64,000 nucleotides of DNA from an uncultured bacterium (GTDB lineage: Bacteria > Edwardsbacteria > AC1 > EtOH8): contig CALMGM010000005.1 in NCBI GenBank assembly GCA_937863685.1, forward strand, positions 909,046-973,045, in the 5' to 3' direction. Of this stretch, positions 1 to 64,000 are shown piece by piece. The notes beneath the pieces were generated by a model, which saw nothing but the letters and a program-made list of their open reading frames with translations, did not search any database and was not told where the DNA came from. The position numbers were made by a program, and so were the translations under genes. Position 1 is the stretch's first letter. The number at the start of each line of letters is the position of its first letter.

Positions 1-312
1 GACCGTAGCGTAAAGCGCGTCTGCTCCGGCCAGGGCTCCCGATTTCAAAGGCACTCCGATGACCGGCAGGGTGGTGTTGGCGGCCACCGCTCCGGCCAGG
101 TGCGCAGCCAGCCCGGCCCCGGCAATAACGGCCTCGCAACCGCTTTTCCGGGCATTCTTTGCGAATTCCGCCACTTTGTCCGGGACGCGGTGGGCGGAAA
201 GTATCTTTACCTGGGGCTTTATCCCTAATTCCTTCAGGGTCTCGATAGCTTTCTCCATCACCGGGAGGTCGCTGTCGGAACCCATCAATACGGCTACCTG
301 GGGAGCTGACAT
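1..312 (-). CDS. purE: N5-carboxyaminoimidazole ribonucleotide mutase PurE (3' end truncated by window edge)
   Basis: Reverse-strand translation MSAPQVAVLMGSDSDLPVMEKA...LSAHRVPD...TTLPVIGVP matches PurE signature motifs; start codon complement at 310-312. Confidence 0.8.
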   Translation of the reverse strand, partial: MSAPQVAVLMGSDSDLPVMEKAIETLKELGIKPQVKILSAHRVPDKVAEFAKNARKSGCEAVIAGAGLAAHLAGAVAANTTLPVIGVPLKSGALAGADALYATV

Positions 313-375
313 AATTTTTTCTCCTGCGATCGGCTGTCTGGTTTAGGTACCATTCGGGCACGGCTCGCCGTGTCC

Positions 376-843
376 CTAAGTTATGGAAATCACTTTGTAT
401 TTGATGGTGCCGGCCGGGACCGCTATTTCGGCGATATCGCCAGCCTTCTTGCCCAGCAGGCCCTTGCCGATGGGGCTTTCCACCGATATCTTGCCCTGGT
501 CGAAATCGGCCTCATTCGGGCCCACCAGGGTATAGGTCTCCTGGGAGCCGTCGCCCAGGTCCTTGACCTTGACGATCTTTCCGAAGACCACTACCCCCTT
601 GGCCAGCTTGCTCTGGTCGATCACCTCGGCATGGGTGATGTCCTCCTGCAATTGGCGGATCTTGCGTTCCACCATGCCCTGCTTTTCTTTGGCGGCATGG
701 TATTCGGCATTCTCCGAAAGGTCTCCCAGGCTGCGGGCATGGGCCAGGGCCGCCGAGACAGTGGGCCGTTCCACCGACAGCATTTTCTCCAGGTCGGCCT
801 TCATTTTGGCCAGGCCCTCTTTGGTGGTCACCACTCTGGGCAT
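376..843 (-). CDS. greA: Transcription elongation factor GreA
   Basis: 155 aa; N-terminal coiled-coil and C-terminal FKBP-like GreA motifs (LGDLSENAEYHAAKE, TYTLVGPNEAD). Confidence 0.9.
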   Translation of the reverse strand: MPRVVTTKEGLAKMKADLEKMLSVERPTVSAALAHARSLGDLSENAEYHAAKEKQGMVERKIRQLQEDITHAEVIDQSKLAKGVVVFGKIVKVKDLGDGSQETYTLVGPNEADFDQGKISVESPIGKGLLGKKAGDIAEIAVPAGTIKYKVISIT

Positions 844-1003
844 AAGGCTGCCTTCGCTTTTGGATTGATTTTATTGATCGCCATATAACTCATACCCCCC
901 TGAGGATGATAGTCAGGGGGATGTTTAACGACGACACTACAGAATCATTATATATTTTAAGGTTATGATTGTCAAGCTTATAAAGGAAGTTCTGATCCAT
1001 ATC

Positions 1004-2098
1004 TTAACGTTCCGGATATCCGGCAAAAAGACGCCCCCAGGGTGTGTCTTTCAGCCAGCGGCGGAAGAGCCGGCCCTGAACCAGCGGCCAGTGGATGACA
1101 TCGTGGTAGAAGTAAGAATAGAAGTTGCCCAGATACAGCAGGGGAGGCCTGGTAAGCAGTTTTTGCAAAAAGCGGGTCGGTCCGAACCAGGTGAACCACC
1201 CGGCAAAACGATGGAACGACATGCCTACCCGGAAACCCCAGTTCTCCCGGGCGGAGTCCTGATCGCCCGCGATCTCGATCTCCTCGGGGCGGCCGACCCC
1301 CAGCCCGTCCTCGTGAGCCATCCGGATATAATCTATCTTCATGGGGTCGAAGCCCATCATTTTGGCGGCTACCGCATCAATGGCCACCTGGTCATCTGAT
1401 GCCAGCATGATGTTTTTCACCACCGGCCGCATTATCCTGGGGCCGGGTCCGTTCCCGGCGGTGGTGGCATCCATGACGCAAAAGAGGCCGGGATGTATCT
1501 CTTTTTGAATGGTCAGCAGATCCACCAGGGTCTGATGGATATGGGTGTGGGTCTGGTGTCGTTTGTGGTTGAGCAATCCGCCAAAGGCATTTTTCATGGC
1601 CCCGGTGGTGGTGGTATAGATGTGGCATTTGGCGGTAGGCAGATGCACGATGTTCTTGCCGACAAAATAGTCCGGGATCATTATCCCTTCGTCGTAGATC
1701 TGGTGCAGGATGCGCATCCGGGCCTTGGGCCGGTAGACGATCCAGCGCATGTCCTCCTGGTGAAAGTTGAACAGGACTTTGACACCATAGGCTTTGAAAA
1801 TAGGGGCATAGCGGTTCAGCTCCTCGCCCTTGAAAGCGTTGGTCACCTCGGTCTTGTTCTGGACGCAAGCTAAATCGCGATATCCGGCGTCCTGCAGGGT
1901 TTTGATGGTACCCTCCAGCTGCCAGGGGGTGGTGTTGGCCGAGGGAAACGGATAATGCCAGGAGATATTATCCTTTATTATGGTGGCTTTTTGGTGATTC
2001 AGAGCCTGCCTGAACCCTGCCAGGTCCATCAGCCGGGCGATGTCCTTTAAAATACTTTCCGGCCTGACCTTCAATATTGCCACTATGGATTTAGTCAT
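1004..2098 (-). CDS. DUF362 domain protein (putative Fe-S binding)
   Basis: 364 aa; DUF362-like conserved blocks incl. TTAGNGPGPR; no paired opposite-strand gene. Confidence 0.55.
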   Translation of the reverse strand: MTKSIVAILKVRPESILKDIARLMDLAGFRQALNHQKATIIKDNISWHYPFPSANTTPWQLEGTIKTLQDAGYRDLACVQNKTEVTNAFKGEELNRYAPIFKAYGVKVLFNFHQEDMRWIVYRPKARMRILHQIYDEGIMIPDYFVGKNIVHLPTAKCHIYTTTTGAMKNAFGGLLNHKRHQTHTHIHQTLVDLLTIQKEIHPGLFCVMDATTAGNGPGPRIMRPVVKNIMLASDDQVAIDAVAAKMMGFDPMKIDYIRMAHEDGLGVGRPEEIEIAGDQDSARENWGFRVGMSFHRFAGWFTWFGPTRFLQKLLTRPPLLYLGNFYSYFYHDVIHWPLVQGRLFRRWLKDTPWGRLFAGYPER

Positions 2099-2105
2099 TA
2101 TTTTC

Positions 2106-3362
2106 TTAATTCCCTTCCGATTGCGATGCCGGTGGTTTGTTTTTGCTTAAAATATCCAGGCATTCCGTTTCTTCGGTCACCTGGTTGCCGGTGTACATCA
2201 AGCCCGCCATCATCACCAGGCTGGAGACCAGGATCACGAAGAACAGCACGCCCTCGCCGAACCGCTTAAGCACGAATTGCTGGGGAATGCTGTAATAAAG
2301 GATGATGGTGATCAGTCCGCGGGGGGCGATGAATAATTCCGGAAACAGGCTGGTCTTGGCGATGTATTTAAGATGAAAATAGCGGACCGAGAAGATCATT
2401 ACCATTATCAGACTGCCCAGCAGGATAATCTCCAGGTTAAGCAGATAGGCCAGGTGGATGGAGTAGCCGAACAGCACGAAGAAGAAAGTCCGGATGACAA
2501 AAGCCGACTCCGAAGTGATCAGCTTTAATTGCCGGAGCTCGTAGGTCAGCTTGTACGGGTTCAGATATTTCTTGATGGGGCCCCGGACGATCAGATAAAC
2601 GTTGCTGATGGTCAGGCCGAACACCAGTATCAACAGCAGGGATGAAAGGTGAAACAGCTCTCCCAGGGAATACACCAAAAACAGGATGGAGAGCAGCAGG
2701 AAGAATTTATTGTGTCCGGCGATCTTGTCAATGAACAGCAGCAGCAGCAGGGAGCAGACCACCGAGATGAGCGAGATGACGGTCAGGTTGCCGACAAAGG
2801 AGAAGACCGAAGCAGCCGACCACAGGCTTTTCTGAATGGCGAAATTGAAGATCATGATGCCGATGATATCCGAAAAGGTGGCCTCATAAACCATGAACTC
2901 TTTTTTATCGGGGCTCAGGTTGCAGACCGAGGGGATCACTATGGCGCTGCTGATGACGGCCATGGGGACTGCGTTTACAAAGCAACTTTGGAAAGGAGCG
3001 TTCAGCACCAGTTTTATCACCAGGGCTATCAGCAGGGATGATGCCACGAAGATCAGGACCGCCGAGGCCATCGATTTTCTTATCACCGGCAGCTTCTCCC
3101 GGCTGAGGTTGAGTTCCAGAGTGGCTTCCAGCACGATCAGGATCACTCCGATGATGCCGAACAGCTCCAGATATATTCGGGAATTGAGGAAGGCTATATT
3201 CAGAGAGCTACCGACAAAACGCAGGATGATCCCCACGGTCAATAGCAGCAGGACCGAAGGGATTCTCGACTTCCGGGACATGATGTCGAACAGGTAAGAC
3301 ATTATCACCAGAAGACTCAAGGAAATGATCAGCGAATATGAAAGCAATCCCGGATGATCCAT
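2106..3362 (-). CDS. Cation:proton antiporter (CPA1/NhaP-like) membrane protein
   Basis: 418 aa polytopic hydrophobic protein with Na+/H+ exchanger-like TM pattern. Confidence 0.55.
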   Translation of the reverse strand: MDHPGLLSYSLIISLSLLVIMSYLFDIMSRKSRIPSVLLLLTVGIILRFVGSSLNIAFLNSRIYLELFGIIGVILIVLEATLELNLSREKLPVIRKSMASAVLIFVASSLLIALVIKLVLNAPFQSCFVNAVPMAVISSAIVIPSVCNLSPDKKEFMVYEATFSDIIGIMIFNFAIQKSLWSAASVFSFVGNLTVISLISVVCSLLLLLFIDKIAGHNKFFLLLSILFLVYSLGELFHLSSLLLILVFGLTISNVYLIVRGPIKKYLNPYKLTYELRQLKLITSESAFVIRTFFFVLFGYSIHLAYLLNLEIILLGSLIMVMIFSVRYFHLKYIAKTSLFPELFIAPRGLITIILYYSIPQQFVLKRFGEGVLFFVILVSSLVMMAGLMYTGNQVTEETECLDILSKNKPPASQSEGN

Positions 3363-3455
3363 AGATTAACCCAGATAATGATGATTAGTGTGTTGTTCAA
3401 TAGGAATTATCTTATATATCCGGAACGAAGTCAATCCAAATGATAGGGGCTGTTT

Positions 3456-4916
3456 TTACAGAACCAGCCAGGACAGCAGGATCACTAAAATGAATACCGT
3501 GAATACCGCACCGTAGGAGATGGAGAGGAGATTCAATTTGATAAAGGTGGGCCAAAAGCCCTGCTGATAGAATCTTCTCATGCTCAAGTAAAGGTATAGC
3601 GGAATGGTCATGATCAGCAGACTCAGCCACTGGCTGAGCACTGGGATATGGAAAAAGCGGGTGGAGGTGATAACCAGAATGGTCAAAAACACAAAGGCGT
3701 GAAAATGAATTGAGAATATCAGGTGCTGCATGTAATAGCGTCCGGAGCGGATGTAGAGCAATTTCAGCAGCAGGGCGAACAGCGGCATCAGCAGGAACAT
3801 GCTCTGGGCGAACCGCTCGATAAGCGTCTCCACGAACAGTTCGGGATTTTTGGTTCCGCGGCGGTATCCTTCCTCGACCATCTTGGTAAAGCGGTGGTCG
3901 AAGCTTAAGGTATCCTCTTGGGCGACATTGATGTCTTGCCCGGTTATTGGCTCGGAACCATTATCCGTAGCTTTGATTTCAATTCTTGTTTCGGGCTCCT
4001 CCTGAAGCTCCTCCAGATGGGAGCGCTTGCTGGTCATGGCCAGCAGCAAAAACAACACGAAACTGATGATTACGTAGGTTCTTAAGGGCGGGACGTAGCG
4101 CACTCTCCGGCCGGCTATATAATCGGCGGTAAGGAAACCCGGTTTGGTGATCAGCGGGGCCAGGGTGTGAATGAAGCGCGAGTCGATCCGCAGTTCATCC
4201 CACAGGAATTCGTGCAGCAGCTCCTTGAAGGGGACATTGATGTCGGTGTTCTTCTGGCCGCAGTCGTGGCAGTATTTGCCGTGCAACAATGCTCCGCAAT
4301 TTAGGCAGTTATCCGGCAGAGCATGATGAATCCTCGATTTGCGGGGAACAAAAAAACCGGTGGTTTCCTTATAATTCAAATATTCCTCGCCCAGCTGCAG
4401 TTCCAGTTCCTTCTCCTCGATGCGGCACAGCAGATAAAAGGCGGGGATCCACAACAAGGAGAACAGTATCAGGAAGGGAGAATTCAGTATCAAGGCGGCC
4501 ACCAAGGGGAGAGCCATCTTGCCCAGGGCCTGGGGATGGCGGATCTTTTGATAGATCCCGCGGGCGGAGGCCCGGCGGTCCTTTACGGCAATGCTCTCCG
4601 GTCCGGCGTCGATCATCCCCCTTATCCAAATGACGATGGAGGGAAGGCCGATGATGATAGCGGCAGCCAGAGAGAACCAGCGATTCCAAAGAAATTCGGC
4701 AGGGATGAATTTGAAGGCCGGGAAAGCCTTATACAGCAGGTAGCTGATGAAATGCAAAACCAAAGACGCCGCCGATATGATCCTGAAAATAACGGACCGC
4801 AGTTCGGTTCGGCCTTCTGGGGCCAAGGCTTGGATAGATCCGGCGACGCTGCGATATCCGAAGAACAGATACAGCCCGGCGGAAAGGAACATTAATATAA
4901 GGATAAACCAGGACAT
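3456..4916 (-). CDS. Membrane fusion protein: ICMT/PEMT-like methyltransferase domain + zinc ribbon + DUF3667-like membrane domain
   Basis: RHPQALG...EEKELELQLGEEYLNYKETTGFF methyltransferase motif; CLNCGALLHGKYCHDCGQ zinc ribbon; C-terminal polytopic region resembling DUF3667. Confidence 0.5.
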   Translation of the reverse strand: MSWFILILMFLSAGLYLFFGYRSVAGSIQALAPEGRTELRSVIFRIISAASLVLHFISYLLYKAFPAFKFIPAEFLWNRWFSLAAAIIIGLPSIVIWIRGMIDAGPESIAVKDRRASARGIYQKIRHPQALGKMALPLVAALILNSPFLILFSLLWIPAFYLLCRIEEKELELQLGEEYLNYKETTGFFVPRKSRIHHALPDNCLNCGALLHGKYCHDCGQKNTDINVPFKELLHEFLWDELRIDSRFIHTLAPLITKPGFLTADYIAGRRVRYVPPLRTYVIISFVLFLLLAMTSKRSHLEELQEEPETRIEIKATDNGSEPITGQDINVAQEDTLSFDHRFTKMVEEGYRRGTKNPELFVETLIERFAQSMFLLMPLFALLLKLLYIRSGRYYMQHLIFSIHFHAFVFLTILVITSTRFFHIPVLSQWLSLLIMTIPLYLYLSMRRFYQQGFWPTFIKLNLLSISYGAVFTVFILVILLSWLVL

Positions 4917-4937
4917 AAACGATTAATAATTTGATTA

Positions 4938-5387
4938 TTATTTTACCATATCCTCGGCCTTGGAAAAATGCATCTGAAAAATCTTCCACGTGCCATCGAT
5001 TTTCTCCAAAACGCCTGTCCAGCGCACCTTCTCCCAGTTGGCAGGCTTGCCTTTAAAGGTATTGAAATCATCCAGCAGGCAGGCAAACCAGGCGGTCTGT
5101 AATGTCGCCGATAAGTTTATCCTGAGTTCATGCAGCTCGTATTTTATCGCCTTAAAATCATCCCGCATGAAGAAATCCCCCGTCATTTTTTTAAATTGCT
5201 CAATGCCCCTGACGGTACTTTTGGAATCGGTCTGAAAGAAGAACAGTTCGTCATTGTCTATCATGGAAGAATAAAGCTGGTCCAGGTTCTTATTGTTCAC
5301 CGCCCAGCCGATGCTGTCCCGTATGACCTGGTCAATTATTTTGATCTCGGGATGGGGATTGTCGATGTTATTGTAGGTGTAGGGCAT
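4938..5387 (-). CDS. NTF2-like / SnoaL-like domain protein
   Basis: 149 aa soluble protein with NTF2-fold-like pattern; weak. Confidence 0.4.
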   Translation of the reverse strand: MPYTYNNIDNPHPEIKIIDQVIRDSIGWAVNNKNLDQLYSSMIDNDELFFFQTDSKSTVRGIEQFKKMTGDFFMRDDFKAIKYELHELRINLSATLQTAWFACLLDDFNTFKGKPANWEKVRWTGVLEKIDGTWKIFQMHFSKAEDMVK

Positions 5388-5391
5388 GATA

Positions 5392-5910
5392 TCATTCCTT
5401 TCGATTATCTATCCAGAACCGCAGGATGTTTTTACCGGTGGATTCCTCTAAAACGACGTTCTCGATGATCCCGCCGTTTTTTTCTATCACTTTTTGCGAG
5501 TGGATATTTTCTTCATTGCAGGTGACCAGGACCCGGTCTATGCCATGTTTTGCGGCTTCCAGCAGAGTCTGTCTTAATATCTCCGTAGCGTAGCCTTTCC
5601 GGCGGTGTTCGGGTGAAACATCATAACCGATATGGCCGCCGATATTCAAAAAATACTTATTTAGCTCCAGACGCAGCCGGCTGTTACCGACAAGAACATT
5701 GTCATCATTCAAGAACCAAAATGATTTTTGCAGGACCTTTCCCGGCGGCAGATTATCCGGGTCCTCGAACCGATTGAGTGCGGTAATATATTCCCGAAAG
5801 GGCTGCCCTTCTTTTATCTGATGCCGGTCCTCACTATGCCGGCGGTAGGTTGCGGAGAATTCAGCGAATAATGGCTCGGTGAGTTCGTCTAATCTTATAT
5901 GGCGAAGCAT
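5392..5910 (-). CDS. GNAT family N-acetyltransferase
   Basis: GHIGYDVSPEHRRKGYATEILRQ acetyl-CoA binding motif (R/Q-x-x-G-x-G/A). Confidence 0.75.
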   Translation of the reverse strand: MLRHIRLDELTEPLFAEFSATYRRHSEDRHQIKEGQPFREYITALNRFEDPDNLPPGKVLQKSFWFLNDDNVLVGNSRLRLELNKYFLNIGGHIGYDVSPEHRRKGYATEILRQTLLEAAKHGIDRVLVTCNEENIHSQKVIEKNGGIIENVVLEESTGKNILRFWIDNRKE

Positions 5911-5925
5911 ACTAATAACGTTGTT

Positions 5926-6690
5926 TTATTTGGGGCTGATTCTCGGCAAGTAATCAAGCTTCGGATTAGAGATGGCTTTCAGTAGATTCTCTTTTACCGG
6001 AGAACCATCGGATTGCAGGTTATTAAGCAGTTTTCTGATCGCAAGCCGTTTGGAATCCTTGGCCCCCGGGCAGGAGAATGTCTTTATTCGCCCGAACCTT
6101 TGAGCGGAATATTTGACGATTTCCTCTTTCCAAACATAAGCCAGTGGCCGGATGATGTACGCTTTGTTTTTGAGAATCGATTGCTTGGGCAGAATAGCGG
6201 CCAGTTTGCCGGAATACAGAATATTCAGCAGGGCGGTTTCCACCAGGTCGTCGGCGTTGTGGCCAAGGGCGATCTTATTGCAGCCCTGCTCCTCGGCCAG
6301 ATCGAACAATGATCTCCTGCGGGCCAGGGAGCATTTGAAGCAATCGGTAAAAATATCCCCGCTCAACGGCGTCACAGAGGCCACGAAAGGTACACTCAAG
6401 GCAACGCATATTTTTTTCAGCTTTTTTACCGGGGCGAGGGGTTTCCCCTGGTACTCTCCCGGCACGTGTCCGGCGATGATGGATATCCCCAGACTGCGAC
6501 CGAGTTTTTTATGCTGTTGGGACAGGATATCCAGCATTACCAGACTGTCACTGCCGCCGGAAATGCCTATTAATACTTTATCTTCCGGCTCAAGCTGTTT
6601 AAAGTCTTTTTCGGCCCGAATGACCCGGGGATAGATTTTGCCCCAGTTGTCAGGCTTGGTCAGAGCATATCTTGCTTTTTCATCTTTCAT
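5926..6690 (-). CDS. ttcA: tRNA 2-thiocytidine biosynthesis protein TtcA-like PP-loop ATPase
   Basis: PP-loop SGGSDS, CFKCSLARRR (TtcA CxxC-RRG-like motif), second Cys pair downstream. Confidence 0.6.
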   Translation of the reverse strand: MKDEKARYALTKPDNWGKIYPRVIRAEKDFKQLEPEDKVLIGISGGSDSLVMLDILSQQHKKLGRSLGISIIAGHVPGEYQGKPLAPVKKLKKICVALSVPFVASVTPLSGDIFTDCFKCSLARRRSLFDLAEEQGCNKIALGHNADDLVETALLNILYSGKLAAILPKQSILKNKAYIIRPLAYVWKEEIVKYSAQRFGRIKTFSCPGAKDSKRLAIRKLLNNLQSDGSPVKENLLKAISNPKLDYLPRISPK

Positions 6691-6781
6691 TGAAAAAGTA
6701 TATTTTACCGGCCGGGGAATGTCAAGATAATTGTGTGGCCATGGTCCCTTTCCACCAAAGAAAAGGATCCTGTTTTTATGT

Positions 6782-7060
6782 CGTCATCCTGAACGCTACT
6801 ACATATTACTCTGGCAATTAAATAGATCAAAAATCCCTATCTGTTTTCGAACGTCCTTGTTGTCATGCCAGTGAAAACGGGCATCCAGGCCTGGATTCCC
6901 TCTGGAGTTTACCCCTGGATTCCAGACTGCGCTGGAATGACAGGGGAGGGAATGACACATTGTGCTATTTATTTGTCAAAGAAGTAATTGGCATTGAAGG
7001 ATCTTCGGCATAAAGATTCTTCGGCTGGTTGGGCAGTGAGCCAGGCTCAGAATGACGGGT
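6782..7060. repeat. Structured intergenic element bounded by imperfect inverted repeats (cgtcatcctgaacgc / gctcagaatgacgg), internal direct repeats cctggattcc x2 and ggaatgaca x2
   Basis: Read directly in 430-bp divergent intergenic region between ttcA-like and DUF401-like genes. Confidence 0.3.
7017..7057 (+). repeat. 41-nt element ttcttcggct-hairpin-ctcagaatgacg (copy A)
   Basis: Shares both 10-12 nt ends with a second copy at 37640-37681; middle forms a short hairpin in both. Confidence 0.35.
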
Positions 7061-7127
7061 CAGACAAAAACCATTGACCTGGCCGGCCGATTAAAGTAAA
7101 ATGGTGTCAATGATTTTATGATAGCCG

Positions 7128-8339
7128 ATGCTGATAATTATAAAAATACTGCTGATATTTGCCCTGATAATATTCCTGCTATGGCGCAAGTGGCCGCTGG
7201 GCCCGGTGATGCTTCTGGCCTCGCTTTTCCTGGGTCTTTTATTCAAAATGTCGCCGGGAGATATGGGACAGAGCGCCCTGCGGGCGGCCCTGGAGTTTGA
7301 GACCACCGTATACCTGGTCATCGTCCTCTACCTGATAGCCATTCTGGAGAATCTGCTGCGGACCGGCGGCCTGCTGGCCAGGATGGTCGGCGCTTTAAAG
7401 GTGCTGTTCCGCGACCACCGGCTGGTGGCCTCCTTCATGCCGGCCTTCATCGGATTCCTGCCCTCGGCCGGGGGCGCCATGTTCTCGGCCCCTCTGGTGA
7501 GGGAGGCCACCGGCCACATGGACCTGTCACCCGGCCGGAAGACCTTCATCAACTACTGGTACCGCCATATCTGGGAGGCGGTGTTCCCGCTGTATCCCGG
7601 CCTGCTGCTGGCGGCGGTGCTGGCCGGTCGGCCGGCGGCCGACCTGATATACCGGCAATGGCCCTATACTTTAGGCGCCATCGTCATAGGCTGGCTGGTG
7701 GGCTGGCGCGGGGTGAAGAAGGATGTTTGGGACCAGGCGGCCGATTATAAAAAGGCCTGGAGGGACGTCCTGCTGACCATGTCCCCGGTGCTGTTCGTGA
7801 TAATATCGGTGCTGGCCTTCAAATTCGACCTGGCTCTTATGACCGCCCTGGCGGTGGCGGGCCTGGCCATCGGCCTGAAATACCCAATGAGAAAGATCCC
7901 CGGCCTGCTGTGGGATTCCTTCAAGCCGATGACCCTGCTGTTGATCGTCGGGGTGATGGTCTTCAAGGGGATGCTGGAGACCAGCGGGGCCATAGCGGCC
8001 CTGCCGGGGATCCTTCTGGGCGGCGGGGTGCCCAAGGTGCTCATAATATCCCTTTTGCCGTTCATGGTGGGCCTGTTGACCGGCATCAGCCAGGGATATG
8101 TGGCGGTGGCCTTCCCCCTGCTGCTGGGAATATTTGGGTCTCCGACAGGATCGCTCAACTGGTATGTTTTGGCGTTTGTGGCCGGTCTGGGCGGGGTGCT
8201 GATCTCCCCCAGCCATCTGTGCCTGGCTTTGACCAGGGAATATTTTGAGGCCAACTGGGGCCAGGTATACCGCTACCTGCTGCCGGCCTCGATGGGGTTG
8301 ATGCTACTGGGGTTTTTGTTGTATTATTGGTGGCGGTAA
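7128..8339 (+). CDS. Polytopic membrane protein, DUF401-like putative permease
   Basis: 403 aa, about 10-12 TM helices, N-terminal MLIIIKILLIFALIIFLLW; family call tentative. Confidence 0.45.
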   Translation: MLIIIKILLIFALIIFLLWRKWPLGPVMLLASLFLGLLFKMSPGDMGQSALRAALEFETTVYLVIVLYLIAILENLLRTGGLLARMVGALKVLFRDHRLVASFMPAFIGFLPSAGGAMFSAPLVREATGHMDLSPGRKTFINYWYRHIWEAVFPLYPGLLLAAVLAGRPAADLIYRQWPYTLGAIVIGWLVGWRGVKKDVWDQAADYKKAWRDVLLTMSPVLFVIISVLAFKFDLALMTALAVAGLAIGLKYPMRKIPGLLWDSFKPMTLLLIVGVMVFKGMLETSGAIAALPGILLGGGVPKVLIISLLPFMVGLLTGISQGYVAVAFPLLLGIFGSPTGSLNWYVLAFVAGLGGVLISPSHLCLALTREYFEANWGQVYRYLLPASMGLMLLGFLLYYWWR

Positions 8340-8468
8340 GGCAACGAAAAATGGCAGGCGATATAGAAATATCAAGAACCTTTAGAACATTCAAACACAA
8401 AGCATGAATAATAATTGAAGCAACAACCAAGCTTAAAAACCCTAAAAAAGCAATGATTTTTCAAACCG

Positions 8469-8494
8469 TCTCCATGACGGTTTTTTTATTTTAA
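8469..8494 (+). terminator. Rho-independent terminator (aaccgtc-tccat-gacggtt + T7)
   Basis: 7-bp GC-containing stem followed by TTTTTTT, 130 nt after stop of 7128-8339. Confidence 0.6.
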
Positions 8495-8575
8495 GGGAAC
8501 CGAAAATGAGGCAATGTTATCTAAATCTGCATAACCCCTTAAAAGCAAGACAATTATAATTAATCAGAGGGAAAT

Positions 8576-10588
8576 ATGTCAAAAAGATCATTGCTGTTGT
8601 TTCTGCTTCTGCCGGCCCTGGCCTGGTCCCAGGGAATAACCTGGGGCGACCGGGTGCGGGTGGACGATGCCCTGGGAAGCGGCCCCCATCAGGCCATTCA
8701 TCCCTACACCATCATCGACGACAGCCTGGCCGACAACCCCAGGGTCTATACCGTCTGGGAGGACGACCGGGACGGCAACGGGCGACATGCCATCTATTTT
8801 GCCAAGTCCACCGACCTGGCGGCCAGCTACTCCCGGCCCAATGTGGTGGTCTGCAACGACAGCCTGGACAACATCTATCCCTGGATGGTCAAAGGCGCGT
8901 CGGGAGCCATCTACATTGCCTGGCAGGTCAGATATCCCGATACCTTCTGGAGGGTATACCTGTCGAAATCAACCGATGGCGGAGACACTTTCAGCCCGCC
9001 GGATACCATCCGGGGCCCGGCCATTGTCAACGACAAGACCGACAATAATAATTTCGGCCCCCTGCCCAGGATCGCGGTGGATCCCGCCGACAGCATCCTC
9101 TATCTGGTCTGGACCGAGGCCGCCGGGGCACTGGCCACCAAGGTCCGCTGTTCCCGCTCCCTGTCCAAGGATGCCGATTTTTCGGGAATGGTGCTGGTCA
9201 ACGTGGACTCCGCGAGAGCCGCCAAGCACCCGGCCATCGTCTGCGATGACAACGGCCGGGTCTTCGTGACCTACGAGCGGAGCGACGGCGGCAACACCAA
9301 CGACCCGCAGTGCGACATCTACTTCAACCAATCCGACAACTACGGGCTGAGTTTCGGAGCTACGGAGCTGCTGATCAACGACAACGGCGATGTCAGTCGG
9401 ATGCAGAACCCCACCATCGACCGGATAAACGGCAAGACCATGGTCATCTGGGAGGATACCCGGATGCCCCCGGCCGCCAGCAACCAGTGCCCCCAGCTTT
9501 TCTTCAGCCAGAAACACGACACCGCTTCCCAGTTCATCCCCAACGTCCGGGTAAGCGACACCCTGTCCGGCGACTGGAACTTCCGGCCCCGGATGGCCAT
9601 CGACCAGACCACCGGCAACATGATTGTGGCCTGGCACTCCAACGTCGACACCACCGACGCCAAGTTCGAACTGCGGCTTTGCGCCTTCAACGATACCATA
9701 AATGAGTTCACTCCGTCCTACAAGATGTTCGACACCTACACCGGAAACAGCGGGGCCAACTTCGGCAATATCTTCTACCCGCCGGCGGTGGCCATCACCA
9801 ACATCGACTCGGTAGCCAACTTCTTCCTGGTGTGGCGGGACCTGATCGAGGACACCACCGGCAATATCTATTCCCGGCACGGCCACGTGGTGGTCAGCCG
9901 GGTGGACCTGGACATCTTTCCCGATGCCCTGGATGCGCACGGCGACAGCCTGAACTTCGGGATCCTGCCGGCAGGCCCGGCCTGGGTCTCCCGCAGTTTT
10001 CGCATCGTCAACACCCGTGATTCGCTCAATCCCGATTCCCTGGACGGTCCCAGCACAACTGTGATCGATTCTCTGACCGCCAACGGGATCACCTTGCACA
10101 ATGTCTCGAATTCTTCGCTGACCCTGAAGGCCGGGTTCATCGAATCACCAGCGGCCTTCCCGGACCTGAACATCGGCCAGACCCTGGACGTGACCGTCAC
10201 CCTGTACGTGCCGGAGGGCACCCCGGCCGGGCGCTACGTGGGCTACGCCAAGCTGAGAGCGGTGGGCAGCGACCTGACAGTGGACAGCGATTCCATCCGG
10301 ATAGTGGTGCAGGGCCCGACGGCCACGGCCGACCTGGAGAGCCTGAGGGTCTTTCCCAACCCCTTCAAATACTGGCTGGGGCACCGGACGGTGAACTTCG
10401 AGGGGCTGACCCCGGCGGCCACCCTGAAGATCTACGACATCAAGGGCCGGCTGCTGGCCACCATCGACGAAAACAACGGCGACGGCCTGGCCACCTGGAC
10501 CCCTAAAGCCGCCAGCGGGGTCTACCTGTGGTCGGTAAGCAATCCCCAGGGGCAGAAGAAGACCGGCAAGATAGCAATATTGAGATGA
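8576..10588 (+). CDS. Secreted BNR-repeat (sialidase-like beta-propeller) protein with type IX secretion C-terminal sorting domain
   Basis: Signal peptide; BNR motifs SKSTDGGDTFS, NQSDNYGLSF; C-terminal RVFPNPFKY...LKIYDIKGRLLATI...SGVYLWSVS...KIAILR = Por_Secre_tail pattern. Confidence 0.7.
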   Translation: MSKRSLLLFLLLPALAWSQGITWGDRVRVDDALGSGPHQAIHPYTIIDDSLADNPRVYTVWEDDRDGNGRHAIYFAKSTDLAASYSRPNVVVCNDSLDNIYPWMVKGASGAIYIAWQVRYPDTFWRVYLSKSTDGGDTFSPPDTIRGPAIVNDKTDNNNFGPLPRIAVDPADSILYLVWTEAAGALATKVRCSRSLSKDADFSGMVLVNVDSARAAKHPAIVCDDNGRVFVTYERSDGGNTNDPQCDIYFNQSDNYGLSFGATELLINDNGDVSRMQNPTIDRINGKTMVIWEDTRMPPAASNQCPQLFFSQKHDTASQFIPNVRVSDTLSGDWNFRPRMAIDQTTGNMIVAWHSNVDTTDAKFELRLCAFNDTINEFTPSYKMFDTYTGNSGANFGNIFYPPAVAITNIDSVANFFLVWRDLIEDTTGNIYSRHGHVVVSRVDLDIFPDALDAHGDSLNFGILPAGPAWVSRSFRIVNTRDSLNPDSLDGPSTTVIDSLTANGITLHNVSNSSLTLKAGFIESPAAFPDLNIGQTLDVTVTLYVPEGTPAGRYVGYAKLRAVGSDLTVDSDSIRIVVQGPTATADLESLRVFPNPFKYWLGHRTVNFEGLTPAATLKIYDIKGRLLATIDENNGDGLATWTPKAASGVYLWSVSNPQGQKKTGKIAILR

Positions 10589-10601
10589 CGGAGAGACGAC
10601 G

Positions 10602-11492
10602 ATGAAAAAAATATTTCACATTCTGCTGCTGGCGGCCCTGGCCTCATCCTTAAAGGCCATGACCCCCGGCGAAAAATCTGGCGTTTTCCTGACCCTGCCC
10701 CAGGGGGCCCGGCCCACCGCCATGGGCGAGGCCTTCTGCGCCGTCACCGGCGACATCTACAGCTCCTACTGGAACCCGGCCGGGCTGGCCGACCTGGGCA
10801 GGATGACCTTCGGGGCCTCGATGGCCCCCACCTATCTGGACATGTACTACGGATACCTGGCCGGGGCAACCGCCATCGGCCAGAACGCCTTTTCCCTGGC
10901 CCTGAGCCATTTCAACTACGGCGACATGATCGGCCTGGACGAGCACGCCCGCAACCAGACGGTGTTCAACGGCAGCGACCTGGGGATAATTGCCGGTTAT
11001 GCTCGAAAATTCCCCGGGAAAAAATTGCAAGCCGGGGTAAACGCAAAAATACTGCACGAAGCGATCGAACAGGAATCAGCCACCTCGGTGATGTTCGATA
11101 TCGGGACGATAAAGAAATTCCAAAGGATCACCCTGGGTTCGGCCCTGAGGAATATCGGCCCCGGCCTTAATTTTCATGATGAAAGCGGCGGCATGCCGCT
11201 TACCTTTTCGCTGGGCGCCACCTATTATTTCTACAACACCCCGCTGGTTCCGGCAATATCGGTAGATGTGCCGATGGACGATACGCCGGTGTTATCGTTG
11301 GGCGCCGAATATTCCCTGGGGCAGTATCTGGCCCTTAGGGCCGGCCTGAAGACCGAGCGCGACGAGGGCTTCCTGTCGTGGATGCGTTTCGGGTTCGGCA
11401 CCGCCATCAGAGGGATCTCGGTGGATTACGCCATGATCCCCGGGAAAGACCTGGGCTCCACCCATATGTTTTCGATCGGGTACCGGAAATAG
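10602..11492 (+). CDS. Outer-membrane beta-barrel, PorV/PorQ (FadL-like) family candidate
   Basis: Signal peptide; N-terminal plug motif AMGEAFCAVTGDIYSSYWNPAGLADL typical of PorV/PorQ/UPF0164; immediately downstream of T9SS cargo. Confidence 0.45.
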   Translation: MKKIFHILLLAALASSLKAMTPGEKSGVFLTLPQGARPTAMGEAFCAVTGDIYSSYWNPAGLADLGRMTFGASMAPTYLDMYYGYLAGATAIGQNAFSLALSHFNYGDMIGLDEHARNQTVFNGSDLGIIAGYARKFPGKKLQAGVNAKILHEAIEQESATSVMFDIGTIKKFQRITLGSALRNIGPGLNFHDESGGMPLTFSLGATYYFYNTPLVPAISVDVPMDDTPVLSLGAEYSLGQYLALRAGLKTERDEGFLSWMRFGFGTAIRGISVDYAMIPGKDLGSTHMFSIGYRK

Positions 11493-11630
11493 AATAAAAA
11501 TTCCCTCCATATTATTGGTTGAAGGTGTGTTTACGTTTAGTTGTGTGAAGGCGGACCTCCAGTTAAAAGCCGTTTCCAGAAATTCTGGGGCGGCTTTTTT
11601 GTTTTTGTGAATTCATATCAAAGATAAAGC

Positions 11631-11658
11631 TTGACATTTTCTTTTTTTGATGTATAAT
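11631..11658 (+). promoter_or_regulatory. Sigma70-type promoter TTGACA-N17-TATAAT upstream of Rrf2-rubredoxin-cupin-hcp cluster
   Basis: ttgaca at 11631-11636, tataat about 17 nt downstream; AT-rich palindromic sequence follows (possible Rrf2 operator). Confidence 0.55.
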
Positions 11659-11692
11659 AGGACTAAATTAGTCATATATAAATAATACAATT

Positions 11693-12082
11693 ATGTTGAT
11701 CACCAAGCGAAACGAATACGCCCTGCAGGCCATGATAATTCTGGCCAGGCAGGAAGGAGGTCGGCCCTTGGCTGCTTCGGCCCTGGCCCAGCGTCTAAAG
11801 ACCACCCCGGCTTTTATGTCCAAGATCGCCCAGCAGCTTACAAAAGCCGGCCTGCTCAGTACCAAACGGGGCAAAGCCGGCGGGCTTTTTCTGAGTCGTC
11901 CGGCAAATAAAATACTGGTCAAGGAGATCTTCGCGGCGGTGGACGGCGCCCTGTCGGTCAGCGCCTGCATGAACCAGGGTCGTTGCCGGCACCATGTCTG
12001 CCCGATATATCCAGTTCTCACGAAACTACAGCAGGACCTGGATGATAAATTGAATTTGGCCAAACTGTCAACCTTTGTGTGA
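11693..12082 (+). CDS. Rrf2 family transcriptional regulator (NsrR/IscR-like, three C-terminal Cys)
   Basis: wHTH region EYALQAMIILA...; Cys ligands C-x6-C-x5-C near C-terminus. Confidence 0.8.
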   Translation: MLITKRNEYALQAMIILARQEGGRPLAASALAQRLKTTPAFMSKIAQQLTKAGLLSTKRGKAGGLFLSRPANKILVKEIFAAVDGALSVSACMNQGRCRHHVCPIYPVLTKLQQDLDDKLNLAKLSTFV

Positions 12083-12150
12083 CCTAAATTACTGGCCGAT
12101 CATTGATTAGTCCATACGTTTTAAAAAACAGAAAAGCGAAAGGAACCGCC

Positions 12151-12312
12151 ATGAAAAAATACCGCTGCACTATCTGCGATTACATCTACGATCCTGTATT
12201 GGGCGATCCCGATTCCGGCATTGCACCGGGGACACCGTTCGAGCAGATACCGGACGATTGGATCTGCCCGATATGCCAGGTGGACAAGAGCAACTTTGAG
12301 CCGGTGGACTAA
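12151..12312 (+). CDS. Rubredoxin
   Basis: [15 protein letters not shown]...[10 protein letters not shown]: two CxxC knuckles; RBS gaaagga upstream; ORF track start 12103 probably too early. Confidence 0.85.
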
Positions 12313-12371
12313 ACCTGCCACAAAGACACAGAGTATAACTATTCACAATTTACAATTCACGATTTGGCTTA

Positions 12372-12707
12372 ATGGCTAAAAAAGGGGGTATGGTAACCAT
12401 AGAAACCCTGGCTTTTAACACCACGGGAAAGGCCCGCAAGGGCGTTTTCAACCAGCCCCAGGCGCTGGTCAACTATCTTCATTTAAAACAGGGCCAGGAG
12501 GTGCCAAAACATCTGGCCAATGCTGACATGGTCTATCTGATGGTGCTGCAGGGCGAGGGTGTTTTTAATTTCGAGGGACAAGACCATATCATGAAACATG
12601 GCCAGATGGCCGCAGTATCACGCGGAACACCCATGCACATCACCAACCAGAAACCGCAGGACCTGAGTTTTGTGGTTATCAAAGTGCCTAATCCGGAAAA
12701 TAAATGA
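12372..12707 (+). CDS. Cupin domain protein
   Basis: 111 aa; cupin-like beta pattern with HxH...H-like residues; weak. Confidence 0.45.
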   Translation: MAKKGGMVTIETLAFNTTGKARKGVFNQPQALVNYLHLKQGQEVPKHLANADMVYLMVLQGEGVFNFEGQDHIMKHGQMAAVSRGTPMHITNQKPQDLSFVVIKVPNPENK

Positions 12708-12803
12708 TCGGAACCGCTGCCCGCGCTTGCGCGCCAAAGCGCTTCAGCGCACAGGCGCGAAACACGCGAAAATAGTTGGGTAATTCAATAAAAGGAGAAA
12801 ACG

Positions 12804-14447
12804 ATGTCTATGTTCTGTTATCAATGCCAGGAGACCGCCGGGAACAAGGGCTGCGCCGGAGCCAGGGGCGTCTGCGGCAAGCCCGACCAGGTGGCTGTGC
12901 TGCAAGATCTGTTGATCCACACCCTTAAGGGCATTTCCTATCTCAACGCCAAGGCCAAGGACAGCGGCCAGTGCGACCCAAAGGCCTCGGAATTCGTGAT
13001 GGAACAGCTTTTTGCCACCATCACCAATGTCAACTTCGATCCGGAGTATTTCGTTAAGCAGATAGACAAAGCCAGAGAGATCCGGGATGGTCTTAAGAAA
13101 TCGGTCAAGCCCGATGACCAGCTTCCCGATGCCGCCGTCTGGTCAGTCAAGAGCGGCCTGAACGAGTACCTGCTCAAGGGCGCCGAGGTGGGCATAATGG
13201 CCACAACCAATGAGGATGTGCGTTCCCTGCGATCGCTGATATTGTTCGGCCTCAAGGGCCTGGCGGCCTACGTCCATCACGCCTATGTGCTGGATGCCAA
13301 AGACAACGAAATACTCTTATTCATGCAGCAGGCCCTGGCCGCCACGCTGGACGACAGGCTCTCGGCCGACGAGCTGACCGGGCTGGTGCTTAAGTGCGGG
13401 GAATACGGGGTCAAGGCTATGGCCCTTCTGGACCAGGCCAACACCGGAAAGTACGGACATCCGGAGATCACCAGCGTCAAATTGGATGTGGGCCAGAATC
13501 CGGGCATTCTGATCAGCGGCCACGACCTGAGGGACCTGGAGGAACTGCTGGAGCGGACCAAGGGTAAGGGGGTGGACATCTACACCCACGGGGAGATGCT
13601 GCCGGCCAACGCCTATCCCGCTTTCAAAAAATACCCCAACTTCCACGGCAACTACGGCGGTTCTTGGTGGCACCAGAATGAGGAATTCGAGAAGTTCAAC
13701 GGCCCGGTGCTGATGACCACCAACTGCCTGGTTCCGCCCAAGGAGAGCTACAAGGACCGGGTGTTCACCACTGGAGTGGTGGGATTCCCCGGGGTCAAAC
13801 ATATTGCCGACCGGGAACCGAGCAAACAGAAGGATTTCTCCGAGCTTATAGCCCTAGCCCAAAAATGCAAAGCCCCGGAGAAACTGGAGGACGGGCAGCT
13901 GACCGTCGGCTTTGCCCACAACCAGGTGCTGGCTCTGGCCTCCAAGGTCATTGAGGCCGTCAAAAGCGGGGCCATCAAGCGTTTTGTGGTGATGGCCGGC
14001 TGCGACGGGAGGCACAAGTCCCGGGAATACTTCACCGACATAGCCAAGGCCCTGCCCAAGGACGCGGTCATTCTCACCGCCGGCTGCGCCAAGTACCGCT
14101 ACAACAAGCTGAACCTGGGCGACATCGGCGGTATCCCCCGGGTGCTGGACGCCGGGCAGTGCAATGACAGCTATTCGCTGGTCTTAATAGCCTTGGCGTT
14201 GAAAGACGCTTTCGGGTTGAAGGACGTCAACGAACTGCCGGTCAGCTACGACATCGCCTGGTACGAGCAGAAGGCGGTGCTGGTGCTGCTGGCCCTGCTG
14301 CATCTGGGGGTGAAGAACATCCATCTGGGACCGACCCTGCCGGCTTTTGTGTCGCCCAATGTGCTGAAGGTGCTGGTGGAGAAGTTCAATGTCCAGCCGA
14401 CGGCGGGGGTCGAGGAGGACGTGAAGATGTTGATGGCGGGGGGCTGA
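12804..14447 (+). CDS. hcp: Hybrid cluster protein / hydroxylamine reductase
   Basis: [16 protein letters not shown]-terminal Cys cluster, 547 aa, conserved Hcp blocks throughout. Confidence 0.9.
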
Positions 14448-14497
14448 CCTCACCCCAACCCTCTCCTGATAAATCAGGAGAGGGAGAATTAAAAGCG

Positions 14498-14529
14498 AAG
14501 AAGCCGTGGCGTTATGCCACGGCTTTTTG
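14498..14529. terminator. Palindromic hairpin family copy 1 (aagccgtggc-gttat-gccacggctt + T5)
   Basis: 10-bp perfect stem + T-run; preceded by second hairpin ctctcctga-taa-atcaggagag at 14461-14482. Confidence 0.6.
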
Positions 14530-14558
14530 TTGCATAAGGGATCAAATGCCTGTATAAT
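14530..14558 (+). promoter_or_regulatory. Putative promoter TTGCAT-N17-TATAAT directly abutting hairpin copy 1; start codon 7 nt after -10 (possible leaderless mRNA)
   Basis: ttgcat 14530-14535, tataat 14553-14558, ATG 14566. Confidence 0.4.
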
Positions 14559-14565
14559 CGTCAAA

Positions 14566-15663
14566 ATGACTAGAAGACTACATAGATACAAATTGCATGT
14601 GCTTTGGGATCTCTGGGGTGAAGGAAAGCGCTATTTTGCCGGGACGATACATAAGAAACGGGCCGAGGTATTGGAACTGATAGGGGAATGGTCCCGGGCG
14701 CTGGGGATCTACCGGGAGATCCTGGATGTCTATGAGGCTGCCTCACTGTCCGGACCGGCTGCGATACAGCGGGTCAATATGGGTCGGGTGATGTATAAGA
14801 TGGGTGATCATGAGGAAGCAATCGCTCTTCTGAAACAAGCGGAGGAAATTTTAAAGAAGCTTGATGAATCAAAGAACCTGTCCGACATTTACAGTCATCT
14901 TGGTAATATCCGTCTTAACCAGGCCCGATACCAAGAGGCCGAGGACCTTTTCCGGAAACGTTTGGACCTCAATGCCAGGGTCAACAATGCTGTGGTATTT
15001 TGCGCCACCTACGGGAATCTGGGGAACCTGGAATATGCCAGGGGCCAGTTGGAAAAGTCCGAGGAATGGTATCGCCGCCAGTTGGAATCCGCCGTCCGGG
15101 AAGGTATCAAAGAGTATCAAGCCGTGGCGATAGGGGCCATGGGCTGTATTCACGCCCAGCGGGAGGAATACGATTTGGCTCTGAAAGCCTTCCAAGATTT
15201 CCTCGGATTGGCCAGAACCACCGGCGATACCGGAAAAATAAGAGTGGCCTTAGGCAACATCGGCAACTACCATATCCAGTTTGGGCAGTATGCGGAGGCC
15301 AGGGAAATATATCGTCAGCAGTTGGCTCTGGCCGAACGGATGGGAGAAAAAAAGGGGATCTGTCTGGCGTGGGGCAATCTGGCCAAGGCCAGCCATCGTC
15401 TGGGCCAGGAACAGCGGGCCCGGGAAGAGATCCTGTCGGCAATTGCCATCGGAGAGAAGATGGGGCTAAAATATTTCCTGCCCGAGCAATACCTGCTTCT
15501 GGCCGAAGTTCGTCTGGCTTTGAATCTGTTTCCCGAGGCAAAGGGAGCCGCTTTGCGAGCCCGGGAACTGGCAATAGAGAACGGCGACCCGGACGATGAA
15601 AAAAGCGCCCAGGAGCTGCTGGACGCAATTTCAGCGAAGCTGATTAAGCAATCCGGCGGATAG
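14566..15663 (+). CDS. TPR-repeat protein
   Basis: Multiple 34-aa TPR-like repeats (A..Y...G.....A); start moved downstream of hairpin. Confidence 0.6.
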   Translation: MTRRLHRYKLHVLWDLWGEGKRYFAGTIHKKRAEVLELIGEWSRALGIYREILDVYEAASLSGPAAIQRVNMGRVMYKMGDHEEAIALLKQAEEILKKLDESKNLSDIYSHLGNIRLNQARYQEAEDLFRKRLDLNARVNNAVVFCATYGNLGNLEYARGQLEKSEEWYRRQLESAVREGIKEYQAVAIGAMGCIHAQREEYDLALKAFQDFLGLARTTGDTGKIRVALGNIGNYHIQFGQYAEAREIYRQQLALAERMGEKKGICLAWGNLAKASHRLGQEQRAREEILSAIAIGEKMGLKYFLPEQYLLLAEVRLALNLFPEAKGAALRARELAIENGDPDDEKSAQELLDAISAKLIKQSGG

Positions 15664-15710
15664 AATGTTAAAAAGCGGTGCAAAGACCGCAGCATAGATG
15701 ATAATAAAAA

Positions 15711-15742
15711 AGAAAGCCGTGGCTTTATGCCACGGCTTCTTG
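15711..15742. terminator. Palindromic hairpin family copy 2 (bidirectional, between convergent genes)
   Basis: agaaagccgtggc-tttat-gccacggcttct. Confidence 0.6.
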
Positions 15743-15756
15743 GGGTTAAATGTGCT

Positions 15757-16392
15757 TTATTGTTTTGGGAACCCCCAACTTAACCAAGATACATATTGAT
15801 CACGCAGCACTTCAGCAATATCAAATATTTCGTCGGCTTGTGCTGTTGTAACTTTAAGGCCATGTACTGCAGCATTGCACCAATTAATTATATATACAAG
15901 AAGATCCGCTTGTCTATAAGTGATAGCTGAATTCTCTTTTAGTTTTCGAACAATAATATTTGCACTATCGCGGTTATTTATTTGAACTTTAAAGCCTTTT
16001 GCAAGATTCTTTAATAAAGTTTCAAATTCAATGCGTAAACCAGCTAAAGCAATTGTTGGGTCTTGTTCGATAAGGTTACGATAAAAAGATAACTCTAATC
16101 CAGAAGGGGATGGGGATAGTCCTAGATTTAACATACGGGCATTAGCTTCTGTTAAAGGAATCGTAGCTGTTGCTTTTTTCTCACCCTCTTTTTTAACCAC
16201 CGAAGATAACGCTTTGGCTTCTTTGATTTCTTCGGGGAACGTTTCAATTGATACGCCACCCGGTAAGTCCGCTTTTTTCACGCGCTTGATCAATAAAACG
16301 ATTTCTTCTCTAAAAGAGATAACTAAAAGAAAAGTTACTAATGGCCAAATAATAGCCTTAATATATTCGAGTATTAATTTTGCAACATCCAT
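15757..16392 (-). CDS. Membrane-anchored DUF4145 (HEPN-like) domain protein; AT-rich
   Basis: One N-terminal TM helix; C-terminal block ANIIVRKLKENSAITYRQADLLVYIINWCNAAVHG...AEVLRDQY resembles DUF4145 (R..GN.AAH core); GC far below flanks. Confidence 0.45.
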   Translation of the reverse strand: MDVAKLILEYIKAIIWPLVTFLLVISFREEIVLLIKRVKKADLPGGVSIETFPEEIKEAKALSSVVKKEGEKKATATIPLTEANARMLNLGLSPSPSGLELSFYRNLIEQDPTIALAGLRIEFETLLKNLAKGFKVQINNRDSANIIVRKLKENSAITYRQADLLVYIINWCNAAVHGLKVTTAQADEIFDIAEVLRDQYVSWLSWGFPKQ

Positions 16393-16483
16393 GATTTATT
16401 CCACGCTGTTCAATTATTTTAACATGTAACAATAGTGGCATTGTAGTAAATAATATCAACTATGTCAAGTATAATATTATCTT

Positions 16484-16513
16484 AAGAAGCCGTGGCTTAT
16501 GCCACGGCTTCTT
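16484..16513. terminator. Palindromic hairpin family copy 3 (13-bp perfect stem aagaagccgtggc/gccacggcttctt, loop ttat)
   Basis: Read directly. Confidence 0.6.
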
Positions 16514-16545
16514 GCGGCCGCATCTTGCTACTGTGTCTGCATTAT

Positions 16546-17034
16546 TTATAGATTTGTAGTTTCCAAGATCCTTTTAAGGTTCTCCCCCTCTTCTTTCATG
16601 TGTTTTTCTACAGAAGCTATTCCGCTTGCCAGCTTATTTTTTGCAAAGGTTTTAACCAGTCGTCCAACCCTAAAAGACCCCAGGGCTGTGAAAATACATC
16701 CATTTTGCGTCGGTTCGATAATAAATGTATTCTTGGGGTAATATATTCTTAACAGCCAAAATGAGGGCACATATTCAATAGTTCTATTGGGAATTACTTT
16801 TGTAACGCGAAATGTCAAGGTATGCAGTTCGCCTTTAAGATATTCTTTGGCGCGAAGCACAGAGCCTTCTTGCCAAGGCTTTCCCTTGATCCAACAAAAC
16901 TCAATATGGTCCTGGGGATGCCAGAGCTTATAGTTTTGATCATCTGTAATGCCGGTCAGGAAATTAAAAACCGCCTCGGGGCTGGCCTTAATTTCTATCG
17001 AATCTTTTAGAATGATATCTTCCAATATCCTCAT
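16546..17034 (-). CDS. SRPBCC (START/Bet v1-like) domain protein; AT-rich
   Basis: 162 aa with polyketide-cyclase/SRPBCC-like pattern; low GC. Confidence 0.5.
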   Translation of the reverse strand: MRILEDIILKDSIEIKASPEAVFNFLTGITDDQNYKLWHPQDHIEFCWIKGKPWQEGSVLRAKEYLKGELHTLTFRVTKVIPNRTIEYVPSFWLLRIYYPKNTFIIEPTQNGCIFTALGSFRVGRLVKTFAKNKLASGIASVEKHMKEEGENLKRILETTNL

Positions 17035-17134
17035 GTATTTGATCTCCTATATCGGCAATAAGGTCATCAATGTGTATTAGTAATAATAGATAGTACAACG
17101 TTATTTGTCAAGATAAATAGAGAATATTGCATTA

Positions 17135-17165
17135 AAGAAGCCGTGGCGTAACGCCACGGCTTCTT
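17135..17165. terminator. Palindromic hairpin family copy 4 (14-bp stem, loop taa)
   Basis: aagaagccgtggcg-taa-cgccacggcttctt. Confidence 0.6.
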
Positions 17166-17204
17166 GCGTCCCTTCCCTTATTGGGGAAGGGATTGAGGGT
17201 TAGG

Positions 17205-17642
17205 TCAAAACAGCTTCTTATACTCCCCGTAACCTTCCTTCTCCAGCTCCTCCACCGTGATGAACCTCAGCGAAGCCGAGTTTATGCAGTAGCGTAGGCC
17301 GGTGGGCCGGGGGCCGTCGTCGAATACATGCCCCAGGTGGGAATCGCCGGTCTTGCTGCGAACCTCGGTCCGGACCGTGTTGTGGCTGGTATCCCTCTTC
17401 TCCAGGATCAGGGTAGTGTCCAAAGGCTTGAAAAAACTGGGCCAGCCGCAGCCTGATTCGAACTTATCCCTGGAACTGAACAACGGCTGGCCGGTGGTGA
17501 TGTCCACGTAAATGCCCTCACGCTTCTCGTTCCAGTATTTGTTCAGGAAGGGCGGCTCGGTGGCGCTCTTCTGGGTGACCTGATATTGCAAGGGAGTCAA
17601 CCGCTTTTTAAGTTCCGGATCCCCGGCTTTGGTGTATTTCAT
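17205..17642 (-). CDS. msrB: Peptide-methionine (R)-S-oxide reductase MsrB
   Basis: CGWPSF and [11 protein letters not shown] catalytic motifs, [10 protein letters not shown]. Confidence 0.9.
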
Positions 17643-17788
17643 TTAAGAAGCCCGATAAAATTATTGCTGTTGATATATATTAATGTAACACGTTTTTGAA
17701 ATAAATCAAGAGGCTGGTGAAAATGTCATTGAATATTGGTTTTTTCAGTGGTAATATAAATGTGTAAACTTTCAAAAAGGAGTTTGCC

Positions 17789-18433
17789 ATGTTGAAGAAA
17801 ATACTTTTATCGTTGCTCGCAGTGGGAATCATCGCGGTTATCGCCATTGCGATATTTATCTTCTTTGCCATGAAGGGTCCTGATCTTTCCAAATACCAAT
17901 ATCTGAAGGACCCGCAGATCTCGGAAAAACCAAATCAGAAAATGCTGGTGGTGGAGGCCAGGGGCGACCCCAATATCGTGGGGGCCAAGGCTTTTGCCCT
18001 GCTGGTCAAGGTTTATTTCAAAACGGTAAAAGGCGGCAAGATGCAGATCCCCCGGGCCCGCTGGCCGCAGGACCTGGGCACCAGTCTGGACGAATGGGTG
18101 GGGCAATATGCCCTGCCGGTCCCGGAGACCACCGAAAAACTGCCCGAGATCAAGCACGAACCGGGATTTAAGATAACTTTATCCGGATGGGAATACGGCA
18201 CGGTGGCCGAGATCCTGCATATCGGGCCGTATAACAAGGAAACGCCGGCCATCGAAAGGCTCAAAAAGTACGCCCATGACAACGGTTATTACATAACCGG
18301 CCTGCACGAGGAGGAATATTTAAAGGGGCCGGGGATGTTCGGCCCGGGCGATTCGGGAAAGTATCAGACCATCATACGGTACCGGGTGGAGAAAACGGCG
18401 ATCGAAGATACTAAAGAAACGAAAAAGAAATAA
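17789..18433 (+). CDS. Membrane-anchored GyrI-like small-molecule-binding domain protein
   Basis: N-terminal TM; EYGTVAEILHIGPYNKETPAIERLKKYAHDNGY GyrI-like motif. Confidence 0.5.
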   Translation: MLKKILLSLLAVGIIAVIAIAIFIFFAMKGPDLSKYQYLKDPQISEKPNQKMLVVEARGDPNIVGAKAFALLVKVYFKTVKGGKMQIPRARWPQDLGTSLDEWVGQYALPVPETTEKLPEIKHEPGFKITLSGWEYGTVAEILHIGPYNKETPAIERLKKYAHDNGYYITGLHEEEYLKGPGMFGPGDSGKYQTIIRYRVEKTAIEDTKETKKK

Positions 18434-18442
18434 ATATAATTT

Positions 18443-18790
18443 ATGCTCAACATTCAGATATTCGGAACCAATAAATGCCGGGACACCCGGGCCGCCCAGC
18501 GCTTTTTCAAGGAGCGCCGGGTGGCTGTCCATTTCATCGATCTAAGCGAAAAACCCCTCAGCCGGGGGGAGCTGAACAGCATCAGAAGCGCAGTAGGCCT
18601 GGAGAATCTGATTGACACCGAAGGGAAGGAATATCAGAGACAGAATCTCAAGTATCAAAAATACGATATAGAGCAGGTCCTGCTGGATAATCCCGGGCTG
18701 CTCAAAACGCCCATCGTCCGCTTTGGCCCCAAAGCCACGCTAGGATACCAACCGGATGTTTGGAGAAAATGGCTGGAGGCGCCCCAATAA
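18443..18790 (+). CDS. ArsC/Spx-family (YffB-like) thioredoxin-fold protein
   Basis: IFGTNKCRDTRAAQRFF...LLKTPIV...TLGYQP pattern of ArsC/Spx/YffB family. Confidence 0.6.
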   Translation: MLNIQIFGTNKCRDTRAAQRFFKERRVAVHFIDLSEKPLSRGELNSIRSAVGLENLIDTEGKEYQRQNLKYQKYDIEQVLLDNPGLLKTPIVRFGPKATLGYQPDVWRKWLEAPQ

Positions 18791-18885
18791 TAAATCCAGA
18801 AACCTTCATTTAGCTATTGATATTACCGCCGAATGTTACTATAATATACCCGTTTATGAATTTATTTTAATCAAAGGCCGGAGAG

Positions 18886-19740
18886 ATGGTAAAATACAAG
18901 GAAAGAAACATTTTCCGGGTCAAGGATACCAGGATAGATGTTAAGCCCATAAAAAAGCTGAAACTATACGGCTTCAACAACCTGACCAAGACCCTCAGTT
19001 TCAACATGTACGATGTCTGCTACGCCAAGGGGACCAAATACGGCGGGGATTACATCAAGTACATCGACGAGGAATACAACGCCGCCCGGCTGACCAAGAT
19101 CCTCAAGGAAGTGTCATCCATCATCGGGGCCAAGGTGCTGAATATCGCCCAGCAGGACTACGACCCCCAGGGGGCCAGCGTCACAATGCTGATCTCGGAA
19201 CAGCACATGCAGGTCGAACACCCCGATTTTCCGGACGGCCAGGCCGAGAATCTTCATTCCGAAGCGGTGGTGGGACATCTGGACAAGAGCCATATCACGG
19301 TGCACACCTATCCCGAGAGCCATCCCCACAACAACATCAGCACCTTCCGGGCCGATATCGACGTCTCCACCTGCGGGATCATCTCCCCGCTGAAGGCCCT
19401 GAACTACCTGCTGGACGCTTTTTATTCCGATATTGCGGTGATCGACTACCGGGTGCGGGGTTTCACCCGGGATGTGGGCGGCCGGAAATATTTCATCGAC
19501 CACAAGATAAACTCCATCCAGAATTACCTCTACAAGGAGGTGGACAAGGATTACCAATTGATAGACACCAACGTCTACCAAGAGAACCTGTTCCACACCA
19601 AAATGATGCTCAAAGATTTCAGCATCGATGATTACATCTTCGGCTCCGGCCCCAAAAAACTCCGGACTCGCGACAAGGTGAACATCAAAAAAATGCTGCA
19701 CAAGGAGATGGCGGAGATATTCTTCAGGGAGAACATATAA
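18886..19740 (+). CDS. speD: S-adenosylmethionine decarboxylase proenzyme (class I, SpeD type)
   Basis: [25 protein letters not shown]...[12 protein letters not shown]...[20 protein letters not shown] closely parallels E. coli SpeD. Confidence 0.85.
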
Positions 19741-19746
19741 AAAACC

Positions 19747-19776
19747 AAAGCCGTGGCTTAAAAGCCACGGCTTTTT
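19747..19776. terminator. Palindromic hairpin family copy 5 (bidirectional between speD and feoAB)
   Basis: aaagccgtggctt-aa-aagccacggcttttt. Confidence 0.6.
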
Positions 19777-19849
19777 AAATTGCCGGAAACGGACCGCTCT
19801 CCTATCGTTCTTCTTATGTACTAGCAGGATGATGGGTGCGGTCGTGGGT

Positions 19850-21787
19850 TTACAGCCAGAGCAGATTCATCAAAAAGCCCACCAGAACAGCCCAGCCCAA
19901 GGTCAATGACAGCACCCGGACGATCCCCCGCCAGCCGATCTCCTTAAGGGCCACGAAAAATGTGGCCATGCAGGGCAGGTACAGCACCAGGAACACCGAG
20001 GCGATCACCGCCTGCTTGGGCGACAGGTTCAGGGGCGCCAACAGGGCAATGGAGATGTCCTTGCGCAGGAACCCGAACAGGATCACGCTGACCGCCTCCC
20101 GGGGCAGTCCCAGAACGTTCACCACCAGCGGCTTGGCCAGCCGGCCCAGCAATCGTATCACCCCCAGCATCTCCAGGATATTCACCGCCAGCACTCCCAG
20201 CACTATCAGCGGGGTGGCTTCCAGCAAAAAGCTTTTGATGCGCAGCCAGGTCTTGCGGAAAAGCGTTCCGGCGTGGGGGCGCTGATAAGAGGGGATCTCC
20301 ATGATGATCTCGGGCGACTGCCCTTTTAATATCCTGGTCAAGAACAGGCTGTTTACCACTGCCACCGCTATCAAAACGCCGAAAGCCAGGATCACATAGC
20401 CGATCCCGAAGCCCGACAGCAGGGAGACCATCATGGCCGACTGGGGCAGGCAGGGGGCGGCCATCAATAAAAGCGTCAAAGCCAGTATCTTCTCCCGCCT
20501 TGACTCCAACACTCTTAAAGCCAGCACGCCGGGAACCTTGCAGCCGCAGCTTAAGACCAGGGGCAGGGCGGCGTAGCCGTGCAAGCCCAGGCGGTGCATG
20601 GTCCGGTCCAGCAGCACCGCCAGGCGGGGCAGGTAGCCGACGTCTTCCAGCACCCCCAGCACTAGATAGAAGGCGACGATATAGGGCAGGACGATGGCCA
20701 GGGGGATGTAGACCCCGGTGGTCAGAGCCCCGAAGGATTGCATGAACTCAGGGGTCTGTCCGGCCAGCAGATGGCGGACCGCCGGCCAGGGAATGAACGC
20801 CACCAGCTTTTGCACCAGCGGCCCGTATAGATTTTTGAAGAAGGGATCCAGCAGGTATGTTATCAGCCCCTCGCCCAGCAATCTTATGGCCGTAAAGGAA
20901 ATAGTCATCACCGCCAGGGCGATCAGCACCCCGGAGAGCGGCCGGACGCTGGCGTCCTCCAGTTTCTCCAGCAGGCTGGGGTGCTTGTGGGTTATCCTTT
21001 GGACCTCCTGGCTGATGTGCCCGATTATATGCCAGCGTTCCTGGTGGTCGATGGTCTTAAATTCCGAAGGTTTTATTTCCCCCCGCCCTGCTCCTGCCAC
21101 CGCCGACATCACCTGCTTCAATCCCTCTCCGGTCACCGCCACCACCGGAATGACCCTGACCCCCAAACGCTTAGCCAGCTCCTCGCAGTTGATATTGATG
21201 CCCTTGTGGCGGGCGATATCCCATTTGTTGAGCACCACTATCAAGGGGATCTTTTTCTCCAGCAACTGCAGGGTCAGGTACAAATTGCGCTCCAGGTTGG
21301 TGGCGTCCACCACGTTGATTATCAGGTCGGCCTTATCTCTGGTGCAGAAATCGCTGGCCACTTCTTCGGCTTTACAGGTGGCCTCCAGGGTATAGGCCCC
21401 CGGCACGTCTACCAGCTCCATTCTTTTGCCATCGGCCCAGACGGCTCCCTTGGAGAATTCCACCGTGGTCCCGGCGTAGTTGGAGGAGACGGTGCCCAAG
21501 CCGGTCAGCCGGGAAAAGACCACGCTCTTTCCCACATTGGGATTGCCGAACAGCAGGACCTTGAAATCGTCCACCATCACAGTAACCTGTCGGGCCATTC
21601 CCTTGCCGATGGCCACCTGCCCGTTGGGGGAGGATATGACCACCGGGCCGAAGTCCGAGACCTTGGTCACCCTCAGGCCGGGGCGAAGCCCCAGCCTCTC
21701 CAGACGGGCCTGCAGTCCGTGCCCGCCGGAGACGGATTCGATCCGGGCGGCCTCGCCGTTCTTCAATTCTGATAAATTTAAAATCAT
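19850..21787 (-). CDS. feoB: Ferrous iron transporter FeoA-FeoB fusion
   Basis: N-terminal FeoA SH3-like (LKNGEAARIESV), G-protein motifs GNPNVGKS, NKWD, followed by polytopic permease; compact FeoB portion. Confidence 0.8.
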   Translation of the reverse strand: MILNLSELKNGEAARIESVSGGHGLQARLERLGLRPGLRVTKVSDFGPVVISSPNGQVAIGKGMARQVTVMVDDFKVLLFGNPNVGKSVVFSRLTGLGTVSSNYAGTTVEFSKGAVWADGKRMELVDVPGAYTLEATCKAEEVASDFCTRDKADLIINVVDATNLERNLYLTLQLLEKKIPLIVVLNKWDIARHKGININCEELAKRLGVRVIPVVAVTGEGLKQVMSAVAGAGRGEIKPSEFKTIDHQERWHIIGHISQEVQRITHKHPSLLEKLEDASVRPLSGVLIALAVMTISFTAIRLLGEGLITYLLDPFFKNLYGPLVQKLVAFIPWPAVRHLLAGQTPEFMQSFGALTTGVYIPLAIVLPYIVAFYLVLGVLEDVGYLPRLAVLLDRTMHRLGLHGYAALPLVLSCGCKVPGVLALRVLESRREKILALTLLLMAAPCLPQSAMMVSLLSGFGIGYVILAFGVLIAVAVVNSLFLTRILKGQSPEIIMEIPSYQRPHAGTLFRKTWLRIKSFLLEATPLIVLGVLAVNILEMLGVIRLLGRLAKPLVVNVLGLPREAVSVILFGFLRKDISIALLAPLNLSPKQAVIASVFLVLYLPCMATFFVALKEIGWRGIVRVLSLTLGWAVLVGFLMNLLWL

Positions 21788-21793
21788 GTTTTC

Positions 21794-22471
21794 TTATTTG
21801 TTTAGGGGAATCGCTTCCATTTCGTTAAGATAGGCAAAACCGTTTTCAACAGTGGCGAGAGCGATATGGCCTTCAATGGTGAAGGTCATATCTGCTTTTT
21901 GATACGGGCCCAGGACCTCGTCATTTAGCCTTATGTAATATGCCCCGCGGTTCTTATAAACGAAGCCGAACACCGAACCGTCTGATGAAAATTTGACTTC
22001 CGGCATATGGTCTCCGTCAAATCCGCCGTAAATGTTTTGGTTTATTTGAACGAACCATTGTGGCATGGTATCCGAATCGGGGATTTTTTGATTGTTGGTT
22101 TCGTAAGCCGCTCTTAGAATGTAAGCCCGCTCCTTTTTATAGACCAGGCCCACTTTTGAACCTTCGGGGCTGAAGCAGTATTTTGGCTTGTTGCAAAAAC
22201 TGTCTATCAGCGTTCCCTGGAAATTCTTGGTAACGCTCTTGTTGACCTGGGCAAACCACTGGCCTTTGATTTTGTATAGCGCCATGAATTTGCTGCCATC
22301 GGGGGATATATTGAAGTATTCCAGCGAATCGTATTTCGGCAGCTTGTATTTTATCTGGTCAAATGTTAGTATGCCGGTGTTTGGTTTCTGCGGCTTGCAG
22401 CCAGCCAAAAACACTAGGGCAGTCAGTCCAAGGACTGAAAATGAATAAATTATTTTCTCTTGTAGTTTCAT
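21794..22471 (-). CDS. Lipoprotein with WG-containing beta repeats
   Basis: Lipobox LAGCKP; repeated GxW(F/Y)..(V/I)N motifs; 4-nt overlap with upstream gene. Confidence 0.4.
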   Translation of the reverse strand: MKLQEKIIYSFSVLGLTALVFLAGCKPQKPNTGILTFDQIKYKLPKYDSLEYFNISPDGSKFMALYKIKGQWFAQVNKSVTKNFQGTLIDSFCNKPKYCFSPEGSKVGLVYKKERAYILRAAYETNNQKIPDSDTMPQWFVQINQNIYGGFDGDHMPEVKFSSDGSVFGFVYKNRGAYYIRLNDEVLGPYQKADMTFTIEGHIALATVENGFAYLNEMEAIPLNK

Positions 22472-23583
22472 TTGGTTTTTTTCTTGATCGTTTTGGGTTT
22501 GGAGGCTTTGTTCTGTTTCTCCATGTAGGCCAGAACATCGGTCAGGCCGTTCTTTTCGGCGATCTTTAAAAATCTCTGATAGCCCTGGGCGTAGATCTTT
22601 TCCTGGTTCTGCAGCTTTTCAAGATTCAGGCTGTCGTTGCCCCAGCAGGCGTTCATCAGGGAGGAGACATATTCGGCAAAGCCCTCCTCCAGCTCCCTGC
22701 CCTTGGCATAGGGGAAATAGGCGTCGTGAATGTCGTGGGCCAGTTCGTGGGCGGCTATATTGTAGAAGTATTTGGGGGTCAGATGGGAGAGGATATAGAT
22801 CACAAAAGTATCGCTGTCCGGCACCTTGGTTTTAGCCGTCTGATAGGTCTTCCATTTGTGGCTGTACAGGCCCTGCTCGGAAAAGACCGTTACCCCGGTG
22901 ATCCGGCCCAGCTCCCGGGCATCCACCAACTTAAAGGTTATCCTATGATCGGTGGAGAGATTCAGCTGCTGTTTGATGTCGGCCCGCACTTTTTCAAAAA
23001 GCTTTTGGGCTTGGTCCCGGGAAATCACCGCCTCTTTTTCGCAGGCTTGACATATATGGCGGCCATCGGGAAGTTCTATGGATGCTCCCGGCAGGCGGCA
23101 ATCGAGACATTTGGGCAAATCAGCGCATTGATTGCAATAGATGTGTCCGGACATCTCTTTCCAGCTGTTTAGGGGATTTTGACACAACTCGCATTTTGGC
23201 AAAGAGGTCTGATAGCATTCCTGTGAGCAATACACTTTTGAGACATCGTCGGCCGAACGGATCTGTTTTTTGGCGGGTTTCCCACAGGCGGCGCATTTGG
23301 GCAGGGATCTCTCGAAACATTTATCCGAACAGAATATTTTGCCGTTGACCTTGAGATATTCACCCTGTTTGGTCCCTTCGCCTACCGACTTCCCGCAGAC
23401 CGAGCATTTGGGGAGGGCGGCCTCGAAGCATTTCTGGGAGCAGTAGGGCTGGCCGTTGTATTCCAGAAAATCCTTGGTGATGGTTTTGCCGCAATTGGCG
23501 CAGGTCCTGGCCTGGGCCAGCAGGGCGGCGGAAGACATAAAAACCAATAAAAGAAACAAAGGAATGGAAAAATATTTTTTCAC
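22468..23583 (-). CDS. Secreted protein with five LIM-like Cys-pair zinc-finger repeats and C-terminal DA1-like HExxH metallopeptidase domain
   Basis: Signal peptide; repeats C-x2-C-x14-17-C-x3-C x5; C-terminal AAHELAHDIHD...EGFAEY resembling DA1-like peptidase. Confidence 0.5.
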   Translation of the reverse strand: MKKYFSIPLFLLLVFMSSAALLAQARTCANCGKTITKDFLEYNGQPYCSQKCFEAALPKCSVCGKSVGEGTKQGEYLKVNGKIFCSDKCFERSLPKCAACGKPAKKQIRSADDVSKVYCSQECYQTSLPKCELCQNPLNSWKEMSGHIYCNQCADLPKCLDCRLPGASIELPDGRHICQACEKEAVISRDQAQKLFEKVRADIKQQLNLSTDHRITFKLVDARELGRITGVTVFSEQGLYSHKWKTYQTAKTKVPDSDTFVIYILSHLTPKYFYNIAAHELAHDIHDAYFPYAKGRELEEGFAEYVSSLMNACWGNDSLNLEKLQNQEKIYAQGYQRFLKIAEKNGLTDVLAYMEKQNKASKPKTIKKKTK

Positions 23584-23848
23584 GGTAATCTCCGTTTTGC
23601 TTACAAGTTTTTATATTCTCTGCCCTTTCTGTTCGGGCAGAAAGGGCGAAAGACCCGCCGGGGGCGCAGAACTTAACGCTTTATATAATGATGGTGTAAA
23701 TAAGAATTATCTGGCGTGGTTGGCACACGCTTCGGAGCTATGATCGATTTTGTAATGTTTTTCGCCATCAACCGTAACTGCGCCCCCGGACCCCCAAATC
23801 TCCCGCAAATTTGGCTGGAATCCCAGGTGCGTTTTTCTTGCCAAATAT

Positions 23849-24682
23849 TCAAATGACCTTTTTAAGCCCCAGGGTGATCACGAAGATCCCCATGGACATC
23901 AGCACGATGGTGGCTCCGGTGGCGGTGGACAGGTAGTAGGAAGCGATCAACCCGGCTATGCCGGAGGCCAGGCTGATGGCGATGGACCACCAGACATACT
24001 GCCGGGTGTTGCCCGAGATGTTGCGGGCGGCGGCGGCCGGCAGTATCAGCATGGAATTTATCACCAGCAGGCCCACCCACTTGATGGATACGGTGACCAC
24101 CACCGCCACCATCAGAGAGAACATGGCCTCTATCAGCCATACTTTTATTCCCCGACTGCGGGCCAGCGAGGGGTTCAGGCTGATCAGCATCAACTGGTTG
24201 AAATACAGTACCCAGAGGACCGTGACCGCCAGTATCAATACCAGCAGGTTGCGTATTTCGGCCGGGGTGATGCTGAGAATGTCGCCCACCAGGTAGCCGG
24301 AATACCTGGCGAACCCGCCGCCCCGCGACAGGATCACTATCCCCAGGGCCACGGCAAAGGCCATGAACAGGCCGATGACGGTATCGGCCGAGGTCAGGCT
24401 GAAGCGCCTCAACCAGGAGATGGCCAAAGCCAGCAGGCCGGAGAAGACGACCATGGCCCAGGTGGGGTCGGCCAAGCCCATGATGGCGCCGATGGCGATG
24501 CCGGTCAGGGCGGCATGTCCGATGGCATCGGAGAAGAAGGCCATCTGCTGGTTGATGACCTGCGAGCCCAGCAGGCCGAACAGATACGATACCAGGATCA
24601 CCGCCAGCAAGGCCTGCTTCATGAAGGCAAAGCTGAGCCAATCGAAAGGCAGCAGGCCGGTCAGCCAGTACCACAGGCTCAT
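23849..24682 (-). CDS. znuB: Metal (Zn/Mn) ABC transporter permease, ZnuB-like
   Basis: ABC-3 family polytopic permease pattern; operon with ATPase and Fur-family regulator. Confidence 0.75.
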   Translation of the reverse strand: MSLWYWLTGLLPFDWLSFAFMKQALLAVILVSYLFGLLGSQVINQQMAFFSDAIGHAALTGIAIGAIMGLADPTWAMVVFSGLLALAISWLRRFSLTSADTVIGLFMAFAVALGIVILSRGGGFARYSGYLVGDILSITPAEIRNLLVLILAVTVLWVLYFNQLMLISLNPSLARSRGIKVWLIEAMFSLMVAVVVTVSIKWVGLLVINSMLILPAAAARNISGNTRQYVWWSIAISLASGIAGLIASYYLSTATGATIVLMSMGIFVITLGLKKVI

Positions 24683-25515
24683 ATACTTTTCTCCAGGTTA
24701 CAGCTGATGCATCGCTGACCTTCTTTGTGCTCCGGGTTTATCTCGGGAAAGGCCAGAGCCAGCTCCGGCGGCAGGGCAAAGGCCTGGCGAACCGCCTGGT
24801 TGGAAAGGACCTGGCGGGGGGTGCCGTCGGCGATGACGGTGCGGTTCAAAAAGACAATCCGGTCGGCGAACTGGGCCACGGTGGCCAGGTCGTGTGAGAC
24901 CAGGATGATGGACAGGTGATAATCCCTACGCAACTGGGAGACCATCTTGTAGAACAGCTCGATGCCGGCCAGGTCCACGCCCGACACCGGCTCGTCCAGC
25001 AGCAGCAGATTGGGCACCGGGGTGATGGCCATGGCCAGCAGCACCCGCTGCAGCTCCCCGCCGGACAGCTGCCCCAACTTGCGGTCCAGCAGATGCCCGG
25101 CCTGGACCGTATCCAGGACCTCCTTGGCCCGGGACCGGTCATTGCGTCCGATGCCCAGCCATACCGGCCGGCGGCCGGCGGCCCCGGCAAAAAGATCCCT
25201 GACGCTGACCGGGGCAGTGGCATCGAATTCCAGCTTCTGGGGGACGTAGCCCAAAAGCGGCCGATCGGGGCGCTGCCCGGCTGAATCTATGAAATGCACG
25301 TGGCCGGTGTGCGGCACTTCGCCCAGGATGGCCTTGAGCAATGTGGTCTTGCCGGCCCCGTTGGGGCCTATCACGGCGGTGAACTGACCGCAGTGGACGT
25401 GCAGGTTGACATCCTCCAGTATCCGGTTCTGGCCGAAGGTCACGCCCAGCTTCACCAGCTTGGTGCAGCAATAACCGCAGGATCTGTCGGATATAATAAT
25501 ATTATCAACGGCCAT
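24679..25515 (-). CDS. znuC: Metal ABC transporter ATP-binding protein, ZnuC-like
   Basis: Walker A GPNGAGKTT, signature LSGGELQRV, Walker B LLLLDEP; start set at MAVDNI (ORF track 25542 likely over-extended). Confidence 0.8.
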   Translation of the reverse strand: MAVDNIIISDRSCGYCCTKLVKLGVTFGQNRILEDVNLHVHCGQFTAVIGPNGAGKTTLLKAILGEVPHTGHVHFIDSAGQRPDRPLLGYVPQKLEFDATAPVSVRDLFAGAAGRRPVWLGIGRNDRSRAKEVLDTVQAGHLLDRKLGQLSGGELQRVLLAMAITPVPNLLLLDEPVSGVDLAGIELFYKMVSQLRRDYHLSIILVSHDLATVAQFADRIVFLNRTVIADGTPRQVLSNQAVRQAFALPPELALAFPEINPEHKEGQRCISCNLEKSI

Positions 25516-25930
25516 GGGTGGCTCCGTTTCGGCCCTTGTCAAGGCATTTGGCGCAGCGGCCGGTAAGCTGCATCTGCCAGTCGATCACGGTGAACTTATC
25601 CTTCAGCTGCTTTTCCACGGCGTTCAGGATGCTGTCATCCTTCACCGTGCCGATCTCCTGGACCTGCCCGCAGTCGCTGCACACCAGGTGTATTCCCGGG
25701 GTGCCGGCCAATTCGTAATGGGCGTGGTTCTCCTGGAGATAGTTTCGTTTGACCAGCCCGGAGGCGGTCATGGCCTGCAGGGAGCGGTAGACGGTGGAGA
25801 GGTGAATATTGCGGCCCTGCGACTGCAGGGACTGCCAGATCTCCTCGGCCCGCAGGTGCTTCCCCTTGGCCCGTTCCAGGATGTCCAGGATGCTGCGCTG
25901 AGCCTTGCTGGTTCTGGTTTGGTTTTTCAT
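25505..25930 (-). CDS. zur: Fur-family metalloregulator, likely Zur
   Basis: HLSTVYRSLQ DNA-binding helix, CSDCG and C..C metal sites; start set at MKNQTRT so that the operator palindrome is upstream. Confidence 0.7.
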   Translation of the reverse strand: MKNQTRTSKAQRSILDILERAKGKHLRAEEIWQSLQSQGRNIHLSTVYRSLQAMTASGLVKRNYLQENHAHYELAGTPGIHLVCSDCGQVQEIGTVKDDSILNAVEKQLKDKFTVIDWQMQLTGRCAKCLDKGRNGATHGR

Positions 25931-25939
25931 CGATTTAAT

Positions 25940-25988
25940 AATGCGAATTATTCGCATTCATTATAATATCCCCGGTCCGGTTTGTCAA
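25940..25988 (-). promoter_or_regulatory. Sigma70 promoter (TTGACA-N17-TATAAT on minus strand) with 19-bp perfect palindrome AATGCGAAT-T-ATTCGCATT (Zur/Fur box) overlapping the transcription start
   Basis: Plus-strand tgtcaa 25983-25988, attata 25960-25965, palindrome 25940-25958, ATG(minus) 25930. Confidence 0.65.
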
Positions 25989-26083
25989 GCCGATATTTAA
26001 CACAAATCCAAAGGCATCACTTTTTTCTACTCTTAAATTATGGGGACTAGAACTGCACAGAAAAGACCATATAAAATCTCTTT

Positions 26084-26108
26084 GTGTCTTGGTGTCTTGG
26101 TGGTTAAA
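26084..26108 (+). promoter_or_regulatory. Tandem direct-repeat motif GTGTCTTGGTG-TCTTGGTG-GTTAAA upstream of lpxC-fabZ; near-identical copy at 58019-58045
   Basis: 24/26 identity between the two copies, both just upstream of essential operons. Confidence 0.35.
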
Positions 26109-26210
26109 AAAGACCTGGATCGCTACGCAAGCAAAGGCAAAAGCGTTCTCGCGATGACAGGATCATTTGAATCAGCGTTGATCAGCGTCCCATAGGTTCC
26201 CTAAAACTAT

Positions 26211-26239
26211 TTGACAATATTTTTTTTTTAAGGTATTAT
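26211..26239 (+). promoter_or_regulatory. Sigma70 promoter TTGACA-N17-TATTAT for lpxC-fabZ operon
   Basis: ttgaca 26211-26216, tattat 26234-26239, ATG 26286. Confidence 0.55.
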
Positions 26240-26285
26240 TACACGATAACACCATAGCATTTTTATCGTTATAAGGAAATATACC

Positions 26286-27590
26286 ATGTCCAAACTGCAG
26301 AAAACCATAGTCACCGAGGTCAGCTTCTCCGGGGTGGGGGTCCATACCGGGAACGTCACCAAGATCACCTTCAAACCGGCCCCGGCGGACAGCGGCATAA
26401 AGTTCATCCGCAGCGACCTGCCCCAGGCCCCGGAGATCCCGGCCCTGATCGACTACGTGGTGGAGACCGCCCGGGGCACCACCCTGGGACGGGATGTGGA
26501 CGGCCAGCTGGTAAAGGTCCACACCGTGGAGCATGTTTTGGCGGCGGTGGCCTCGCTGGAGATAGACAACCTTAGGGTGGAGATGGACAACAACGAGCCG
26601 CCCATCGGGGACGGCTCCTCGCGCCCCTTTTTGGACATCCTGAAAAAGGCCGGAACGGTGGAGCAGGACGCCCCCCGGAAATATTTCGAGCTGCCCCGGA
26701 TGGTATCCATAGCCGACGATGAGGTCCAACTGGTGGCCAATCCGGCCAAGGACTTCCGGATAAGCTTCACCATAGACTTCGACCACCACCTGCTGCGCAG
26801 CCAGTACGCCTCCTTCGCCATCGACGGGGAAGTGTTCGACAAGGAGCTGGCCGACGCCCGGACCTTCTGCCTGGCCCGGGACGTGGAGATGCTCCGGTCC
26901 CAGGGGCTGATCAAGGGCGGCAGCCTGGACTCGGCGGTGGTGATCGGCGAACAGGGCATAGAGAACAAGGAGCCGCTGCGCTACCCCGACGAATTCGTGC
27001 GGCACAAGATACTGGATCTGCTGGGCGACCTGACCCTGCTGGGCATGCCCATCAGGGGACATGTGATATCAATCAAATCCGGTCACCGCTCCAACGTCAA
27101 ACTGGTCCGGGAGATCAAGAAGGTCTACGACGAGATGGAGAAACAGAAGAAGGGCCCGGTGTTCGACATCAACGCCATCGCCGGGATGCTGCCGCACCGC
27201 TATCCCTTCCTGATGGTGGATCGGATCATAGACCTGGAAGAGGGCAAGCGGGTGGTGGGGATCAAGAACGTCACCATCAACGAGCCGTTCTTCCCCGGCC
27301 ACTTCCCCGACCGGCCGGTGTTCCCGGGGGTGCTGATCATCGAGGCCCTGGCCCAGACCGGAGCGTTCATGATACTGCATTCGGTGGAGAACTACCATCA
27401 GAAACTGCTGTACTTCGCCGCCATAGACAAGGTGCGTTTCCGCAAGCCGGTGGTGCCGGGCGACCAGCTGAGGTTCGAGCTGAGAATGGTCTCGTTCAAG
27501 CGGGGGATCTGCAAGATGGAGGGCCAGGCCCTGGTGGACGGCCAGGTGGTGTGCGAGGCCGAGATGACCGCGGCGGTGGTGGATAGGTGA
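26286..27590 (+). CDS. lpxC/fabZ: Bifunctional UDP-3-O-acyl-GlcNAc deacetylase / 3-hydroxyacyl-ACP dehydratase (LpxC-FabZ fusion)
   Basis: N-terminal LpxC blocks (KTIVTEVSFSGVGVHTG...), C-terminal FabZ hot-dog (LPHRYPFLMVDRI...FFPGHFP..PVFPGVLIIEA). Confidence 0.9.
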   Translation: MSKLQKTIVTEVSFSGVGVHTGNVTKITFKPAPADSGIKFIRSDLPQAPEIPALIDYVVETARGTTLGRDVDGQLVKVHTVEHVLAAVASLEIDNLRVEMDNNEPPIGDGSSRPFLDILKKAGTVEQDAPRKYFELPRMVSIADDEVQLVANPAKDFRISFTIDFDHHLLRSQYASFAIDGEVFDKELADARTFCLARDVEMLRSQGLIKGGSLDSAVVIGEQGIENKEPLRYPDEFVRHKILDLLGDLTLLGMPIRGHVISIKSGHRSNVKLVREIKKVYDEMEKQKKGPVFDINAIAGMLPHRYPFLMVDRIIDLEEGKRVVGIKNVTINEPFFPGHFPDRPVFPGVLIIEALAQTGAFMILHSVENYHQKLLYFAAIDKVRFRKPVVPGDQLRFELRMVSFKRGICKMEGQALVDGQVVCEAEMTAAVVDR

Positions 27591-27611
27591 TTTCAATGTT
27601 CTACAAGTTCG

Positions 27612-27625
27612 AAAGGTTCTAAATG
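27612..27625. repeat. Left arm of inverted repeat bracketing four-helix-bundle gene 1 (aaaggttctaaatg)
   Basis: 13/14 complementary to 28030-28043 (catttggaaccttt). Confidence 0.5.
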
Positions 27626-27647
27626 TTCGAAATGAAGTGATACCGAT

Positions 27648-28001
27648 ATGAAAGAACCTAAATTCACAGAATTGCTGGTCTGGAAAAAGGCCCACCTGTT
27701 AGCATTGGAAATCTATAAAGTAACATCAAAGCTTCCCAAAGAGGAAATGTTCGGTCTATCATCACAAATGAGACGGGCCTCGCTTTCGGTGGCGGCAAAT
27801 ATAGCCGAGGGATGCAAAAAATCAAAGCCAGATTTTCGCCGATATTTAAAAATATCCGAGGGCTCACTGGAGGAGTTAAAATATTACTTTATCGTTTCTC
27901 GGGATCTCGGCTATATAGACGATGAAAAGCATTCGGGCTTTATCACTAGTGCTAATGAGGTTGGGTTTTTATTACATCGTCTTTGGTCCAGTCTTGGTTA
28001 A
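27648..28001 (+). CDS. Four-helix-bundle protein (23S rRNA intervening-sequence protein / Avd-like family), copy 1
   Basis: LLVWKKAHLLALEIYKVTSKLPKEEMFGLSSQMRRASLSVAANIAEGC...GSL.EL..YF pattern of TIGR02436; lower GC than flanks. Confidence 0.8.
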   Translation: MKEPKFTELLVWKKAHLLALEIYKVTSKLPKEEMFGLSSQMRRASLSVAANIAEGCKKSKPDFRRYLKISEGSLEELKYYFIVSRDLGYIDDEKHSGFITSANEVGFLLHRLWSSLG

Positions 28002-28029
28002 TTAGGACAGACCTTAAAGACTGGTGCTT

Positions 28030-28043
28030 CATTTGGAACCTTT
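28030..28043. repeat. Right arm of inverted repeat bracketing four-helix-bundle gene 1
   Basis: See 27612-27625. Confidence 0.5.
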
Positions 28044-28068
28044 AAAACATTTAATTCATTTACAACCT

Positions 28069-28842
28069 ATGGAAAATATTCATCCCACTGCCATCATAGA
28101 CCCGTCGGCCAAGATAGGCAACGACGTGGAGATCGGCCCTTTCACCATCATCGGCCCGGAATGCGTCGTCGGCGACAACTGCCGGATAGGCTCCTCGGTG
28201 GCCATCCACCGCTGGACCGAGCTGGGAGAAGGCTGCCGGGTGTGGCACGGGGCCTCTTTGGGCGGCGACCCCCAGGACCTCAAGTTCAAGGGCGGCCGGA
28301 CCACGGTCAAGATAGGCAAGAATACCGTGATCCGCGAATATGCCACCATCAATCTTTCCACCGACGAGGGCGATGTCACCCTGGTGGGCGACAACTGCTT
28401 TTTAATGGCCTACTGCCACATCGCCCACGAATGCACGGTGGGCAACAATGTCATCCTGGCCAACTCGGCCACCCTGGCCGGCCATGTGACGGTGGAGGAT
28501 TTCGCCATCATCGGCGGGCTGACCCCCGTGCACCAGTTCGCCAGGGTGGGCTGCTACTGCATGATCGGGGGATCATCCGCCGTCCAGAAGGACGTGCTGC
28601 CCTACACCAAGGCCTTCGGCAATCCCCTGGGCATGTACGGGCTTAATTCGGTCGGCCTTACCCGCCGCGGCTTCAGCCAGGAGCAGCGGGACCTGATAGA
28701 AAAGGCCTACCGCCTTATCTTCCGTTCCAAGTTGAACACCAGCCAGGCCCTGGGCCGCATCAAGGACAGCCTGCCGATGTCCCCGGAGATCAAACACATC
28801 CTGGAGTTCATCGAAGGCTCGGCCCGGGGGATAACCAAATAG
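28069..28842 (+). CDS. lpxA: Acyl-ACP--UDP-N-acetylglucosamine O-acyltransferase LpxA
   Basis: MENIHPTAIIDPSAKIGNDVEIGPFTIIG hexapeptide-repeat left-handed beta helix, LpxA-length. Confidence 0.9.
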   Translation: MENIHPTAIIDPSAKIGNDVEIGPFTIIGPECVVGDNCRIGSSVAIHRWTELGEGCRVWHGASLGGDPQDLKFKGGRTTVKIGKNTVIREYATINLSTDEGDVTLVGDNCFLMAYCHIAHECTVGNNVILANSATLAGHVTVEDFAIIGGLTPVHQFARVGCYCMIGGSSAVQKDVLPYTKAFGNPLGMYGLNSVGLTRRGFSQEQRDLIEKAYRLIFRSKLNTSQALGRIKDSLPMSPEIKHILEFIEGSARGITK

Positions 28843-28980
28843 AGACTTCCTGACCATCATAGCCCCGTATCAGTCATGATATGGGGTTTTCTGTTGAGCA
28901 GGACTAATTTTATTTATAACTTTACGCTTGATATTGGATTTGTTTTACAGTAATATATTTATAACGAAAGGCGTTAATAA

Positions 28981-29754
28981 ATGAAAACAAAAATTGACAT
29001 AGCAAAAAATTGGCTGCCCCGCTACACCGGCATGGAGCTGAATGAATTCGGCGATTATATTCTGCTCACCAATTTCGATGATTACATCCAGAGCTTCGCC
29101 GAGCGGTTCAACTGCGAGATCAAGGGACTGGGCCGTCCCATGCAGGCCGCCACCAACCCGTCCGGGTTGTCCATAATCAATTTCGGCATGGGCAGTCCCA
29201 ACATCGCCACGGTGATGGACCTGCTGGTGGCCCGCCATCCCAAGGGGGTGTTGTTTCTGGGCAAGTGCGGCGGGCTTAAAAAGACCACCGAGCTGGGGCA
29301 TTTCATTTTGCCCATCGGGGCCATCCGGGGCGAGGGGACCAGCAACGATTATCTGCCGCATGAGGTGCCGGCCCTGCCGTCGTTCAAACTGCACAAGTTC
29401 GTCTCCGACAAGCTCAAACAGCGGAAGCTGGACTACCGCACCGGGGTGATCTACACCACCAACCGCCGGGTGTGGGAATGGGACGCCGATTTCAAGAGGT
29501 ACCTGCGGAAGCTGACCGCCATCGGCATTGACATGGAGACCGCCACCCTGTTCATAGTGGGCCACGCCAACCAGATCGCCCGGGGCGCCCTGCTGATGGT
29601 GTCGGACATTCCCATGGTGCCCCACGGCATCAAGACCGAGAAGAGCGACCGGGAGGTAACCAAAAAGTTCAGTAAGATCCATCTGGATATAGGCATCGAA
29701 AGCATGACCGACATCGGCCAGAAGGGCGAAAAGATCAAGCATTTCCAGTACTGA
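28981..29754 (+). CDS. Nucleoside phosphorylase / short AMP-nucleosidase-like protein (PNP_UDP_1 family)
   Basis: GMGSPNIATVMDLL...GKCGGL and IDMETATL motifs of PNP/MTAN/AMP-nucleosidase catalytic domain. Confidence 0.5.
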   Translation: MKTKIDIAKNWLPRYTGMELNEFGDYILLTNFDDYIQSFAERFNCEIKGLGRPMQAATNPSGLSIINFGMGSPNIATVMDLLVARHPKGVLFLGKCGGLKKTTELGHFILPIGAIRGEGTSNDYLPHEVPALPSFKLHKFVSDKLKQRKLDYRTGVIYTTNRRVWEWDADFKRYLRKLTAIGIDMETATLFIVGHANQIARGALLMVSDIPMVPHGIKTEKSDREVTKKFSKIHLDIGIESMTDIGQKGEKIKHFQY

Positions 29755-29871
29755 TATACAAGACCCTGGTTGAAGAATGAATATAGAATATTGAATACGG
29801 AATGATTTGTGATCTCAGATATTAGTTTGCATTCTAGCTTCAATATTCGGTATTCTCGTTAGGAGGATATT

Positions 29872-31146
29872 ATGCAGAAGTTATTGTCGTTTGTTCTTTT
29901 GATAATATTAATTTGCGGGATAACAGAAGCCTCCCAGGTGATGATCATCCGGGTGGAGGACGCCATCAGCCCGGCCTCGGCCCGTTTCATGGTGCAGTCA
30001 ATCGAAAGGGCCCAGGAGCAGAAGGCGGAATGCTTGATCATCGAGATGGACACCCCCGGCGGGCTGGACCAGTCCATGCGCCAGGTGATCAAAGCCATTA
30101 TGGCCTCTGATATTCCGGTGGTGGTCTACGTGGCGCCCCAGGGATCGCGGGCGGCCTCGGCCGGGGCCTTCATCACCTTGTCCTCCCACGTGGCGGCCAT
30201 GTCGCCGGGCACCAGCATCGGGGCGGCCCATCCGGTGTCCGTCGGCACCGGGCAGATGGACAGCACCATGTCCGGCAAGGTGACCAACGATGCCGCGGCC
30301 TACATCCGCTCCATAGCCGAAAAACGGGGCCGCAACATCGCCTGGGCCGATTCGGCGGTGCGCCGCAGCGTCTCATTATCCGAGACCGAGGCCCTCAAGC
30401 GGAAGGTGATAGACCTGATCGCCGACGATACCGAAGCCCTGCTGGATTTGCTGGAAGGAAGGCAGGTCATTATGGGCCAGGATACGGTGGTGCTTCACAC
30501 CAAAGGGGCGGAGAAGGTCCTGGTGGAGATGAACTGGCGGGACAGGATCCTGTCCATCATCTCCAATCCCAATATCGCCTACATTTTGTTCATGGCCGGC
30601 CTGCTGGGGCTGTACTTCGAGTTCTCCAATCCCGGGGCCATCTTCCCCGGGGTGGTGGGGGCCATCTCGCTGATACTGGCCTTCTTTTCGTTCCAGACCC
30701 TGCCGGTCAATTACGCCGGGATGCTGCTGATAATTCTGGCCATAGTGCTGTTCATCCTGGATGTCAAGATAGCCTCGCACGGAATACTCAGCATAGGAGG
30801 TATAATTGCCATGTTTTTGGGATCGGTGATGCTTTTTCAGACCCCGGACCCGGCCATGAGGGCCTCGCTGCAGGTGATCATCCCGGTGGTGCTGGTGACC
30901 GCGGCCTTCTTCGTGATCGGGGTCTGGCTGTCCATAAAGACATTGAGGACCAGGCCCGTCTCGGGCGACCAGGGCCTGCTGGACCAGGAGGGCGACGCCC
31001 GGACGATTGTCAACAAGGATGGCGGCCGGGTATTCGTGGCAGGGACCCACTGGAGCGCATGTTCGGATGCCGAGATCGCCGAGGGGGCCAAGGTCAAGGT
31101 GGTGGAAGTAAAAGGGATGAAGCTGAAAGTCATAAAGAGCGAATAG
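29872..31146 (+). CDS. NfeD-like membrane-bound ClpP-class serine protease
   Basis: Signal peptide, ClpP-like N-domain (IIEMDTPGG...GSRAASAGAFI), TM segments, C-terminal OB-fold; partner stomatin downstream. Confidence 0.75.
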   Translation: MQKLLSFVLLIILICGITEASQVMIIRVEDAISPASARFMVQSIERAQEQKAECLIIEMDTPGGLDQSMRQVIKAIMASDIPVVVYVAPQGSRAASAGAFITLSSHVAAMSPGTSIGAAHPVSVGTGQMDSTMSGKVTNDAAAYIRSIAEKRGRNIAWADSAVRRSVSLSETEALKRKVIDLIADDTEALLDLLEGRQVIMGQDTVVLHTKGAEKVLVEMNWRDRILSIISNPNIAYILFMAGLLGLYFEFSNPGAIFPGVVGAISLILAFFSFQTLPVNYAGMLLIILAIVLFILDVKIASHGILSIGGIIAMFLGSVMLFQTPDPAMRASLQVIIPVVLVTAAFFVIGVWLSIKTLRTRPVSGDQGLLDQEGDARTIVNKDGGRVFVAGTHWSACSDAEIAEGAKVKVVEVKGMKLKVIKSE

Positions 31147-31151
31147 CGGAA

Positions 31152-31162
31152 AGCGTGTAGCG
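31152..31162. repeat. Left arm of 11-bp perfect inverted repeat bracketing four-helix-bundle gene 2 (agcgtgtagcg)
   Basis: Perfect complement of 31554-31564 (cgctacacgct). Confidence 0.55.
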
Positions 31163-31181
31163 AACAGGGGATGGGCGTTGC

Positions 31182-31553
31182 ATGAACAATACAAAAAGCT
31201 TCTCCGATCTGATAGTATGGCAAAAGTCGTACAAATTATGCGTTGAGGTCTATAAAGTATCCAAGGAGTTTCCCAGCCAGGAAAACTTCGGTTTGATCTC
31301 ACAAATTAGAAGGTGTTCGGTTTCTATTCCCTCAAATATAGCCGAAGGCTATGCTCGCAAAAACCGCAAGGAATACATTCAATTTTTATATATGGCAAAC
31401 GGATCGCTGGCGGAACTGCAGACACAATTGATGCTTTCGAAAGATATTGGTTATTTAAATGAAAATATTTATAATGTTTTATATTCTTTGTCACAGGAAG
31501 TCGGCAGAATGCTCTGGAAAATGATAGTTGGCTTGAGACAAAAGGAACCTTAA
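31182..31553 (+). CDS. Four-helix-bundle protein (23S rRNA intervening-sequence protein / Avd-like family), copy 2
   Basis: LIVWQKSYKLCVEVYKVSKEFPSQENFGLISQIRRCSVSIPSNIAEGYAR...GSLAELQTQL; paralogue of 27648-28001. Confidence 0.8.
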   Translation: MNNTKSFSDLIVWQKSYKLCVEVYKVSKEFPSQENFGLISQIRRCSVSIPSNIAEGYARKNRKEYIQFLYMANGSLAELQTQLMLSKDIGYLNENIYNVLYSLSQEVGRMLWKMIVGLRQKEP

Positions 31554-31564
31554 CGCTACACGCT
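31554..31564. repeat. Right arm of inverted repeat bracketing four-helix-bundle gene 2
   Basis: See 31152-31162. Confidence 0.55.
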
Positions 31565-31619
31565 ATTCGCTTTACGCTTATATATCAAATCTAATAAACT
31601 TAATAAAGGAGAGAAAGCC

Positions 31620-32381
31620 ATGACTGGTTACATTGTCTTAATTATCTTCGTGCTGTTCATTTTGCTCAACACCTTCAAGATCCTGCGGGAATACGAGCGG
31701 GGCGTGGTCTTTAGGCTGGGGCGCTACGTGGGCACCCGCGGCCCGGGACTGATCATCCTGATCCCCCTGTTCGAGAAGATGGTCAAAGTGACCCTGCGCA
31801 CCATCGCCCTGGACGTGCCGGCCCAGGAGGTGATCACCAAGGACAACGTCTCGGTGAAGGTCAACGCCGTGATGTACTTCCAGGTGTTCCAGCCCGACAA
31901 AGCCATCATCGCGGTGGAGGACTACATGTACGCCACCAGCCAGATGGGACAGACCACCCTCCGCTCCATTTTGGGCGAGCACGAGCTGGACGACCTGCTC
32001 TCCAACCGGGAGAAGATCAACCAGACCCTGCAGAAGGTGATCGACGATCGCACCGACCCCTGGGGCATCAAGGTCTCGGCGGTGGAGGTCAAGGACGTGG
32101 ATCTGCCGGAGGGCATGAGGCGGGCCATGGCCAAGCAGGCCGAGGCCGAGCGGGAGAGACGGGCCAAGGTTATCCACGCCGACGGCGAGTTCCAGGCTTC
32201 AACCAAACTGCGGGATGCCGCCACAGTGATGGCCGCCGAGCCGGTGACCGTGCAGCTGCGCTACCTGCAGACATTGACCGAGATCGCGGTGGAGAAGAAT
32301 TCCACCATCATCTTCCCCCTGCCGTTGGAATTCATGAGATATTTTTCCAAGATATTGGATAATACCGAGAAGAAGGCATAA
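31620..32381 (+). CDS. SPFH/band-7 (stomatin-like) protein
   Basis: [16 protein letters not shown]...LIILIP SPFH N-terminus, coiled-coil tail [14 protein letters not shown]. Confidence 0.85.
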
Positions 32382-32400
32382 ATAAAATTAAAAGCGGCGA

Positions 32401-33147
32401 TTGGGAAACAAAACCCGGTCGCCGTTTTATCAGAGATTTTTCCTGAATACCATAAGGGACATAAATATTGTAGGGGTAGGTTTAAAACCTGCCCCTACGT
32501 CGGAATATATTCATATGACCCTCTCCCCCCAAATAATATCCGGCATCAATATAAAACACCGTTCCACCTACACCTACCTGGGGTGGGCCGGGTTTTATCT
32601 GCTGCTCGGGGTCTATCAAGGGCTGGTGGGACGGATATCCACCACCTTCGGCGAGATCCTGGGCGCGGATATCCTGATCAACATCGCCTCGCCCATCATA
32701 CTGTCCGGCGGGGGGACGATCGCGGCCCTGGTCGAGAGCAGGTTCCGGGGTTTTTTCGGACTGCCCTGGATCTATCTGTTCATCACCTGTGTGGTCACCA
32801 TAGTGCTGCCCGGGCTCTGGATATTTAAAATGGGCGGCTGGGGAACGCTGTTCAGCGCAGCCTTGTTTTTTTCCAGAATCAACTGGCTCTTTCTGCAGCG
32901 AAATGGGAACCTTGAGATCCGCCACCTTTACACCCGCGGCATTTTAGGGCCCATTCTCTTTCTTACTCCGGCCCTTATCATCACCTGCACAGTGATGGGC
33001 AGGCGGTCGTTGTCCATGCACGCCACCGACTGGGTGCCGTTGTTCGGCGTCATATATTTTACCCTGCAGGCAGCATTCGAGGAGTTCATGCTTCGCCGGG
33101 CCGCGGAAAAACAAAACAATTCTTCGGAGGATCGGCGTACTTTATGA
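32401..33147 (+). CDS. Hypothetical polytopic membrane protein
   Basis: Hydrophobic ORF; start uncertain (possibly MTLSPQ about 32515). Confidence 0.35.
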   Translation: MGNKTRSPFYQRFFLNTIRDINIVGVGLKPAPTSEYIHMTLSPQIISGINIKHRSTYTYLGWAGFYLLLGVYQGLVGRISTTFGEILGADILINIASPIILSGGGTIAALVESRFRGFFGLPWIYLFITCVVTIVLPGLWIFKMGGWGTLFSAALFFSRINWLFLQRNGNLEIRHLYTRGILGPILFLTPALIITCTVMGRRSLSMHATDWVPLFGVIYFTLQAAFEEFMLRRAAEKQNNSSEDRRTL

Positions 33148-33446
33148 CCTTTTCAGCCCAGATAATCTCCATCATCAAACGGATCCCCAAGGGCAAGGTG
33201 GCCACCTACGGGCAGATCGCGGCCCTGGCCGGCAATCCAAGAGGCGCCCGGGCGGTCATCTGGCTGCTGCATTCCAGCTCCGGCAAGGAAAAGCTTCCCT
33301 GGCACCGGGTGATAAACGGCAAGGGACAGATCTCCCTGAAACCATGCCAGGGCTACGAGGAACAGCGGGCCATGCTGGAAAGCGAAGGGGTGGAGTTCGA
33401 TCTTTACGGCCGGGCGGACCTGGAAAGATACCGGTGGGAACCGTGA
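33144..33446 (+). CDS. atl: Alkyltransferase-like (MGMT-family DNA-binding) protein; active-site Cys replaced by Trp (PWHRV)
   Basis: KGKVATYGQIAALAGNPRGARAV...LPWHRVINGKG; MGMT C-terminal domain with PWHRV in place of PCHRV. Confidence 0.6.
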   Translation: MTFSAQIISIIKRIPKGKVATYGQIAALAGNPRGARAVIWLLHSSSGKEKLPWHRVINGKGQISLKPCQGYEEQRAMLESEGVEFDLYGRADLERYRWEP

Positions 33447-33448
33447 GA

Positions 33449-34156
33449 ATGGATGAATATTTAAAAACCATCCGGCGCGAACTGATAGCCAACAGCGATA
33501 GAAAATACCGCCGGGCGATACAGATCTTTTTCAAGGATGGTATAAAATTATACGGGGTCAGGACCCCGATGGTCCGAAAGATTTCACAAAAACATTACGC
33601 CGCCATCAAGGGCCGCCCCAAGGAAAATATCTTCAAACTGTGCGGCCTGCTGCTGGGATCGGGCCTCAGCGAGGAGCGGACCATTGCCTTCGACTGGGCC
33701 TACCGGTTGAAAAAGAGGTACCGGACGGGTGATTTCGCCAAGTTCGAAAAATGGCTAAAAAAATACGCCCCAGACTGGGGCGGAGTGGACGATCTATGCA
33801 CCCATGCTTTGGGATGTTTTTTATACAGTCATCCCGAATTTGCTCCAAAGGTCATGGGCTGGACAAAATCACCTAAATGGTGGATGCGGCGGGCCTCGGC
33901 CGTGGCCCTGATCTACGGCCTGCGCCGGGGCGTTTTTCTTAAGGAGGCTTTCAAAACGGCTGATATTCTTTTATTGGACAAGGAGGACCTGGTGCAGAAG
34001 GGGTACGGCTGGATGCTGAAGGTGGCCGGCGATAGGCACCAAAAAGAAGTCTTTGATTATGTAATGAGGAATAAAAAGCGAACGCCCCGAACCGCCCTGA
34101 GATATGCCATTGAGAAATTCCCGGAAGGTTTGAGGCAAAAAGCTCTTATAAAATAG
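33449..34156 (+). CDS. DNA alkylation repair protein (AlkC/AlkD-like HEAT-repeat glycosylase family)
   Basis: Start MDEYLK; blocks WW.RR....L..G, GYGWMLKV typical of DNA_alkylation family. Confidence 0.6.
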   Translation: MDEYLKTIRRELIANSDRKYRRAIQIFFKDGIKLYGVRTPMVRKISQKHYAAIKGRPKENIFKLCGLLLGSGLSEERTIAFDWAYRLKKRYRTGDFAKFEKWLKKYAPDWGGVDDLCTHALGCFLYSHPEFAPKVMGWTKSPKWWMRRASAVALIYGLRRGVFLKEAFKTADILLLDKEDLVQKGYGWMLKVAGDRHQKEVFDYVMRNKKRTPRTALRYAIEKFPEGLRQKALIK

Positions 34157-34157
34157 A

Positions 34158-34796
34158 TCAATACCGGGTGGCTTCAAAGGTGCCCTGTTCCCATGACAGC
34201 ACCACGAATATATTGAAAAGATTGATCTGCCCCTCCAGGCTGCAATGTTCGATGCTCCCTTGCTTTATGTGCAGGCAGCCATGCTGGCCTTCGATATTGG
34301 TTATCTCGATGCGGCCGGTCCAGCCCCCGATGGAGAACAGCTCCAGCAGTTTGAAAATATTGATCACCGACAATTTTCCGGTCCACTCCTTGGCCTTGCG
34401 GGACAGCATGGACCGGGCCTTTTCGGCGTATTTAAGCCGCAAATCGATGCCTTTGTACAGCTCCATCCGCTTGAGCGGCTTGGTCAGGTAGCGGGCGGCG
34501 CCCACCGCATAGCCGTGGATGATGCTGGCCCGGTCTATCTTGGCCGAGAGCATGATCACCGGAAGGTGCTGCAGATCGGGACTTTTCTTGATGGCCCGGC
34601 ACAGTTCGTAGCCGTCCATCATCGGCATCATGATATCCGTCAGGATCAGGTCCACCGGCTTCTCCCTGGCCACCTGCAGGCCGTCCTGGCCGTCGCGGGC
34701 CTGGATCACCTGGTAGCCGGCGTTGCGCAGCTGGAATTCCAGCAACCGGGCCATGTTGGCCTCATCCTCCACCACCAGAATGGTGTAGTTTTCCAT
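34158..34796 (-). CDS. Response regulator receiver domain fused to DUF4388-like domain
   Basis: LVVEDE...DLILTDIMMPMMDG...LSAK receiver; C-terminal GKLSVINIFKLLELFSIGGWTGRIEI DUF4388-like. Confidence 0.6.
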   Translation of the reverse strand: MENYTILVVEDEANMARLLEFQLRNAGYQVIQARDGQDGLQVAREKPVDLILTDIMMPMMDGYELCRAIKKSPDLQHLPVIMLSAKIDRASIIHGYAVGAARYLTKPLKRMELYKGIDLRLKYAEKARSMLSRKAKEWTGKLSVINIFKLLELFSIGGWTGRIEITNIEGQHGCLHIKQGSIEHCSLEGQINLFNIFVVLSWEQGTFEATRY

Positions 34797-34914
34797 AGAC
34801 CTCCTCTCAAAGGGGGTTCTAAAGTATTGTATAACAAACCCGGCAAATATGCAAGCCGATTATGCGGCGTCACCGGACAAGACCGACCCGATCATGAAAA
34901 GGAATTGGCGGAAA

Positions 34915-35595
34915 ATGGATAAAAAAGAACAAAACCAAGGGCATCGTCAGAGGCTTAAGGAAAAATTCCGCAAGACCGGAGGGGAGGGGCTGCACGATTA
35001 CGAACTGCTGGAGCTGCTGCTAACCTACGCCCTGCCCCGGCGCGATCTGAAACCCCTGGCCAAGGAGCTGATCGGACATTTCGGCAGCCTGGCCAAGGTG
35101 CTGGACGCTTCGCTTGAGGAGCTGGGCAACTTCAGGGGGATCAAGCAGGGCCCAAGCATACTTATCAAGCTCAGCAAGGCGCTTACCGAGCACTACATGT
35201 CCGAAGAAGTGAGATCCGGGGATGCCCTGTCCTCCCCCGGGGCGGTGCTGAATTTTGCCAGGGCCAAGCTGGCCGGCCTGCCCCACGAGGCCTTTTTGTG
35301 CCTCTATCTCAACGCCAAGAACGAGTTCATCAAGGACAGCATCATCTGCCAGGGCACGGTGGACAAGGCGGCGGTCTATCCCCGGCGGATCATCGAAGAG
35401 GCCTTGAACCTGCACGCCGCCGGGCTGATCCTGGTGCACAACCATCCCAGCGGGCACTGCCAGCCATCGCCTGAGGACAGGGCGCTGACCGACTCCATAA
35501 TCAGCGTGGCCAAGACCATGGACATCCGGGTGCTGGATCATATCATCGTAGGGCGGCTGGGGTATTACAGTTTTGCCGAGAATAATTTGATATAG
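34915..35595 (+). CDS. radC: RadC-family JAB/MPN domain protein
   Basis: LVHNHPSG metal-binding JAMM motif, HhH-like N-terminus; start chosen at MDKKEQ (ORF track 34849). Confidence 0.75.
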   Translation: MDKKEQNQGHRQRLKEKFRKTGGEGLHDYELLELLLTYALPRRDLKPLAKELIGHFGSLAKVLDASLEELGNFRGIKQGPSILIKLSKALTEHYMSEEVRSGDALSSPGAVLNFARAKLAGLPHEAFLCLYLNAKNEFIKDSIICQGTVDKAAVYPRRIIEEALNLHAAGLILVHNHPSGHCQPSPEDRALTDSIISVAKTMDIRVLDHIIVGRLGYYSFAENNLI

Positions 35596-35684
35596 ATTTC
35601 ATACCAAAGATGCCAGATCCACATAATATTGAAAATTGAAGATAGCGTAAATCCAAAATTACAATGATAATTTAAATAAGACGT

Positions 35685-37166
35685 ATGCCTAAAAAGAAAG
35701 TCATCATCATCGGGGCCGGGCCGGGCGGGCTGACCGCCGGGATGCTGCTGGCTCACCGGGGCCACCAGGTGGAGATATACGAAAAGAAGGAGGTGGTGGG
35801 CGGACGCAACGCCCCCATCAAGCTGGGGGATTTCACCTTCGACACCGGCCCCACCTTCCTGATGCTGCTGGAGGTGCTGGACGATATCTTCAAGGAGACC
35901 GGGCGAAAGATGGGGGACTATCTCGAACTGAAGCCTTTGGACCCCTTGTACCGCCTGCGCTTCGACGGCCAGGATGATTTTTTCCCGTCCGGAGACGAAG
36001 ATAAGATGGCCCAGGAGATCGAAAAAAGATTCCCCGGCGACGGCCAAAATTATCTGAGATTCAAAAAGGAGGAGGGCAAGAAATTCGACCGGGTCTATCC
36101 CTGTCTCAAGGTGCCTTATGGTAGTTTCCTTTCCTATCTGAAACCCCGTTTCATAAAGGCCATCCCCCGGCTGGATCCCTTTGCTTCGGTCTACCACCGG
36201 CTGGCTACATACTTCAAGCACGAGCACCTGCGGATCGCCATGACCTTTCAGGCCAAGTATCTGGGGATGTCGCCCTGGCAGTGCCCGGCCACCTTCACCA
36301 TATTGTCCATCATAGAACACCGCTTCGGCATCTATCATCCCATCGGCGGACTCAATAAGATATCCGAGGCCATGGCCAAGATCATCGGGGAGGACGGAGG
36401 GAAGATACATTTGAACACCCCGGTCAGGCGGATCATCGTCGAAAACGGAAAAACGACCGGGATCATCCTGGAGAGTGGAGACGAAGTGCGGGGCGATGCG
36501 GTGATCATCAACTCGGATTTCGCCTGGGCCATGAGCCATCTGGTGGCACCGCAGGACCGTAGGAAGTACACCGACGAAAAACTAAGAAAGATGGAATATT
36601 CCTGCTCCACCGTCATGCTCTATCTGGGGCTGGACAAGCTTTACGACATCCCGCACCATAACGTGATCTTCGCCGATGATTACCGGGACAACGTGGAGGA
36701 CATAGTCCACCGCAAGACCCTGTCCAGCGATCCCTCGGTCTACATCCAGAATGCCAGCATCACCGACCCCACTCTGGCGCCCAAGGGCAAGTCCGCCGTC
36801 TATGTGCTGGTGCCGGTGACCAACCAGACCTCTGGCATTGACTGGCAGAGGGAACGCAAGGACTTCAGAGACCGGGTGATCGGGATCATCATGAAAAAGA
36901 CCGAAATGAAGGACCTGGACAAACATATCGAGGTTGAAAAGATAATCACTCCGGCCGACTGGGAAAATGAGTATGGCATATACCAGGGGGCTACCTTTAA
37001 TTTGAGCCACAAGATAAGCCAGATGCTGTCCTTCCGGCCCCATAACAAATTCGAGGAGTTCGATAACTGCTACCTGGTGGGCGGCGGCACCCACCCCGGC
37101 TCGGGCCTGCCCACCATCTACCAGTCGGGCCGGATCGCGGCCGAAATGATAGGTTCCAATAAATAA
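35685..37166 (+). CDS. FAD-dependent oxidoreductase of the phytoene desaturase (CrtI) family
   Basis: VIIIGAGPGGLTAGMLLA dinucleotide fold, 493 aa, CrtI-like C-terminal blocks. Confidence 0.7.
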   Translation: MPKKKVIIIGAGPGGLTAGMLLAHRGHQVEIYEKKEVVGGRNAPIKLGDFTFDTGPTFLMLLEVLDDIFKETGRKMGDYLELKPLDPLYRLRFDGQDDFFPSGDEDKMAQEIEKRFPGDGQNYLRFKKEEGKKFDRVYPCLKVPYGSFLSYLKPRFIKAIPRLDPFASVYHRLATYFKHEHLRIAMTFQAKYLGMSPWQCPATFTILSIIEHRFGIYHPIGGLNKISEAMAKIIGEDGGKIHLNTPVRRIIVENGKTTGIILESGDEVRGDAVIINSDFAWAMSHLVAPQDRRKYTDEKLRKMEYSCSTVMLYLGLDKLYDIPHHNVIFADDYRDNVEDIVHRKTLSSDPSVYIQNASITDPTLAPKGKSAVYVLVPVTNQTSGIDWQRERKDFRDRVIGIIMKKTEMKDLDKHIEVEKIITPADWENEYGIYQGATFNLSHKISQMLSFRPHNKFEEFDNCYLVGGGTHPGSGLPTIYQSGRIAAEMIGSNK

Positions 37167-37597
37167 TGCGTCTTTGGTCGTTACATCCCAAATTTCTTGA
37201 CCGCCAGGGTCTGCTGGCCGTGTGGCGCGAGGGGCTGTTGGCACAGAGGGTCCTGCAAGAAAAGACCAAAGGTTACAGGAACCATCCCCAGCTGCAGAGG
37301 TTCCGGGAACAGAAGGACCCCTTGGCGGCTATCAGCGCTTACTTGATCGGTATTCATGCGGAATCGGTGATCAGGGGCTATAGGTTCGACCGGAGGAAGA
37401 TAGCCTCTCCAAAAAAGGCCCTGAAAATAAAAGTCTCCGCCGGGCAGACCGATTATGAGTTCAAGCATTTGCTGAAAAAGCTGGGACAGCGGAAACAAAA
37501 GAAATACCTTACCGTCGGTCCGGAAAAAAGAATTCAGCTGCACCCCCTCTTCAAAAAGATCCTCGGCCCGGTGGAAAGCTGGGAGAGAGTGAAATAA
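37166..37597 (+). CDS. Pyrimidine-dimer DNA glycosylase (endonuclease V / Pyr_excise family)-like protein
   Basis: MRLWSLHPKFLDRQGLLAVWREGLLA N-terminus parallels T4 endoV (catalytic N-terminus and Glu about position 22); TAATG overlap with upstream gene. Confidence 0.5.
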   Translation: MRLWSLHPKFLDRQGLLAVWREGLLAQRVLQEKTKGYRNHPQLQRFREQKDPLAAISAYLIGIHAESVIRGYRFDRRKIASPKKALKIKVSAGQTDYEFKHLLKKLGQRKQKKYLTVGPEKRIQLHPLFKKILGPVESWERVK

Positions 37598-37639
37598 GGG
37601 TTGGCAAAAGCCCGGCAATAGAATATAATTAATCGTAGG

Positions 37640-37681
37640 TTCTTCGGCTTGCCAGGCAGGCACGCCTGCCTCAGAATGACG
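37640..37681 (+). repeat. 42-nt element ttcttcggct-hairpin-ctcagaatgacg (copy B)
   Basis: Same termini as 7017-7057. Confidence 0.35.
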
Positions 37682-37701
37682 ATGGCTAAAATGATCGTTC
37701 A

Positions 37702-38271
37702 ATGATCAAACATAAAGGGACAAAAATGCTGGCACCGCTATTCATCCTGAAAAATACCAAGGGCAAAGGCTACGGGCTTTTTGCCAAAAAGGACATTCCC
37801 AAAGGAACGGTGGTGTTCTACGAGTGCTCCAAATGCAAAGTTATTTCGAAAACCAAATTCGACAAGATGTCCAAGGCCCGAAAAGAAAAACTGCTGTTCC
37901 ATGCCTATACCCGCCGGGACGGATCGGTGGTCAATCCTTGCGGCGATTCGGTCTACCTGAATCACTCCTGCAACCCCAATGTGCTGGATACGGGAAAAGG
38001 CTTCGATATCGTGGTCCGGAAGATCAAAAAGGGCCAGGAGGCCACCTATGATTACCGGGTATTCTACGATGAGGATTGGGGCTTTGAATGCCGTTGCGGC
38101 AGCGAAAACTGCTGCGGGACATTCACTTGCCGCAGGCCCCTGGCCCCGGGGGTGAAAGCATTCTGGGAAAAAGCCATAGATCCCGCTTTGAAATTGATAT
38201 CGAAAGTGCCCCAACCGCTCAAAGAGCCATACCTGAAAGAATTTCCCGGGAAAGCCGGGTATTTCAAATAG
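37702..38271 (+). CDS. SET-domain protein (putative protein-lysine methyltransferase) with post-SET Cys cluster
   Basis: YGLFAKKDIPKGTVV, NHSCNPN, EATYDY, CRCGSENCCGTFTC. Confidence 0.65.
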   Translation: MIKHKGTKMLAPLFILKNTKGKGYGLFAKKDIPKGTVVFYECSKCKVISKTKFDKMSKARKEKLLFHAYTRRDGSVVNPCGDSVYLNHSCNPNVLDTGKGFDIVVRKIKKGQEATYDYRVFYDEDWGFECRCGSENCCGTFTCRRPLAPGVKAFWEKAIDPALKLISKVPQPLKEPYLKEFPGKAGYFK

Positions 38272-38423
38272 AAAGATCCGTTAAAGGTCATGATTTTATG
38301 CTTGACTTTGCCATAGGTTTTAAGTTACATTTATTGCAAAGGGTTATCTGCCGGGATGAGGATGCCGCCCCGGCGGATGATTTTTTAACCTTATATTAAA
38401 AATCCTGCTTTAGGAGTTCTGGG

Positions 38424-39185
38424 ATGAAATTAAAGGTCCTGGGAGCTTCGGGATCAAAACTGCCCGGTTTCGGATTGACCAGTTTTCTGCTGGACAAGAA
38501 CATCCTGATCGACACCGGGGCGGCGGCCTCCATGCTGGACTTCGACGAGCAGCTGAGGCTGGATGCGGTTTTGCTGTCGCACATCCACATCGACCACAGC
38601 CTGGGGCTTTTATTGATGGCCGACAACCTGGTGGGCAGCCTCAACAAATCCATCCAGATCATGAGCATTCCGGAGGTGCTGGACGGCCTGCGGGAACACC
38701 TATTCAACAACCAGGTATGGCCGGATTTCACCTCCATTCCCAACAGCAAGGATGCCATATTCAAACTTAAGCCCATGGCGGAGGGCAAGCCGGTGAAGCT
38801 GGGCAAGTACACCATCCGGGCCATCCGGGTCAGCCATGCGGTGCCTACGGTGGGTTTCATCATCAGCGACGGCAAGAGCTCCCTGCTGTATACCGCGGAC
38901 ACCCGGGCCACCGACAAGATCTGGAAGGAAGCCAGGAAGATCAAAGGCCTCAAAGGAGTGCTGATAGAGACCTCGTTTCCCAACCGGCTTCACGGCCTGG
39001 CCGACCTGTCGGGGCATCTTACGCCGCACGTCCTGCTGCAGGAGATAAACAAGTCCGGCCTCAAGGTGCCGTTTTACGTCTTCCATATCAAGGCCATGTT
39101 CGTGGAGGAGGTGCAGAAGGAGATCGCCCGGCTGAAGAACTCGCAGATCCGGTTGGCCATGGAAGGCGCCACCTATAATTTTTAA
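38424..39185 (+). CDS. MBL-fold metallo-hydrolase (class II cyclic-nucleotide phosphodiesterase-like)
   Basis: HIHIDHSLGL (HxHxDH) metal-binding motif. Confidence 0.65.
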   Translation: MKLKVLGASGSKLPGFGLTSFLLDKNILIDTGAAASMLDFDEQLRLDAVLLSHIHIDHSLGLLLMADNLVGSLNKSIQIMSIPEVLDGLREHLFNNQVWPDFTSIPNSKDAIFKLKPMAEGKPVKLGKYTIRAIRVSHAVPTVGFIISDGKSSLLYTADTRATDKIWKEARKIKGLKGVLIETSFPNRLHGLADLSGHLTPHVLLQEINKSGLKVPFYVFHIKAMFVEEVQKEIARLKNSQIRLAMEGATYNF

Positions 39186-39275
39186 GATCCGACAATATCG
39201 CATTCAGCAAGCCGGAACAATAGACGATGTTTTATTTTCCGGCTTTGCCTTTATATCTTTTAAAGAGGTTTTGGT

Positions 39276-40928
39276 TTGAGAAAAATACTGATCATGCTGT
39301 TATTGGTCTTGGCTGGCTGCGCCAAACGCCAGATGCTGACCCCGGAGCAGTCGCAGCTGGAGGTGATGGACCAGGTGATGCAGGCCGCCATGCTGGAGCA
39401 GGACGGCCAGACCAGGCAGGCCATAGCTCTTTATAAGAGCGCCCTGCGATTGGATAAGGGATCAGCCCTGCTGAACCTGCTTGTCGCCCAGAACTACTAC
39501 GAACTGGGCAACGACACTCTGGCGGTGCTCTATGCCCGCCGGGCAGTGAAATTGGAGCCGGACAACGCCGACAACCGCCTGATGCTGGGCAACGCCTACA
39601 TGATGGCCCGGGAGCTGGAGCTTTCACTGGAGCAGTACCGGGCGGCGGTCAAACTGAAGCCGGAAGATCCGGACGTCTCCATAACCACCGCCGGGCTTTA
39701 CGAGGCCCTGGGCCGCCGGGACTCGGCCATCGCCGTCATGGAGAACATCGCCCGGCAGACCGGCGATCCGGACATCATGATGCAGCTGGGATCCATGCTG
39801 ATGCGCGACCGCCAGGGCGGGCCGGCCAGGGAAATTTACCGGCAGGTGATAAACCGGGACTCTTCCAATGTCCGGGCCTGGATATCCCTGGCGGCCGTCT
39901 ACGAGGTGGGCCAGCAGCCGGATTCGGCCCTGTATTTCTACGGCATAGCCGCCCGGCTGGATCCGGAAAACCTGAGCATCCAAAAGCATATCTTCAACCT
40001 GCTGTTGTCTCTCAACCAGTATGAATGGGCGGCCCAACAGGCCAGGGCCATCCTGGCGAGGGAACCGGGCAATGCCAGCCTGCGCCTGCAGCTGGCCCGG
40101 CTGTACTATCATCAGCAGGATCTTTCCGGGGCGGAGGAGAATTTTCTGGCCTACCTGGAAAGCGACAGCAGCAACACCGAGGCGCTGTTCACCGTGGCCC
40201 GGATCAACTTCCAGAAAAAAGATTATCCCCGGGCGCGGCGGTATTTCCAAAGGACCATGGACCTGCTGCCCAAAATGGCCGAAGGCTGGGTCGCCCTGGG
40301 CAATTGTTTTTTGGCCCTGGACCAGCCGGATTCCGCCACGGCCTCTTACCGGAACGCCCGCCGCTACGGTCTTAAACAGGACCTGGAGCAGCTGATGGGC
40401 GCCGGATATTCCCTGTCCGAAAAATACCGGGAGGCCATACCGTTCTTCCAAGATCAGTACCGGAAGAATCCCAAGGATCCCGACCTGCTGTTCGGCCTGG
40501 CGGTGGCTTACGAACGGAGCGGTGATTTTGATAATGCCGTGGGGATGTTCAAAAAACTGCTGGGGATCGATCCCAAGAGCGCCATTGTGCTGAATTATCT
40601 GGGTTACATGTACGCCGACAAGGGACAGAATCTGGAGGAAGCCAAAGATCTGATCGCCAAGGCCCTGGAGGCCGAACCGAACAATGCCTTTTACATTGAC
40701 AGCATGGGATGGGTGTTTTACAAGATGGGTCGGTTGGAGGAGGCCAAAGAGAGCCTGGAGACGGCCGTCAACCTTCTGCCAGGCGATGCCACTTTAAGGG
40801 ACCATCTGGGGGATGTTTACCTATCACTCAATTTAAAACAGCAGGCTATCGAACAGTGGCAGAAATCTCTGGAACTCGATCCCGGCAAGGATATAATTCA
40901 GGAAAAGATAAATGCGGCTCAAAAATAA
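39276..40928 (+). CDS. TPR-repeat lipoprotein
   Basis: Lipobox LLVLAGCAKR; about 12 TPR units. Confidence 0.65.
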   Translation: MRKILIMLLLVLAGCAKRQMLTPEQSQLEVMDQVMQAAMLEQDGQTRQAIALYKSALRLDKGSALLNLLVAQNYYELGNDTLAVLYARRAVKLEPDNADNRLMLGNAYMMARELELSLEQYRAAVKLKPEDPDVSITTAGLYEALGRRDSAIAVMENIARQTGDPDIMMQLGSMLMRDRQGGPAREIYRQVINRDSSNVRAWISLAAVYEVGQQPDSALYFYGIAARLDPENLSIQKHIFNLLLSLNQYEWAAQQARAILAREPGNASLRLQLARLYYHQQDLSGAEENFLAYLESDSSNTEALFTVARINFQKKDYPRARRYFQRTMDLLPKMAEGWVALGNCFLALDQPDSATASYRNARRYGLKQDLEQLMGAGYSLSEKYREAIPFFQDQYRKNPKDPDLLFGLAVAYERSGDFDNAVGMFKKLLGIDPKSAIVLNYLGYMYADKGQNLEEAKDLIAKALEAEPNNAFYIDSMGWVFYKMGRLEEAKESLETAVNLLPGDATLRDHLGDVYLSLNLKQQAIEQWQKSLELDPGKDIIQEKINAAQK

Positions 40929-41691
40929 ATCGGTCTCGAAATGTCGGATTTTAGCGATCATGGCGTTTTGCCTTATCATTGCCGGCTGCGCCCATGTCAA
41001 ACGGACCGCAAATGAGGATCCGGAAATTCTCTGGAACAGGGCCTGGTCCTCATTCCGGGCGGATGACAGTCCCTTCTCGGCCCAGGGAAAGATAACCTAC
41101 GATTCGCCCAAGCTGACCCAGTCCCTGAACTTTATCTGGCGCCAGGAGGGCCGCCGGCATATCCGGATAGATATCTCCGGATTTTTCGGGATCGGCCTGG
41201 CATCGGCCTGCATCGCCGGCGACCGGGCCTGGCTGAACGTCCCCCTGAAGTCGCTTTATATCAACGGCACCATATCGGGCATTGATTCGATGGCGGAAAA
41301 AGCGGCCGGCATCGGCATCGAAAAACTTTTACTGATCATGCAGGGCTGCCCGCCGCTGGAGACCGGCCAGTATTCCATAGCCCAGGATTCGGAGAAGTTC
41401 TATCTATTTGTCTTTGCCAAAAAGGATACCACCATAACCTACCGGTTGGATCAGCAGAATGCCCGGATCGTCGGCTATCAATTGGATATCACCGGAAAGC
41501 CGGAATACAGCATCGGCTATAACGATTGGAAACCGTTCAACAACAGTTTCCGGCCGCATACGGTGGAGTTGTTTTCCTACCGGGACCAGGCCGGACTCAC
41601 TATTAAATTCTCATCCAGGGTTATGGAGCAAGCCTTTGGCAAAGATATTTGGGAACAACCGGCACCTCTAAGGGGCTTGGGCGATGAGTAA
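40912..41691 (+). CDS. Lipoprotein, DUF4292/LolB-like (tentative)
   Basis: Lipobox IIAGCAHV; follows TPR lipoprotein as in many Bacteroidota; weak. Confidence 0.35.
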   Translation: MRLKNKSVSKCRILAIMAFCLIIAGCAHVKRTANEDPEILWNRAWSSFRADDSPFSAQGKITYDSPKLTQSLNFIWRQEGRRHIRIDISGFFGIGLASACIAGDRAWLNVPLKSLYINGTISGIDSMAEKAAGIGIEKLLLIMQGCPPLETGQYSIAQDSEKFYLFVFAKKDTTITYRLDQQNARIVGYQLDITGKPEYSIGYNDWKPFNNSFRPHTVELFSYRDQAGLTIKFSSRVMEQAFGKDIWEQPAPLRGLGDE

Positions 41692-42250
41692 GAGAGTCGA
41701 CAAATACGGCTGGAGGACGGAAGATTCCAAGCCGGTCTATAAAAACCCCTGGATATCGGTCAGGGAGGATCAGGTCATCTATCCCAACGGACAGCCCGGC
41801 ATCTACGGTGTGGTGGAGAAGGGGCCGGGAGTGGCGGTGATCGCCCTGGACAACGAAAAGAACATCTTTATGGTAAGGCAATACCGGTATACCCTGGACG
41901 ACGTTTTTCTGGAACTGCCGGCCGGGGCCATACATCGGGGCGAGGCCGATGTTCAATCGGCCAGAAGAGAATTATTCGAGGAGATCGGCATCAAGGCTGG
42001 GCGGTTCGAGCGGCTGGGAAATTTCTATACCGCCCTGGGCCACGAGACGGCCGAGATCATAGCCTACCTGGCCGACCAATTGGAAACTGACCGGCATTCG
42101 CTGGCCAACCAGCAGCAGGATGAATCCATTCTGGAAATAGTCCGACTGCCCATTGCTCAGGTAAGACAGATGATGGCCAGGGGCGAGATTAGATGCGGGA
42201 TATCTTTGGCGGCGTTAAGTCTTCTATTCGCTAAATATCCGGAGCTGTGA
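41684..42250 (+). CDS. NUDIX hydrolase (ADP-ribose pyrophosphatase-like)
   Basis: NUDIX box GAIHRGEADVQSARRELFEEIGI. Confidence 0.75.
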   Translation: MSKRVDKYGWRTEDSKPVYKNPWISVREDQVIYPNGQPGIYGVVEKGPGVAVIALDNEKNIFMVRQYRYTLDDVFLELPAGAIHRGEADVQSARRELFEEIGIKAGRFERLGNFYTALGHETAEIIAYLADQLETDRHSLANQQQDESILEIVRLPIAQVRQMMARGEIRCGISLAALSLLFAKYPEL

Positions 42251-42897
42251 TCGTGCCCGCCGGAACCATCATATTCTACAGCGACCAGGTGATACCGGGG
42301 AATGAAAGGCTCGACCGGCGGTTCCTGGAGATGAACAAAGATCGGCCAAAGCTGGCCTACATTCCGTCGGCCTCGGACAACAGCCGGAGATATTATCGTG
42401 AAAAGTGTGAATATTACAAAAAATATGACATAGAGGATCTTTTATATTTTGATCTGAACAAGGAATACGACCCGTCACTGATCGAAGAGCTGCTGGCCTG
42501 CGATGCCATACACCTTTCGGGCGGAGATCCCTTCCAGTTTCTGGGGTCCATGCGTAAAAGGAATTTCGGGCCGGTGCTGAAAAAATATCTGGCTGATGGC
42601 GGGATCCTGCTGGGCATCAGCGCCGGGGCCATCGTGCTGACTCCCAGCATCAACATCTCGCATGTTTTCTACAAAAGCAGGACAGATCAGCATCACGCCG
42701 TTGGCTTGGTGGATTTTCATTTCCTGCCGCACTGGAACCAGCGGCAAGACCGGCTGGATGCCGTGCAAAAGTTCTCCGTAGATAACCAAGCCACGGTCTA
42801 TGCCTGCCAGGACGGGGACGGAATGGTGATCCGCGGCGGCAAGATAGAATTGGTGGGAGATGTGCTGAGAATAGAAAATGGAATGATTTGCCAGTGA
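42247..42897 (+). CDS. Peptidase S51 family (dipeptidase E/cyanophycinase-like)
   Basis: LSGGDPFQF, GISAGAIVL nucleophile-elbow motifs. Confidence 0.6.
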   Translation: MIVPAGTIIFYSDQVIPGNERLDRRFLEMNKDRPKLAYIPSASDNSRRYYREKCEYYKKYDIEDLLYFDLNKEYDPSLIEELLACDAIHLSGGDPFQFLGSMRKRNFGPVLKKYLADGGILLGISAGAIVLTPSINISHVFYKSRTDQHHAVGLVDFHFLPHWNQRQDRLDAVQKFSVDNQATVYACQDGDGMVIRGGKIELVGDVLRIENGMICQ

Positions 42898-42921
42898 AAT
42901 ATAAACCTATAGGGTGACACA

Positions 42922-43323
42922 ATGAACTGTATAATAATATACTCCACCTTTTCTTCCCGGGAGCTGGCCGAGAAAACGGCCCGCACCCTGCTGGAGGAGC
43001 AATTAGTGGCCGGGGCCAATATCGTCCAGGCCGAATCGCTGTTCCGCTGGCAGGGGAAGATAGAACAGCGCCCCGAATGGGCGGTTTTCTTCCAGGCCGA
43101 GAGGAATTTTTACAAGCGGATAGAATCGCGCATCAAGCAGCTTCATTCCGACAAGGTTCCCCAGATCGTGATGTGGAGGATGAAGGATGGATACGTCCCC
43201 TTCCTCAACTGGATAATAGACGAGACAAGCCGCCCGGTGCTCAAAAGAGAGCGAAGGGAGAAGGGCAAGGAGTTCCGGAAGAAGAAGACCGAATTGTTGA
43301 AGGGAAAAATAAAAGAAAGCTAG
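42922..43323 (+). CDS. cutA: Divalent-cation tolerance protein CutA with Lys-rich C-terminal extension
   Basis: IIYSTFSSRELAEKTARTLLEEQLVAGANI...WQGKIE pattern. Confidence 0.7.
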   Translation: MNCIIIYSTFSSRELAEKTARTLLEEQLVAGANIVQAESLFRWQGKIEQRPEWAVFFQAERNFYKRIESRIKQLHSDKVPQIVMWRMKDGYVPFLNWIIDETSRPVLKRERREKGKEFRKKKTELLKGKIKES

Positions 43324-43345
43324 TCTCCATGATATATAAGCAGAT

Positions 43346-43867
43346 GTGTGTCAAAAAATGCGTGAGATCGTTTATCATAAAGTGCCTGACGAGTTGCAAG
43401 GAGATACGATATATCCTTTAAACAGACTTAAGGATATCTTTCCGGGTGTGTATCAAAAGCAAGCAGCAAAATACACAGGAAGAGAGAATTTGCTGCAAAG
43501 GAAAGTACCGATTTTAAATTGTCTGTGGAATGACGTGATCCATCTTACGGCCATAAATCCAAAAATAATATTCTCATTTTTACGACAGATAGGTTTTGAA
43601 TACCCTCTTCATGGCTTTTATGAAATAGATTTTTCCAAGTTGGATCCGGATTATTGTATAGAAATGATTTATTCCGGCGGTGAAAGGAAATACCGAAAGA
43701 TCGAATCTGACAAATTCCCCAAAGTTGAAAATTTGCCAGCAGAAACCATTGAGTATTTCAAAAGCTGCTGGAAAGAAAAAACCCACCCCCTGCTGTTCAA
43801 TGGTATCCCGCATATTCTGTATAAGGGCGCGATAAATATCAAAGGAACAGCAATAATCGAAGTTTAA
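43346..43867 (+). CDS. Hypothetical protein, AT-rich
   Basis: 173 aa, no confident family; GC far below flanks. Confidence 0.3.
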   Translation: MCQKMREIVYHKVPDELQGDTIYPLNRLKDIFPGVYQKQAAKYTGRENLLQRKVPILNCLWNDVIHLTAINPKIIFSFLRQIGFEYPLHGFYEIDFSKLDPDYCIEMIYSGGERKYRKIESDKFPKVENLPAETIEYFKSCWKEKTHPLLFNGIPHILYKGAINIKGTAIIEV

Positions 43868-43885
43868 AACCAGTACGGAAATATT

Positions 43886-44080
43886 ATGGAATGTAATAAA
43901 ACCAAAAATCTGAAAAACTGCAACTGCAGTTACGAACCCTGTTCCCGCAAGGGTGCTTGCTGCGAGTGCATTGCTTATCACCGGGCCATGAACCAGCTGC
44001 CGGCCTGTTATTTCTCGGAAAAAGCCGAAAGAAGCTACGACCGTTCGATAGCGGCCTTCATCAAAGACCAGGGCCGGTGA
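43886..44080 (+). CDS. Small Cys-rich protein (8 Cys, putative metal-binding)
   Basis: [32 protein letters not shown]...LPACYF. Confidence 0.35.
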
Positions 44081-44541
44081 AGATAGACAACAGCTGGTAT
44101 ATCAAGCCGCCGGGGGTGGCCGAGCATGTTTCCTGCGGCGGGGTGGTGGTCAGAAAGGATGGGAATCGGATCCTGGTGGCGCTGGTCACCGAGCCGAGGT
44201 TTGCGGAATACATTCTTCCCAAGGGCCATGTAGAATCCGGAGAGGATCTGGAGCAGGCCGCCCGGCGGGAGATCGCCGAAGAGGCAGGCTTCACGGAATT
44301 AACGCTGGTCAAGAGCCTTGGATCCTCCGGACGTTTGGATTTCCGGAAACGCTCCTGGGGCACAATGCATTATTTTCTGTTCACCACCGGCCAGGATAAG
44401 ACCAGACCCAGCGATCCGGAACACCAGTACATCGTGAAATGGTTTTCGATAGATGCCCTGCCCGAAATGTTTTGGCCGGAGCAGAAAGAATTGATCGAGA
44501 AAAACCTGAAAAAGATAAAAATGCTGACAGCAAACATATGA
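44077..44541 (+). CDS. NUDIX hydrolase
   Basis: [28 protein letters not shown] box; start set at GTG 44077 (ORF track 43957 overlaps upstream gene). Confidence 0.65.
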
Positions 44542-45212
44542 CCCAAGCCGGCAGCAATATGACCAATACCGAAAAACTCCGCCAGATCGCTCTGGACGAG
44601 GGGATGGCCGTCTTTGGCGTGGCCGAGCTTGAACCGATAAGGCAAATATTTCACCCCGATATCGTCCAAGCCGCACAGGGGCTTAAATACGGGATATCGG
44701 CGGGATTCCGTCTTTCCGATCCCACCATAGACGATATTGCCGACCGGCCGACCCTGTTGTACAAGCACCACTACAAGGTGGCCAACTATACCTTGGACCG
44801 GGCCGGGGCCAAGCTGGAAGCTTATATCCAATCCAACGGTTGCCAAGCCCTGCCCATTCCGGCCTCGCAGACCATAGACTGGGAGAAGCACCTGGGGCAC
44901 CTGTCCCACAAGGCAGTGGCGGTGCAGGCCGGGCTGGGTTGGATAGGTAAGTCGGCCCTGTTCATCCATCCCCAGCACCGGGCCCGGCTGAGACTGGTCA
45001 CCGTCCTGACCGATATGCCGCTGGAGGCAGGGAGTCCCATAGAAAGATCCTGCGGCAGCTGCCAGCTGTGCATCGAAGCCTGTCCGGCCGGGGCCATATC
45101 GGATCAGGGCTACGACAAACCCAAGTGCATCGCCCAGCTGAGGGAGTTCTCCCGCCTGCCGGGGATCGGGCAGTATATCTGCGGGGTGTGCGTCAAGGTC
45201 TGCCGGGATTGA
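44538..45212 (+). CDS. QueG-like 4Fe-4S protein (short epoxyqueuosine-reductase-like)
   Basis: GLGWIGKSALFIHPQH and CGSCQLCIEACPAGAI ferredoxin motif; ATGA overlap with upstream NUDIX. Confidence 0.45.
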   Translation: MTQAGSNMTNTEKLRQIALDEGMAVFGVAELEPIRQIFHPDIVQAAQGLKYGISAGFRLSDPTIDDIADRPTLLYKHHYKVANYTLDRAGAKLEAYIQSNGCQALPIPASQTIDWEKHLGHLSHKAVAVQAGLGWIGKSALFIHPQHRARLRLVTVLTDMPLEAGSPIERSCGSCQLCIEACPAGAISDQGYDKPKCIAQLREFSRLPGIGQYICGVCVKVCRD

Positions 45213-45297
45213 AGAGAGACATTTAAATCCTAAAAAATAGATACAGCCTGGATTACCGCTTTCGCGGGAATGACAAATATAAAATGAGCATTTTTTA

Positions 45298-46272
45298 ATG
45301 ATGGAAAACACTGCACAAAATCAGGAATCATTCAAGGACCGCTCCGGCGGATTGAAAGCCTTTGGGGTGGTGCTGATCGTGATTGGCGGTTTCAACCTGC
45401 TGATGATCCCGCTGGCGGTGCTGGGCAGCATAATGAGCCGGACCATGGATGCCGGGCAATCGGCCGGCTATTGGGTCTTCTCGCTTTTGGTAAACCTGCT
45501 GACATATCTCTTCCTGGGCGGAATATTCCTGGGGATAGGGATCGGTTCCATCAGGCTTAAGCGATGGGTTCGACCGGTGCTCCTTTCCATCGGCTGGGTG
45601 TGGCTGCTGCTGGGTCTGCTGGTCACGGCCATGATATTTTTTGTGATGCCAAAGATGATGGGAAATTTCATGTTGCCCGAAGTGTCCGACCCGTCACTTA
45701 TCGTTGGCATTGTGATCATGGTGTCCGGGGCAATGTCGATCCTCTTCATGGTCCTGTTACCGGCCCTGTTGATCTGGTTCTATTCCCAAAGTTCGGTAAA
45801 GCAGACATTGGCGGCAAAAGATCCCGGCCCGGCCTGGACCGATGCCTGCCCTCCTCCGGTGCTGGCCATGAGCATGTTCTACGGGATAAACGCCGTTTTG
45901 ACATTGCTGGCCTCTTTTTTGGGCGTGAGCTTCATTTTGGGTTCCATAATAACAGGGCTGCCTGCAGTTATGGTCACGATATTATACGGCTTGATATCGG
46001 CGTATATTTGTTACGCCCTTTACAGGCTTGATGGTCGCGGCTGGTGGACCGCCGTGGTCTCAACCGCTTTCTGGACAGTTTCATCCCTGCTGGTCTTTGC
46101 CAAGAACGATCCAATGGATATAATGGCACTAATGGGCCACAGCGACCAATTGCAATATGCCCAGGAAGGCATGACGCTGATGCTGAAGTACCAGGGATAT
46201 ATATTATGGCTGTCGGCAGTAACCCTTCTGGCATATCTTCTCTATATCAAAAAATATTTCAAGCGGGCCTGA
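45298..46272 (+). CDS. Hypothetical polytopic membrane protein
   Basis: 324 aa, 8+ predicted TM helices. Confidence 0.4.
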   Translation: MMENTAQNQESFKDRSGGLKAFGVVLIVIGGFNLLMIPLAVLGSIMSRTMDAGQSAGYWVFSLLVNLLTYLFLGGIFLGIGIGSIRLKRWVRPVLLSIGWVWLLLGLLVTAMIFFVMPKMMGNFMLPEVSDPSLIVGIVIMVSGAMSILFMVLLPALLIWFYSQSSVKQTLAAKDPGPAWTDACPPPVLAMSMFYGINAVLTLLASFLGVSFILGSIITGLPAVMVTILYGLISAYICYALYRLDGRGWWTAVVSTAFWTVSSLLVFAKNDPMDIMALMGHSDQLQYAQEGMTLMLKYQGYILWLSAVTLLAYLLYIKKYFKRA

Positions 46273-46278
46273 ACCATT

Positions 46279-46821
46279 ATGGCCGTTGTCCGAACAGTTA
46301 AGCCGGTCAAGTTTTTCCTGGGATTGATATATTCCCCGGAAGTGAGCCTGTGGGACCTGGAGCGGGAACTGCAGAAGCGCTTCGGCATCATCGACCGCAA
46401 AAGCCCGGTGCTGGATTTCAGCGGCTCCACCGACTACTATGCTCCCGAGATGGGTCCCAAGCTGTTCAGATCCTGGTGGAGTCTGTATCAGCTGGAGGAC
46501 CCGGCGAAACTGCCGGAGCTTAAGCTGTTGTCGAACCAACTGGAGGATGACTACCTGAAGGCCAGTGAAGGCAGCGGACGGATAGTGAACATAGATCCCG
46601 GTTATGTGAACGAGGCCCGGGTGATACTGGCCTCCTGCAAGGATTTTTCCCACCGGGTCTATCTGGGCCGGGGAATATACGGGGATGTCACCCTCATCTA
46701 CCGGGGTGACGGGTTCAAGCCCTTGGAGTGGACCTATCCCGACTACCAATGCCCCGAGGCTTTAAGATATTTTCAGGCATTGAAGGACGATTACCGAAAA
46801 CAGATCAAGGAGGCGAAATGA
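46279..46821 (+). CDS. DUF4416 family protein
   Basis: GYVNEARVILASCKDFSHRVYL block. Confidence 0.55.
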   Translation: MAVVRTVKPVKFFLGLIYSPEVSLWDLERELQKRFGIIDRKSPVLDFSGSTDYYAPEMGPKLFRSWWSLYQLEDPAKLPELKLLSNQLEDDYLKASEGSGRIVNIDPGYVNEARVILASCKDFSHRVYLGRGIYGDVTLIYRGDGFKPLEWTYPDYQCPEALRYFQALKDDYRKQIKEAK

Positions 46822-47288
46822 CCGAGGAGCAGAGCAAGATAATTTTGGAATGGACCGTCTTTCCGCTGGCGGAATCAAAAGCCAAGGCCCTGATAGCCAT
46901 TTTGACCCCGCCGCTGGCGATGCTGGTCATCTATCTATTTATGCAGTCCTGGCTGTGGGCCGGACTGGGCTTTTTACTGCTGTTCTCCTCGGAGTTCCCG
47001 TTCTTTCTTAAGTCCCGGTATATCTTCGACCAGCAGGGGGTGACCATGAAGCGGGGCGGGGTGACCATCGCCCGCCAGTGGGAGCAGATCAACAGCCATT
47101 ATCCCGACAAGAACGGGGTGCTGCTGTCGCCCTTTGCCAAGCAGACCTGGCTGGAAAATTTCCGGGGACTGTATCTTCAATATGGGAAACACCGGGAGGA
47201 GATCATGGCAGTGCTGAAGGACAGGGTCAAAACAGTTGAAATGTTTAAAAAGGAAGAAACGGTAAATAAAGATACGGAGCAGAAATGA
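46818..47288 (+). CDS. Hypothetical membrane-associated protein
   Basis: ATGA overlap with upstream; two TM helices then soluble domain. Confidence 0.35.
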   Translation: MTEEQSKIILEWTVFPLAESKAKALIAILTPPLAMLVIYLFMQSWLWAGLGFLLLFSSEFPFFLKSRYIFDQQGVTMKRGGVTIARQWEQINSHYPDKNGVLLSPFAKQTWLENFRGLYLQYGKHREEIMAVLKDRVKTVEMFKKEETVNKDTEQK

Positions 47289-50116
47289 AGAAGATAAGCC
47301 TGTTAATATCGCTTCTAGGGCTGTTCTCTATTAATCTCTGCCAGGCCTGGCAGCAGAGGGTGGAATACAATATCGAAGCCCGTCTGGATACGGCGGAGCA
47401 TAAGATTTATGCCATTCAACATTTGCGGTATTTCAACAACTCTCCGGATACGTTGAACAGCGTCTGGTTCTGCCTGTATCCCAACGCTTATCGGGACAAC
47501 ACCACCTTTTTCGCCCGTGAGGCCGAACAGCAGCAGGATTATAGATTACGGCACTCTTGCCCGGAGGATAAAGGATATATCGAGATCAATTCCTTGTCTC
47601 TTTCAAATATTGCCTCCGAACTTAAATGCGGAGTGGACCCCACTTCGGCCAGTCTCGAATTGCCGGGACCTTTAGCTCCGGGCGATTCCATAGACTTCTA
47701 TTTCGATTTCACGGTCAAGGTGCCGAAATTTTTCTCCCGGCTGGGCCATGACGGGAACCACTACGAGATCTCCCAGTGGTACCCCAAGATCGCCGTTTAC
47801 GATGCCAAGGGATGGCATGCCGACGGGTATCATTACATCGGCGAGTTTTACGGGGATTACGGAAGCTTTCAGGTGGGTCTGACCGTTCCCAAAGATTTCA
47901 AGATAGGTTCCACCGGAGAAGAGATACTGGATCCGGGGGATACGATTTCGCAGGCCAATGAACCGGTGTCCTATCACCTGTTTACCGCCGACAATGTCCA
48001 CGATTTTGCCTGGTGCGCCGATCCGGAATACATCCAAACCACCGAGCAGCACGGGGAGATGAGTATCACGGTGCTGGTGCGCCCCAAGGACAAGGATCGC
48101 TGGAAGAACGTGGTGCAGTACGCCAAGGATGCCCTGGATCATTACGGGAAGTGGTACGGCCCCTATCCCTACCCCACCCTGACCGTCTGCGACGGTGACA
48201 TGGCCGCCGGAGGCGGCATGGAGTATCCCAATATGGTGATAATCTCCACCGGCGAAGATAAATATACCCGGACCCTGGAGATGGTGGTGATGCACGAGAT
48301 AGGCCACCAATGGTTCTACGGCATTTTAGGCAACAACGAGATGGACGAGGCCTGGCTGGACGAGGGGATCAACTCCTTCTCCGAGCAGAGATATTTTGAG
48401 GAGAAGTACGGGCCTGATGGCAACTACCTGGCCAAGGAATCCCTGAGAAAGTTGCTGCCCGAGGCCAGCAACCGGAATGTGGGGCGGGTGATTCCCTATC
48501 TGTATTTCGCCAATAGAATGGACCAGCCGGTCGATACCAGGGCCTGCATCTCCGGGGAAATGGGGCAGTATGCCGTCAGTGCCTACATGAAACCGGCGGC
48601 CATGATGTGGTGGTTGAAGGAATATCTGGGGAATTCGGCTTTCGATAGGGTGATGCGGGGCTATTACCGCGACAACCGGTTCCGGCATGTCAATACCGAA
48701 AAATTCTATGAAGCGGTGGAAAGATATTCACAAAAAGACGTCAAGCCATATTTTGCCCCCTGGTTAAAAACCATCGGAAAAAGCGATTACTCGGTGGTTT
48801 CGGTGCGTCAGATAACGGAACAGAAAAACACCTACAGCATCACCCTGGCCAGAAACAGCGGCCTGGCCGTTCCGTTGAAGTTTGAGGCCGCGGATGCCAT
48901 CAATAAGAAATATGAGGTCTCTTGGAGCGGCACGGGAGAGGACACCACCTTTCTGCTGCAGACCGACGGCAAGCTGGTCTCCGCCGTGATCGATCCCGAC
49001 AATGTTTTATTGGAGACCAATCGCTGGAATAATTGCAGGCCCCGGAAATATAAGATAACCTTGGGCCCCAGGCTGCCGTCCTTCGAATCGTACAACATGT
49101 TCTGGCTGCCGGTTCCCTGGTACGATAACGTCAACGGATTTCGGCTGGGAACCATGCTGCACGGGGCCCATATGGCCGACGGCGATCCCATGGTGGGCCG
49201 GCACCAGTGGACCTTCTCGCCGTTCTACGGATTCAAAACAAAGGAGCTCAGCTTCAGCGCCGACTACCAGACCCCGCTGGGCTCGCGCCCCCGGCCACCC
49301 CGGGGATATCTTACCGCCGGGTCGGCCTTCGACATCAACTACGCCGGAGTGGGGTTAAAAAGGAAATGGGGCTCAAGGTTGATGCTTGATCCCACCGAAA
49401 ATTTCGATATCAGGCTGGATTATACCCGCTACAAGGATTACCGCTTCTGGGATCCCCGGGACGTGGACACCGCGGCGGTGGTCAGCCTGATGGCCCAGCG
49501 GGGATACGATCTGACCCAGCACTGGGGCCGGTCGTCGTTCCTCAGCCGGATAACATTGGGCTATCTGCAGAGGCCGGAGGCGGACATCAACAACTATCTT
49601 AAATTTGAGCTGGAGGAGAAGCTCACTTTCAGGATCAACAAATATATCAACCCCAGGTTCCGTCTGGTGACGGGATACATTCAGGGGCCGGCCCCGGCCC
49701 AGGAGCAGTTCTTTCTGGCCGGAAGCTTCAAGACCACCGGACTGGACAATATGCTGGCCTCAGGGCGCGACTGGTTCTCCACCCAGGAACGTTATCATGT
49801 GGACGGCGGGGCCAACCTTCCCGGCTACTATGGGACCCATATACGGGGAAAGAATCTTTGGGCGGTCAACATGACCCTGCCCATAATGAAGAGCCCGGCA
49901 TCGTTCTTTGCCGGGGCCGGGCAGGTGGCCAACGACTGGTTGGAGTTCACCGCCAGGAGTATCCGGGCAGACGCCGGGCTGTCGCTGGGTCTGGGGCCGA
50001 TGCGGCTGATGTTCCCGCTGTGGATAAACCGGCCGGAGCAGGGCCAGAAGCAGTTCGACTGGCGGTGGACCATCGGCTTCGGCGGCAGCGGCCAAGGAAT
50101 GAGCATAAAATTCTAA
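47285..50116 (+). CDS. Secreted M1-family zinc metallopeptidase (aminopeptidase N-like) with large C-terminal region
   Basis: Signal peptide; VMHEIGHQWFYG...EAWLDEGINSFSE = HExxH-x18-E gluzincin motif. Confidence 0.7.
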   Translation: MKKISLLISLLGLFSINLCQAWQQRVEYNIEARLDTAEHKIYAIQHLRYFNNSPDTLNSVWFCLYPNAYRDNTTFFAREAEQQQDYRLRHSCPEDKGYIEINSLSLSNIASELKCGVDPTSASLELPGPLAPGDSIDFYFDFTVKVPKFFSRLGHDGNHYEISQWYPKIAVYDAKGWHADGYHYIGEFYGDYGSFQVGLTVPKDFKIGSTGEEILDPGDTISQANEPVSYHLFTADNVHDFAWCADPEYIQTTEQHGEMSITVLVRPKDKDRWKNVVQYAKDALDHYGKWYGPYPYPTLTVCDGDMAAGGGMEYPNMVIISTGEDKYTRTLEMVVMHEIGHQWFYGILGNNEMDEAWLDEGINSFSEQRYFEEKYGPDGNYLAKESLRKLLPEASNRNVGRVIPYLYFANRMDQPVDTRACISGEMGQYAVSAYMKPAAMMWWLKEYLGNSAFDRVMRGYYRDNRFRHVNTEKFYEAVERYSQKDVKPYFAPWLKTIGKSDYSVVSVRQITEQKNTYSITLARNSGLAVPLKFEAADAINKKYEVSWSGTGEDTTFLLQTDGKLVSAVIDPDNVLLETNRWNNCRPRKYKITLGPRLPSFESYNMFWLPVPWYDNVNGFRLGTMLHGAHMADGDPMVGRHQWTFSPFYGFKTKELSFSADYQTPLGSRPRPPRGYLTAGSAFDINYAGVGLKRKWGSRLMLDPTENFDIRLDYTRYKDYRFWDPRDVDTAAVVSLMAQRGYDLTQHWGRSSFLSRITLGYLQRPEADINNYLKFELEEKLTFRINKYINPRFRLVTGYIQGPAPAQEQFFLAGSFKTTGLDNMLASGRDWFSTQERYHVDGGANLPGYYGTHIRGKNLWAVNMTLPIMKSPASFFAGAGQVANDWLEFTARSIRADAGLSLGLGPMRLMFPLWINRPEQGQKQFDWRWTIGFGGSGQGMSIKF

Positions 50117-50168
50117 GGACATTGCCCATATAAAATCTTGCGAAGTTAAATATACAAAAGAGACGTAG

Positions 50169-51230
50169 ATGAATAAATATTTTATCATCCTTACAATGCT
50201 TTGTGTAACATCAGTGTTAAATGCTCAAAGCCTCGAAGACCTGGAGTCTCTTTATGGACAAGGAAAATTTAATGAGGTTATAGATAATTCAGCAAATATG
50301 CTGGCTAACGAACCAGATGACCCGATAATTAATATGTTGGTGGGAAGATCTTACGCAGATAAGATGAATTTTGAGGAAGCCATACCATATTTGAGAAAGG
50401 CAATAGAAAGCGATAGAACCAATTCATGGCCCAAAGCCTGGTCGTTAGTTTATCTGGGGTCGTGTTATTTTGCCATCGGCAACCGTGAGGAATCTATTAA
50501 ATATATCAAGGAATGTATATCGATGAATGCGACCAAGAATGTTACAAACAGTGCCTTAATTAAAAACGTGCTTTTCGGTTTCGACCAAAGTTATAATAAT
50601 TGGGAAGCAAGAGAGACGGAACATTTTGTCTTTCACTTTCAACCGCTATCGCTCAAAGATATAAATGATATTGACAAATATATTAAAATCCGGGAAATGG
50701 CTTTTATGCATATAAGTGAGTTTTTTGTCAGCAATTTGCCAAAGAAAATAGATTTTTTTATCTGGCATTCCCGAGAAGATATCAAAGCTGTTCTCAAATC
50801 AAACGGAGGTTTTGCAAAACCTGAATATTGCATTATCCATGCTTGTTTTGATCAAACTCCCGGTCATGAGATTACCCATGTCGTTTCAAATTATACAGCG
50901 ACGGTTATAAATAAAACCGTTCTAATCAACGAGGGAACAGCCGTTTACTTTGACCAAACAAGTCGCGATCAATTGGCCTTAGCTAGGAAAGCCATAAAAG
51001 AAAAAGGCTACTCAAGCATCTCTCTTAAGGAGATATGGAATAATCGTGTTATGCCGGAAGCTGTGATGTATCCGATTGGCGGCGCATTCGTAAAATACTT
51101 GATAGATACCGAAGGAAAAGACAAATATCTTGAATTATTTAAAGACCAGACATATCAAAACGGCCATAAAATATACGGCGATAAATTTGAAAAGATTGTT
51201 TCCGAATTCGAAAACAGTTTGTTTCAGTAA
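50169..51230 (+). CDS. Secreted TPR-containing protein with possible HExxH motif; strongly AT-rich
   Basis: Signal peptide MNKYFIILTMLCVTSVLNAQS; PGHEITHVV; GC about 35% vs about 60% flanks. Confidence 0.4.
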   Translation: MNKYFIILTMLCVTSVLNAQSLEDLESLYGQGKFNEVIDNSANMLANEPDDPIINMLVGRSYADKMNFEEAIPYLRKAIESDRTNSWPKAWSLVYLGSCYFAIGNREESIKYIKECISMNATKNVTNSALIKNVLFGFDQSYNNWEARETEHFVFHFQPLSLKDINDIDKYIKIREMAFMHISEFFVSNLPKKIDFFIWHSREDIKAVLKSNGGFAKPEYCIIHACFDQTPGHEITHVVSNYTATVINKTVLINEGTAVYFDQTSRDQLALARKAIKEKGYSSISLKEIWNNRVMPEAVMYPIGGAFVKYLIDTEGKDKYLELFKDQTYQNGHKIYGDKFEKIVSEFENSLFQ

Positions 51231-51291
51231 TATTGTTTTCCGAACATACTTCAAAAATCCTGAACAAATTCATATTGAAAGAAAAATATAA

Positions 51292-52059
51292 TTGATGGCG
51301 CAACTTGGTTTGGCCCTGATCCAGATGCGATGCGAGAAGGCGGCCATAGGAGACAATATAAAAGAGATGCGCCGTTATCTCGGCCAGGCCAAAGATGCCA
51401 AGGCAGACATCGTCTGCTTTCCCGAGATGAGCATCACCGGGTACATTGACCCACAACAGCATCCGGAGGCGGTCATCGCCAGGGACCACCCAGCCATCAA
51501 AGAGATCACCGGATTAAGCCGGGAATACCATACCACCATCATCGCCGGATTCGTGGAGGATAACCCTTCGGGAAAGCCTTTCATTACCCAATTTATCGCA
51601 GAAGGAAGTTCGATAAAGGGATATTACCGGAAAAAGACCATCAAGGAGGATGAAGCCGAGTGGTTCAGTCCGGGTGGTGACCAGCCGGTCTTTTCACATT
51701 CTGGTATAAAATACGGCCTGTCCATCTGTGCCGATATCGACGATGAAAACATCTTTAAGGAGCTGGCCCACCAGGGGGCCAAACTGGTCATAGAATGCGC
51801 CGCGCCAGGCCTTTACGGGGACCAGAAGACCAGGAACTGGCAGGAGGGTTACGATTGGTGGAGGGGAGAATGCTTCGGTAAGCTGGGCAAATATGCCGCC
51901 GACAACGGCATCCATATTGCCGTAGCCACCCAGGCCGGCCGGACGGTGGATGAGGATTTCCCCGGGGGCGGATATCTTTTCTCCCCGGAGGGAAAATGCC
52001 TGGCACAATCGGGTGACTGGAAGGAGGGAATGCTGCTGGTGAAGATCCCGACAGACTGA
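51292..52059 (+). CDS. Carbon-nitrogen hydrolase (nitrilase superfamily)
   Basis: ADIVCFPEMSITGY, catalytic Cys region GLSICAD. Confidence 0.75.
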   Translation: MMAQLGLALIQMRCEKAAIGDNIKEMRRYLGQAKDAKADIVCFPEMSITGYIDPQQHPEAVIARDHPAIKEITGLSREYHTTIIAGFVEDNPSGKPFITQFIAEGSSIKGYYRKKTIKEDEAEWFSPGGDQPVFSHSGIKYGLSICADIDDENIFKELAHQGAKLVIECAAPGLYGDQKTRNWQEGYDWWRGECFGKLGKYAADNGIHIAVATQAGRTVDEDFPGGGYLFSPEGKCLAQSGDWKEGMLLVKIPTD

Positions 52060-52081
52060 TGTCTTGATATCCCCAATATAA

Positions 52082-52108
52082 AAGCCCCGCTGTTGACGGG
52101 GCTTTTAT
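52082..52108. terminator. Bidirectional rho-independent terminator (agccccg-ctgttga-cggggct, A/T flanks)
   Basis: Between convergent CN-hydrolase and SurA-like genes. Confidence 0.6.
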
Positions 52109-52122
52109 ATTGGCTGTCTCGA

Positions 52123-53409
52123 CTATAATTTCCGTTCGATGAAATACTGGGTCTTCAGTTTTTTCATCCAGGCCTCGTAGAGATCCTGCATCTTTTTGGA
52201 TTTCAGGTACTCGGTCAGTTGGTCTTTGACCGCCTCCAAGGTGGCGGACTTGGCTGGGTAGCGCTTCTCCAGCTTGACGATATGGAACCCGGTGGGGGTC
52301 TCGATCACATCGCTGATCTCGCCCTCTTTCAGGATGGCCAGCTCGTCCTTGATCTCGGAGGGGAAGCCCTCCACCGGTATGCCCATCAGCCGGCCGTCGG
52401 TATTCTTGGCTTCGGGGTCGTCGGAGTAGGTCTTGGCCACCTTGTTGAAATTTTCCTTGCCGACTATCACCCTCTCATGCAGTGCAGTGGCCGTTCTTTT
52501 GGCCTTGGCCATATCGGCCTCAGAGGGGATGATCGAGATCAGGATATGGGCGGCATGGACCTGATCATCCTTCTTCTCCAGCAGCTTGATTATATGGAAT
52601 CCGAACTGGGTGACGATCACCCCGGAAACCTGTCCCGGCTTGAGGGCGAAGGCCGCCTGTTCGAATTCGGGGACCATCTGGTTGCGGCCGAACCAGCCCA
52701 GGTCGCCGCCGTTGGGGGCGGATCCCGGGTCCTGGGAATATTTTTTGGCCACCTCGGCAAAGGGTTTCTTCAGTTTGAGCTGGTTCAGCACCTGCTGGAC
52801 CTTGGCCTGGGCGTCGGTCTTGGATTTCTGGCCCGGCTTGGGGGCTATCAATATGTGCGAAAGATCGACCTTCTCCGGCTCGCCGGGGATGGAATCCCTG
52901 TGGCTGGCAAAGAAGGCCTCCAGCTCCTTGGTGGTGGGAGGGGTGACCTGGGGACGGAGCTTGCGGTCTATCAGCCGCTGAACGGTCAGCATCTTCTTTA
53001 CCTCGTCACGGTGCTTGCCCTTGAGCTGGGCTATGGTAGTGCCCTCCGTCTTCAGCTGGGCGTTGAACTGCTCCTCGGTGGGGAACTGCGATCGCATCTC
53101 GGCGATCCGCTGGTCAAGCACTTCGTCTATCTCGGCATCTTTGACAAAAATGGATTCCTTCTTGGCCTCGGCCAGCATCACGTAATTCTCGATCTTCTGC
53201 TCCAGGGCCATTTTGCGCAGCGAATCCAGCGGGGTGGGGTCCTGGGGGACCTGCATCCGGTAAAGCTGAACCTGGCGGTCCACCTCGCTCTTGAGGATCG
53301 GCTGGTCGCCCACCCTTCCGATGACAGCATCCAGGGTATCGCCGGCCCAGGCGGTGCAGGCGAACAAAAGCAATGAGGCCAGCAGGAATTTGGAAATGTT
53401 CATTATCAC
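52123..53409 (-). CDS. SurA-like periplasmic chaperone / parvulin PPIase (two PpiC domains)
   Basis: Signal peptide; DLGWFGRNQMVPEFEQAAF...GFHIIKL parvulin motifs. Confidence 0.7.
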   Translation of the reverse strand: MIMNISKFLLASLLLFACTAWAGDTLDAVIGRVGDQPILKSEVDRQVQLYRMQVPQDPTPLDSLRKMALEQKIENYVMLAEAKKESIFVKDAEIDEVLDQRIAEMRSQFPTEEQFNAQLKTEGTTIAQLKGKHRDEVKKMLTVQRLIDRKLRPQVTPPTTKELEAFFASHRDSIPGEPEKVDLSHILIAPKPGQKSKTDAQAKVQQVLNQLKLKKPFAEVAKKYSQDPGSAPNGGDLGWFGRNQMVPEFEQAAFALKPGQVSGVIVTQFGFHIIKLLEKKDDQVHAAHILISIIPSEADMAKAKRTATALHERVIVGKENFNKVAKTYSDDPEAKNTDGRLMGIPVEGFPSEIKDELAILKEGEISDVIETPTGFHIVKLEKRYPAKSATLEAVKDQLTEYLKSKKMQDLYEAWMKKLKTQYFIERKL

Positions 53410-53443
53410 CTCTCGTAAATAATAGGCTTGGGTTGAGCTGATG

Positions 53444-54271
53444 TTATTTTATCAATTCCGGATGGCTTTCCACCTTGGAGACCTGGCGCAGGCTGTCGCT
53501 GACATGGTCAAACCGGTTCTTCTGTCTGAACATGGTGAGCCCGTAAACCAGATCGTCCCTGATATCCTCAAATTTCACCCCCTGGGGGGAGGTCCGGCGG
53601 TCGGTGACCTTCATGATATGGAAACCGTCCGACAGCTTGATGGGTTCGGACACCCCGCCCTTTTTAAGAGAGAAGACCTTCTCCTCGAAATCGATCGGGA
53701 TCTGGCCGCTGCCGCGCCTTAGATATATGCCCAGATCGCCGCCCTTGTCCTTGGTGGTGGGATCCAGAGATTTCTCCCGGGCCAGCTTGGCGAAATCCTC
53801 GCCGTTATCCAGCGAAGCTTTGATCATCTGGGCCTGGTCGGCGGTGGCGGCTAGTATCTGGCTGAGCTTTATTTCACTCTGATATTCCTCCTGATGGGCG
53901 TCGAAATATTCCTTGGCCTCGTTTTCGGCGACCTTCAGCTTCTCCACGATCTCCTTCTGGATGAACTGGTTGGCCAGGATCTCCTTCTGCAAGTCGCGGA
54001 TCTGTTTGGCTATCTTGGCATCCTTGTCCAAGCCTTTTTTAATTGCCTCCTGGTAGAAAAGCTCGGTATTAACCCAACGGCGGACGAACTCCTCCTTCTG
54101 GGCCGGGGGCACATTGGTCATTCCCTCGGGCAGGATGTCGTTAAAATCCTGCTGAACCAACACGGCTTTATTGACCCTGGCAATGGCCGGTTGGTCCGAA
54201 GGTTCCTTCCCGCATCCGAATACCACCAGCCCCAGCAATGTCATTGAGATCAAAATTCTGTACATGATCAT
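53444..54271 (-). CDS. Parvulin-type PPIase lipoprotein (PrsA/SurA-like)
   Basis: Lipobox VFGCGK; GGDLGIYLRRG...GFHIMKV. Confidence 0.65.
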   Translation of the reverse strand: MIMYRILISMTLLGLVVFGCGKEPSDQPAIARVNKAVLVQQDFNDILPEGMTNVPPAQKEEFVRRWVNTELFYQEAIKKGLDKDAKIAKQIRDLQKEILANQFIQKEIVEKLKVAENEAKEYFDAHQEEYQSEIKLSQILAATADQAQMIKASLDNGEDFAKLAREKSLDPTTKDKGGDLGIYLRRGSGQIPIDFEEKVFSLKKGGVSEPIKLSDGFHIMKVTDRRTSPQGVKFEDIRDDLVYGLTMFRQKNRFDHVSDSLRQVSKVESHPELIK

Positions 54272-55926
54272 TTCTCCTCGATAACGGGTGAAGCCTCGGC
54301 CTTCTCCAGCAGGGCCTGGTCGATCTTGATCGGGTATTTGGTCTTAAGGGAAGCCAACAGGTCGCCCATTATGGTCTCTTCCTGAGCCTGGCGCAGCTTA
54401 TATTCTATCTCCCGCTGGGATTCCTCAAAACTCCGCTGCTTGGCGGGGGTCTTCTCGGTGACCCTGATCACGGCAAAATTATTGCGATAAGCGAAGGGCC
54501 GGCTGGGCTGATTGAGGGACATGCCGAAGGCCATCCGAGAAAGCTCCGGAAGCTCGGCATCGTTGCTCTCCACCCACCTGAGGGCTCCGCCGGAAGCCTT
54601 GGAGGGGTCAACCGAGCGTTCCCGGGCCAGCTGGGAAAAATCGGCCCCTTTGGACAACAGGTCGTAGATCTCCTGGGCCTGGGCCTTTTCCGGCACGGCG
54701 ATGATGTGGACCAGGGCTTTGGCCGGCTGAAAGAATTCCTTTTTATTGTCCTGGTAATATTTCTTGACCTGGTCTGGATTGAGCATCACCTTGCCGGCCA
54801 CCTCCTCGCGGTAGACGGCCTCGGCCAGCATGTTATCCCTGGTCCGGTCGAGCTGGGCCTTGACCTTGGGGTTCTGTTCCAGGCCCTTGGACCTGGCCCG
54901 GGCCAGCAGCAGGTCGCTGACGACCAGGCCCTCCAGCTGTTCCTTAAGCCGGTCGGCCTGGTTCAGGTCCACTACGCCACGCATGTAGCGGTTGACCATA
55001 TCATAAAGGTTCTGTACGGTCCAGGAGCCGCCGTTATAGGTGATGACGGTCTTCTTCAGTTCTTCGGGGGAGGCCTGAGGCAGGACCGGCACCTGGCCAG
55101 GAATCTGTTTAGCGGCCAGGGCCTTGATGATGTCGTCCTTGATCTTTATATTGGCACCTTCACGAAGCTTGGTGATGTACTTGTTGGCCAATTCCCTGGG
55201 CCGGGTAAAGGCGAGCTGCTGTTTGATGCGGTCCTTCATCTCTTCAAAAGGCTGGAGAGGCACATCGCGCAGTGAGTCCAGCCGGATGATGTGGAAGCCG
55301 AAAGCGGACTTCACCGGTTTGCTGATCTGGCCCGGCTTCATGGAAAAGGCCGCCGATTGGAACTCCTCGACCATCTTGCCCCAGCCGAACCAACCCAGGT
55401 CCCCTCCCCGCTGAGCGGAATTCCGGTCGACCGATTGGCTGGCAGCCAGCTGGGTAAAATCACCGCCGTCTTTCAGGGCTTTGGCCACCTGCTTGGCCTC
55501 CTCTTCTGTCTTTACCAGGATATGGCTGGCTTTGACCTCGCGGCCCAGCTTTTCATGGAACTTCTTGACGTCCGAATCGGAAGGTTGAGCCCTTTTTACG
55601 ATCTCCTCCTTATAAAGCTCCTGCAGCAGGATATTCTTTTTGAGTTCTTCAAGGTCCTGGGTCAGCTTGGGATCCTTGTTCATTCCCCTGGCAACCGCCT
55701 CGTTGACCATCAGTTTCTGCTCGGTCATCCGGTCGATCAATTCCTGCTTGCCGGCCAAAACAGCGACCGAATCTCCCGGGATCATCGGGAGCTTGTAGGC
55801 GTCCTCGAACTCGCCCAGGGTTATCTTGCTGCTGCCCACTGTGGCCAGGGTTTTATTCCGGCGGCCGCAGGCGGCCAGCGCTAAGGTCAAGCTTAAAATC
55901 AGGGCGATTGAAAGCCATCTTTTCAT
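54268..55926 (-). CDS. SurA-like periplasmic chaperone / parvulin PPIase
   Basis: Lipobox LAACGR; GGDLGWFGWGKMVEEFQSAAF...GFHIIRL. Confidence 0.7.
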   Translation of the reverse strand: MKRWLSIALILSLTLALAACGRRNKTLATVGSSKITLGEFEDAYKLPMIPGDSVAVLAGKQELIDRMTEQKLMVNEAVARGMNKDPKLTQDLEELKKNILLQELYKEEIVKRAQPSDSDVKKFHEKLGREVKASHILVKTEEEAKQVAKALKDGGDFTQLAASQSVDRNSAQRGGDLGWFGWGKMVEEFQSAAFSMKPGQISKPVKSAFGFHIIRLDSLRDVPLQPFEEMKDRIKQQLAFTRPRELANKYITKLREGANIKIKDDIIKALAAKQIPGQVPVLPQASPEELKKTVITYNGGSWTVQNLYDMVNRYMRGVVDLNQADRLKEQLEGLVVSDLLLARARSKGLEQNPKVKAQLDRTRDNMLAEAVYREEVAGKVMLNPDQVKKYYQDNKKEFFQPAKALVHIIAVPEKAQAQEIYDLLSKGADFSQLARERSVDPSKASGGALRWVESNDAELPELSRMAFGMSLNQPSRPFAYRNNFAVIRVTEKTPAKQRSFEESQREIEYKLRQAQEETIMGDLLASLKTKYPIKIDQALLEKAEASPVIEEK

Positions 55927-56064
55927 TCTTCGTATACTCCTTAAAATATTGGATTAAATTATTAACGGATATTCAGATGCAAGTCAAAAGTCTATCATAG
56001 TTTGCCGCTGTTTGCAATATGATTTTTCAAAATAATCCGGCCCGGCCCTGAAGCAGAAATATAT

Positions 56065-56093
56065 TGAGAAAACATGGCCGATTCTGCTATAAT
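56065..56093 (+). promoter_or_regulatory. Sigma70 promoter TTGAGA-N17-TATAAT for proS
   Basis: ttgaga 56065-70, tataat 56088-93, RBS aagagg, TTG start 56134. Confidence 0.5.
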
Positions 56094-56133
56094 AAAAGTT
56101 AAGCTGTAACAAAATCCAAAAAAGAGGTGACAC

Positions 56134-57855
56134 TTGCGCTGGAGTAAAGCTTTTATACCCACTCTCAAGGAGGACCCGGCCGAGGCCGAGATGCAGAGCC
56201 ACCGGCTGATGCTGAGGTCCGGGATGATCCGACAGCTGGCTGCCGGGGTCTACGAATATCTGCCGCTGGGATGGCGGGTGCTTTTGAAAGTGAAGCAGAT
56301 AGTGCGGGAGGAGATGAACCGGGCCGGGGCCCAGGAGCTCTATCTGCCAGCCCTGGCGCCGGCAGAGATCTGGCAGGAAAGCGGACGGTGGGACGGTTTC
56401 GGGGACGAGATGTTCCGGGTAAAGGACCGTAAAAAAAGGGATTACGCCCTGTGCCCCACCCACGAGGAGATCATCACCGACCTGGCCCGGGCCAAGGTCC
56501 GTTCCTACCGGGACCTGCCCCAGAACTGGTATCAGATGCAGGTGAAGTTCCGCGACGAGCCCCGGCCCCGTTCCGGGGTGCTTCGGGTGAGGCATTTCAT
56601 CATGAAGGACGCCTACAGCATGGACCGGGACCAGGCCGGATTGGATGCCTCTTACCGGGCCATGTACGACGCCTACCATAGGATATTCTCCCGTTGCGGC
56701 ATCAAATTCTTCGTGGTGGGGGCATCATCCGGATTGATGGGCGGCAGCGGCTCCCAGGAATTCATGGTGTCCTCGCCCTCCGGCGAGGATTCCTGCGCGG
56801 TCTGCCCGGTCTGCGGCTATGCCGCCAACCTGGAAGTGGCCCGGTCCCAGGTAAAACCTCCGGATTATCCCGGCGCCCCTCTGACGGAGGTCCCCACCCC
56901 GGAAAAGCGGACGGTGGAGGAGGTCTGCGGATTTCTGAAGGTGTCCCCAGCGCAGCTGGTCAAGAGCCTGTTGTATATGGCGGATGGCCAGCCGGTATTC
57001 GCCCTGGTTCGGGGTGATGATGAATTGAACGAGCCCAAATTCCAATCGACCCTGGGTTCCGGCAATCTCCGTCCGGCCACACCGGAGGAAGTGCTTAAAT
57101 ATACCAAGGCCAATGTAGGTTTCATCTCCCCGGTAGGCGTCGAAAATATAAGAATATTGGCCGACCTGGCGCTGCAGGGCGCACAGGGGATGGTTTCCGG
57201 CGCCAATAAGGATCACTATCACCTGACAGGGATCGATCTCTCTCGTGACATCAAAGTGGAGAAATATATCGACCTGAGGGTGGTCAAGGCAGATGAGTCC
57301 TGTATAGAGTGCGGCAAACCATTGATCGTTACCCAGGCCATCGAACTGGGGCACGTTTTCAAGCTGGGTACCAAGTATTCCCAGGCCATGAAAGCCCATT
57401 TCGTAGATGAGGACGGCAGCGAGAAGCCGCTGGTGATGGGATCATACGGCATCGGCATCGAGCGGGTGGCGGCCTGCATCATCGAACAGAGCCACGACCA
57501 GGCGGGCATCATCTGGCCGCTGGCGGTGGCGCCCTACCAGGTGATTATCAGCCAGCTGGGCGGCCCGGGGACCGAATCGGCCAAAGTGTCCGAAACTTTA
57601 TATCATGAACTGCAGGACGCCAGGTTCGAGGTTCTGCTGGACGACCGGGAGGAGCGCCCGGGCTTCAAGTTCAAAGACGCCGACCTGACCGGCATTCCCA
57701 TCCGCATCAACGTGGGCGAAAAGAGCCTGCAGGAGGGGCTGGTGGAGATCAAACAGCGCAAGGACGGGCAGGTATTCAAAGTGCGGCCCGAGGAGGTGCG
57801 GCGCAAGGTCCAGGAATTGACCTCGGTGGAGATGTGGCCGCTGAAGCAGCAGTAA
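56134..57855 (+). CDS. proS: Proline--tRNA ligase (bacterial type with INS editing domain)
   Basis: RSGMIRQLAAGVYEYLPLG, class II motifs, 573 aa. Confidence 0.9.
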   Translation: MRWSKAFIPTLKEDPAEAEMQSHRLMLRSGMIRQLAAGVYEYLPLGWRVLLKVKQIVREEMNRAGAQELYLPALAPAEIWQESGRWDGFGDEMFRVKDRKKRDYALCPTHEEIITDLARAKVRSYRDLPQNWYQMQVKFRDEPRPRSGVLRVRHFIMKDAYSMDRDQAGLDASYRAMYDAYHRIFSRCGIKFFVVGASSGLMGGSGSQEFMVSSPSGEDSCAVCPVCGYAANLEVARSQVKPPDYPGAPLTEVPTPEKRTVEEVCGFLKVSPAQLVKSLLYMADGQPVFALVRGDDELNEPKFQSTLGSGNLRPATPEEVLKYTKANVGFISPVGVENIRILADLALQGAQGMVSGANKDHYHLTGIDLSRDIKVEKYIDLRVVKADESCIECGKPLIVTQAIELGHVFKLGTKYSQAMKAHFVDEDGSEKPLVMGSYGIGIERVAACIIEQSHDQAGIIWPLAVAPYQVIISQLGGPGTESAKVSETLYHELQDARFEVLLDDREERPGFKFKDADLTGIPIRINVGEKSLQEGLVEIKQRKDGQVFKVRPEEVRRKVQELTSVEMWPLKQQ

Positions 57856-57906
57856 AAAAGTTCTTGCAATCCATTCGGATATAAGCTATAATTCACCTTG
57901 ACTTGA

Positions 57907-57940
57907 TTTTAGGAGAGCGGGTACAAAGCCCGCTCTCTTT
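57907..57940 (+). terminator. Rho-independent terminator after proS (gagagcggg-tacaaa-gcccgctctc + TTTT)
   Basis: Read directly. Confidence 0.6.
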
Positions 57941-58018
57941 TGCTATCCGAAAAACCAGCCGGAATTTTAACTGCGGAGACGCAGAGATCGCCAAGATTTA
58001 TAAATCTGCATTTCCCTT

Positions 58019-58045
58019 GGTGTCTTGGTGCCTTAGTGGTTTAAA
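58019..58045 (+). promoter_or_regulatory. Second copy of GGTGTCTTGGTG-CCTTAGTG-GTTTAAA motif, immediately upstream of rimP-nusA-infB
   Basis: See 26084-26108. Confidence 0.35.
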
Positions 58046-58058
58046 CAAACAGGATACA

Positions 58059-58547
58059 ATGGAAATAAAAAAAACCGCCGAAGAGATCATAAGCAAAATA
58101 AAAGAGATTGCCCAACCCCTGGCCGATGAGATGGGGCTGGAGCTGGTGGACGTGGAATACAAGGCCGGAGGCGATTTCCTGAGGGTGTTCATCGAACGAC
58201 CCGGCAAAGGCGTTGCCATGGATGACTGCAGCAGCTTGTCCCGCCGTCTTTCGGCCGAGCTTGACAACAACGACCCCATTGTCCATTCCTATAATCTGGA
58301 AGTGTCATCTCCGGGGCTGGACCGGCCGCTGAAGAAAGAGGAGGATTATCTCCGTTACGCCGGGAAACCGGCCAGGATCATCCTCTCCCAGCCCCTGAAC
58401 GGCCAGAATACTTTCGTGGGGAATATCGGCGAGCTCCGGAACGGGATGGTCAGGATCAATCTGAAGGATCAGGAAGCGGTATGGCTGCCGCTGGCCCAGA
58501 TAAAGAGGTCCCATCTGGAAGTGGAACTGAAAAAGAAACAGACCTAA
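58059..58547 (+). CDS. rimP: Ribosome maturation factor RimP
   Basis: LELVDVEYKAGGDFLRVFIERPGKGV...VSSPGLDRPL; start at MEIKK downstream of proS terminator. Confidence 0.8.
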   Translation: MEIKKTAEEIISKIKEIAQPLADEMGLELVDVEYKAGGDFLRVFIERPGKGVAMDDCSSLSRRLSAELDNNDPIVHSYNLEVSSPGLDRPLKKEEDYLRYAGKPARIILSQPLNGQNTFVGNIGELRNGMVRINLKDQEAVWLPLAQIKRSHLEVELKKKQT

Positions 58548-58627
58548 CCCCCATACCATCCCCGGAAGGGATGGTCGGGATGCAAAATAACACCAGTGAT
58601 CACCTACATACTTAAGGAGTAAAAGTC

Positions 58628-60067
58628 GTGTCCAACCTAGACGTAATCGAAGCCCTGAGCGAAATCGCCAGGCGCAAGAACCTGAGCAAGGAATTCGTCA
58701 TCGAAACCCTTAAGCTGGGCCTGCTGCAGGCCTGCAAAAAGCGGTTCGGCACCTCGGACAACATATTCGTGGAGCTGGAGGACGATACCGGGGAGATAGG
58801 GATCTTTGCCAAGAAAACCGTGGCCGAAGAGGTGGTCAATCCGGCCCTGGAGATATCGGCCGAAGACGCCGCCGAATACATCGATGATCCCCAGCCGGGC
58901 GACGAGGTGGAGGTGATACTGCCCTTCGAGGATTTCGGACGGATGGCCATCCAGGCCACCAAGCAGATACTGTTCCAGAAGGTTCGGGAGGCCGAGCGGG
59001 AGCAGGTGTTCAAGGATTTCTCCGGCAAGGTGGGCGACATTGTCAGCGGCACCGTCCAGCAGATCAGCCGGGACGACATCCTGGTCAGCCTGGACCGCAC
59101 CGAGGCGGTACTGCCCTATTCCGAGCAGATCCGCTCCGAGCGCTACCAGCAGGGGCGCACCGTCAGGGCGGTGGTGATAGACGTGGCCAAGACCATCAAG
59201 GGGCCGCAGGTGATACTGTCGCGCAGCCATCCCGATTTCGTAAAACGCCTGTTCATGCAGGAGGTGCCGGAGACCAAGGAGGGGTTGGTGGAGATAAAGG
59301 CCGTGTCCCGCGAGCCGGGAGACCGGGCCAAGGTGGCGGTCTTCTCCCGGGACAACAAGATCGACGCCGTGGGGGCCTTTGTGGGGCTCAAGGGCGCCAG
59401 GGTCCAGACCGTGGTCCGGGAACTGTCCGGCGAGAAGATAGATATAGTCCCCTGGTCGTCCGATCCGGCCATGTTCGTGGCCAGGGCCCTTTCCCCGGCC
59501 AAGGGGCTGGAGGCCTTCCCCGAGCCCGAGGAGAAACGGGTGATAGTTATCTGCCCCGACGACCAGTATTCGCTGGCCATCGGCAAGAGAGGCCAGAACG
59601 TCCGGCTGGCGGCCAAATTGACCGGCTGGCGGATAGACGTTATGACCGACAGCCAGTATCAGGAACGATTCGAGGCCCTGGCCCAGGTGCAGATCCCGGT
59701 GGAGGAACTGGGGATCTCCGACAAGATCAAGGCCAAGCTCAAAGAGGCCGGCCTGACCACCGCGGAGAAGCTTATAGCATCCGGCGAGGAAGGACTGACC
59801 AGTATCGAGGGCATCGGCGCCAAGACCGCCGAGAAGGTGCTGTCGGCCGCCAAGGAGGCCAAGGATGCCCAGTTGATGCATTTTGACGAGAAGAACGCCC
59901 CGGCCAAGGATGCCGCCCCGCCTGCCACGGCTGAACCCGCGGAGGATACCGCGGAGGATGCTGCGGTGAAGAAAGATGGCAAAGAATCCCAGGATCAGGC
60001 CGCTGAAGACAAGAAGGGCGCCGATGAGAATGACCAGGACGGAGAACCAACGGAACCGCAGGAATAG
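58628..60067 (+). CDS. nusA: Transcription termination/antitermination factor NusA with acidic C-terminal tail
   Basis: GTG start with aaggag RBS; S1 and KH domains (GDIVSGTV, ...), 479 aa. Confidence 0.9.
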   Translation: MSNLDVIEALSEIARRKNLSKEFVIETLKLGLLQACKKRFGTSDNIFVELEDDTGEIGIFAKKTVAEEVVNPALEISAEDAAEYIDDPQPGDEVEVILPFEDFGRMAIQATKQILFQKVREAEREQVFKDFSGKVGDIVSGTVQQISRDDILVSLDRTEAVLPYSEQIRSERYQQGRTVRAVVIDVAKTIKGPQVILSRSHPDFVKRLFMQEVPETKEGLVEIKAVSREPGDRAKVAVFSRDNKIDAVGAFVGLKGARVQTVVRELSGEKIDIVPWSSDPAMFVARALSPAKGLEAFPEPEEKRVIVICPDDQYSLAIGKRGQNVRLAAKLTGWRIDVMTDSQYQERFEALAQVQIPVEELGISDKIKAKLKEAGLTTAEKLIASGEEGLTSIEGIGAKTAEKVLSAAKEAKDAQLMHFDEKNAPAKDAAPPATAEPAEDTAEDAAVKKDGKESQDQAAEDKKGADENDQDGEPTEPQE

Positions 60068-60075
60068 GAGACACT

Positions 60076-62562
60076 ATGGCAGAGACAAAAAAAACCACCA
60101 AAGCCCCCAAGAAGACCACCAAGCCGGCTGTAGCCAAGGAAACGGTCAAGAAGGAGCCGGTCAAGAAGAAGCCGGTCGCCAAAAAGAAGACCGAATCCGC
60201 CAAACCGGCCAGGGAAGTAAAGGTCTTTGAGGCGGCCAAGGATCTGAAGATATCGGCCGATGCCCTGCTCTCCATGCTCAACGAGCTCAATTTCAACATC
60301 AAGAGCCGGATGAGCCTGGTCACCAAGGATATGCTGGAATCCGTCAAGCTGAAGTTCGAAGAGGAAAAAGAAGCGGTCAAGAAGGAACAGCAGCAGCAGA
60401 AGAAGATCCAAGAGAAAAAAGAGGCCACGGTCAAGGCTGAGGCCAAGGTGGAGGTGGCGCCTCCGATCGTGGTGTCAAAGGTCCCGACGGTAAAACCCGC
60501 CCTAAGAAAACCGGTGCCGCCCAAGCCGGTGGTACACAAGCCGGTGATCACCAAGATCGTGCCCACCCCCATTGAATATCCGACCGAGATGACCGCTCCC
60601 TATCCTAAAGCGCCTGACGAAGAGGATGCGTTGGGAAAAGGAAAACGGAAAAGAAAACGCAAAAGGAAAAAACAGAAGGAAAAAAAGCTGGCCATAGACC
60701 ATGTGGCCATCGCCGCAACGGTCAGGCAGACCATGGCCGCCATCGAAAGGGGCAAGGCCCGGAGATCCTATAAAGGCAAGGAGCGGGGGGATATCCTGGA
60801 GGAGACGGCTGACGAAAAGACCATCAGGCTGCCGGAATATTCCTCGGTGGCCGACCTGGCCCAGGCCATTGGGGTCAAACCGGGAGAGGTGATCGCCAAA
60901 GCCCTGGGATTGGGTTTGATGGTCACCATCAACCAGCGGCTGGACCTTGACACCCTGGCCACCATCGCCGACGATTTTGGCTTTGTGCTGGAGGAGCAGG
61001 ATGAGTTCAACCAGCCGGAGGAGAAGGAGGAGGCCGAGCAGTCCCCCGAGAACCTGAAGCCCCGGCCTCCGGTGGTGACGGTGATGGGCCATGTGGACCA
61101 CGGCAAGACCACCCTGCTGGACACCATCCGCAAGACCGATGTGGCCGGCGGGGAACACGGCTCCATCACCCAGCATATCGGGGCCTACGAGGTCAAGCTG
61201 GAGCACGGCTCCATTACTTTTCTGGACACCCCGGGCCATGAGGCCTTTACCGCCATGCGGGCCAGGGGCGCCCAGGTGACCGATATCGTCATTCTGGTGG
61301 TGGCCGCCACCGAGGGGCTGATGCCCCAGACCCGGGAGGCCATCGACCATGCCCAGGCGGCCAAAGTGCCGATCATTGTGGCCATCAACAAGATCGACCT
61401 GCCGGGAGCCGACTCCAACCGGGTGAAGCAGGATCTGTCCAAGGTTGGTTTGCTGGTTGAGGACTGGGGAGGCAAGACCATCGCCGTGGAGGTTTCGGCC
61501 AAGACCGGGCTCAATGTGGAAAAGCTTTTGGAAATGATATTGCTGCAAGCCGACCTGTTGGAACTTAAGGCTAATCCCGACTGTCCGGCCAGAGGCACGG
61601 TGATAGAATCGCGGCTGGACAAGGGCAAAGGCATTCTGTCCACCGTTCTGGTTCAGCAGGGCACCCTGGAGAAGGGCCAGCCATTTGTGGCCGGACTTTT
61701 CAGCGGCCGGGTGCGGGCCATGTACGACGAGCGCGGCGGACTGATATTAAAGGCCGGTCCGTCCAGCGCGGTGCTGGTCCAGGGCTTTGAGGGCGCCCCC
61801 ATGGCCGGCGATTCCTTCCAGGTGTACCAGGTGGAATCCGAGGCCCGGGAGATGGCCAACCGCCGCCAGCAGCTCAAGCGGGAGCAGGAATTCCGCCCGG
61901 CCAAGAAGATCACTTTGGAGGGCATCTACGACCAGATCCAGGAAGGCGCCATCCAGGAACTGAAGCTGGTGATCAAGGGCGACGTGGCCGGCTCCATTGA
62001 GGCCATCGGCGATTCGGTGTTCAAGATGTCCAACGACAAGGTCAAACTGCTGGTGATCCACAAGGGGGTGGGAGCCATCAACGAGTCCGACGTCCGGCTG
62101 GCCCAGGCCTCCAACGCCATCATCATCGGCTTCCACGTCAGGCCCGAGGAGCGGGCCCGGGAGCTGGCCGAGAACGAGGGGGTGGAGATCCGCATGTACA
62201 ACATCATCTACGACGCCCTGGAGGACCTGCAGAAGGCCCAGAAGGGTATGCTGGCCCCGGTGTTCAGGGAAGTGGTGCAGGGCCGGGTGGAGGTGCGGGA
62301 GACCTACAAGATATCCGGGGTGGGAACCATCGCCGGCTGCCAGGTCCAATCCGGGACCATCGCCCGTTCCCACAAGGTCCGCCTGCTAAGGGACAATGTG
62401 GAGGTATACAACGGGAAATTCGCTTCGCTCAAACGCTTCAAGGACGATGTCCGCGAGGTTCAGACCGGCTTCGAATGCGGCCTGGGGCTGGACCAGTTCA
62501 ACGACATCAAGGTGGGCGACATCGTGGAGACCTATATCATAGAGGAGATAGCCCAGGAATAG
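60076..62562 (+). CDS. infB: Translation initiation factor IF-2
   Basis: Lys-rich N-terminus, G-domain [26 protein letters not shown]; 828 aa. Confidence 0.9.
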
Positions 62563-62736
62563 TGACCGGCACATGTTATATTTGTCTTGTAGAACAAAAA
62601 GCCAATCAACGGCGAAGACCTGCCCGGAAAGCCCGGCCCGGCCCCGGGATATTGATATTGCAGCCTTGTCGACGGAAGAACCCATGATCATCTTTGCTTC
62701 TTTACCGAAACCATAAAATAACAGGAAGGAGCTCCA

Positions 62737-63863
62737 TGATGTTAAGAAAAATGGCGGCGGCGCTGGTGGCGGCCTGGTGTTTGGCCGGGATGATAGCCGG
62801 TTCGGCGCTTTGCCAGGAACCGGCCAAGGGAACCATCTCCGGGATCATCAAGGACCGCGATGCCGGCACCCCCATGAAGGGGATGATAACATTTCCCGGC
62901 ACCGACGTTCCGGGGGTGGTCAGCGATTCGGCCGGCCAGTACCTGGTGGAGCTGGCGCCGGGAGAGTACAAGATACACATCTATGCCAACGGATACCGCT
63001 GGATAGAAAGAAAGATAACAGTGGCCTCCGGCCAGGCCGAAAAGTGGGACCTGACGCTGAAGCGCAAGGTGGTCGAGGTTTCGGGGATCGTCAGCGATTC
63101 GGCCAGCGGCCTTCCGCTGAAGGCCATGATCAGCATCACCGGGCCTCAGGAGTTGCAGACCGAGAGCCAGGAGGCGGACGGCGGATACCGGGCGGAGCTG
63201 AAGCCGGGGAACTACCAGATGATGTTCGCCGCCTCCGGGCATCAGCCGGCCAGCCGCAGCCTGAGCCTGAGGGACAAAAAACCGCAAAAGCTTGACGTCA
63301 AGCTGTCCGGCCAGGGGGGCTCGGCCTCCGGCAAGTGGCAGGTCAGGCTGGGCGGCGGCGTGACCAAAGTGATGGGCGGGGTCATTCCCGAGGCCGCCTA
63401 CGGCTACATGATCAGGGCCGGAGGCGTTAGGGAAATCACCGAGAACCTGCTGGTGGGATTGGCCGTGGGCTACGGCAGCAATAAGCTGAGGGGAATAGTG
63501 TGGGATCCCAATTACACGCTTTACCAGACGACTTATATAAATGCGGAAATAGACGGCCGCTATCGTTTTGGTTTTTGGGAAAAGGTCAAACCATATGTCA
63601 TGATAGGCGCCGGGATACTGTCATGGCAGAATATCTATGACGGAGCTGTCTATGTTGATCCGGTAAGCGGCGAGGAACAAAAGGCTGCCAGCCCAATATT
63701 TAGCGGCGGTGCGGGGATCGAATACTCCGTTGCCGAAAAGATATTCCTGTGGGGGCAGGGCCGAGGCGGAATGTTCCTGTCGGGAGACAAGATCACCACC
63801 GGATTTTTGGTTAAAGACAATCTTTTGGCCGAAGGCTCTTTGGGCGTGGGCTACAGATTCTAG
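62737..63863 (+). CDS. Outer-membrane protein: two carboxypeptidase-regulatory-like (CarboxypepD_reg) domains + C-terminal beta-barrel
   Basis: Signal peptide; repeated GxIxG...D...G.P..A.I blocks; C-terminal alternating-hydrophobic strands ending GYRF. Confidence 0.5.
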
Positions 63864-64000
63864 GGCCGCCGCAAAAGAATCATCATGGTTATTGGCATCT
63901 GCAGAATTTCCCTGTTCATTCCAGGCAGCCATTCGCTTAAGGACAGGAGACGGGCAATAAAAAGCCTGAAACAAAGACTGCGGAATGAATTCAACCTTTC

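Follow-up and report, generated by a model that had tools for sequence, protein, structure and literature searches.

A single perfect palindrome recurs downstream of the hydroxylamine reductase gene hcp in the 64-kb stretch of DNA analyzed here (the window), and in related genomes of Candidatus Edwardsbacteria the gene units that lie between its copies are present or absent one by one. The reading that we consider, on balance, probable is that a terminator hairpin resident 3' of hcp is copied at each insertion and acts as both the insulator and the recombination joint of a gene-accretion hot spot. The lineage comparison comprised eight related genomes, and all sequences compared are metagenome assemblies.

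The palindrome, AAGCCGTGGC-loop-GCCACGGCTT, is present in five copies (HP1 to HP5; Table 1) within positions 14501-19774 and is absent from the rest of the 64 kb. The pattern GCCGTGGC-N2-8-GCCACGGC matched the window five times, versus no match in 100 dinucleotide shuffles, and the one further exact 10-mer is a lone half-site at position 15119, within the TPR gene. The pattern scan and shuffles thus confirm the original prediction of five near-identical hairpins found only in this stretch, and the perfect 10-14 bp stems with short loops that it described are present in every copy. Similarity among the five copies is limited to about 30 bp, with no sharing of the flanks, and the other strong hairpins of the window (8463, 52073 and 57913) each have a unique sequence, as had been noted. 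The hairpins have ΔG values of -17 to -27 kcal/mol on either strand. T-tracts are located 3' of HP1, HP2 and HP5; HP2 is terminator-like on the minus strand, with the tail CTTTTTTATT, and HP5 is terminator-like and placed between the convergent speD and feoB genes. The T-tracts of HP3 and HP4 are poor, and these copies may therefore terminate weakly. A separate T2 module directly 3' of hcp, also found 3' of hcp in three relatives (L204, L206 and L207), contains a hairpin different from the repeated one.

Table 1. Coordinates of genes, units and hairpin copies at the hcp locus of the window.
Feature	Position	Strand	Details
hcp (hydroxylamine reductase), conserved left anchor	12804-14447	+	Pfam Prismane, E 6e-174
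T2 3' module of hcp	14445-14484	+	TGACCTCACCCC, then hairpin CCCTCTCCTGA-taaa-TCAGGAGAGGG
HP1	14501-14525	.	AAGCCGTGGC-gttat-GCCACGGCTT; 10 bp perfect stem, loop 5; ΔG -23.7; pattern match 14503-14523
Unit 1, TPR gene and putative promoter	14530-15663	+	CDS 14566-15663; Pfam TPR_12 and others; putative promoter TTGCAT-17-TATAAT, 14530-14558
HP2	15714-15738	.	10 bp perfect stem, loop 5 (tttat); pattern match 15716-15736
Unit 2, DUF4145-family gene and predicted promoter	15757-16468	-	CDS 15757-16392; weak Pfam DUF4145 match; predicted promoter TTGACA-17-TACAAT, 16468-16440
HP3	16484-16513	.	stem AAGAAGCCGTGGC; 13 bp perfect stem, loop 4 (ttat); pattern match 16489-16508
Unit 3, SRPBCC (Polyketide_cyc2) gene and predicted promoter	16546-17111	-	CDS 16546-17034; Pfam match; predicted promoter TTGACA-17-TATTAT, 17111-17083
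HP4	17135-17165	.	14 bp perfect stem, loop 3 (taa); pattern match 17140-17160
T2 3' module of msrB	17169-17205	-	TGACCTAACCC, then hairpin TCCCTTCCC-ttattg-GGGAAGGGA; present in L076 too
msrB, conserved right anchor	17205-17642	-	Pfam SelR, E 7e-49
Backbone: 214-aa protein ('GyrI-like'), ArsC-family protein, speD (AdoMet_dc)	17789-19740	+	
HP5	19747-19774	.	stem AAAGCCGTGGCT; 12 bp perfect stem, loop 4 (taaa); pattern match 19750-19771
feoAB fusion gene, convergent on HP5	19850-21787	-	Pfam FeoA, FeoB_N, Gate, FeoB_C

More than 100 unrelated genomes among the matches listed carry this palindrome too, as single terminator-like hairpins; the stem sequence by itself is not special, and the comparison within the lineage is what counts. 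Across the 18 copies found in the eight related genomes the stem is conserved: six of the ten core pairs are invariant, the other four are each changed in one copy, one change is compensatory (G:C to A:U), and 92% of cells are paired, compared to 35-49% when the partner is slid. The loops vary while the stem is conserved, and the copies have in common a loop consensus, (G/A)TTAT, and arm extensions. This exact conservation of the stem, beyond what pairing alone demands, might indicate that a protein partner recognizes the sequence.

All 18 copies map to the hcp-to-ArsC stretch or to the speD/feoB junction of the window. The palindrome is absent from the remaining 58 kb of the window and, outside the locus, from approximately 130 kb of relatives' sequence, so that the restriction to one locus, which rests on some 190 kb, sets it apart from a generic genome-wide terminator; two relatives among the matches listed in a collection scan likewise gave only the hcp locus. 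On this coverage, the hairpin family is paralogous and confined to a single locus. Between the anchor genes, n units are accompanied by n+1 hairpins, from no unit and one hairpin to three units and four hairpins. The arrangement is hcp-hairpin-msrB in L098 and L206; hcp-hairpin-unit-hairpin-msrAB in L208 and L209; hcp-hairpin-TPR-hairpin-GyrI-like in L210; OmpA-hairpin-methyltransferase-hairpin-msrB in L076; hcp-hairpin-SRPBCC-hairpin-eight-gene radical-SAM operon-hairpin-msrB in L204/L205; and hcp-hairpin-TPR-hairpin-DUF4145-hairpin-SRPBCC-hairpin-msrB in the window. The orthologue of HP1 is the hairpin 3' of hcp in all seven hcp-bearing relatives, and the units encountered across genomes include TPR, DUF4145 and methyltransferase genes, the radical-SAM operon, an S9 peptidase and a 255-aa gene. 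The TPR unit, with the same promoter and gene, lies between two hairpins in L210 and is missing from L098, L204, L206, L208 and L209.

Between-genome breaks in homology coincide with the hairpins. The homology of hcp ends at 14524, the end of HP1, against L204 and at 14525 against L206, and the block from HP3 through HP4 (16484-17162) aligns at 87.8% to L204 11716-12395. The sequence flanking the single L204 hairpin A corresponds to that of HP1 on the left and to that of HP3 on the right, while the left side of HP4 matches L204 hairpin B and its right side matches L204 hairpin C and L076 hairpin II. The SRPBCC unit and its promoter are orthologous to the L204/L205 unit, and 22 further places, besides those listed, share the neighboring genes of that locus; in L208 and L209 the SRPBCC gene is fused into operons with other genes. 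The synteny check called for by the original prediction thus upholds its cassette-like units, which relatives have or lack individually with breakpoints at hairpins, and the block is not a fully conserved core.

The anchors and backbone are shared more widely. The hcp gene shares 83-91% identity with Candidatus Edwardsbacteria/TA06 hcp and is found in synteny in L098, L204, L206, L207, L208, L209 and L210; msrB is syntenic in L076, L098, L204, L206, L208 and L209, relatives having msrAB or msrB-msrA. Window positions 17721-18780 align at 81% to L210 11197-12250, and ArsC and speD are also present in L206 and L208. The gene calls made earlier held for hcp, TPR, SRPBCC, msrB, ArsC, speD, feoAB and, weakly, DUF4145; the 'GyrI-like' protein has no Pfam match in the window, and its L209 orthologue has only a faint one.

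Several units appear autonomous in carrying their own promoter-like site, those upstream of DUF4145 and SRPBCC agreeing with 11 of 12 consensus positions. These two units are also AT-rich, as had been observed (GC 0.35 and 0.39, respectively, vs 0.54 for the window). The DUF4145 unit is foreign: its nearest homologues (up to 78% amino acid identity) belong to other phyla and lie in defense or toxin-antitoxin neighborhoods, DNA homology to them covers the CDS only, and no second copy was found in Edwardsbacteria. The homologues elsewhere lack the repeated hairpin and carry other hairpins, which argues that the recipient locus, and not the incoming gene, supplies it. The earlier suggestion that gene cassettes came in together with a common flanking palindrome is hence retained for the unit structure, but the palindrome was resident, not brought in.

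Several known systems resemble this locus in part. Minimal mobile elements, or horizontal-transfer hot spots, were described in Neisseria (for the term, see PMC3082526, PMC1538595). They share with the hcp locus a fixed site between conserved genes, strain-variable accessory content, the lack of mobility genes at the site and an exchange thought to rely on host recombination, but they are defined by their flanking genes, whereas the hcp locus has the same palindrome at every internal joint and stacks as many as three units in series. Phage morons are promoter-gene-terminator units inserted between phage genes, as known from the HK97/HK022 literature; the hcp-locus units are similar in their apparent autonomy, with a sigma-70-type promoter, one gene, a terminator hairpin and deviant GC, but are chromosomal, not prophage-borne, and their terminators are all copies of one sequence. 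Integron cassette arrays and CALIN likewise combine single-gene units, a repeated hairpin-forming site between them and n+1 logic; the content here resembles defense or toxin-antitoxin islands, and a true integron lies in the same region of L206. Identity with attC was nevertheless rejected: the hairpin, a perfect palindrome of 25-31 bp, lacks R''/L''/L'/R' boxes, an outer AAC...GTT and complementary flanks, whereas the genuine integron a few kb away in L206 has classical attCs unrelated in sequence, and the units here are oriented in both directions and carry promoters of their own, with no intI in the window. The pdif modules of Acinetobacter plasmids are small gene modules bounded by short, partly palindromic sites and shuffled between replicons, with the recombinase encoded elsewhere (PMC6449649). 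Unlike these, the hcp locus is chromosomal, away from any GC-skew switch and not on a plasmid, and a dif-like site was rejected because the center of the hairpin varies from 3 to 6 nt between perfect 10-14 bp arms, while a dif site measures 28 bp (11+6+11) and its 6-bp center is fixed. REP/BIME and DUS/USS inverted-repeat terminators are also short GC-rich palindromes doubling as terminators 3' of genes, but number hundreds to thousands genome-wide, whereas the hairpin changes with gene units at one locus. In CRISPR arrays, Cas1-Cas2 spacer integration duplicates the repeat, and the topology of an approximately 30-bp palindromic repeat duplicated per foreign insert (n inserts, n+1 direct repeats) is alike; the inserts here are expressed genes of 0.6-9 kb instead of 30-40 bp spacers and cas genes are absent, so the resemblance serves only as an analogy for a possible staggered-cut mechanism.

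An alternative that we regard as unlikely is that a dedicated system for recombination or integration, encoded at another place in the genome, recognizes the hairpin as its site (it might be integron-like or Xer/dif-module-like, or be a Cas1/casposase-like integrase whose staggered cuts flanking the palindrome would duplicate it), making the locus a true array with gene-sized cassettes. The n+1 repeats with breaks exactly at the repeat are a signature of site-specific insertion, the stem is kept more strictly than pairing demands, a foreign gene between complete copies fits target duplication, and the locus attracts recombination systems, as the L206 integron attests. Loops with a 5' G and a 3' T all share one orientation, so that copies behave as direct repeats, but this argument rests on approximately four independent positions. 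Against such a system, no recombinase or transposase domain was detected in any window ORF tested, nor a recombinase adjoining the array in relatives except for the L206 integron; copies are restricted to a single locus; and half-site spacing varies from 4 to 6 nt, with different loops in neighboring copies, a variability incompatible with a tyrosine or serine recombinase whose crossover region is fixed.

Equally doubtful is a history of loss alone, in which a larger ancestral array, its terminator copied long ago by tandem duplication, has since been reduced by deletions and flanking-gene recombination, the hairpins being only terminators with no role in insertion. Deletions between short direct repeats occur commonly and would leave just the one hairpin seen in L098 and L206, and the SRPBCC unit has diverged like its flanks (87.8% vs 81-85%) and is therefore old. 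Unit kinds differ between genomes, however, making one ancestor holding all of them unparsimonious, and the foreign composition of DUF4145, with no other copy in the lineage, indicates a recent gain between two hairpins.

The REP/BIME-like element of the original prediction, taken here as a miniature palindrome that a trans-acting RAYT or IS200/IS605-type enzyme mobilizes to seed intergenic regions, is highly improbable. The palindrome is short, GC-rich and intergenic, but this identity was rejected because its copies are not dispersed in the sequence compared; moreover, it is perfect rather than imperfect, forms no BIME-type clusters of alternating orientation, is gained and lost with gene units and not alone, and outside the phylum is seen, among the matches listed, solely as single terminators, and neither a RAYT nor a TnpA domain was detected in the window. 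Convergence of generic terminators on one sequence, or an assembly artifact from joins at the repeat, is scarcely credible: the 10-bp stem does arise repeatedly in unrelated genomes and the window arrangement is a single assembly, but shuffles predict no copies, the lineage copies share loop consensus and arm extensions, independent assemblies (L204 from ENA, L205 from NCBI) also contain the SRPBCC unit with its bounding hairpins, and final assembly k-mers are usually longer than 25-30 bp.

Points that count against a resident hairpin copied at each insertion include its length, since 25-30 bp is close to the minimum that RecA-dependent exchange requires, and the foreign DUF4145 gene, which has a complete copy on each side although its homologues elsewhere have none. 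Under the favored reading, the palindrome would be the resident bidirectional intrinsic terminator of the hcp 3' region in Candidatus Edwardsbacteria, a gene-accretion hot spot in which self-contained accessory units are stacked and each joint receives a copy of the same hairpin, yielding n units and n+1 hairpins. Recombination would most likely be driven by the host and by homology, through a crossover at the hairpin, short-repeat or homology-facilitated, or through break repair at the palindrome, and probably not by an array-encoded enzyme; the route by which the hairpin is duplicated is one we infer. The copies would terminate, and so insulate, neighboring units, and their 25-30 bp of identity would provide a joint for the gain, loss and re-assortment of units between strains, such that the hairpin marks the sites of gene gain and loss and probably mediates these events.

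The five near-identical palindromes of the original prediction are borne out: the pattern GCCGTGGC-N2-8-GCCACGGC occurs five times in the window (hairpins HP1 to HP5; see the table) and produced zero matches in 100 dinucleotide-preserving shuffles. The other strong hairpins of the window are each unique in sequence, as had been claimed, the first gene calls hold, and the two units described as AT-rich, those of the DUF4145 and SRPBCC genes, have GC contents of 0.35 and 0.39, respectively, versus 0.54 for the window. When the five copies were aligned with 40-nt flanks, likeness was limited to about 30 bp; their loop sequences differ, and the distance between the inner ends of GGC and GCC is 4, 5, 5, 5 and 6 nt. 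No copies were found in the remaining 58 kb of the window, and the sole other exact instance of the 10-mer is a lone half-site within the TPR gene. A role as DNA-uptake sequence was discarded, given that the 10-mer is confined to the hairpins and this half-site and shows no enrichment elsewhere.

Taken by itself, the stem is generic. When 185,579 species genomes were scanned for the 20-base palindrome AAGCCGTGGC-N3-6-GCCACGGCTT, at least 119 stretches from unrelated phyla were returned; among the matches listed, almost all are single-copy, and the single-copy palindromes are flanked by A-runs and T-runs, as ordinary terminators are. Hence, the sequence alone marks no element, and what needs explanation is the presence of five copies inside 5.3 kb. 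Searches against Rfam yielded only sub-threshold matches, to terminator stems of unrelated small RNAs. Viral contigs gave just four matches, each single-copy, which leaves no link to phages. In an Acutalibacteraceae genome (L007), two copies of the AAGCCGTGGC palindrome have the same 11 nt to their left (taaacaacaaa) and enclose two minus-strand genes, which may constitute a hairpin-bounded unit in a different phylum. Another hairpin repeated after neighboring genes, CACGACCC-ttt-GGGTCGTG, was seen in the unrelated AT-rich genome that carries the closest DUF4145 homolog (L120/L121), where it follows two consecutive genes, for DUF4145 and an outer-membrane beta-barrel protein. Both cases hint that repeated terminator joints could be more general.

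Two of the at least 119 scan loci (L076 and L098) are relatives of the window, with 78-84% nucleotide identity, and homologs of hcp with 83-91% identity are named Candidatus Edwardsbacteria and TA06; hcp at 83% identity or above is present in roughly 25 genomes. The contexts of the hcp homologs and the two scan loci were combined into a comparison set of eight genomes with 18 hairpin copies; all sequences compared are metagenome assemblies, and the window arrangement is known from a single one of them. In all eight genomes, n gene units lie between n+1 hairpins. Apart from the copy at the window's speD/feoB junction, all 18 copies fall in the hcp-to-ArsC stretch. No copies were found beyond the locus in L204, L206, L207, L208, L209 and L210 (about 130 kb of relatives' sequence), and L076 and L098 presented only this locus among the matches listed in the genome-collection scan. 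The hairpins form a paralogous family that is restricted to one locus across this sequence and the 58-kb rest of the window, and that has been copied in step with the gene units. A metagenome scan with msrB as query recovered only relatives with at most 73% identity, with no hairpins in them. The contig of one further relative (L207) stops about 60 nt past hcp, where the repeated hairpin would lie; this repeat or the variable region may break assemblies at this point. In L076, the order of OmpA and msrAB is swapped relative to L208 with orientation kept, and hairpins lie at the new junctions in L076, which represents a rearrangement besides insertion or deletion.

Hairpins, gene arrangements and other features in the window and in fetched loci of other genomes (L-numbers; HP, repeated hairpin; positions of HP1 to HP5 are those of the pattern matches)
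Sequence	Feature	Position	Content	Units/hairpins
Window	HP1	14503-14523	stem 10 bp, loop 5 nt	
Window	HP2	15716-15736	stem 10 bp, loop 5 nt	
Window	HP3	16489-16508	stem 13 bp, loop 4 nt	
Window	HP4	17140-17160	stem 14 bp, loop 3 nt	
Window	HP5	19750-19771	stem 12 bp, loop 4 nt; speD/feoB junction	
Window	arrangement		hcp, HP, TPR, HP, DUF4145, HP, SRPBCC, HP, msrB	3/4
L204/L205 (Edwardsbacteria RIFOXYD12_FULL_50_11)	arrangement		hcp, HP, SRPBCC, HP, 8-gene FemAB/radical-SAM operon, HP, msrB	2/3
L208	arrangement		hcp, HP, SRPBCC + 255-aa gene, HP, msrAB	1/2
L209	arrangement		hcp, HP, SRPBCC + S9 peptidase, decayed HP, msrAB	1/2
L210	arrangement		hcp, HP, TPR, HP, GyrI-like, ArsC	1/2
L076	arrangement		OmpA, HP, methyltransferase-like gene, HP, msrB-msrA	1/2
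L206	arrangement		hcp, HP, (75 aa) msrAB	0/1
L098 (UBA5202)	arrangement		hcp, HP, msrB-msrA	0/1
Window	TPR gene	14566-15663		
L210	TPR gene	10001-11107		
L207	contig end past hcp	11645-11704		
L076	OmpA and msrAB	554-3588		
L208	OmpA and msrAB	13283-15188		
L206 (Logan SRR26484130_475)	integron	13560-18524	between msrAB and ArsC	
L206	intI	17286-18524	412 aa	
L206	cassettes		T5orf172; N6/N4 methyltransferase + NotI-like endonuclease; 160-aa protein	
L206	attC	~14140-14200		
Window	T2 module	14445-14484; 17169-17205 (-); 58540-58575		
L204	T2 module	11648-11684		
L206	T2 module	11646-11685		
L207	T2 module	11637-11681		
L007 (JAZQJF010000024.1)	AAGCCGTGGC palindromes	4241-4264; 5681-5704		
L007	bracketed genes	4277-5625	two minus-strand genes	
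L120	CACGACCC-ttt-GGGTCGTG	1027-1045; 1991-2009		
L121	CACGACCC-ttt-GGGTCGTG	839-857; 1803-1821		
L122 (JGI 3300038466 Ga0394676_81169)	gene run with DUF4145 homolog	500-6484	DUF2442/DUF4160, ParE, VapBC, HEPN_AbiU2	

Pairwise comparisons place the breakpoints between these arrangements at the hairpins. Homology between the window and L204 over hcp reaches position 14524, the end of HP1, and the next L204-homologous block (16484-17162, 87.8% identity) starts precisely with HP3, at its first base, and extends to HP4. The single L204 hairpin following hcp matches HP1 in its left flank (ggagagggagaatta...gaag) and HP3 in its right one (...cttgctactgtgtctgcatt). Relative to L204, the window thus has a TPR-HP-DUF4145 insertion with a hairpin copy at both its ends. 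From the window, in turn, the L204 radical-SAM unit is absent together with one hairpin. That the arrangements go back to a history of loss only is unlikely. The TPR unit and its promoter stand between two hairpins in both the window and L210, and the identity of the TPR gene (about 69% in nucleotides, 56% in amino acids) is below that of the flanking hcp and GyrI-like/ArsC genes (81-86%). Either rapid evolution or a replacement of alleles at the hairpins could account for this drop within a hairpin-bounded unit.

Promoter-like sites that agree with the consensus at 11 of 12 positions were identified for DUF4145 (TTGACA-17-TACAAT) and SRPBCC (TTGACA-17-TATTAT). That of TPR (TTGCAT-17-TATAAT), conserved between the window and L210, begins 4-6 nt past the hairpin, and the methyltransferase unit of L076 has a TTGACA-type site adjoining its hairpin. 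Based on these sites, the units are predicted to be autonomous; their orientation in the window is mixed (TPR +, DUF4145 -, SRPBCC -). The nearest homologs of the DUF4145 protein reach 78% identity at most, are scattered over many phyla, and have as neighbors HEPN/AbiU2 genes, toxin-antitoxin pairs, TIR and Pycsar genes. At least this unit is foreign. Since DNA likeness to its homologs is confined to the coding sequence and the hairpins downstream of them differ, the hairpins around DUF4145 derive from the recipient locus rather than having been brought by the gene. The proposal of gene cassettes arriving with a shared flanking palindrome hence stands in part: hairpin-bounded units do vary among relatives, yet the palindrome around DUF4145 was supplied by the recipient. 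In L122, a DUF4145 homolog is part of a run of small genes for toxin-antitoxin and defense functions, most of them pointing the same way, and by gene content and direction this run looks like a chromosomal integron cassette array.

Across the 18 copies, 6 of the 10 core stem pairs are invariant and the other four are each altered in one copy, with one compensatory G:C to A:U change in L208. Overall, 92% of cells are paired, versus 35-49% with the partner slid, and the loops vary (gttat, tttat, ttat, gtaac, attat, ataat, attgt, ggtat, among others). The stem is thus conserved, and the substitution pattern argues for selection on the hairpin. With the form (G/A)T(T/A)AT, the loop comes close to a palindrome and has about four informative independent positions, and its orientation is therefore only suggestive of direct repeats. 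Intrinsic terminators have a GC-rich 5-14 bp stem, a 3-8 nt loop and a U-tract after the stem, as well as an A-tract before it if bidirectional. The window stems contain 7-9 GC pairs in 10-14 bp, predicted dG values range from -17 to -27 kcal/mol on both strands in 18/18 copies, and stem, loop and stability are those of a terminator on either strand. Clear T-tracts accompany HP1, HP2 and HP5; the sequences after HP3 and HP4, CTTCTTG or CTTAAGA, are only moderately T-rich and were unflagged by the terminator scan. As terminators would, the hairpins lie 6-60 nt past the stop codons of hcp, TPR, DUF4145, SRPBCC, msrB and speD. Together, these features fit a predicted bidirectional terminator or insulator.

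With modest confidence, we lean towards a host-driven model in which the terminator serves as joint. Most likely, the hairpin terminates and insulates stacked units, and its 25-30 identical bases would provide the joint for unit gain, loss and re-assortment. The window arrangement minus DUF4145 would be obtainable from L210-like and L204-like chromosomes by two crossovers, one in a hairpin and one in the common downstream genes. A full hairpin on both sides of a foreign gene might result from a palindrome-provoked break repaired from a sister copy, from insertion between tandem duplicate hairpins, or from enzyme-made staggered cuts flanking the palindrome. The strict conservation of the stem sequence leaves room for a protein partner. 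A dedicated site-specific system acting in trans is, in our view, improbable. The window belongs to the core chromosome, with lpxC-fabZ, lpxA, proS and rimP-nusA-infB, and those of its ORFs that were tested gave no recombinase or transposase domain. Also improbable is an undescribed hairpin-specific insertion mechanism that would target the repeated hairpin and duplicate the palindrome at each gene insertion. It would do so by cuts to either side of the terminator palindrome, or by integration of circles with one copy, and would yield an array of gene-sized cassettes that has a transcription terminator as its basis and no element-encoded integrase. The cases in L120/L121 and L007 suggest that such a mechanism could be of wider occurrence.

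Among known systems, integrons have an adjacent IntI and promoterless cassettes in one orientation, which the mixed orientation and promoter-like sites of the window units do not match. An attC site, R''(RYYYAAC)-L''...L'-R'(GTTRRRY), forms an imperfect palindrome, about 57-141 bp long and including unpaired bases; the hairpin, a 25-31 bp perfect palindrome with outer ends AAG...CTT and flanks that are neither complementary nor conserved, is not one. A tblastn search of the window with the L206 IntI gave a best E of 0.89, and the window ORFs had no Phage_integrase match. The L206 locus itself harbors a complete integron in an Edwardsbacteria-like chromosome, with an IntI (TIGR02249, 383 bits versus a cut-off of 265) whose best solved-structure match is VchIntIA (PDB 2A3V, E 3.5e-69), an attI-like GTTAGGC and three cassettes upstream of intI that have classical attCs. 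At 93-97% identity, one attC matches the aadB/aadA-type attCs of clinical class 1 integrons, present on more than 2,500 plasmids. The true attCs of L206 (e.g. TCTAAC...GTTAGCC) have nothing in common with the repeated hairpin, which lies outside the array and is not used by it. A separate T2 module, TGACCT(A/C)ACCCC followed after 4-5 nt by a CCCTYTCC...GGRGAGGG hairpin, was observed downstream of the hcp, msrB and rimP stop codons. Its ACCTAAC/GTTAGGT motif looks like the R boxes of integrons; half of a split attC was rejected, since the module is linked to the 3' ends of core genes and its two boxes never form a pair. It may represent a terminator or 3'-UTR element specific to the lineage.

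A dif site spans 28 bp, with two 11-bp Xer binding arms and a fixed 6-bp center (PMC6449649). The hairpin center varies from 3 to 6 nt and GC skew is monotonic over the window, with no switch, which excludes a dif/pdif module or terminus. Asymmetric loops of odd length likewise dispose of a hairpin telomere or protelomerase. CRISPR arrays combine direct repeats of 23-50 bp with non-coding spacers of 20-70 bp and usually cas genes; here the repeats are 0.6-2.6 kb apart (as much as 8.8 kb in L204) with genes in between, the window ORFs tested gave no cas domains, and this identity was dropped. REP/BIME elements occur as many dispersed copies, often in clusters of alternating orientation, and are associated with RAYT (a Y1 HUH transposase). 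The mobile REP/BIME-like palindrome envisaged originally is not supported: copies occur at one locus only in the window and the relatives' roughly 130 kb, without alternating-orientation clusters, and the window ORFs tested include no RAYT, although the gene can lie anywhere in a genome. REP-like spread, convergence and assembly artefact are each very improbable, the last countered by the recurrence of the hairpin-bounded SRPBCC unit in independent assemblies.

Minimal mobile elements and horizontal-transfer hot spots present varying inserts between the same flanking genes, with no mobility genes. The locus, where the stretch from hcp to msrB/ArsC is arranged in eight ways across eight genomes and the window units have no mobility genes, resembles such a hot spot filled with moron-like units. 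The definitions of hot spot, minimal mobile element and moron, however, do not include one terminator palindrome at every joint and the n+1 rule seen in eight genomes, and no description of this combination was found in the literature searched.

How single accessory genes enter chromosomes without a mobility gene, and already insulated, is poorly understood. This locus offers a natural series, from 0 to 3 units in eight genomes of an uncultured phylum, with a new copy of the resident terminator for each insertion. If, as in the host-driven model, recombination takes place at the terminator palindrome itself, intrinsic terminators would offer new genes a safe landing pad and also provide portable short homologies, by which strains could stack and swap expression-ready units; if a dedicated enzyme is involved, the locus would represent a new cassette system.

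Follow-up and report, generated by a model that had tools for sequence, protein, structure and literature searches.

Two AT-rich genes in a 64-kb stretch of DNA (the window, that is, the whole stretch analysed) are bracketed by three copies of a near-identical hairpin (at 15714, 16487, and 17138). The question raised by this locus is whether both genes arrived recently by horizontal transfer in a cassette-like context, as the original prediction suggested, and whether the first of them may act in defence or as a toxin. What had been noticed in the sequence was borne out, and the reading placed on it was borne out in part. Overall, the best explanation, held here with somewhat better than even confidence, is one in which gene 1 would be an acquired WP-TM/DUF4145 effector, gene 2 an older and unrelated gene, and the hairpins terminators.

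Both open reading frames are present and intact on the minus strand at exactly the coordinates listed in Table 1. Compared with 62 long ORFs of the window, gene 1 has the lowest values of all (GC 0.358 and GC3 0.25; z -2.7 and -3.15) and gene 2 is also low (GC 0.401 and GC3 0.41; z about -2), while the immediate neighbours have a GC of 0.51-0.60. No other 1.28-kb stretch of the window deviates as strongly in tetranucleotide usage as 15757-17034 (z 4.75; correlation of 0.18 with the usage of the whole window). Therefore, GC, GC3, and tetranucleotide usage all bear out the claim that the two genes are compositional outliers. The true start of the TPR-repeat gene is probably the ATG at 14566. No Rfam family was matched within the window, and none of the PADLOC models was significant for either gene, the sole match being PDC-M16A (E 0.0025).

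Table 1. Features of the locus, with positions in the window.
Feature	Position	Strand	Description
Gene 1	15757..16392	-	211 aa; WP-TM/DUF4145 (HEPN-fold) family; intact, every family-invariant residue kept
N-terminal hydrophobic helix LILEYIKAIIWPLVTFLLVISF	16312..16377	-	aa 6-27; WP signature W16, P17; predicted N-out, C-in
HEPN-fold (DUF4145-like) domain	15772..16089	-	aa 102-207; predicted cytoplasmic; R120, E122, E124-x3-K128, N129 on helix 2
Degenerate HEPN motif C172-N-A-A-V-H177-G	15859..15879	-	end of helix 3; His and Asn kept, no Arg
Gene 2	16546..17034	-	162 aa; SRPBCC (Polyketide_cyc2); low GC
TPR-repeat gene	14506..15663	+	convergent with gene 1
Predicted sigma-70-like promoter, gene 1	16440..16468	-	TTGACA-17-TACAAT; 11/12 consensus matches; consensus match only
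Predicted sigma-70-like promoter, gene 2	17083..17111	-	TTGACA-17-TATTAT; consensus match only
Composite module after hcp	14459..14528		hairpin CCCTCTCCTGAT/ATCAGGAGAGGG, then hairpin H1
Hairpin H2	15711..15741		between convergent gene 1 and TPR-repeat gene; minus-strand U-tract; -20.6 kcal/mol, z -6.5
Hairpin H3	16484..16513		36 nt downstream of the SRPBCC stop; position of the single hairpin in related genome L004
Hairpin H4 and second hairpin	17135..17191		composite 3' module of msrB; fold -42.5 kcal/mol
Hairpin H5	19747..19774		predicted bidirectional terminator between AdoMet_dc and feoB

The product of gene 1 is predicted to cross the inner membrane once, its short N-terminus lying on the outside of the cell and its four-helix HEPN-fold domain in the cytoplasm. 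The single N-terminal TM helix claimed earlier is supported by hydropathy (Kyte-Doolittle 19-residue maximum of 2.04 at residues 7-25, and 1.6 or more in each of 35 relatives), by a K/R-rich positive flank on the C-terminal side of the helix, and by a helix at residues 2-26 in the AF2 model. Its WP signature is kept among the relatives (W16 in 217 of 220, P17 in 219 of 221), and a conserved juxtamembrane linker (ADLPGG...ETFPE and PSPSGL) precedes the HEPN-fold domain, for which the four-helix fold was found. Singly, gene 1 falls below the Pfam gathering threshold for DUF4145 (PF13643; 19.7 bits, E 9e-4; threshold 23.1 bits). At the family level the resemblance is clear, since 30 of 35 relatives match (best E 5e-8) and many carry precomputed PF13643 assignments; the likeness first noticed in the sequence is thus real, and membership of gene 1 follows by homology from close relatives that pass the Pfam threshold. 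A profile search of PDB sequences returned only polyubiquitin and Cas9, which were disregarded as spurious, their scores being summed over domains of about 7 bits.

The combination of a WP-TM helix with a DUF4145-type HEPN domain is that of the 'bacterial membrane-associated HEPN domains' described by Anantharaman, Makarova, Burroughs, Koonin, and Aravind in 2013, for example gi 153825856 from Vibrio cholerae (PMC3710099). The TM helix, the WP signature, and the C-terminal HEPN domain overlapping DUF4145 are all found in gene 1, which is therefore a member of this family and does not differ from the published architecture. What is added here to the 2013 description is that the motif Arg is missing family-wide, that the genes are AT-rich relative to their hosts, and that they are carried as integron cassettes.

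The catalytic motif of HEPN domains lies at the end of helix 3, together with Ex3[KR] on helix 2 (PMC3710099). The Rx4-6H arrangement, proposed as a check on the HEPN assignment, is not present: His177 and Asn173 are kept and the Arg is missing in 235 of 235 relatives. Position 172 is occupied in these aligned relatives by Cys (172), Ala (21), Ser (16), Thr (12), Gly (7), or Leu (5), and never by Arg, while H177 is conserved in 216 of 234; N173 is a conserved position as well. Positions 169-171 hold no conserved Arg, with K/R at position 170 in only about 43% of relatives, and the RAZR-type Arg position (-8 from His) is I169 in gene 1 and Ile/Leu/Val throughout the family. The Ex3[KR] motif is kept (E124 as E/D in 234 of 245 relatives, K128 as K/R in 206 of 246); overall, H177, N173, R120, E122/E124, and K/R128 are near-invariant and map to the usual HEPN active-site region. 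In the alignments, the motif falls on LRNKAAHG in a canonical HEPN neighbour and on RVIGNNAVH in a RAZR-like protein; the HHalign comparison between the family profile and one RAZR-like sequence was not significant (E 0.18) and was used for motif register only. Judged from the alignments, a canonical HEPN RNase is not supported. RNase activity appears doubtful because the Arg is essential in characterised HEPN RNases, including R146 of the DUF4145 protein RAZR (PMC13017515), and is missing in every member. Catalysis, if any, must then use a non-canonical site; otherwise the domain would only bind. In Arg-less HEPN families such as PaREP1/8, another basic residue may substitute (PMC3710099).

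Among known systems, RAZR (PD-T7-4), an RNase with a zinc finger and DUF4145 that forms assemblies on phage ring proteins (PMC13017515), is like gene 1 a single-gene system with a DUF4145-type HEPN domain and a ...G-N-x-A-V-H-x-G motif, and a RAZR homologue adjoins one member of the gene 1 family. However, RAZR has an N-terminal Cys4 zinc ribbon where gene 1 has the TM helix, and its R146, eight residues before the His (H154), aligns to Ile/Leu/Val in the gene 1 family; the PADLOC model PD-T7-4 gave no match to gene 1. MNT-HEPN toxins (e.g. SO_3166, PDB code: 5yep; 7ae2/8xdj) carry an Rx4HxY motif and are encoded next to an MNT antitoxin gene, whereas gene 1 lacks the Arg, has a membrane anchor, and is not adjoined by a nucleotidyltransferase gene. 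PaREP1/8 and c2405 ('conserved H but lacks R'; PMC3710099, Table 1) resemble gene 1 in that the His is kept, the Arg is lost, and other basic residues are conserved (R120 and K/R128 in gene 1); compared by description, they belong to other families and architectures (archaeal soluble proteins, AbiTii fusions).

The gene 1 family, known from the computational description of 2013, is large, highly conserved, and spread over many phyla, with 2,156 representatives at 50% identity with E<=1e-3. Its distribution is patchy (60 loci in more than 15 phyla), and the GC of the family gene is below that of its flanks in 55 of 60 loci, by a mean of -7.4 points. No recurrent partner was found among 307 neighbouring ORFs from about 57 loci, which formed 280 clusters, Acidobacteriaceae synteny being the exception; 107 unrelated neighbours were scanned as one 'alignment', which gives family counts only. 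Neighbours of family members include TIR/ThsB, Pycsar, AbiEii, GmrSD, C5-MTase with HNH, a caspase-like protein with DUF4365, HigB, HicA, BrnT, the RAZR homologue, and a ZorD/DpdE-like helicase. By visual inspection of eight annotated contexts and from summary counts, family members often lie near toxin-antitoxin or defence genes. In three genomes (L194, L024, and L025), family members are single-ORF integron cassettes with attC-type repeats and R'' xxTAAC and R' GTTAxx boundaries, and a divergent, IntI-like tyrosine recombinase stands at the head of the L025 array. The family is thus carried as a true integron cassette in at least three genomes, and these copies resemble the cassettes with defence or toxin functions (Kieffer 2025, Darracq 2025, Getz 2025) that are cited in bioRxiv 10.64898/2026.03.17.712381. 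Gene 1 of the window is unlike them in having its own promoter, no attC, and no integrase among the ORFs scanned. The family had zero matches in phage, plasmid, and IMG/VR collections. A defence or toxin role for gene 1, as first suggested, is plausible from the toxin-antitoxin/defence islets and integron cassettes of its relatives.

At the syntenic SRPBCC-hcp junction of L004, the order is SRPBCC-hairpin-hcp, without gene 1 and without the TPR-repeat gene. Gene 1 looks horizontally acquired, since it is absent from this site, its 90%-identity cluster has one member, and the family is AT-rich relative to its hosts. Recent acquisition had been suggested for both genes; this is supported for gene 1 and fails for gene 2, whose ortholog in L004 is syntenic and 89.5% identical. 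Gene 2 is an SRPBCC protein, as predicted, with a Polyketide_cyc2 match above the Pfam threshold (36.9 bits, gathering threshold 27.4; 5.4e-9; residues 9-151). Its GC is 0.40 in both genomes, and its conservation against L004 equals or exceeds that of hcp, msrB, and other flanking genes. By these comparisons, gene 2 is an old resident of the lineage; it is also unlinked in function to gene 1. The outcome for the window is mainly one of annotation: a variable interval, delimited by host terminators, holds an older SRPBCC gene and, next to it, a single recent accessory insertion.

The hairpin, AAGCCGTGGC-N4-6-GCCACGGCTT, occurs in five copies in 64 kb where none is expected, all of them within 14501-19773 and folding at -20 to -27 kcal/mol. 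H1, H2, and H5 were recovered by an intrinsic-terminator scan and have proper U-tracts, and H3 and H4 have stable stems with interrupted U-tracts; H2 is the predicted intrinsic terminator of gene 1. Each putative promoter sits between the upstream hairpin and the start of its gene, and the window copy of gene 1 has its own predicted promoter, with host terminators on its flanks. H4 (17135-17165) is followed by a second hairpin, CCCTTCCC-N6-GGGAAGGG (17170-17191), and this two-hairpin module of msrB recurs after hcp, in the window and in L004. Orthologous hairpin copies were found in two related genomes, that of H5 being present in a Candidatus Edwardsbacteria MAG, while no such hairpin was seen at family members in 21 other loci examined. 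A metagenome scan gave at least 120 matches, mostly single-copy and in unrelated samples, and these are uninformative on mobility because their number fits chance reuse of a 10-nt terminator stem. The hairpins thus appear to be host-lineage terminator-like palindromes, not attC or cassette recombination sites, and the best explanation is that they mark the boundaries of an interval of variable gene content between hcp and feoB.

A rival view takes the hairpins as recombination sites of a cassette-type element, at which two mobile cassettes, namely gene 1 and the SRPBCC gene, would have been captured. This is improbable, although five near-identical palindromes are restricted to a 5.3-kb interval of varying gene content, the lone SRPBCC/hcp hairpin of L004 matches the positions of both H1 and H3, as if duplicated around an insert of the TPR-repeat gene and gene 1, and true integron cassettes exist elsewhere in the family. 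The stems are short and perfect (13-15 bp, with loops of 4-6 nt) and lack R''/R' (RYYYAAC/GTTRRRY) cores, so that attC sites in the window were rejected, and the neighbouring window ORFs that were scanned included neither an integrase nor a transposase. For H5 and for the SRPBCC/hcp hairpin, orthologous terminators exist in related genomes, and the SRPBCC gene is vertically shared; the proper U-tracts and the 21 family loci without the hairpin also argue against recombination sites. A functional pair, e.g. an effector with a ligand-binding sensor or immunity protein, is hardly credible. Genes 1 and 2 are AT-rich neighbours with a shared orientation; however, they are set apart by a hairpin and a separate predicted promoter, the SRPBCC gene of L004 has no gene 1 beside it and instead comes after a peptidase gene, and neither SRPBCC nor any other partner recurs around the family loci. 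The idea of the two genes as one unit was given up on this ground, as was an operon of gene 1 with the SRPBCC gene. A type II toxin-antitoxin pair was likewise rejected, there being no adjacent cognate antitoxin but only the convergent TPR-repeat gene and the separate SRPBCC unit.

In the preferred reading, gene 1 would be an accessory gene that came in by horizontal transfer and is self-contained, having a promoter and a terminator to itself, and its family, patchy, AT-rich relative to its hosts, and with no fixed partner gene, would be mobile conflict or accessory cargo. The protein may be a stand-alone, membrane-tethered, stress- or infection-responsive effector, in which a membrane or envelope signal would change the oligomeric state, and the HEPN-like domain, once switched, would act on RNA at the membrane's inner face, either binding or cutting it. 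Any catalysis would depend on a non-canonical site, to which the end of helix 3 would contribute H177/N173 and helix 2 would contribute R120/E124/K128; failing that, the domain would act through binding alone. We infer membrane-signal activation and action on RNA from HEPN precedent (RAZR; PMC13017515) and from the stimulus-dependent RNA degradation predicted in 2013 (PMC3710099). It is also possible, at a clearly lower probability, that the HEPN-like domain is catalytically dead. Gene 1 would then encode a non-toxic membrane-anchored regulator or sensor that modulates a host process and neither kills nor arrests the cell; its ligand would be RNA, a nucleotide, or a protein, in line with proposals for MtlR and sacsin-type HEPN domains. 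The almost invariant residues at the usual active-site region, the record of Arg-less families with a possible substitute basic residue, and the integron-cassette and toxin-antitoxin/defence-islet settings, which favour a conflict function, argue against a dead domain. The family raises the question of a non-canonical RNase versus a binding-only sensor, sharpened by an Arg that is universally lost while the His/Asn/Arg/Glu constellation is near-invariant, by integron travel, and by landing in toxin-antitoxin/defence islets.

A bolder and rather unlikely extension of the effector reading is that WP-TM/DUF4145 proteins form a widespread single-gene, integron-borne immunity or stress module, in which the WP helix would sense envelope perturbation and switch on the Arg-less HEPN site. 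The perturbation could be phage genome injection, or holin or membrane damage, and the site could again consist of H177/N173 with R120/E124/K128. If true, this would represent both a new HEPN catalytic variant and a new way of sensing. Independently of this, foreign DNA might have been integrated at terminators, in which case the duplicated host palindromes that flank the inserted genes would be its mark. As it stands, an accessory or defence-type role for gene 1 is credible, if fairly ordinary.

Several observations weigh against the preferred reading. Besides the lost Arg, these include the zero matches in phage, plasmid, and IMG/VR collections and the lack of a significant PADLOC model. Conservation within the family is very high across phyla and over the whole length (50-79% identity), more than is usual for defence genes, which evolve fast; a cellular partner that is itself conserved is hinted at by this. 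In the Acidobacteriaceae, the family gene is stably syntenic beside an acyl-CoA dehydrogenase and has near-host GC, a setting more suggestive of housekeeping or regulation.

The protein encoded by gene 1 belongs to a membrane-associated HEPN family that is already known computationally, since its architecture and the residues W16 and P17 (present in 217/220 and 219/221 relatives, respectively) match the description of Anantharaman et al. (PMC3710099). A database search returned 332 homologues of about 215 aa and 50-79% identity, from Elusimicrobia, Omnitrophota, Nitrospirota, Ignavibacteria, Planctomycetota, Nitrospinota, and other groups. Alone, gene 1 matches Pfam DUF4145 below threshold at residues 106-193 (E 9e-4; 19.7 bits against a cut-off of 23.1), whereas thirty of thirty-five aligned family members match this domain, with a best E of 5e-8. 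The AlphaFold2 model, made from the family alignment, is confident (pLDDT 87, pTM 0.73) and consists of a long N-terminal helix (2-26), two linker helices, and a C-terminal helical bundle (102-207). HEPN proteins listed with this model are the toxins 5yep, 8xdj, and 7ae2, TTHA0636, and the sacsin HEPN domain, with HepS, AbiA, and Csx1 lower in the same list. The DUF4145/HEPN-like resemblance in the original prediction is thus upheld by family and fold. So is its N-terminal TM helix; the segment LILEYIKAIIWPLVTFLLVISF is hydrophobic enough for one in all thirty-five members. Because Lys and Arg cluster C-terminal to this segment, an N-out, C-in topology with a cytoplasmic HEPN domain is predicted. 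No experimental work on the family was found in the literature, and those DUF4145 defence proteins that have been characterised, RAZR/PD-T7-4, BxaP, and Ishtar1, differ from gene 1 in architecture. Gene 1, rightly singled out earlier, is an accessory gene of a known, uncharacterised kind and not a new kind of system.

The end of helix 3 in the family reads C172-N-A-A-V-H177-G. Among the 235-246 relatives from which residue counts were drawn, His occupies position 177 in 216/234 and Asn position 173 in 198/234, while position 172 is Cys (172), Ala (21), Ser (16), Thr (12), Gly (7), or Leu (5), and never Arg. In E124-x3-K/R128, E/D is found in 234/245 and K/R in 206/246; R120, one helical turn ahead of E124, is Arg in 236/246. 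The register was set by two alignments. In the first, L-R-N-K-A-A-H-G of a canonical HEPN-like neighbour (locus L013) aligns to L-C-N-A-A-V-H-G of the family. In the second, a RAZR-like protein adjoining another family member carries R-V-I-G-N-N-A-V-H, whose Arg, equivalent to the essential R146 of RAZR (PMC13017515), aligns with I169, a position that is Ile/Leu/Val in the family. Since neither the canonical nor the RAZR-type register places an Arg in the motif of these relatives, the anticipated Rx4-6H geometry is absent. The near-invariance of H177, N173, R120, E122/E124, and K/R128 nevertheless argues for a putative functional site, which could be a non-canonical nuclease centre, an option raised for the Arg-less PaREP1/8 family (PMC3710099), or a binding site.

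Gene 1 has the lowest GC (0.358, z -2.7) and GC3 (0.25, z -3.15) among the 62 long ORFs of the window, and gene 2, the SRPBCC gene, is also low (GC 0.401, GC3 0.41, z about -2). The flanking hcp, TPR gene, msrB, and GyrI-like gene range from 0.51 to 0.59. No other 1.28-kb stretch of the window deviates as much in tetranucleotide usage as 15757-17034 (z 4.75). Both ORFs were confirmed at the coordinates given originally, and with three palindromes around the two genes, the description of AT-rich, hairpin-flanked units is borne out.

Coordinates of the two genes and of the palindromes in the window and in the related genomes L004 and L192
Feature	Location	Strand	Description
Gene 1	15757-16392	minus	ORF, 211 aa
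Gene 2	16546-17034	minus	ORF, 162 aa
Window palindromes	14459-14528, 15711-15741, 16484-16513, 17135-17191, 19747-19774		stem AAGAAGCCGTGGC, identical 10-13 nt, loops variable
Orthologous palindromes	L004 10528-10552, about 7727-7755; L192 12065-12092		stem AAGAAGCCGTGGC

A protein in the same cluster as FeoB carries the annotation Candidatus Edwardsbacteria, and two related genomes, L004 and L192, could be compared with the window. The order in the window is GyrI-like, msrB, H4, SRPBCC, H3, gene 1, H2, TPR, H1, and hcp (H denoting the hairpins), and in L004 it is GyrI-like, msrAB, a small ORF, peptidase S9, SRPBCC, hairpin, and hcp. In L192, feoB, a hairpin, and AdoMet_dc are kept, with divergence beyond. 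As both orders differ from that of the window, the hcp-feoB interval is variable in gene content. Neither gene 1 nor the TPR gene of the window is present in L004, so that they are either extra here or lost there. For gene 1, insertion is the better reading, since it is deviant in composition, forms a cluster of one, and belongs to a family that behaves as mobile. Identity to L004 is 89.5% for SRPBCC, 86.7% for hcp, 78.5% for msrB, 75.7% for cupin, and 68.3% for the GyrI-like gene, and SRPBCC has a GC of 0.40 in both genomes. Gene 2 therefore predates the split from L004, and recent horizontal acquisition, originally suggested for both genes, is likely for gene 1 and not supported for gene 2. 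The window has a stand-alone msrB (17205-17642) where L004 has a fused msrA-msrB (6071-7114), and it has neither the small membrane ORF nor the peptidase S9/DLH gene (8049-9959) that L004 carries between msrAB and SRPBCC.

The palindrome AAGCCGTGGC-N4-6-GCCACGGCTT occurs five times (14501, 15714, 16487, 17138, and 19748), all inside a 5.3-kb variable interval to which its stem is limited within the window, and no copy is found in shuffled sequence. Three copies bracket genes 1 and 2. All five are predicted to fold stably; H1, H2, and H5, which have U-tracts, are predicted terminators of canonical form, that of gene 1 being H2. Each of the two genes has a near-consensus sigma-70-like promoter between its upstream hairpin and its start, and gene 1 forms an autonomous transcription unit. 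A two-hairpin composite module lies 3' of hcp and msrB in the window and of hcp in L004. The one hairpin between SRPBCC and hcp in L004 has two counterparts in the window, H1 and H3, on either side of the inserted TPR-gene 1 segment. Between copies, stems are identical while loops and flanks diverge; likewise, orthologues of H5 and of the SRPBCC/hcp hairpin in related genomes have identical stems and different loops. The hairpin is absent from 21 other family loci scanned, and no attC-type core sites or recombinase were found near the window hairpins, which are read as lineage-specific terminator palindromes. The stem sequence itself is conserved, and not the pairing alone.

A profile search (E<=1e-3) yielded 2,156 representatives at 50% identity, and 60 family loci were taken from species-representative genomes of more than 15 phyla. 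The family gene is lower in GC than its 20-kb surroundings in 55/60 loci (mean -7.4 points, largest -22). Neighbours up to three genes away from about 57 members number 307 ORFs in 280 clusters, and no partner gene accompanies the family. The sole recurrent neighbour is an acyl-CoA dehydrogenase within Acidobacteriaceae, where the family gene is near host GC, which indicates vertical synteny. In eight annotated contexts and summary scans, conflict genes are frequent and heterogeneous. Individual loci have TIR/ThsB, Pycsar, and AbiEii; GmrSD with prophage-like genes; a C5-methylase with HNH; a caspase-like protease and DUF4365; HicA on both sides; BrnT; or a RiboL-PSP-HEPN-like gene and a DUF433/DUF5615 pair. 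HigB, CopG, a RAZR homologue, and a ZorD/DpdE-like helicase are also among the neighbours, and in one locus (L008/L017) housekeeping genes exclusively surround the member. The phage, plasmid, and IMG/VR collections yielded no relative.

In L194, the family member lies within an array of at least twelve unidirectional small ORFs. Between these lie repeats, each about 190 nt long, that start with xxTAAC and end with GTTAxx, and conservation ends exactly at these cores; judged by sequence, this is the integron attC signature. A screen of the 60 loci showed the same type of array in L024 (Acidobacteriota) and L025 (Spirochaetota), the latter headed by a divergent 411-aa tyrosine recombinase (2642-3877, minus; Phage_integrase 1.5e-42, with a SAM-like N-domain). 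Therefore, the family is recurrently carried as integron-cassette cargo. Integron cassettes are rich in phage-defence systems, according to references cited in bioRxiv 10.64898/2026.03.17.712381. The three arrays (L194 450-12650, L024 whole locus, L025 4100-17000) are large and come from MAGs (Acidobacteriota, Spirochaetota, and one unclassified). Their attC-type repeats, at about 190-235 nt, are unusually long. Behind every attC of the L025 array comes another conserved stretch of about 150 nt, and the array is broken by a DDE transposase (17985-19451).

The gene 1 protein may be a stand-alone, membrane-tethered effector or sensor, in which a membrane signal would alter the oligomeric state and the cytoplasmic HEPN-like domain would then act on RNA. 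We consider this picture as a whole slightly favoured, and within it our expectation is divided about equally between a catalytic and a binding-only mode.

In L035 (Acidiferrales MAG), a RAZR/PD-T7-4-like protein with zinc ribbon and DUF4145 (545-1189, plus) is immediately upstream of the family member. In the unrelated genomes of L013 (373-1005, plus) and L195 (5199-5879, plus), this position is held by a weak RiboL-PSP-HEPN-like gene with canonical LRNKAAHG, 3 nt from the family member in L013; canonical and Arg-less HEPN proteins may occasionally occur as a pair. Several 35-37-nt direct repeats just upstream of the member in L026 (9314-9671, Ignavibacteria MAG) may form a tandem or CRISPR-like array.

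Elsewhere in the window, the second most deviant stretch by composition is an ORF at 50169-51230 (GC 0.365) that contains TPR repeats, matches Peptidase_MA_2 weakly, and is probably another acquired gene. A 173-aa ORF at 43346-43867 (GC 0.375) has no Pfam match. Two small low-GC ORFs, at 27648-28001 and 31182-31553 (GC 0.41 and 0.37), encode '23S rRNA intervening sequence protein'/bAvd-like four-helix bundles (Pfam E 5.6e-35 and 2.1e-42), and one such ORF lies beside NfeD/Band_7 genes in the Edwardsbacteria MAG L192 (528-899).

Follow-up and report, generated by a model that had tools for sequence, protein, structure and literature searches.

What is a small AT-rich gene, bracketed by inverted repeats, doing between lpxC-fabZ and lpxA, and how does the operon that carries it accommodate it? 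These questions are raised by a stretch of 64,000 nucleotides (the window, meaning here the whole stretch of DNA that was analysed) from a Candidatus Edwardsbacteria (TA06-related) bacterium. The initial annotation had described at this place a gene of the TIGR02436 family, lower in GC and enclosed by a 14-bp inverted repeat, and had proposed an insertion, possibly mobile, with the architecture of the intervening sequences (IVSs) of 23S rRNA. The gene together with its repeats is called here cassette E1.

Gene content of the lpx junction

The features of the junction and of its host genes are the following:

26211..26239, + strand: sigma-70-like promoter match TTGACA-17-TATTAT before lpxC-fabZ (11/12 hexamer positions)
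26286..27590, + strand: bifunctional lpxC-fabZ, host gene 5' of E1 (NF009667, 556 bits)
27594..27637, + strand: E1 5' arm, about four 9-nt tandem units GTTCnAAAn, beginning 4 nt past the lpxC-fabZ stop codon
27612..27625, + strand: left 14-nt core repeat aaaggttctaaatg, the repeat of the initial annotation
27648..28001, + strand: E1 ORF, 117 aa, PF05635/TIGR02436 four-helix-bundle protein (profile search; dN/dS of 0.09 against a 91%-identical orthologue)
28027..28060, + strand: E1 3' arm, the 9-nt units reverse-complemented, ending 8 nt ahead of the lpxA ATG
28030..28043, + strand: right 14-nt core repeat catttggaaccttt, the repeat of the initial annotation
28069..28842, + strand: lpxA, host gene 3' of E1 (NF003657, 360 bits; ATG at 28069)
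28861..28888, + strand: intrinsic-terminator-like hairpin 3' of lpxA (predicted)

The product of the E1 ORF was recognized by PF05635 (E=5.6e-35, 120.2 bits, cut-off 33.8) and by TIGR02436 (E=6.4e-33, 113.2 bits, cut-off 24), and together with the profiles of the flanking genes these scores bear out the initial placement, coordinates included, of a TIGR02436-family gene between lpxC-fabZ and lpxA. The RxxxSxxxNxxE motif reported by Zhang and Ye 2013 is present, its residues R43, S47, N51 and E54 being invariant in a 28-sequence alignment. Sequence matches were also obtained to the PDB entries 2gsc (E=7e-30) and 2rld, either of which holds five chains, and the E1 protein is predicted to be an Avd-like, pentamer-forming four-helix bundle. 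An exact-protein look-up of E1 found no identical protein on record and PADLOC (defence systems) gave no match for it.

The promoter match at 26211-26239 is likely to be the start of the transcription unit that bears the cassette and the hairpin at 28861-28888 is likely to be its end. Promoter and terminator matches were also looked for in the E1 spacers, where none is present, and E1 thus appears to lie within a single transcription unit. The E1 ORF does have the lower GC content that had been ascribed to it (41% against 62% for lpxC-fabZ), and the intergenic DNA of the host genome is AT-rich throughout. No rRNA was found in the window using Rfam.

Inverted tandem-repeat arms of E1

The repeats aaaggttctaaatg and catttggaaccttt bracket the gene at the positions first reported and are complementary at 13 of 14 positions, the sole mismatch being a U.G pair in the sense RNA. 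What had to be revised is their extent, as the 14 bp are merely the core of longer arms with a 9-nt period. These longer inverted repeats cover 26 nt (27612-27637 versus 28027-28052, 85%) and 31 nt (27595-27625 versus 28030-28060, 74%). In the left spacer TRF reports tandemly arrayed 9-nt units (27595-27634, 4.4 copies), namely GTTCTACAA GTTCGAAAG GTTCTAAAT GTTCGAAAT, and the right spacer is an imperfect reverse complement of this array, so that the cassette spans approximately 27594-28060 (about 467 nt). The two-unit motif is almost confined to the E1 arms, with one further match, carrying 2 mismatches, at 8372-8388.

When the E1 flanks were shuffled a match of at least 13/14 was reached in 6 of 3000 trials, and the score of the extended arm match (ungapped diagonal) in none of 3000. 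The stem envisaged by the initial annotation is found in the predicted RNA fold of 27585-28075, in which pairing of the two arms closes both the minimum-energy and the centroid structures. Taken alone, the energy of the arm-arm duplex is moderately unusual (35/2000 shuffles, p of approximately 0.01-0.02).

A second cassette in the same window

A tblastn search for further copies disclosed a second cassette, E2, about 3 kb away, with the following features:

31138..31162, + strand: E2 5' arm, built of four AGCGnnn units of 7 nt and extending over the NfeD stop codon
31182..31553, + strand: E2 ORF, 123 aa, second PF05635 member, 38% identical to E1 (tblastn, E=2e-26)
31554..31578, + strand: E2 3' arm, the AGCGnnn units reverse-complemented, beginning at the first base past the stop codon

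The E2 cassette (31138-31578, 441 nt) lies between the gene encoding NfeD1b (29872-31146) upstream and its SPFH/Band 7 partner gene (31620-32381) downstream, and the orthologues of E2 carry the PF05635 annotation. Its arms of 25 nt are 84% complementary, a score that was not reached in any of 3000 shuffles, and the arm-arm duplex has an energy of -37 kcal/mol against -20.8+/-3.5 for shuffles (0/2000). Here too the arm-arm stem closes the minimum-energy and centroid folds of the predicted RNA. The unit motif is almost exclusive to the E2 arms and unrelated to that of E1: the two cassettes have a common architecture and unrelated arm sequences.

Elsewhere in the window there is an ORF-less hairpin (29779-29855) whose 26-nt arms pair in the minimum-energy and centroid folds, the whole fold being ordinary (z=-0.7), and a heptamer run (12341-12364) without an inverted partner.

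History of the lpx junction in relatives

A metagenome scan with LpxC-FabZ gave, among the matches listed, distant relatives of at most 49% identity, which were taken as the baseline for junction length, and closer relatives were found by protein search and genomic context. Arranged by LpxC-FabZ identity, the states of the junction are:

At most 49% (at least 80 distant loci): junction mostly of 9-50 nt, family member in none
57% and 63% (L175 and L169): lpxC-fabZ and lpxA overlap; the two nearest outgroups
98%, 86% and 76% (L001, L002 and L005-8): occupied by an orthologous gene (91% and 65-66% aa identity)
83% (L173): empty, with a 37-nt spacer resembling a residual 9-nt-periodic arm
75% (L170): empty, with an 83-nt spacer

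These lengths agree with the earlier statement that the junction is normally tight. The gene is missing from the outgroups and from the at least 80 distant loci and is variable within the clade, which upholds the proposal of an insertion; the suggestion that it is possibly mobile fares less well, as recent mobility is not indicated. In the LpxC-FabZ tree occupied and empty lineages are interleaved, and the simplest history suggested by these sequences is a single old gain followed by at least two losses. In the relatives L192-195 (at least 24 contigs), in which LpxC-FabZ is 98% identical, the four-helix-bundle gene is absent and the junction holds a 1.47-kb segment with a DUF6487 gene, a duplicated 5' fragment of lpxA and a gene for a protein of 188 aa, right-arm 9-mers being still found ahead of lpxA. 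In L002 a restriction-modification system is placed between lpxC-fabZ and the left arm. The existence of occupied, empty and rearranged states among relatives indicates that the lpx junction is a plastic site. The distribution of E1 points to an old, vertically inherited and repeatedly lost element, with no sign of recent mobility among these relatives.

A cassette-array model for the rearrangement between L001 and L192 was also considered and did not hold up.

Selection on the ORF and co-evolution of the arms

Between the window and L001 the E1 ORF is 89% identical in DNA with a dN/dS of 0.09 (0.04 for lpxC-fabZ): the gene is functional and under purifying selection. The arms are just 61-68% identical, in a column alignment that is ambiguous owing to the gain and loss of units. 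Approximately one extra 9-nt unit is present in each arm of L001, the closest relative (left spacer of 57 nt in the window and 66 nt in L001, right spacer of 67 and 75 nt), and the exact 14-bp pairing is lost while the overall complementarity of the arms is kept. The relatives that hold the gene at this place do have arms, with the complementarity maintained and the sequence not, contrary to what would have counted against the initial annotation. In the cassettes of the relatives the arm-duplex energy was reached by 15/1000, 28/1000, 129/1000 and 0/1000 shuffles, the value for L002 (129/1000) not being significant.

The clearest case is the orthologue of E2 in L178, which has 69% aa identity to E2 and 46% to E1; its arms are built of AAGGGnn / nnCCCTT units in place of the AGCGnnn / nnnCGCT units of the window, with the period of 7 retained and 81% complementarity over 27 nt. 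In L192 the central perfect stem of E2 has TAA:TTA where the window has TGT:ACA. This pattern, complementarity conserved and sequence not, indicates that the two arms co-evolve. Moreover, L164 holds two copies, 86% identical in DNA, which are homologous exactly between the outer ends of the left and right arms. As the limits of homology coincide with the outer edges of the arms, the arm-to-arm span defines the duplicating unit.

Survey of the PF05635 family

Species-representative genomes were scanned with the family alignment and 80 loci were obtained, with 81 genes in 80 species-level genomes. The phyla sampled were Bacteroidota, Ignavibacteriota, Planctomycetota, Acidobacteriota, Chloroflexota, Nitrospirota, Omnitrophota, Verrucomicrobiota, CPR and others. 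As controls 130 ORFs from the same loci were used, and duplexes were tested over 80 nt on either side of the ORF. Rfam found rRNA in none of the 80 loci, and one of the sampled copies sits between tRNA genes.

A flank-flank duplex with z<-2 was found in 62% of the 81 members against 6% of the 130 controls (Mann-Whitney p=6e-20), and with z<-3 in 48% against 2%; approximately 38% of the members have no significant flank complementarity. Either arm is strongly periodic in 46% of the members against 5% of the controls (p=1e-22), the period ranging from 7 to 11 nt across the family and being most often 7 (34 of 52 periodic arms). Inspection shows that, almost without exception, the left arm consists of tandem repeats (typically about 4-5 units) to which the right arm is complementary, and that the arms lie directly against the start and stop codons. 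In copies from Bacteroides or Phocaeicola the arms are of the GGAGTTA type. The 5' arm has more G than C in 70 of 78 members, controls being symmetric, and its C content is 10% against 23% in controls. The members are also co-oriented with the upstream ORF in 73 of 77 cases (95% against a background of 77%, p=2e-5), at a median gap of 62 nt.

As many as 96% of the family members are AT-richer than the ORFs of their hosts (median -7 points) and their GC content tracks that of the host (r=0.89). Low GC is thus a property of the family and no sign of recent transfer. The finding is more general than had first been proposed. A scan of viral contigs gave only 13 loci, without a usable control from diversity-generating retroelements (DGRs).

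Proposed mechanism

The best reading of these data is that E1 and E2 are IVS-type promoterless cassettes in the spacers of co-transcribed host genes. As to how they act, on balance we lean towards an explanation at the RNA level, by analogy with the IVSs, in which read-through transcription is followed by formation of the arm stem, the cassette is looped out and RNase III probably cuts. Read-through from the host promoter would transcribe the cassette, and the C-poor 5' arm would stay single-stranded while the next 400 nt or so are transcribed, up to the synthesis of the 3' arm. Such a polarity in composition would prevent premature folding of the arm made first. The arms would then pair as a stem of 25-40 bp, looping the ORF out and placing the upstream stop codon beside the downstream start codon. 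RNase III might cut this stem, on the precedent of the homologous IVS of 23S rRNA, with release of the cassette RNA and of two pieces of host mRNA. As arms made of tandem repeats could pair in several registers, the stem would survive point mutations and the gain or loss of units.

This RNA-level explanation draws on a homologous IVS that has been characterised by experiment, on the co-orientation with upstream genes, on the position within transcription units, on the polarity of the arms and on the complementarity that is conserved without sequence. The last of these and the variability of the period both speak against binding of specific sequences by the protein or by a transposase. A cut in the operon mRNA could impair how the gene downstream is expressed, and this would speak against cleavage being constitutive. 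Other observations weigh against the RNA-level explanation, among them the moderate duplex energy of E1 taken alone and the value for L002. Simple purifying selection at the RNA level would predict an excess of G.U over A.C among the mismatches of the arms and this excess is absent (sense-strand G.U 33 versus A.C 52, p=0.05, in a test blurred by the several registers of repeat arrays), and the family members without significant arms make up the 38% or so mentioned above.

Alternative explanations

The arms could act instead at the DNA level, as the terminal inverted repeats (TIRs) of a non-autonomous mobile element or as recombination or single-stranded-DNA hairpin sites, at which an enzyme of the host or one acting in trans would insert, excise or duplicate the cassette, pairing in the RNA being incidental. 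Such a role is supported by the L164 duplication, whose limits coincide exactly with the outer arm edges, by the gain, loss and rearrangement of the E1 site among close relatives, and by possible footprints (a 37-nt spacer in L173 that resembles what is left of an arm, and the units of the right arm kept before lpxA in L192). The lack of G.U bias in the arm mismatches, in which register ambiguity blurs the test, and the transposition origin long suggested for the inverted repeats of IVSs (PMC4990558) point the same way. Nevertheless the arms differ completely between E1 and E2 and between orthologues, so that no sequence-specific transposase could recognise all of them, and neither within the cassettes nor next to them is there a transposase or recombinase. 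Inspection of E1, E2 and the L164 pair shows no evident target-site duplication, the ancestral empty site consisting of overlapping genes and the comparison being unclean. In duplex DNA a cruciform would not easily form from arms separated by 400 bp, and the strong co-orientation with the upstream gene is not predicted by a DNA-level model. We therefore hold it unlikely as the main explanation, and a role of the arms in the duplication or loss of DNA, as suggested by the sequences, would be compatible with the RNA-level one. Quite improbable, in our judgement, is that the tandem units are binding sites of the pentameric protein, one unit per subunit as in TRAP, through which it would control how its own mRNA is translated or processed. 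Arrays are typically of about 4-5 units, the 5' arm abuts the start codon and the related Avd of DGRs binds nucleic acid, all of which would suit such sites. Yet orthologues that are 69% identical, with the motif residues unchanged, are found with AGCGnnn units in one case and AAGGGnn units in the other, the period varies from 7 to 11 nt, and R43, S47, N51 and E54 are invariant family-wide whereas the arms are variable; nor does binding explain why the 3' arm should be the reverse complement.

The E1 gene might also be considered the accessory protein Avd of a DGR with its reverse transcriptase elsewhere, given its weak matches to PF22296 (bAvd, 28 bits), to the NCBIfam Avd model NF033474 (36.4 bits) and to the PHROG family 'Avd protein of DGR'. 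These scores are far under the cut-offs (40 bits for PF22296 and 80 for NF033474) while those for PF05635 and TIGR02436 are far over theirs. A search for a DGR partner found no reverse transcriptase in the 23 ORFs scanned with Pfam (about 1/3 of the ORFs of the window, comprising the neighbours and all the low-GC ORFs), and no pair of template and variable repeats was found, which would be direct repeats of about 100 bp, those around either cassette being of at most 18 nt. The neighbours are lpx and NfeD/SPFH genes, and there are two copies, either one inside a housekeeping operon. By its Avd scores and gene context this explanation is very improbable and, within the window, effectively refuted. 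Chance complementarity of AT-rich, repeat-containing spacers around an ordinary small gene would be consistent with the AT-richness of all the intergenic regions of the host and with the modest p value of the E1 duplex energy alone (approximately 0.01-0.02). It is refuted, to the point of leaving hardly any probability, by the family-wide contrasts in duplex energy (p=6e-20 against control ORFs), periodicity and composition and by E2, which independently repeats the pattern (0/3000 shuffles), and the arms co-vary in orthologues. An integron cassette was also rejected, since the repeats bracket the ORF, there is no 3' attC, and an integrase and an array are absent. So was an attenuator or terminator, the arms being about 400 nt apart and not followed by a T-run.

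Significance

A wider reading, which we put forward tentatively and consider possible though not probable, is that PF05635 genes constitute a widespread undescribed class of arm-bounded promoterless cassettes in the spacers of protein-coding, tRNA and rRNA operons of many phyla. Their insertion would be neutralised at the RNA level by a register-tolerant stem and RNase III. The classical 23S IVS would then be the rare rRNA case, the ORF-less heptamer pairs of Xanthomonas (see below) would be non-autonomous derivatives, and the Avd-like pentamer may join an RNA-based step of spread.

If this is true, rRNA IVSs would belong to a far larger pool of cassettes whose usual place is in the spacers of mRNA operons, and a role is provided for the unexplained heptamer arrays and inverted pairs of Xanthomonas, Nostoc and other bacteria. 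It would also mean that a resident element cuts or restructures the RNA of housekeeping operons (lipid A, NfeD-stomatin, bccP encoding the biotin carboxyl carrier protein, and cas), with a bearing on the interpretation of operon expression and on annotation. For the very large protein family to which these genes belong, uncharacterised and related to the Avd of DGRs, the cassettes offer a setting in which function can be tested. Arms of tandem repeats, able to pair in whatever register, represent a simple design principle by which RNA can pair over long distances.

Comparison with known systems

The cassettes share with MITEs and other TIR-bounded elements the organisation of a short intergenic unit bounded by inverted repeats, present in multiple copies per genome and with duplication ending at the repeats. 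They differ from them in having a conserved non-transposase ORF, in arms that are not common to the copies and in an orientation tied to host transcription.

Inverted tandem-repeat arms are not known from the described architecture of DGRs. The Avd of these elements is a distantly homologous four-helix bundle that forms a homopentamer (PMC10053308), although E1 scores under the cut-offs of the Avd models and no reverse transcriptase accompanies it among the 23 ORFs scanned.

Heptamer arrays of GGGAATC in Xanthomonas, and related repeats in Nostoc, were described by Rehm et al. 2015 (PMC4692102) and interpreted as G-quadruplex motifs. Approximately 70 convergent inverted pairs were reported in Xanthomonas, often between co-oriented genes, and one four-unit array, 6 nt past bccP (XCC0517), extends over the beginning of XCC0516 (PMC4692102). 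XCC0516 is the solved PF05635-family structure PDB 2gsc; neither four-helix-bundle genes nor IVSs are mentioned in PMC4692102. Like the arms of E1 and E2 these arrays are intergenic, with about four heptamers and one G-rich strand. In contrast to E1 and E2, at least one Xanthomonas pair (groES/groEL) encloses approximately 60 nt without an ORF, and the Xanthomonas arrays share one unit whereas the units of E1 and E2 are unrelated. A family member between cmr3 and cmr2, interpreted as cas-associated by Zhang and Ye 2013, also fits the operon-spacer pattern. In the full-text literature searched, of which the coverage is incomplete, no paper links PF05635 genes to inverted tandem-repeat arms outside rRNA. 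The arm signature ties together three separate observations of the literature.

The closest resemblance is to the 23S IVSs of Coxiella and Leptospira, and the 23S-IVS-like architecture proposed initially is supported. The IVS of Coxiella burnetii (helix 45) has 428-444 nt and carries the S23p ORF in a loop closed by a terminal stem of 28 bp, with 2-3 tandem GACAGAT heptamers, in a number that varies between strains, ahead of the ATG; RNase III cuts in the stem, the 5' cut being at the first heptamer (PMC4990558). E1 and E2 have an ORF of the same PF05635 family, a similar size (about 467 and 441 nt) and terminal inverted repeats with a predicted stem that encloses the ORF (about 25-28 bp in this comparison). 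Their 5' arms, as in Coxiella, consist of purine-rich tandem units of the heptamer type before the ATG (9 nt x4.4 in E1 and 7 nt x4 in E2), in variable number as seen in L001. Cleavage by RNase III has been demonstrated for the Coxiella IVS and would apply to E1 and E2 by analogy. The Coxiella ORF is reported to be decaying and not translated, whereas the E1 ORF, by its dN/dS of 0.09, is under purifying selection. The 23S IVSs are placed in helix 9, 25 or 45 of the 23S rRNA, whereas E1 and E2 occupy the spacers of protein-coding operons and 0/80 of the sampled relatives are in rRNA. As they match every structural feature of the Coxiella IVS except its location, E1 and E2 are named here IVS-type cassettes and are not filed as 23S IVSs. 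They are IVS-type elements outside rRNA, with a family-wide signature of inverted tandem-repeat arms.

Insertion sites in related genomes

The spacer between lpxC-fabZ and lpxA, which in the window holds the first four-helix-bundle cassette (E1), is occupied in different ways among the relatives. In loci L192-L195, where LpxC-FabZ is 98% identical, the four-helix-bundle gene is absent from this spacer and a 1.47-kb segment is found (for example L192:7306-8772), comprising a DUF6487 gene, a duplicated 5' fragment of lpxA and a gene encoding a 188-aa unknown protein. As many as three occurrences of right-arm-like 9-mers together with an lpxA start are present. The DUF6487 and 188-aa genes are also present in L001, in a different order and 3' of the four-helix-bundle gene. 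In the TA06 bacterium GCA_016208585.1 the left arm of the cassette is separated from lpxC-fabZ by an inserted restriction-modification module (L002:2502-4948), which consists of an N6_N4 methyltransferase, a SfiI-like endonuclease and an HTH_26 controller. The lpxC-fabZ/lpxA spacer is a hot spot where unrelated cargo inserts.

The junction between the NfeD and SPFH genes, where the second cassette (E2) resides, is normally tight and is an insertion site too. In the lineage that has neither E1 nor E2, the NfeD and SPFH genes are parted by two other genes, encoding a YARHG-domain protein and a Trypsin_2 protease (L177:11338-14553). The E2 orthologue of another relative (L178:11590-11952) carries a one-base frameshift after 'HDI' and is called as 89 aa, so that the gene is a pseudogene unless the frameshift is a sequencing error. 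Its arms are intact.

Composition and context of the family

Across 84 family genes sampled from species-representative genomes of many phyla (L089-L168), 96% have a lower GC content than the surrounding host ORFs, and the AT excess stays near 7 points over the whole range of host GC, which runs from 36% to 64%. The AT-richness of family members is a systematic bias. One of these genes, in a Planctomycetales MAG (L114:829-1691), lies at 1188-1556 and is flanked by tRNA genes at 1014-1096 and 1621-1691; this cassette resides in a stable-RNA operon that is not rRNA.

Three ORFs of the window outside the family also stand out for a markedly low third-position GC:

15757-16392, minus strand
43346-43867, plus strand
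50169-51230, plus strand

Their values are 0.25-0.39, against 0.6-0.9 in most neighbours. DUF4145 is matched weakly by one of them, another matches nothing in Pfam, and the third encodes a TPR plus peptidase-MA-like protein; the last two are wedged between co-oriented host genes. No pair listed by the window-wide inverted-repeat scan brackets any of the three.

Duplication, arm-like sequences and short repeats

Paired cassettes 1-2 kb apart were found in a Pirellulales MAG (L164, at 1843-2272 and 2924-3381) and in L136 (at 2944-3335 and 5178-5569), with protein identities of 89% and 81%, respectively. In the L164 pair the outer arm ends mark the precise limits of the DNA homology (86%), and the arms carry unequal numbers of heptamers (about 4.5 versus 9 units). 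These pairs are the sole sign of recent duplication in this analysis.

Within the window, the 8-mer TCTTGGTG is repeated three times in tandem at 26079-26102, in the divergent Fur/lpxC-fabZ promoter region, and CCTTGGTG three times at 58015-58038, 32 kb away; the two arrays could represent a shared operator or motif. A lone arm-like sequence, GTTCTAAAGGTTCTTGA (8372-8388, minus strand), stands in a 236-nt AT-rich spacer, immediately before a terminator-like hairpin, and may be what remains of an E1-type arm.

Between the PNP-family gene and NfeD there is also an ORF-less hairpin, with 26-nt arms (29779-29804 and 29830-29855) that are 77% complementary and a 25-nt loop, its left arm consisting of the 7-nt tandem units GAATATA GAATATT GAATACG. 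Statistically, its fold does not stand out (z=-0.7). Like the Xanthomonas groES/groEL pair, this hairpin might represent the remnant of a cassette or else a non-autonomous form.

Follow-up and report, generated by a model that had tools for sequence, protein, structure and literature searches.

Inverted arrays of short tandem repeats bracket a four-helix-bundle gene in an nfeD-stomatin operon spacer and many of its relatives

Results

A low-GC cassette separates nfeD from the stomatin gene

The window (the whole stretch of DNA analysed, 64,000 nt) carries on its forward strand nfeD (29872-31146), an ORF of 123 amino acids (31182-31553) and a stomatin/SPFH gene (31620-32381). Both host genes were confirmed by their Pfam domains (NfeD1b_N, NfeD_membrane and NfeD in the former, Band_7 in the latter), in agreement with the location claimed in an earlier note on this DNA. 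The ORF in between encodes an Avd-like four-helix-bundle (4HB) protein. It matched PF05635 (S23p/23S_rRNA_IVP) at 144.1 bits (cut-off 33.8; E = 2e-42; profile positions 2-105 of 106) and TIGR02436 at 131.3 bits (cut-off 24; E = 1.5e-38), which places it as a full-length member above the curated cut-offs of both families. The only other Pfam match was PF22296 (49.7 bits), and the nearest solved structure is 2GSC (XCC0516). Assignment as the Avd protein of a diversity-generating retroelement (DGR) was rejected: NF033474 reached 45.3 bits against an equivalog cut-off of 80, and the neighbourhood contained neither a reverse transcriptase nor template and variable repeats.

By direct reading, the leader of the gene (31163-31181, forward strand) contains a Shine-Dalgarno-like AGGGGA (31166-31171) located 10 nt 5' of the ATG; in an alignment of orthologues its counterpart is GGAG or AAGGA. 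On the other side, a forward-strand spacer (31579-31619) ends with the Shine-Dalgarno sequence of the stomatin gene, AAGGAG (31606-31611). The neighbours identified within ~5 kb were lpxC/fabZ, lpxA, a PNP_UDP_1 gene, nfeD and the stomatin gene, together with genes matching PF01035 (6-O-methylguanine DNA methyltransferase-type) and PF08713 (DNA_alkylation). One further ORF (32401-33147) had no Pfam match. No Rfam match was found across 27400-32000, and the anti-phage defence models of PADLOC gave none.

Together with its flanking arms (see below), the inserted element spans 31138-31578 (441 nt). It has the orientation of the host operon and is seated exactly between the stop codon of the upstream gene and the ribosome-binding site of the downstream one. 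The span given in the earlier note, 31147-31619, corresponds to the whole intergenic spacer and not to the gene, and the left arm already starts within nfeD. The GC content of the insert is 39%, compared with 59-60% in the flanks; the cassette is compositionally foreign. Simple consensus scans detected no coding-strand match to a sigma-70-like promoter within the 31182 ORF or ahead of it, and neither of the two 4HB inserts of the window contained a terminator-like site.

The normal arrangement of the host genes was assessed in 80 metagenome loci retrieved with the stomatin protein as query, gaps being measured where nfeD lay upstream. Outside the Edwardsbacteria relatives the gap was 3-197 nt. 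Because most gaps were 10-60 nt, nfeD and the stomatin gene are normally adjacent, as had been asserted.

The arms are inverted arrays of phased units

Sequence inspection and a repeat search showed that the left arm (31138-31162, forward strand) consists of four tandem heptads, AGCGAAT AGCGGAA AGCGTGT AGCG. The right arm (31554-31578, forward strand) is the inverted array CGCT ACA CGCT ATT CGCT TTA CGCT. The left arm overlaps the last codons of nfeD, with the stop codon TAG (31144-31146) within the first heptads. The right arm begins at the base directly 3' of the stop codon of the 4HB gene, and the Shine-Dalgarno sequence of the stomatin gene lies 28 nt further on. The 11-bp arms described in the earlier note, agcgtgtagcg (31152-31162) and cgctacacgct (31554-31564), are indeed exact reverse complements. 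However, they form the core of 25-nt arms that are 84% complementary in the repeat search, and these arms are tandem arrays of the form (AGCGNNN)x4, not the halves of a simple palindrome. The periodicity of the arrays allows a further perfect 11-bp pairing in a register shifted by one unit (31138-31148 with 31561-31571).

Flank complementarity was scored by Smith-Waterman alignment of the 140 nt upstream of a gene with the reverse complement of the 140 nt downstream. The 31182 gene scored 31 (z = 8.3), a value equalled by 0/100 shuffles. In a scan of 61 window genes, a z of at least 7 was confined to the two 4HB genes and to three others (14566-17034) that have a REP-like palindrome of a different kind at their flanks. 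These three owe their scores to that separate repeat and not to tandem arms. The motif AGCGNNNAGCGNNNAGCG occurred five times in the window, always in the two arms, compared with 0.19 occurrences expected. In both the minimum-energy and the centroid RNA fold the arms pair around the 31182 ORF, and RNAduplex gave -35.9 kcal/mol for left with right arm, compared with -11.1 +/- 3.0 kcal/mol for shuffles.

A second cassette in the window has different arms

A paralogous 4HB gene (27648-28001, forward strand; 117 amino acids, PF05635 family) lies between lpxC/fabZ, which is one fused gene, and lpxA. The two 4HB proteins are 38% identical, consistent with the paralogy that had been proposed. The left arm of this cassette (element 1; 27595-27637, forward strand) was identified in the repeat search as an array of period-9 units with the core GTTC, and the right arm (28027-28060, forward strand) as units with the core GAAC, located upstream of the likely lpxA start (ATG 28070). 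The flank score of the gene had a z of 6.7 (0/100 shuffles equal it), and this arm pair also encloses its ORF in the minimum-energy and centroid RNA folds. Both inserts have a GC content of 39-40% between genes of 59-62%. The suggestion of two insertions with distinct arms but equivalent structure was borne out, heptads with AGCG cores in one case and period-9 units with GTTC cores in the other, and each insert splits a conserved gene pair, lpxC/fabZ-lpxA or nfeD-stomatin.

Cassettes are conserved in sequence but turn over at their sites

Three other species of Ca. Edwardsbacteria share the order nfeD-4HB-stomatin, and their 4HB proteins are 93, 87 and 77% identical to that of the window. A dN/dS of 0.056-0.064, at a dS of at least 0.6, was obtained for the orthologues. 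Thus, the 4HB protein at this site is under strong purifying selection and is maintained by it. When the four species are aligned, all AGCG/CGCT cores are unchanged and keep their 7-nt phase, while the 3-nt spacers between them differ without compensation. It follows that the exact 11-bp match belongs to this genome alone; what is maintained is the phased cores. Complementarity of the arms as such, a check proposed with the original observation, was retained in the orthologues (L001, L003 and L005, the last with additional units), and the arm duplexes are stable at -30 to -39 kcal/mol.

The corresponding site of L088, a relative with a stomatin 97.6% identical to the L003 protein, carries a different 4HB gene, with 58-62% protein identity, and its arms are AGGGGAC-type heptads unlike the AGCG arms. 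In another relative (L089) the site is occupied by an unrelated low-GC ORF of 223 amino acids without arms. Homology between the alleles breaks within the last ~7 codons of nfeD and returns at the stomatin ribosome-binding site. In the metagenome sample, more distantly related nfeD-stomatin pairs (54-71% stomatin identity) are all free of an insert. Element 1 is missing in three related species (L168-L170), and the accessory genes present in their lpxC-lpxA spacers had no flanking inverted repeats. With three different inserts at nfeD-stomatin among close relatives, and absence of element 1 in three species, the claim of recurrent insertion holds. The nfeD-stomatin and lpxC-lpxA spacers are both hot spots, the two cassettes belong to the accessory DNA, and operon spacers gain, lose and exchange such cassettes.

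These data bear on whether the 4HB gene might be a domesticated host gene, its product acting with NfeD and stomatin or regulating the operon and its arms forming an operon-specific regulatory hairpin. Maintenance of the cassette at one site in four species with a dN/dS of ~0.06 would be expected of such a gene. However, the site is occupied in close relatives by another cassette or by an unrelated gene, and in the distant nfeD-stomatin pairs by no insert at all. Moreover, the same architecture occurs in lpxC-lpxA, leuC/D/B, accB-accC and cas operons (PMC3936711). The distribution largely refutes domestication, which we consider highly improbable.

Inverted arrays flank most sampled PF05635 genes

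For the family at large, one genome per species was scanned with an alignment of 30 members; the best-scoring 80 loci come from very diverse phyla, and 84 4HB genes from diverse genomes were scored. A flanking inverted repeat with a z of at least 4 was found at 73% of these 84 genes but at 3.8% of 157 neighbouring ORFs, with ORF starts estimated, arm ends taken from local alignment and shuffles preserving mononucleotide composition only. The difference between 4HB genes and neighbouring ORFs of the same loci was highly significant (Mann-Whitney p = 1.7e-27). In an independent sample of viral contigs, 41 of 55 4HB genes (75%) had inverted flanks. Overall, short tandem repeats in inverted arrays enclose about three quarters of the 139 sampled relatives, and about a quarter of family members are without arms. 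DGR-linked Avd genes had been intended as a negative control, and the viral sample yielded none. None of the 80 loci lies in 23S rRNA, and the sarcin-ricin loop motif of that rRNA was found at 0/167 loci, including the 80 sampled relatives. Note that at one locus (L173) the 4HB is a domain inside an Eco57I-type restriction-modification ORF, and that at another (L183) three neighbours were scanned and had no Pfam match.

The arm units in the family sample are nearly always tandem, for example AGGGNNN, AGCGTNN, AGGTCGT, AAGGCACA and AGGATTCA. Their periods are 7 (commonest), 8 or 9, mostly 7-8 nt, and periodicity was present at 36% of 4HB flanks compared with 4-5% of controls. A typical arm has 3-4 units and ~30 nt, and the median cassette length is 478 nt. 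The element has a lower GC content than its flanks in 60/64 members. The upstream arm has more G than C on the coding strand in 58 of 60 cases, and 67 of 77 4HB genes lie on the strand of their upstream neighbour.

The repeat unit varies between cassettes but matches between the arms of one cassette, the period being equal in both arms in 18/18 elements. It also changes with the protein. The fraction of pairs with similar arms was 0% below 40% protein identity, 22% at 60-75% and 89% above 75% (arm-protein co-divergence, Mantel test 0/500); the aligned arm-similar pairs above 75% identity are all syntenic orthologues. What looked like horizontal transfer linking Flavobacterium (L064) with Sphingobacterium (L077) was withdrawn: the entire 2.3-kb overlap is 98% identical, and the two entries therefore represent the same region or a binning error.

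Cassette units also occur as gene-less hairpins

A leu operon of Planctomycetota (L021) contains three inserts. The first is a 4HB cassette upstream of leuC, which has an orthologue in the syntenic L022; the pair shows one compensatory change, C:G to T:A. The second is a gene-less hairpin of 68 nt in the leuC-leuD spacer, composed of 4 + 4 AGGGNNN heptads and missing from L022. The third, between leuD and leuB, is a GxxExxY/PDDEXK_3 gene (TIGR04256, PF13366) with inverted CGCGGATTT units on both sides; at this site L022 has both arms and an apparent remnant of the 3' end only. This is the one GxxExxY cassette of the sample; no others were found in the viral scan (with a single-protein query) or at the other collected loci.

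Gene-less hairpins of cassette units thus occur as insertions. Satellite arrays of the cognate unit were present within 2.5 kb of 12 cassettes. Genes enclosed by inverted repeats that are also found as gene-less hairpins occur at L021, at L036 and with the GGGAATC arms of Xanthomonas. Presence/absence polymorphism at orthologous sites is documented by L168-L170, by the L021/L022 hairpin and by the swap at L088.

In Xanthomonas, the XCC0516-type gene, whose product has been crystallised (2GSC), lies between accB and accC. Its arms are GGGAATC GGGAGTG GAGAATC GGGAATC and an inverted array (30 nt, 87% complementary). GGGAATC has been described as a quadruplex-forming repeat of unexplained role, with 70 convergent pairs in Xanthomonas campestris (PMC4692102). 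In Geobacter metallireducens, 53 inverted pairs of tandem sites ~100 bp apart have been ascribed to unidentified regulators (PMC2700814). A term search of both papers found no mention of the four-helix-bundle or S23 gene family, and our literature search found no paper linking inverted tandem arrays to PF05635 genes.

Following the proposal made for Xanthomonas, the repeats might be G-quadruplex regulatory elements that flank genes by coincidence. GGGAATC oligonucleotides form G4 structures in vitro (PMC4692102), and many left arms in our sample are GGG-containing heptads in about four copies. On the other hand, many unit types are without G tracts (for example AGTTGCT, ACGTTCA and TAGTTAT), and an array with its inverted partner across a 4HB gene is found far above the control rate. 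The AGCG cores of the window arms and the GTTC cores of the paralogue are likewise without G runs, which excludes a G-quadruplex function for the window element. As a general account, this proposal is hardly credible.

The arms show no RNA signature

Selection on an RNA helix was looked for in the arm mismatches and in duplex stability. Mismatches of the G.U type (56) were not in excess over those of the A.C type (63), and sense and antisense duplexes did not differ in stability (33 compared with 30, p = 0.62). With neither a G.U excess nor a strand difference, the constraint is not assignable to the sense transcript. An RNA stem alone does not account for tandem arrays. The conservation of phased cores with drifting spacers in the orthologues is better explained by protein recognition or by homogenisation at the DNA level than by helix selection. 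No target-site duplication was apparent: the longest word shared outside the arms averaged 4.02 compared with 3.93 in permutations, of which 48/200 reach it, in a test that is weak given the fuzzy arm ends.

These properties are compatible with a mobile system acting on DNA, similar to that of RAYT proteins and REPINs. Reading of the repeats by a protein could replace an RNA-based account or complement it. A pentamer of the 4HB protein would bind the cores of its own arms, as single strands or hairpin DNA, and mobilise or maintain both cassettes and gene-less hairpins, with RNA pairing incidental. Cores fixed in phase with free spacers, arms without G.U bias or strand preference, co-divergence of arm type with the protein, and cognate satellite arrays near 12 cassettes would all follow. 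The same holds for the leu-operon hairpin, an insertion polymorphism between L021 and L022 built from the unit of the neighbouring cassette. The published inverted pairs also fit (70 in Xanthomonas campestris, PMC4692102; 53 in Geobacter metallireducens, PMC2700814), the XCC0516-type gene being bracketed by those very GGGAATC units. Finally, proteins of the Avd family form positively charged pentamers with nucleic-acid-binding activity (bioRxiv 10.1101/2023.10.23.563531). However, 4HB proteins have no known catalytic motif, target-site duplications were not found, and the arms usually contain 3-4 units, not five. The GxxExxY gene, of nuclease fold, has the identical architecture; arms of this layout therefore do not require a 4HB protein. 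Furthermore, the coding-strand polarity (58 to 2) and the co-orientation with the host genes point to a constraint at the transcript level. We regard such a DNA-level system as possible but rather doubtful.

Discussion

The element at 31138-31578 is an IVS-type cassette in an operon spacer with tandem-array arms, and it is one case of a widespread architecture. This architecture, 4HB genes within inverted tandem arrays, appears not to have been described previously. To our knowledge, no function or origin has been known since 1993 for the intervening sequences (IVS elements) and the S23p/four-helix-bundle proteins.

We consider it fairly probable that the cassette is a selfish element of the IVS type, transcribed by read-through of the operon and cut at its stem by RNase III. 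Transcription from the host promoter would run through the cassette, and the arms would close into an imperfect stem of ~25 bp in the transcript. RNase III would then probably cut this stem, as in rRNA IVSs. Cleavage might free or stabilise the 4HB message and part the cistrons of nfeD and stomatin while leaving both of them expressed. In addition, a protein probably makes contact with the conserved periodic 4-nt cores, the pentameric 4HB protein being the most plausible candidate. Co-orientation with the host genes, the lack of a convincing promoter or terminator of its own and the fixed polarity of the arms fit read-through followed by RNase III cleavage. We infer these two steps because of the analogy with the Coxiella 23S rRNA IVS; as the window element lies outside rRNA, the RNase III precedent is an analogy.

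The Coxiella IVS has 428 nt and ~36% GC, carries an S23p ORF, has a terminal stem of 28 bp and is a substrate of RNase III cleavage in vitro (PMC4990558). The window cassette resembles the 23S rRNA IVSs of Leptospira and Coxiella burnetii in encoding a PF05635 protein, in size (441 nt compared with 428-444 nt in Coxiella) and in having a lower GC content than its host. In both, complementary termini form an ORF-enclosing stem, which in the window cassette falls within the ~20-30 bp of such stems, and the sporadic distribution suggests horizontal spread. They differ in location, rRNA helices 9, 25 or 45 for the IVSs and the spacer of a protein-coding operon here, and in the arms, which in the window cassette are arrays of tandem 7-9-nt units. 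RNase III cleavage has been shown for the rRNA IVSs and would apply to the window cassette by extension.

The likeness to REPIN/RAYT systems lies in a gene between inverted copies of a short repeat, in dispersed, intergenic, gene-less hairpins and in a repeat type that follows the gene lineage. In contrast, RAYT is an HUH/Y1 (IS200-like) transposase, whereas the window protein is a four-helix bundle without HUH/Y1 motifs, and REPs are single palindromes whereas the cassettes have tandem arrays. Reading of the repeats by the protein, as in REPIN/RAYT, is for the cassettes a proposal drawn from sequence. The Avd protein of DGRs has a homologous fold, with a pentameric barrel in related structures, and binds RNA stem-loops; in DGR RNA, the sequences flanking the template on both sides pair, which may be likened to the cassette arms.

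Similar to integron cassettes and MITEs, the elements are small and promoter-less, have one ORF and imperfect palindromic ends, and gather at hot spots. An integron gene cassette was rejected, as there is an arm on each side, the two being mutually inverted, in place of a single attC, and no integrase was found among the neighbours. The cassette differs from MITEs and transposons in having no transposase and no detected target-site duplication.

The heptanucleotide families, GGGAATC in Xanthomonas, the 'global regulator sites' of Geobacter metallireducens and TAACTGA in Beggiatoaceae, consist of tandem 7-9-nt units in 3-6 copies. Like the cassette arms, they are intergenic, lie between co-oriented genes and often form inverted pairs. 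The papers on these families make no link to PF05635 genes and propose G-quadruplexes or binding of IHF/HU; many of the pairs are gene-less. Our findings tie together two puzzles, the IVS-type 4HB genes and the abundant heptanucleotide repeats of Xanthomonas, Geobacter and other bacteria, on the basis of the enclosing arrays, their tracking of the protein lineage, the hairpin insertions and the XCC0516 type between GGGAATC arrays in accB-accC.

Quite tentatively, PF05635 genes and some GxxExxY genes could be cargo or driver of an unrecognised class of hairpin elements that spans phyla and ends in inverted arrays of 7-9-nt units. The 4HB protein would read its own cores, the elements would colonise operon spacers, rRNA helices and phages, and the Xanthomonas and Geobacter heptanucleotide repeats would be their footprints. 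The short tandemly repeated repetitive (STRR) sequences of cyanobacteria are, we presume, possible further footprints.

The cassettes also matter for annotation: they interrupt conserved operons, among them nfeD-stomatin, lpxC-lpxA, leuCDB, accBC and the cas genes, and an annotator could take them for operon members or for CRISPR-associated genes. Direct experiments are possible in culturable organisms, by RNase III mapping and by measuring XCC0516 binding. In Xanthomonas, the GGGAATC units are the actual arms of the XCC0516-type cassette.

Operon spacers in Edwardsbacteria

In the Edwardsbacteria relatives L168, L169 and L170, the spacer between lpxC/fabZ and lpxA contained wholly different accessory genes in each species: ADH and CBAH genes in L168; DUF6487 and a 188-aa ORF in L169; and two copies of DUF6487, HIT, HTH_26 and a 427-aa ORF in L170. 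All of the accessory genes in these three spacers lacked flanking inverted repeats. Operon spacers in the Edwardsbacteria lineage are general insertion hot spots.

In the window, the lpxA ORF as listed starts at GTG 28024 and overlaps the first cassette's right arm (28027-28060). The true lpxA start is likely ATG 28070 (MENIHPTAIIDP...).

The nfeD-stomatin spacer of the close relative L089 is filled by a low-GC ORF of 223 aa (L089 1079-1750), replacing the four-helix-bundle (4HB) cassette. The N-terminus of this ORF is lipoprotein-like, and no Pfam match was obtained.

Clustered, possibly fused and arms-only cassettes

Two to three 4HB genes were found within a single 5-kb locus in each of L027, L032, L055, L056 and L061, loci sampled from other genomes, indicating that cassettes tend to cluster. 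The window likewise carries two 4HB cassettes within 4 kb. On a viral contig (L173 4-3483), one ORF of 1159 aa combines a 4HB region with Eco57I/N6_Mtase/MmeI methylase domains, and may reflect either gene fusion or in-frame read-through of a cassette.

An XCC0516-type 4HB gene splits accB-accC in Xanthomonas campestris (L228 1930-2372) and X. citri (L230 1930-2370). At both loci the published GGGAATC heptamer arrays lie on both sides of the gene, the ORF apparently extends into the left array when its frame is read upstream, and accC starts directly 3' of the right array.

The leu operon of the Planctomycetota locus L021 contains a gene-less hairpin of 4 + 4 heptads (4171-4246) and, at 4745-5172, a cassette that carries a GxxExxY gene (TIGR04256/PF13366) and has CGCGGATTT units in inverted orientation. 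In the syntenic locus L022, the gene-less heptad hairpin is missing and the GxxExxY element is represented by its arms alone (4687-4717).

Solo arrays, low-GC islands and a REP-like palindrome in the window

Solo tandem 8-mers (TCTTGGTG / CCTTGGTG) occur at 26079-26102 and 58015-58038, intergenic and directly 5' of genes, and resemble the pyrimidine-rich 'right-arm' type CTTTGTGCC of other phyla. Positions 12318-12364 hold an array of CACAAAG/ATTCACA. When the flanking sequence was read, no inverted partner of these arrays was seen. All of them could be cassette scars.

Low-GC islands (36-42% GC) are present at 43346-43867 (a 173-aa ORF with no Pfam match) and 50169-51230 (a 353-aa ORF); neither ORF was among the window genes scoring high for flanking repeats.

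A REP-like palindrome, AAGAAGCCGTGGC-nnnn-GCCACGGCTTCTT, is present in four copies (14498-14529, 15711-15742, 16483-16514 and 17135-17166) and is a repeat family distinct from the cassette arms. Its copies bracket two low-GC ORFs on the minus strand, one with a weak DUF4145 match (15757-16392) and one matching Polyketide_cyc2 (16546-17034). A similar word is also found at 19747-19773.
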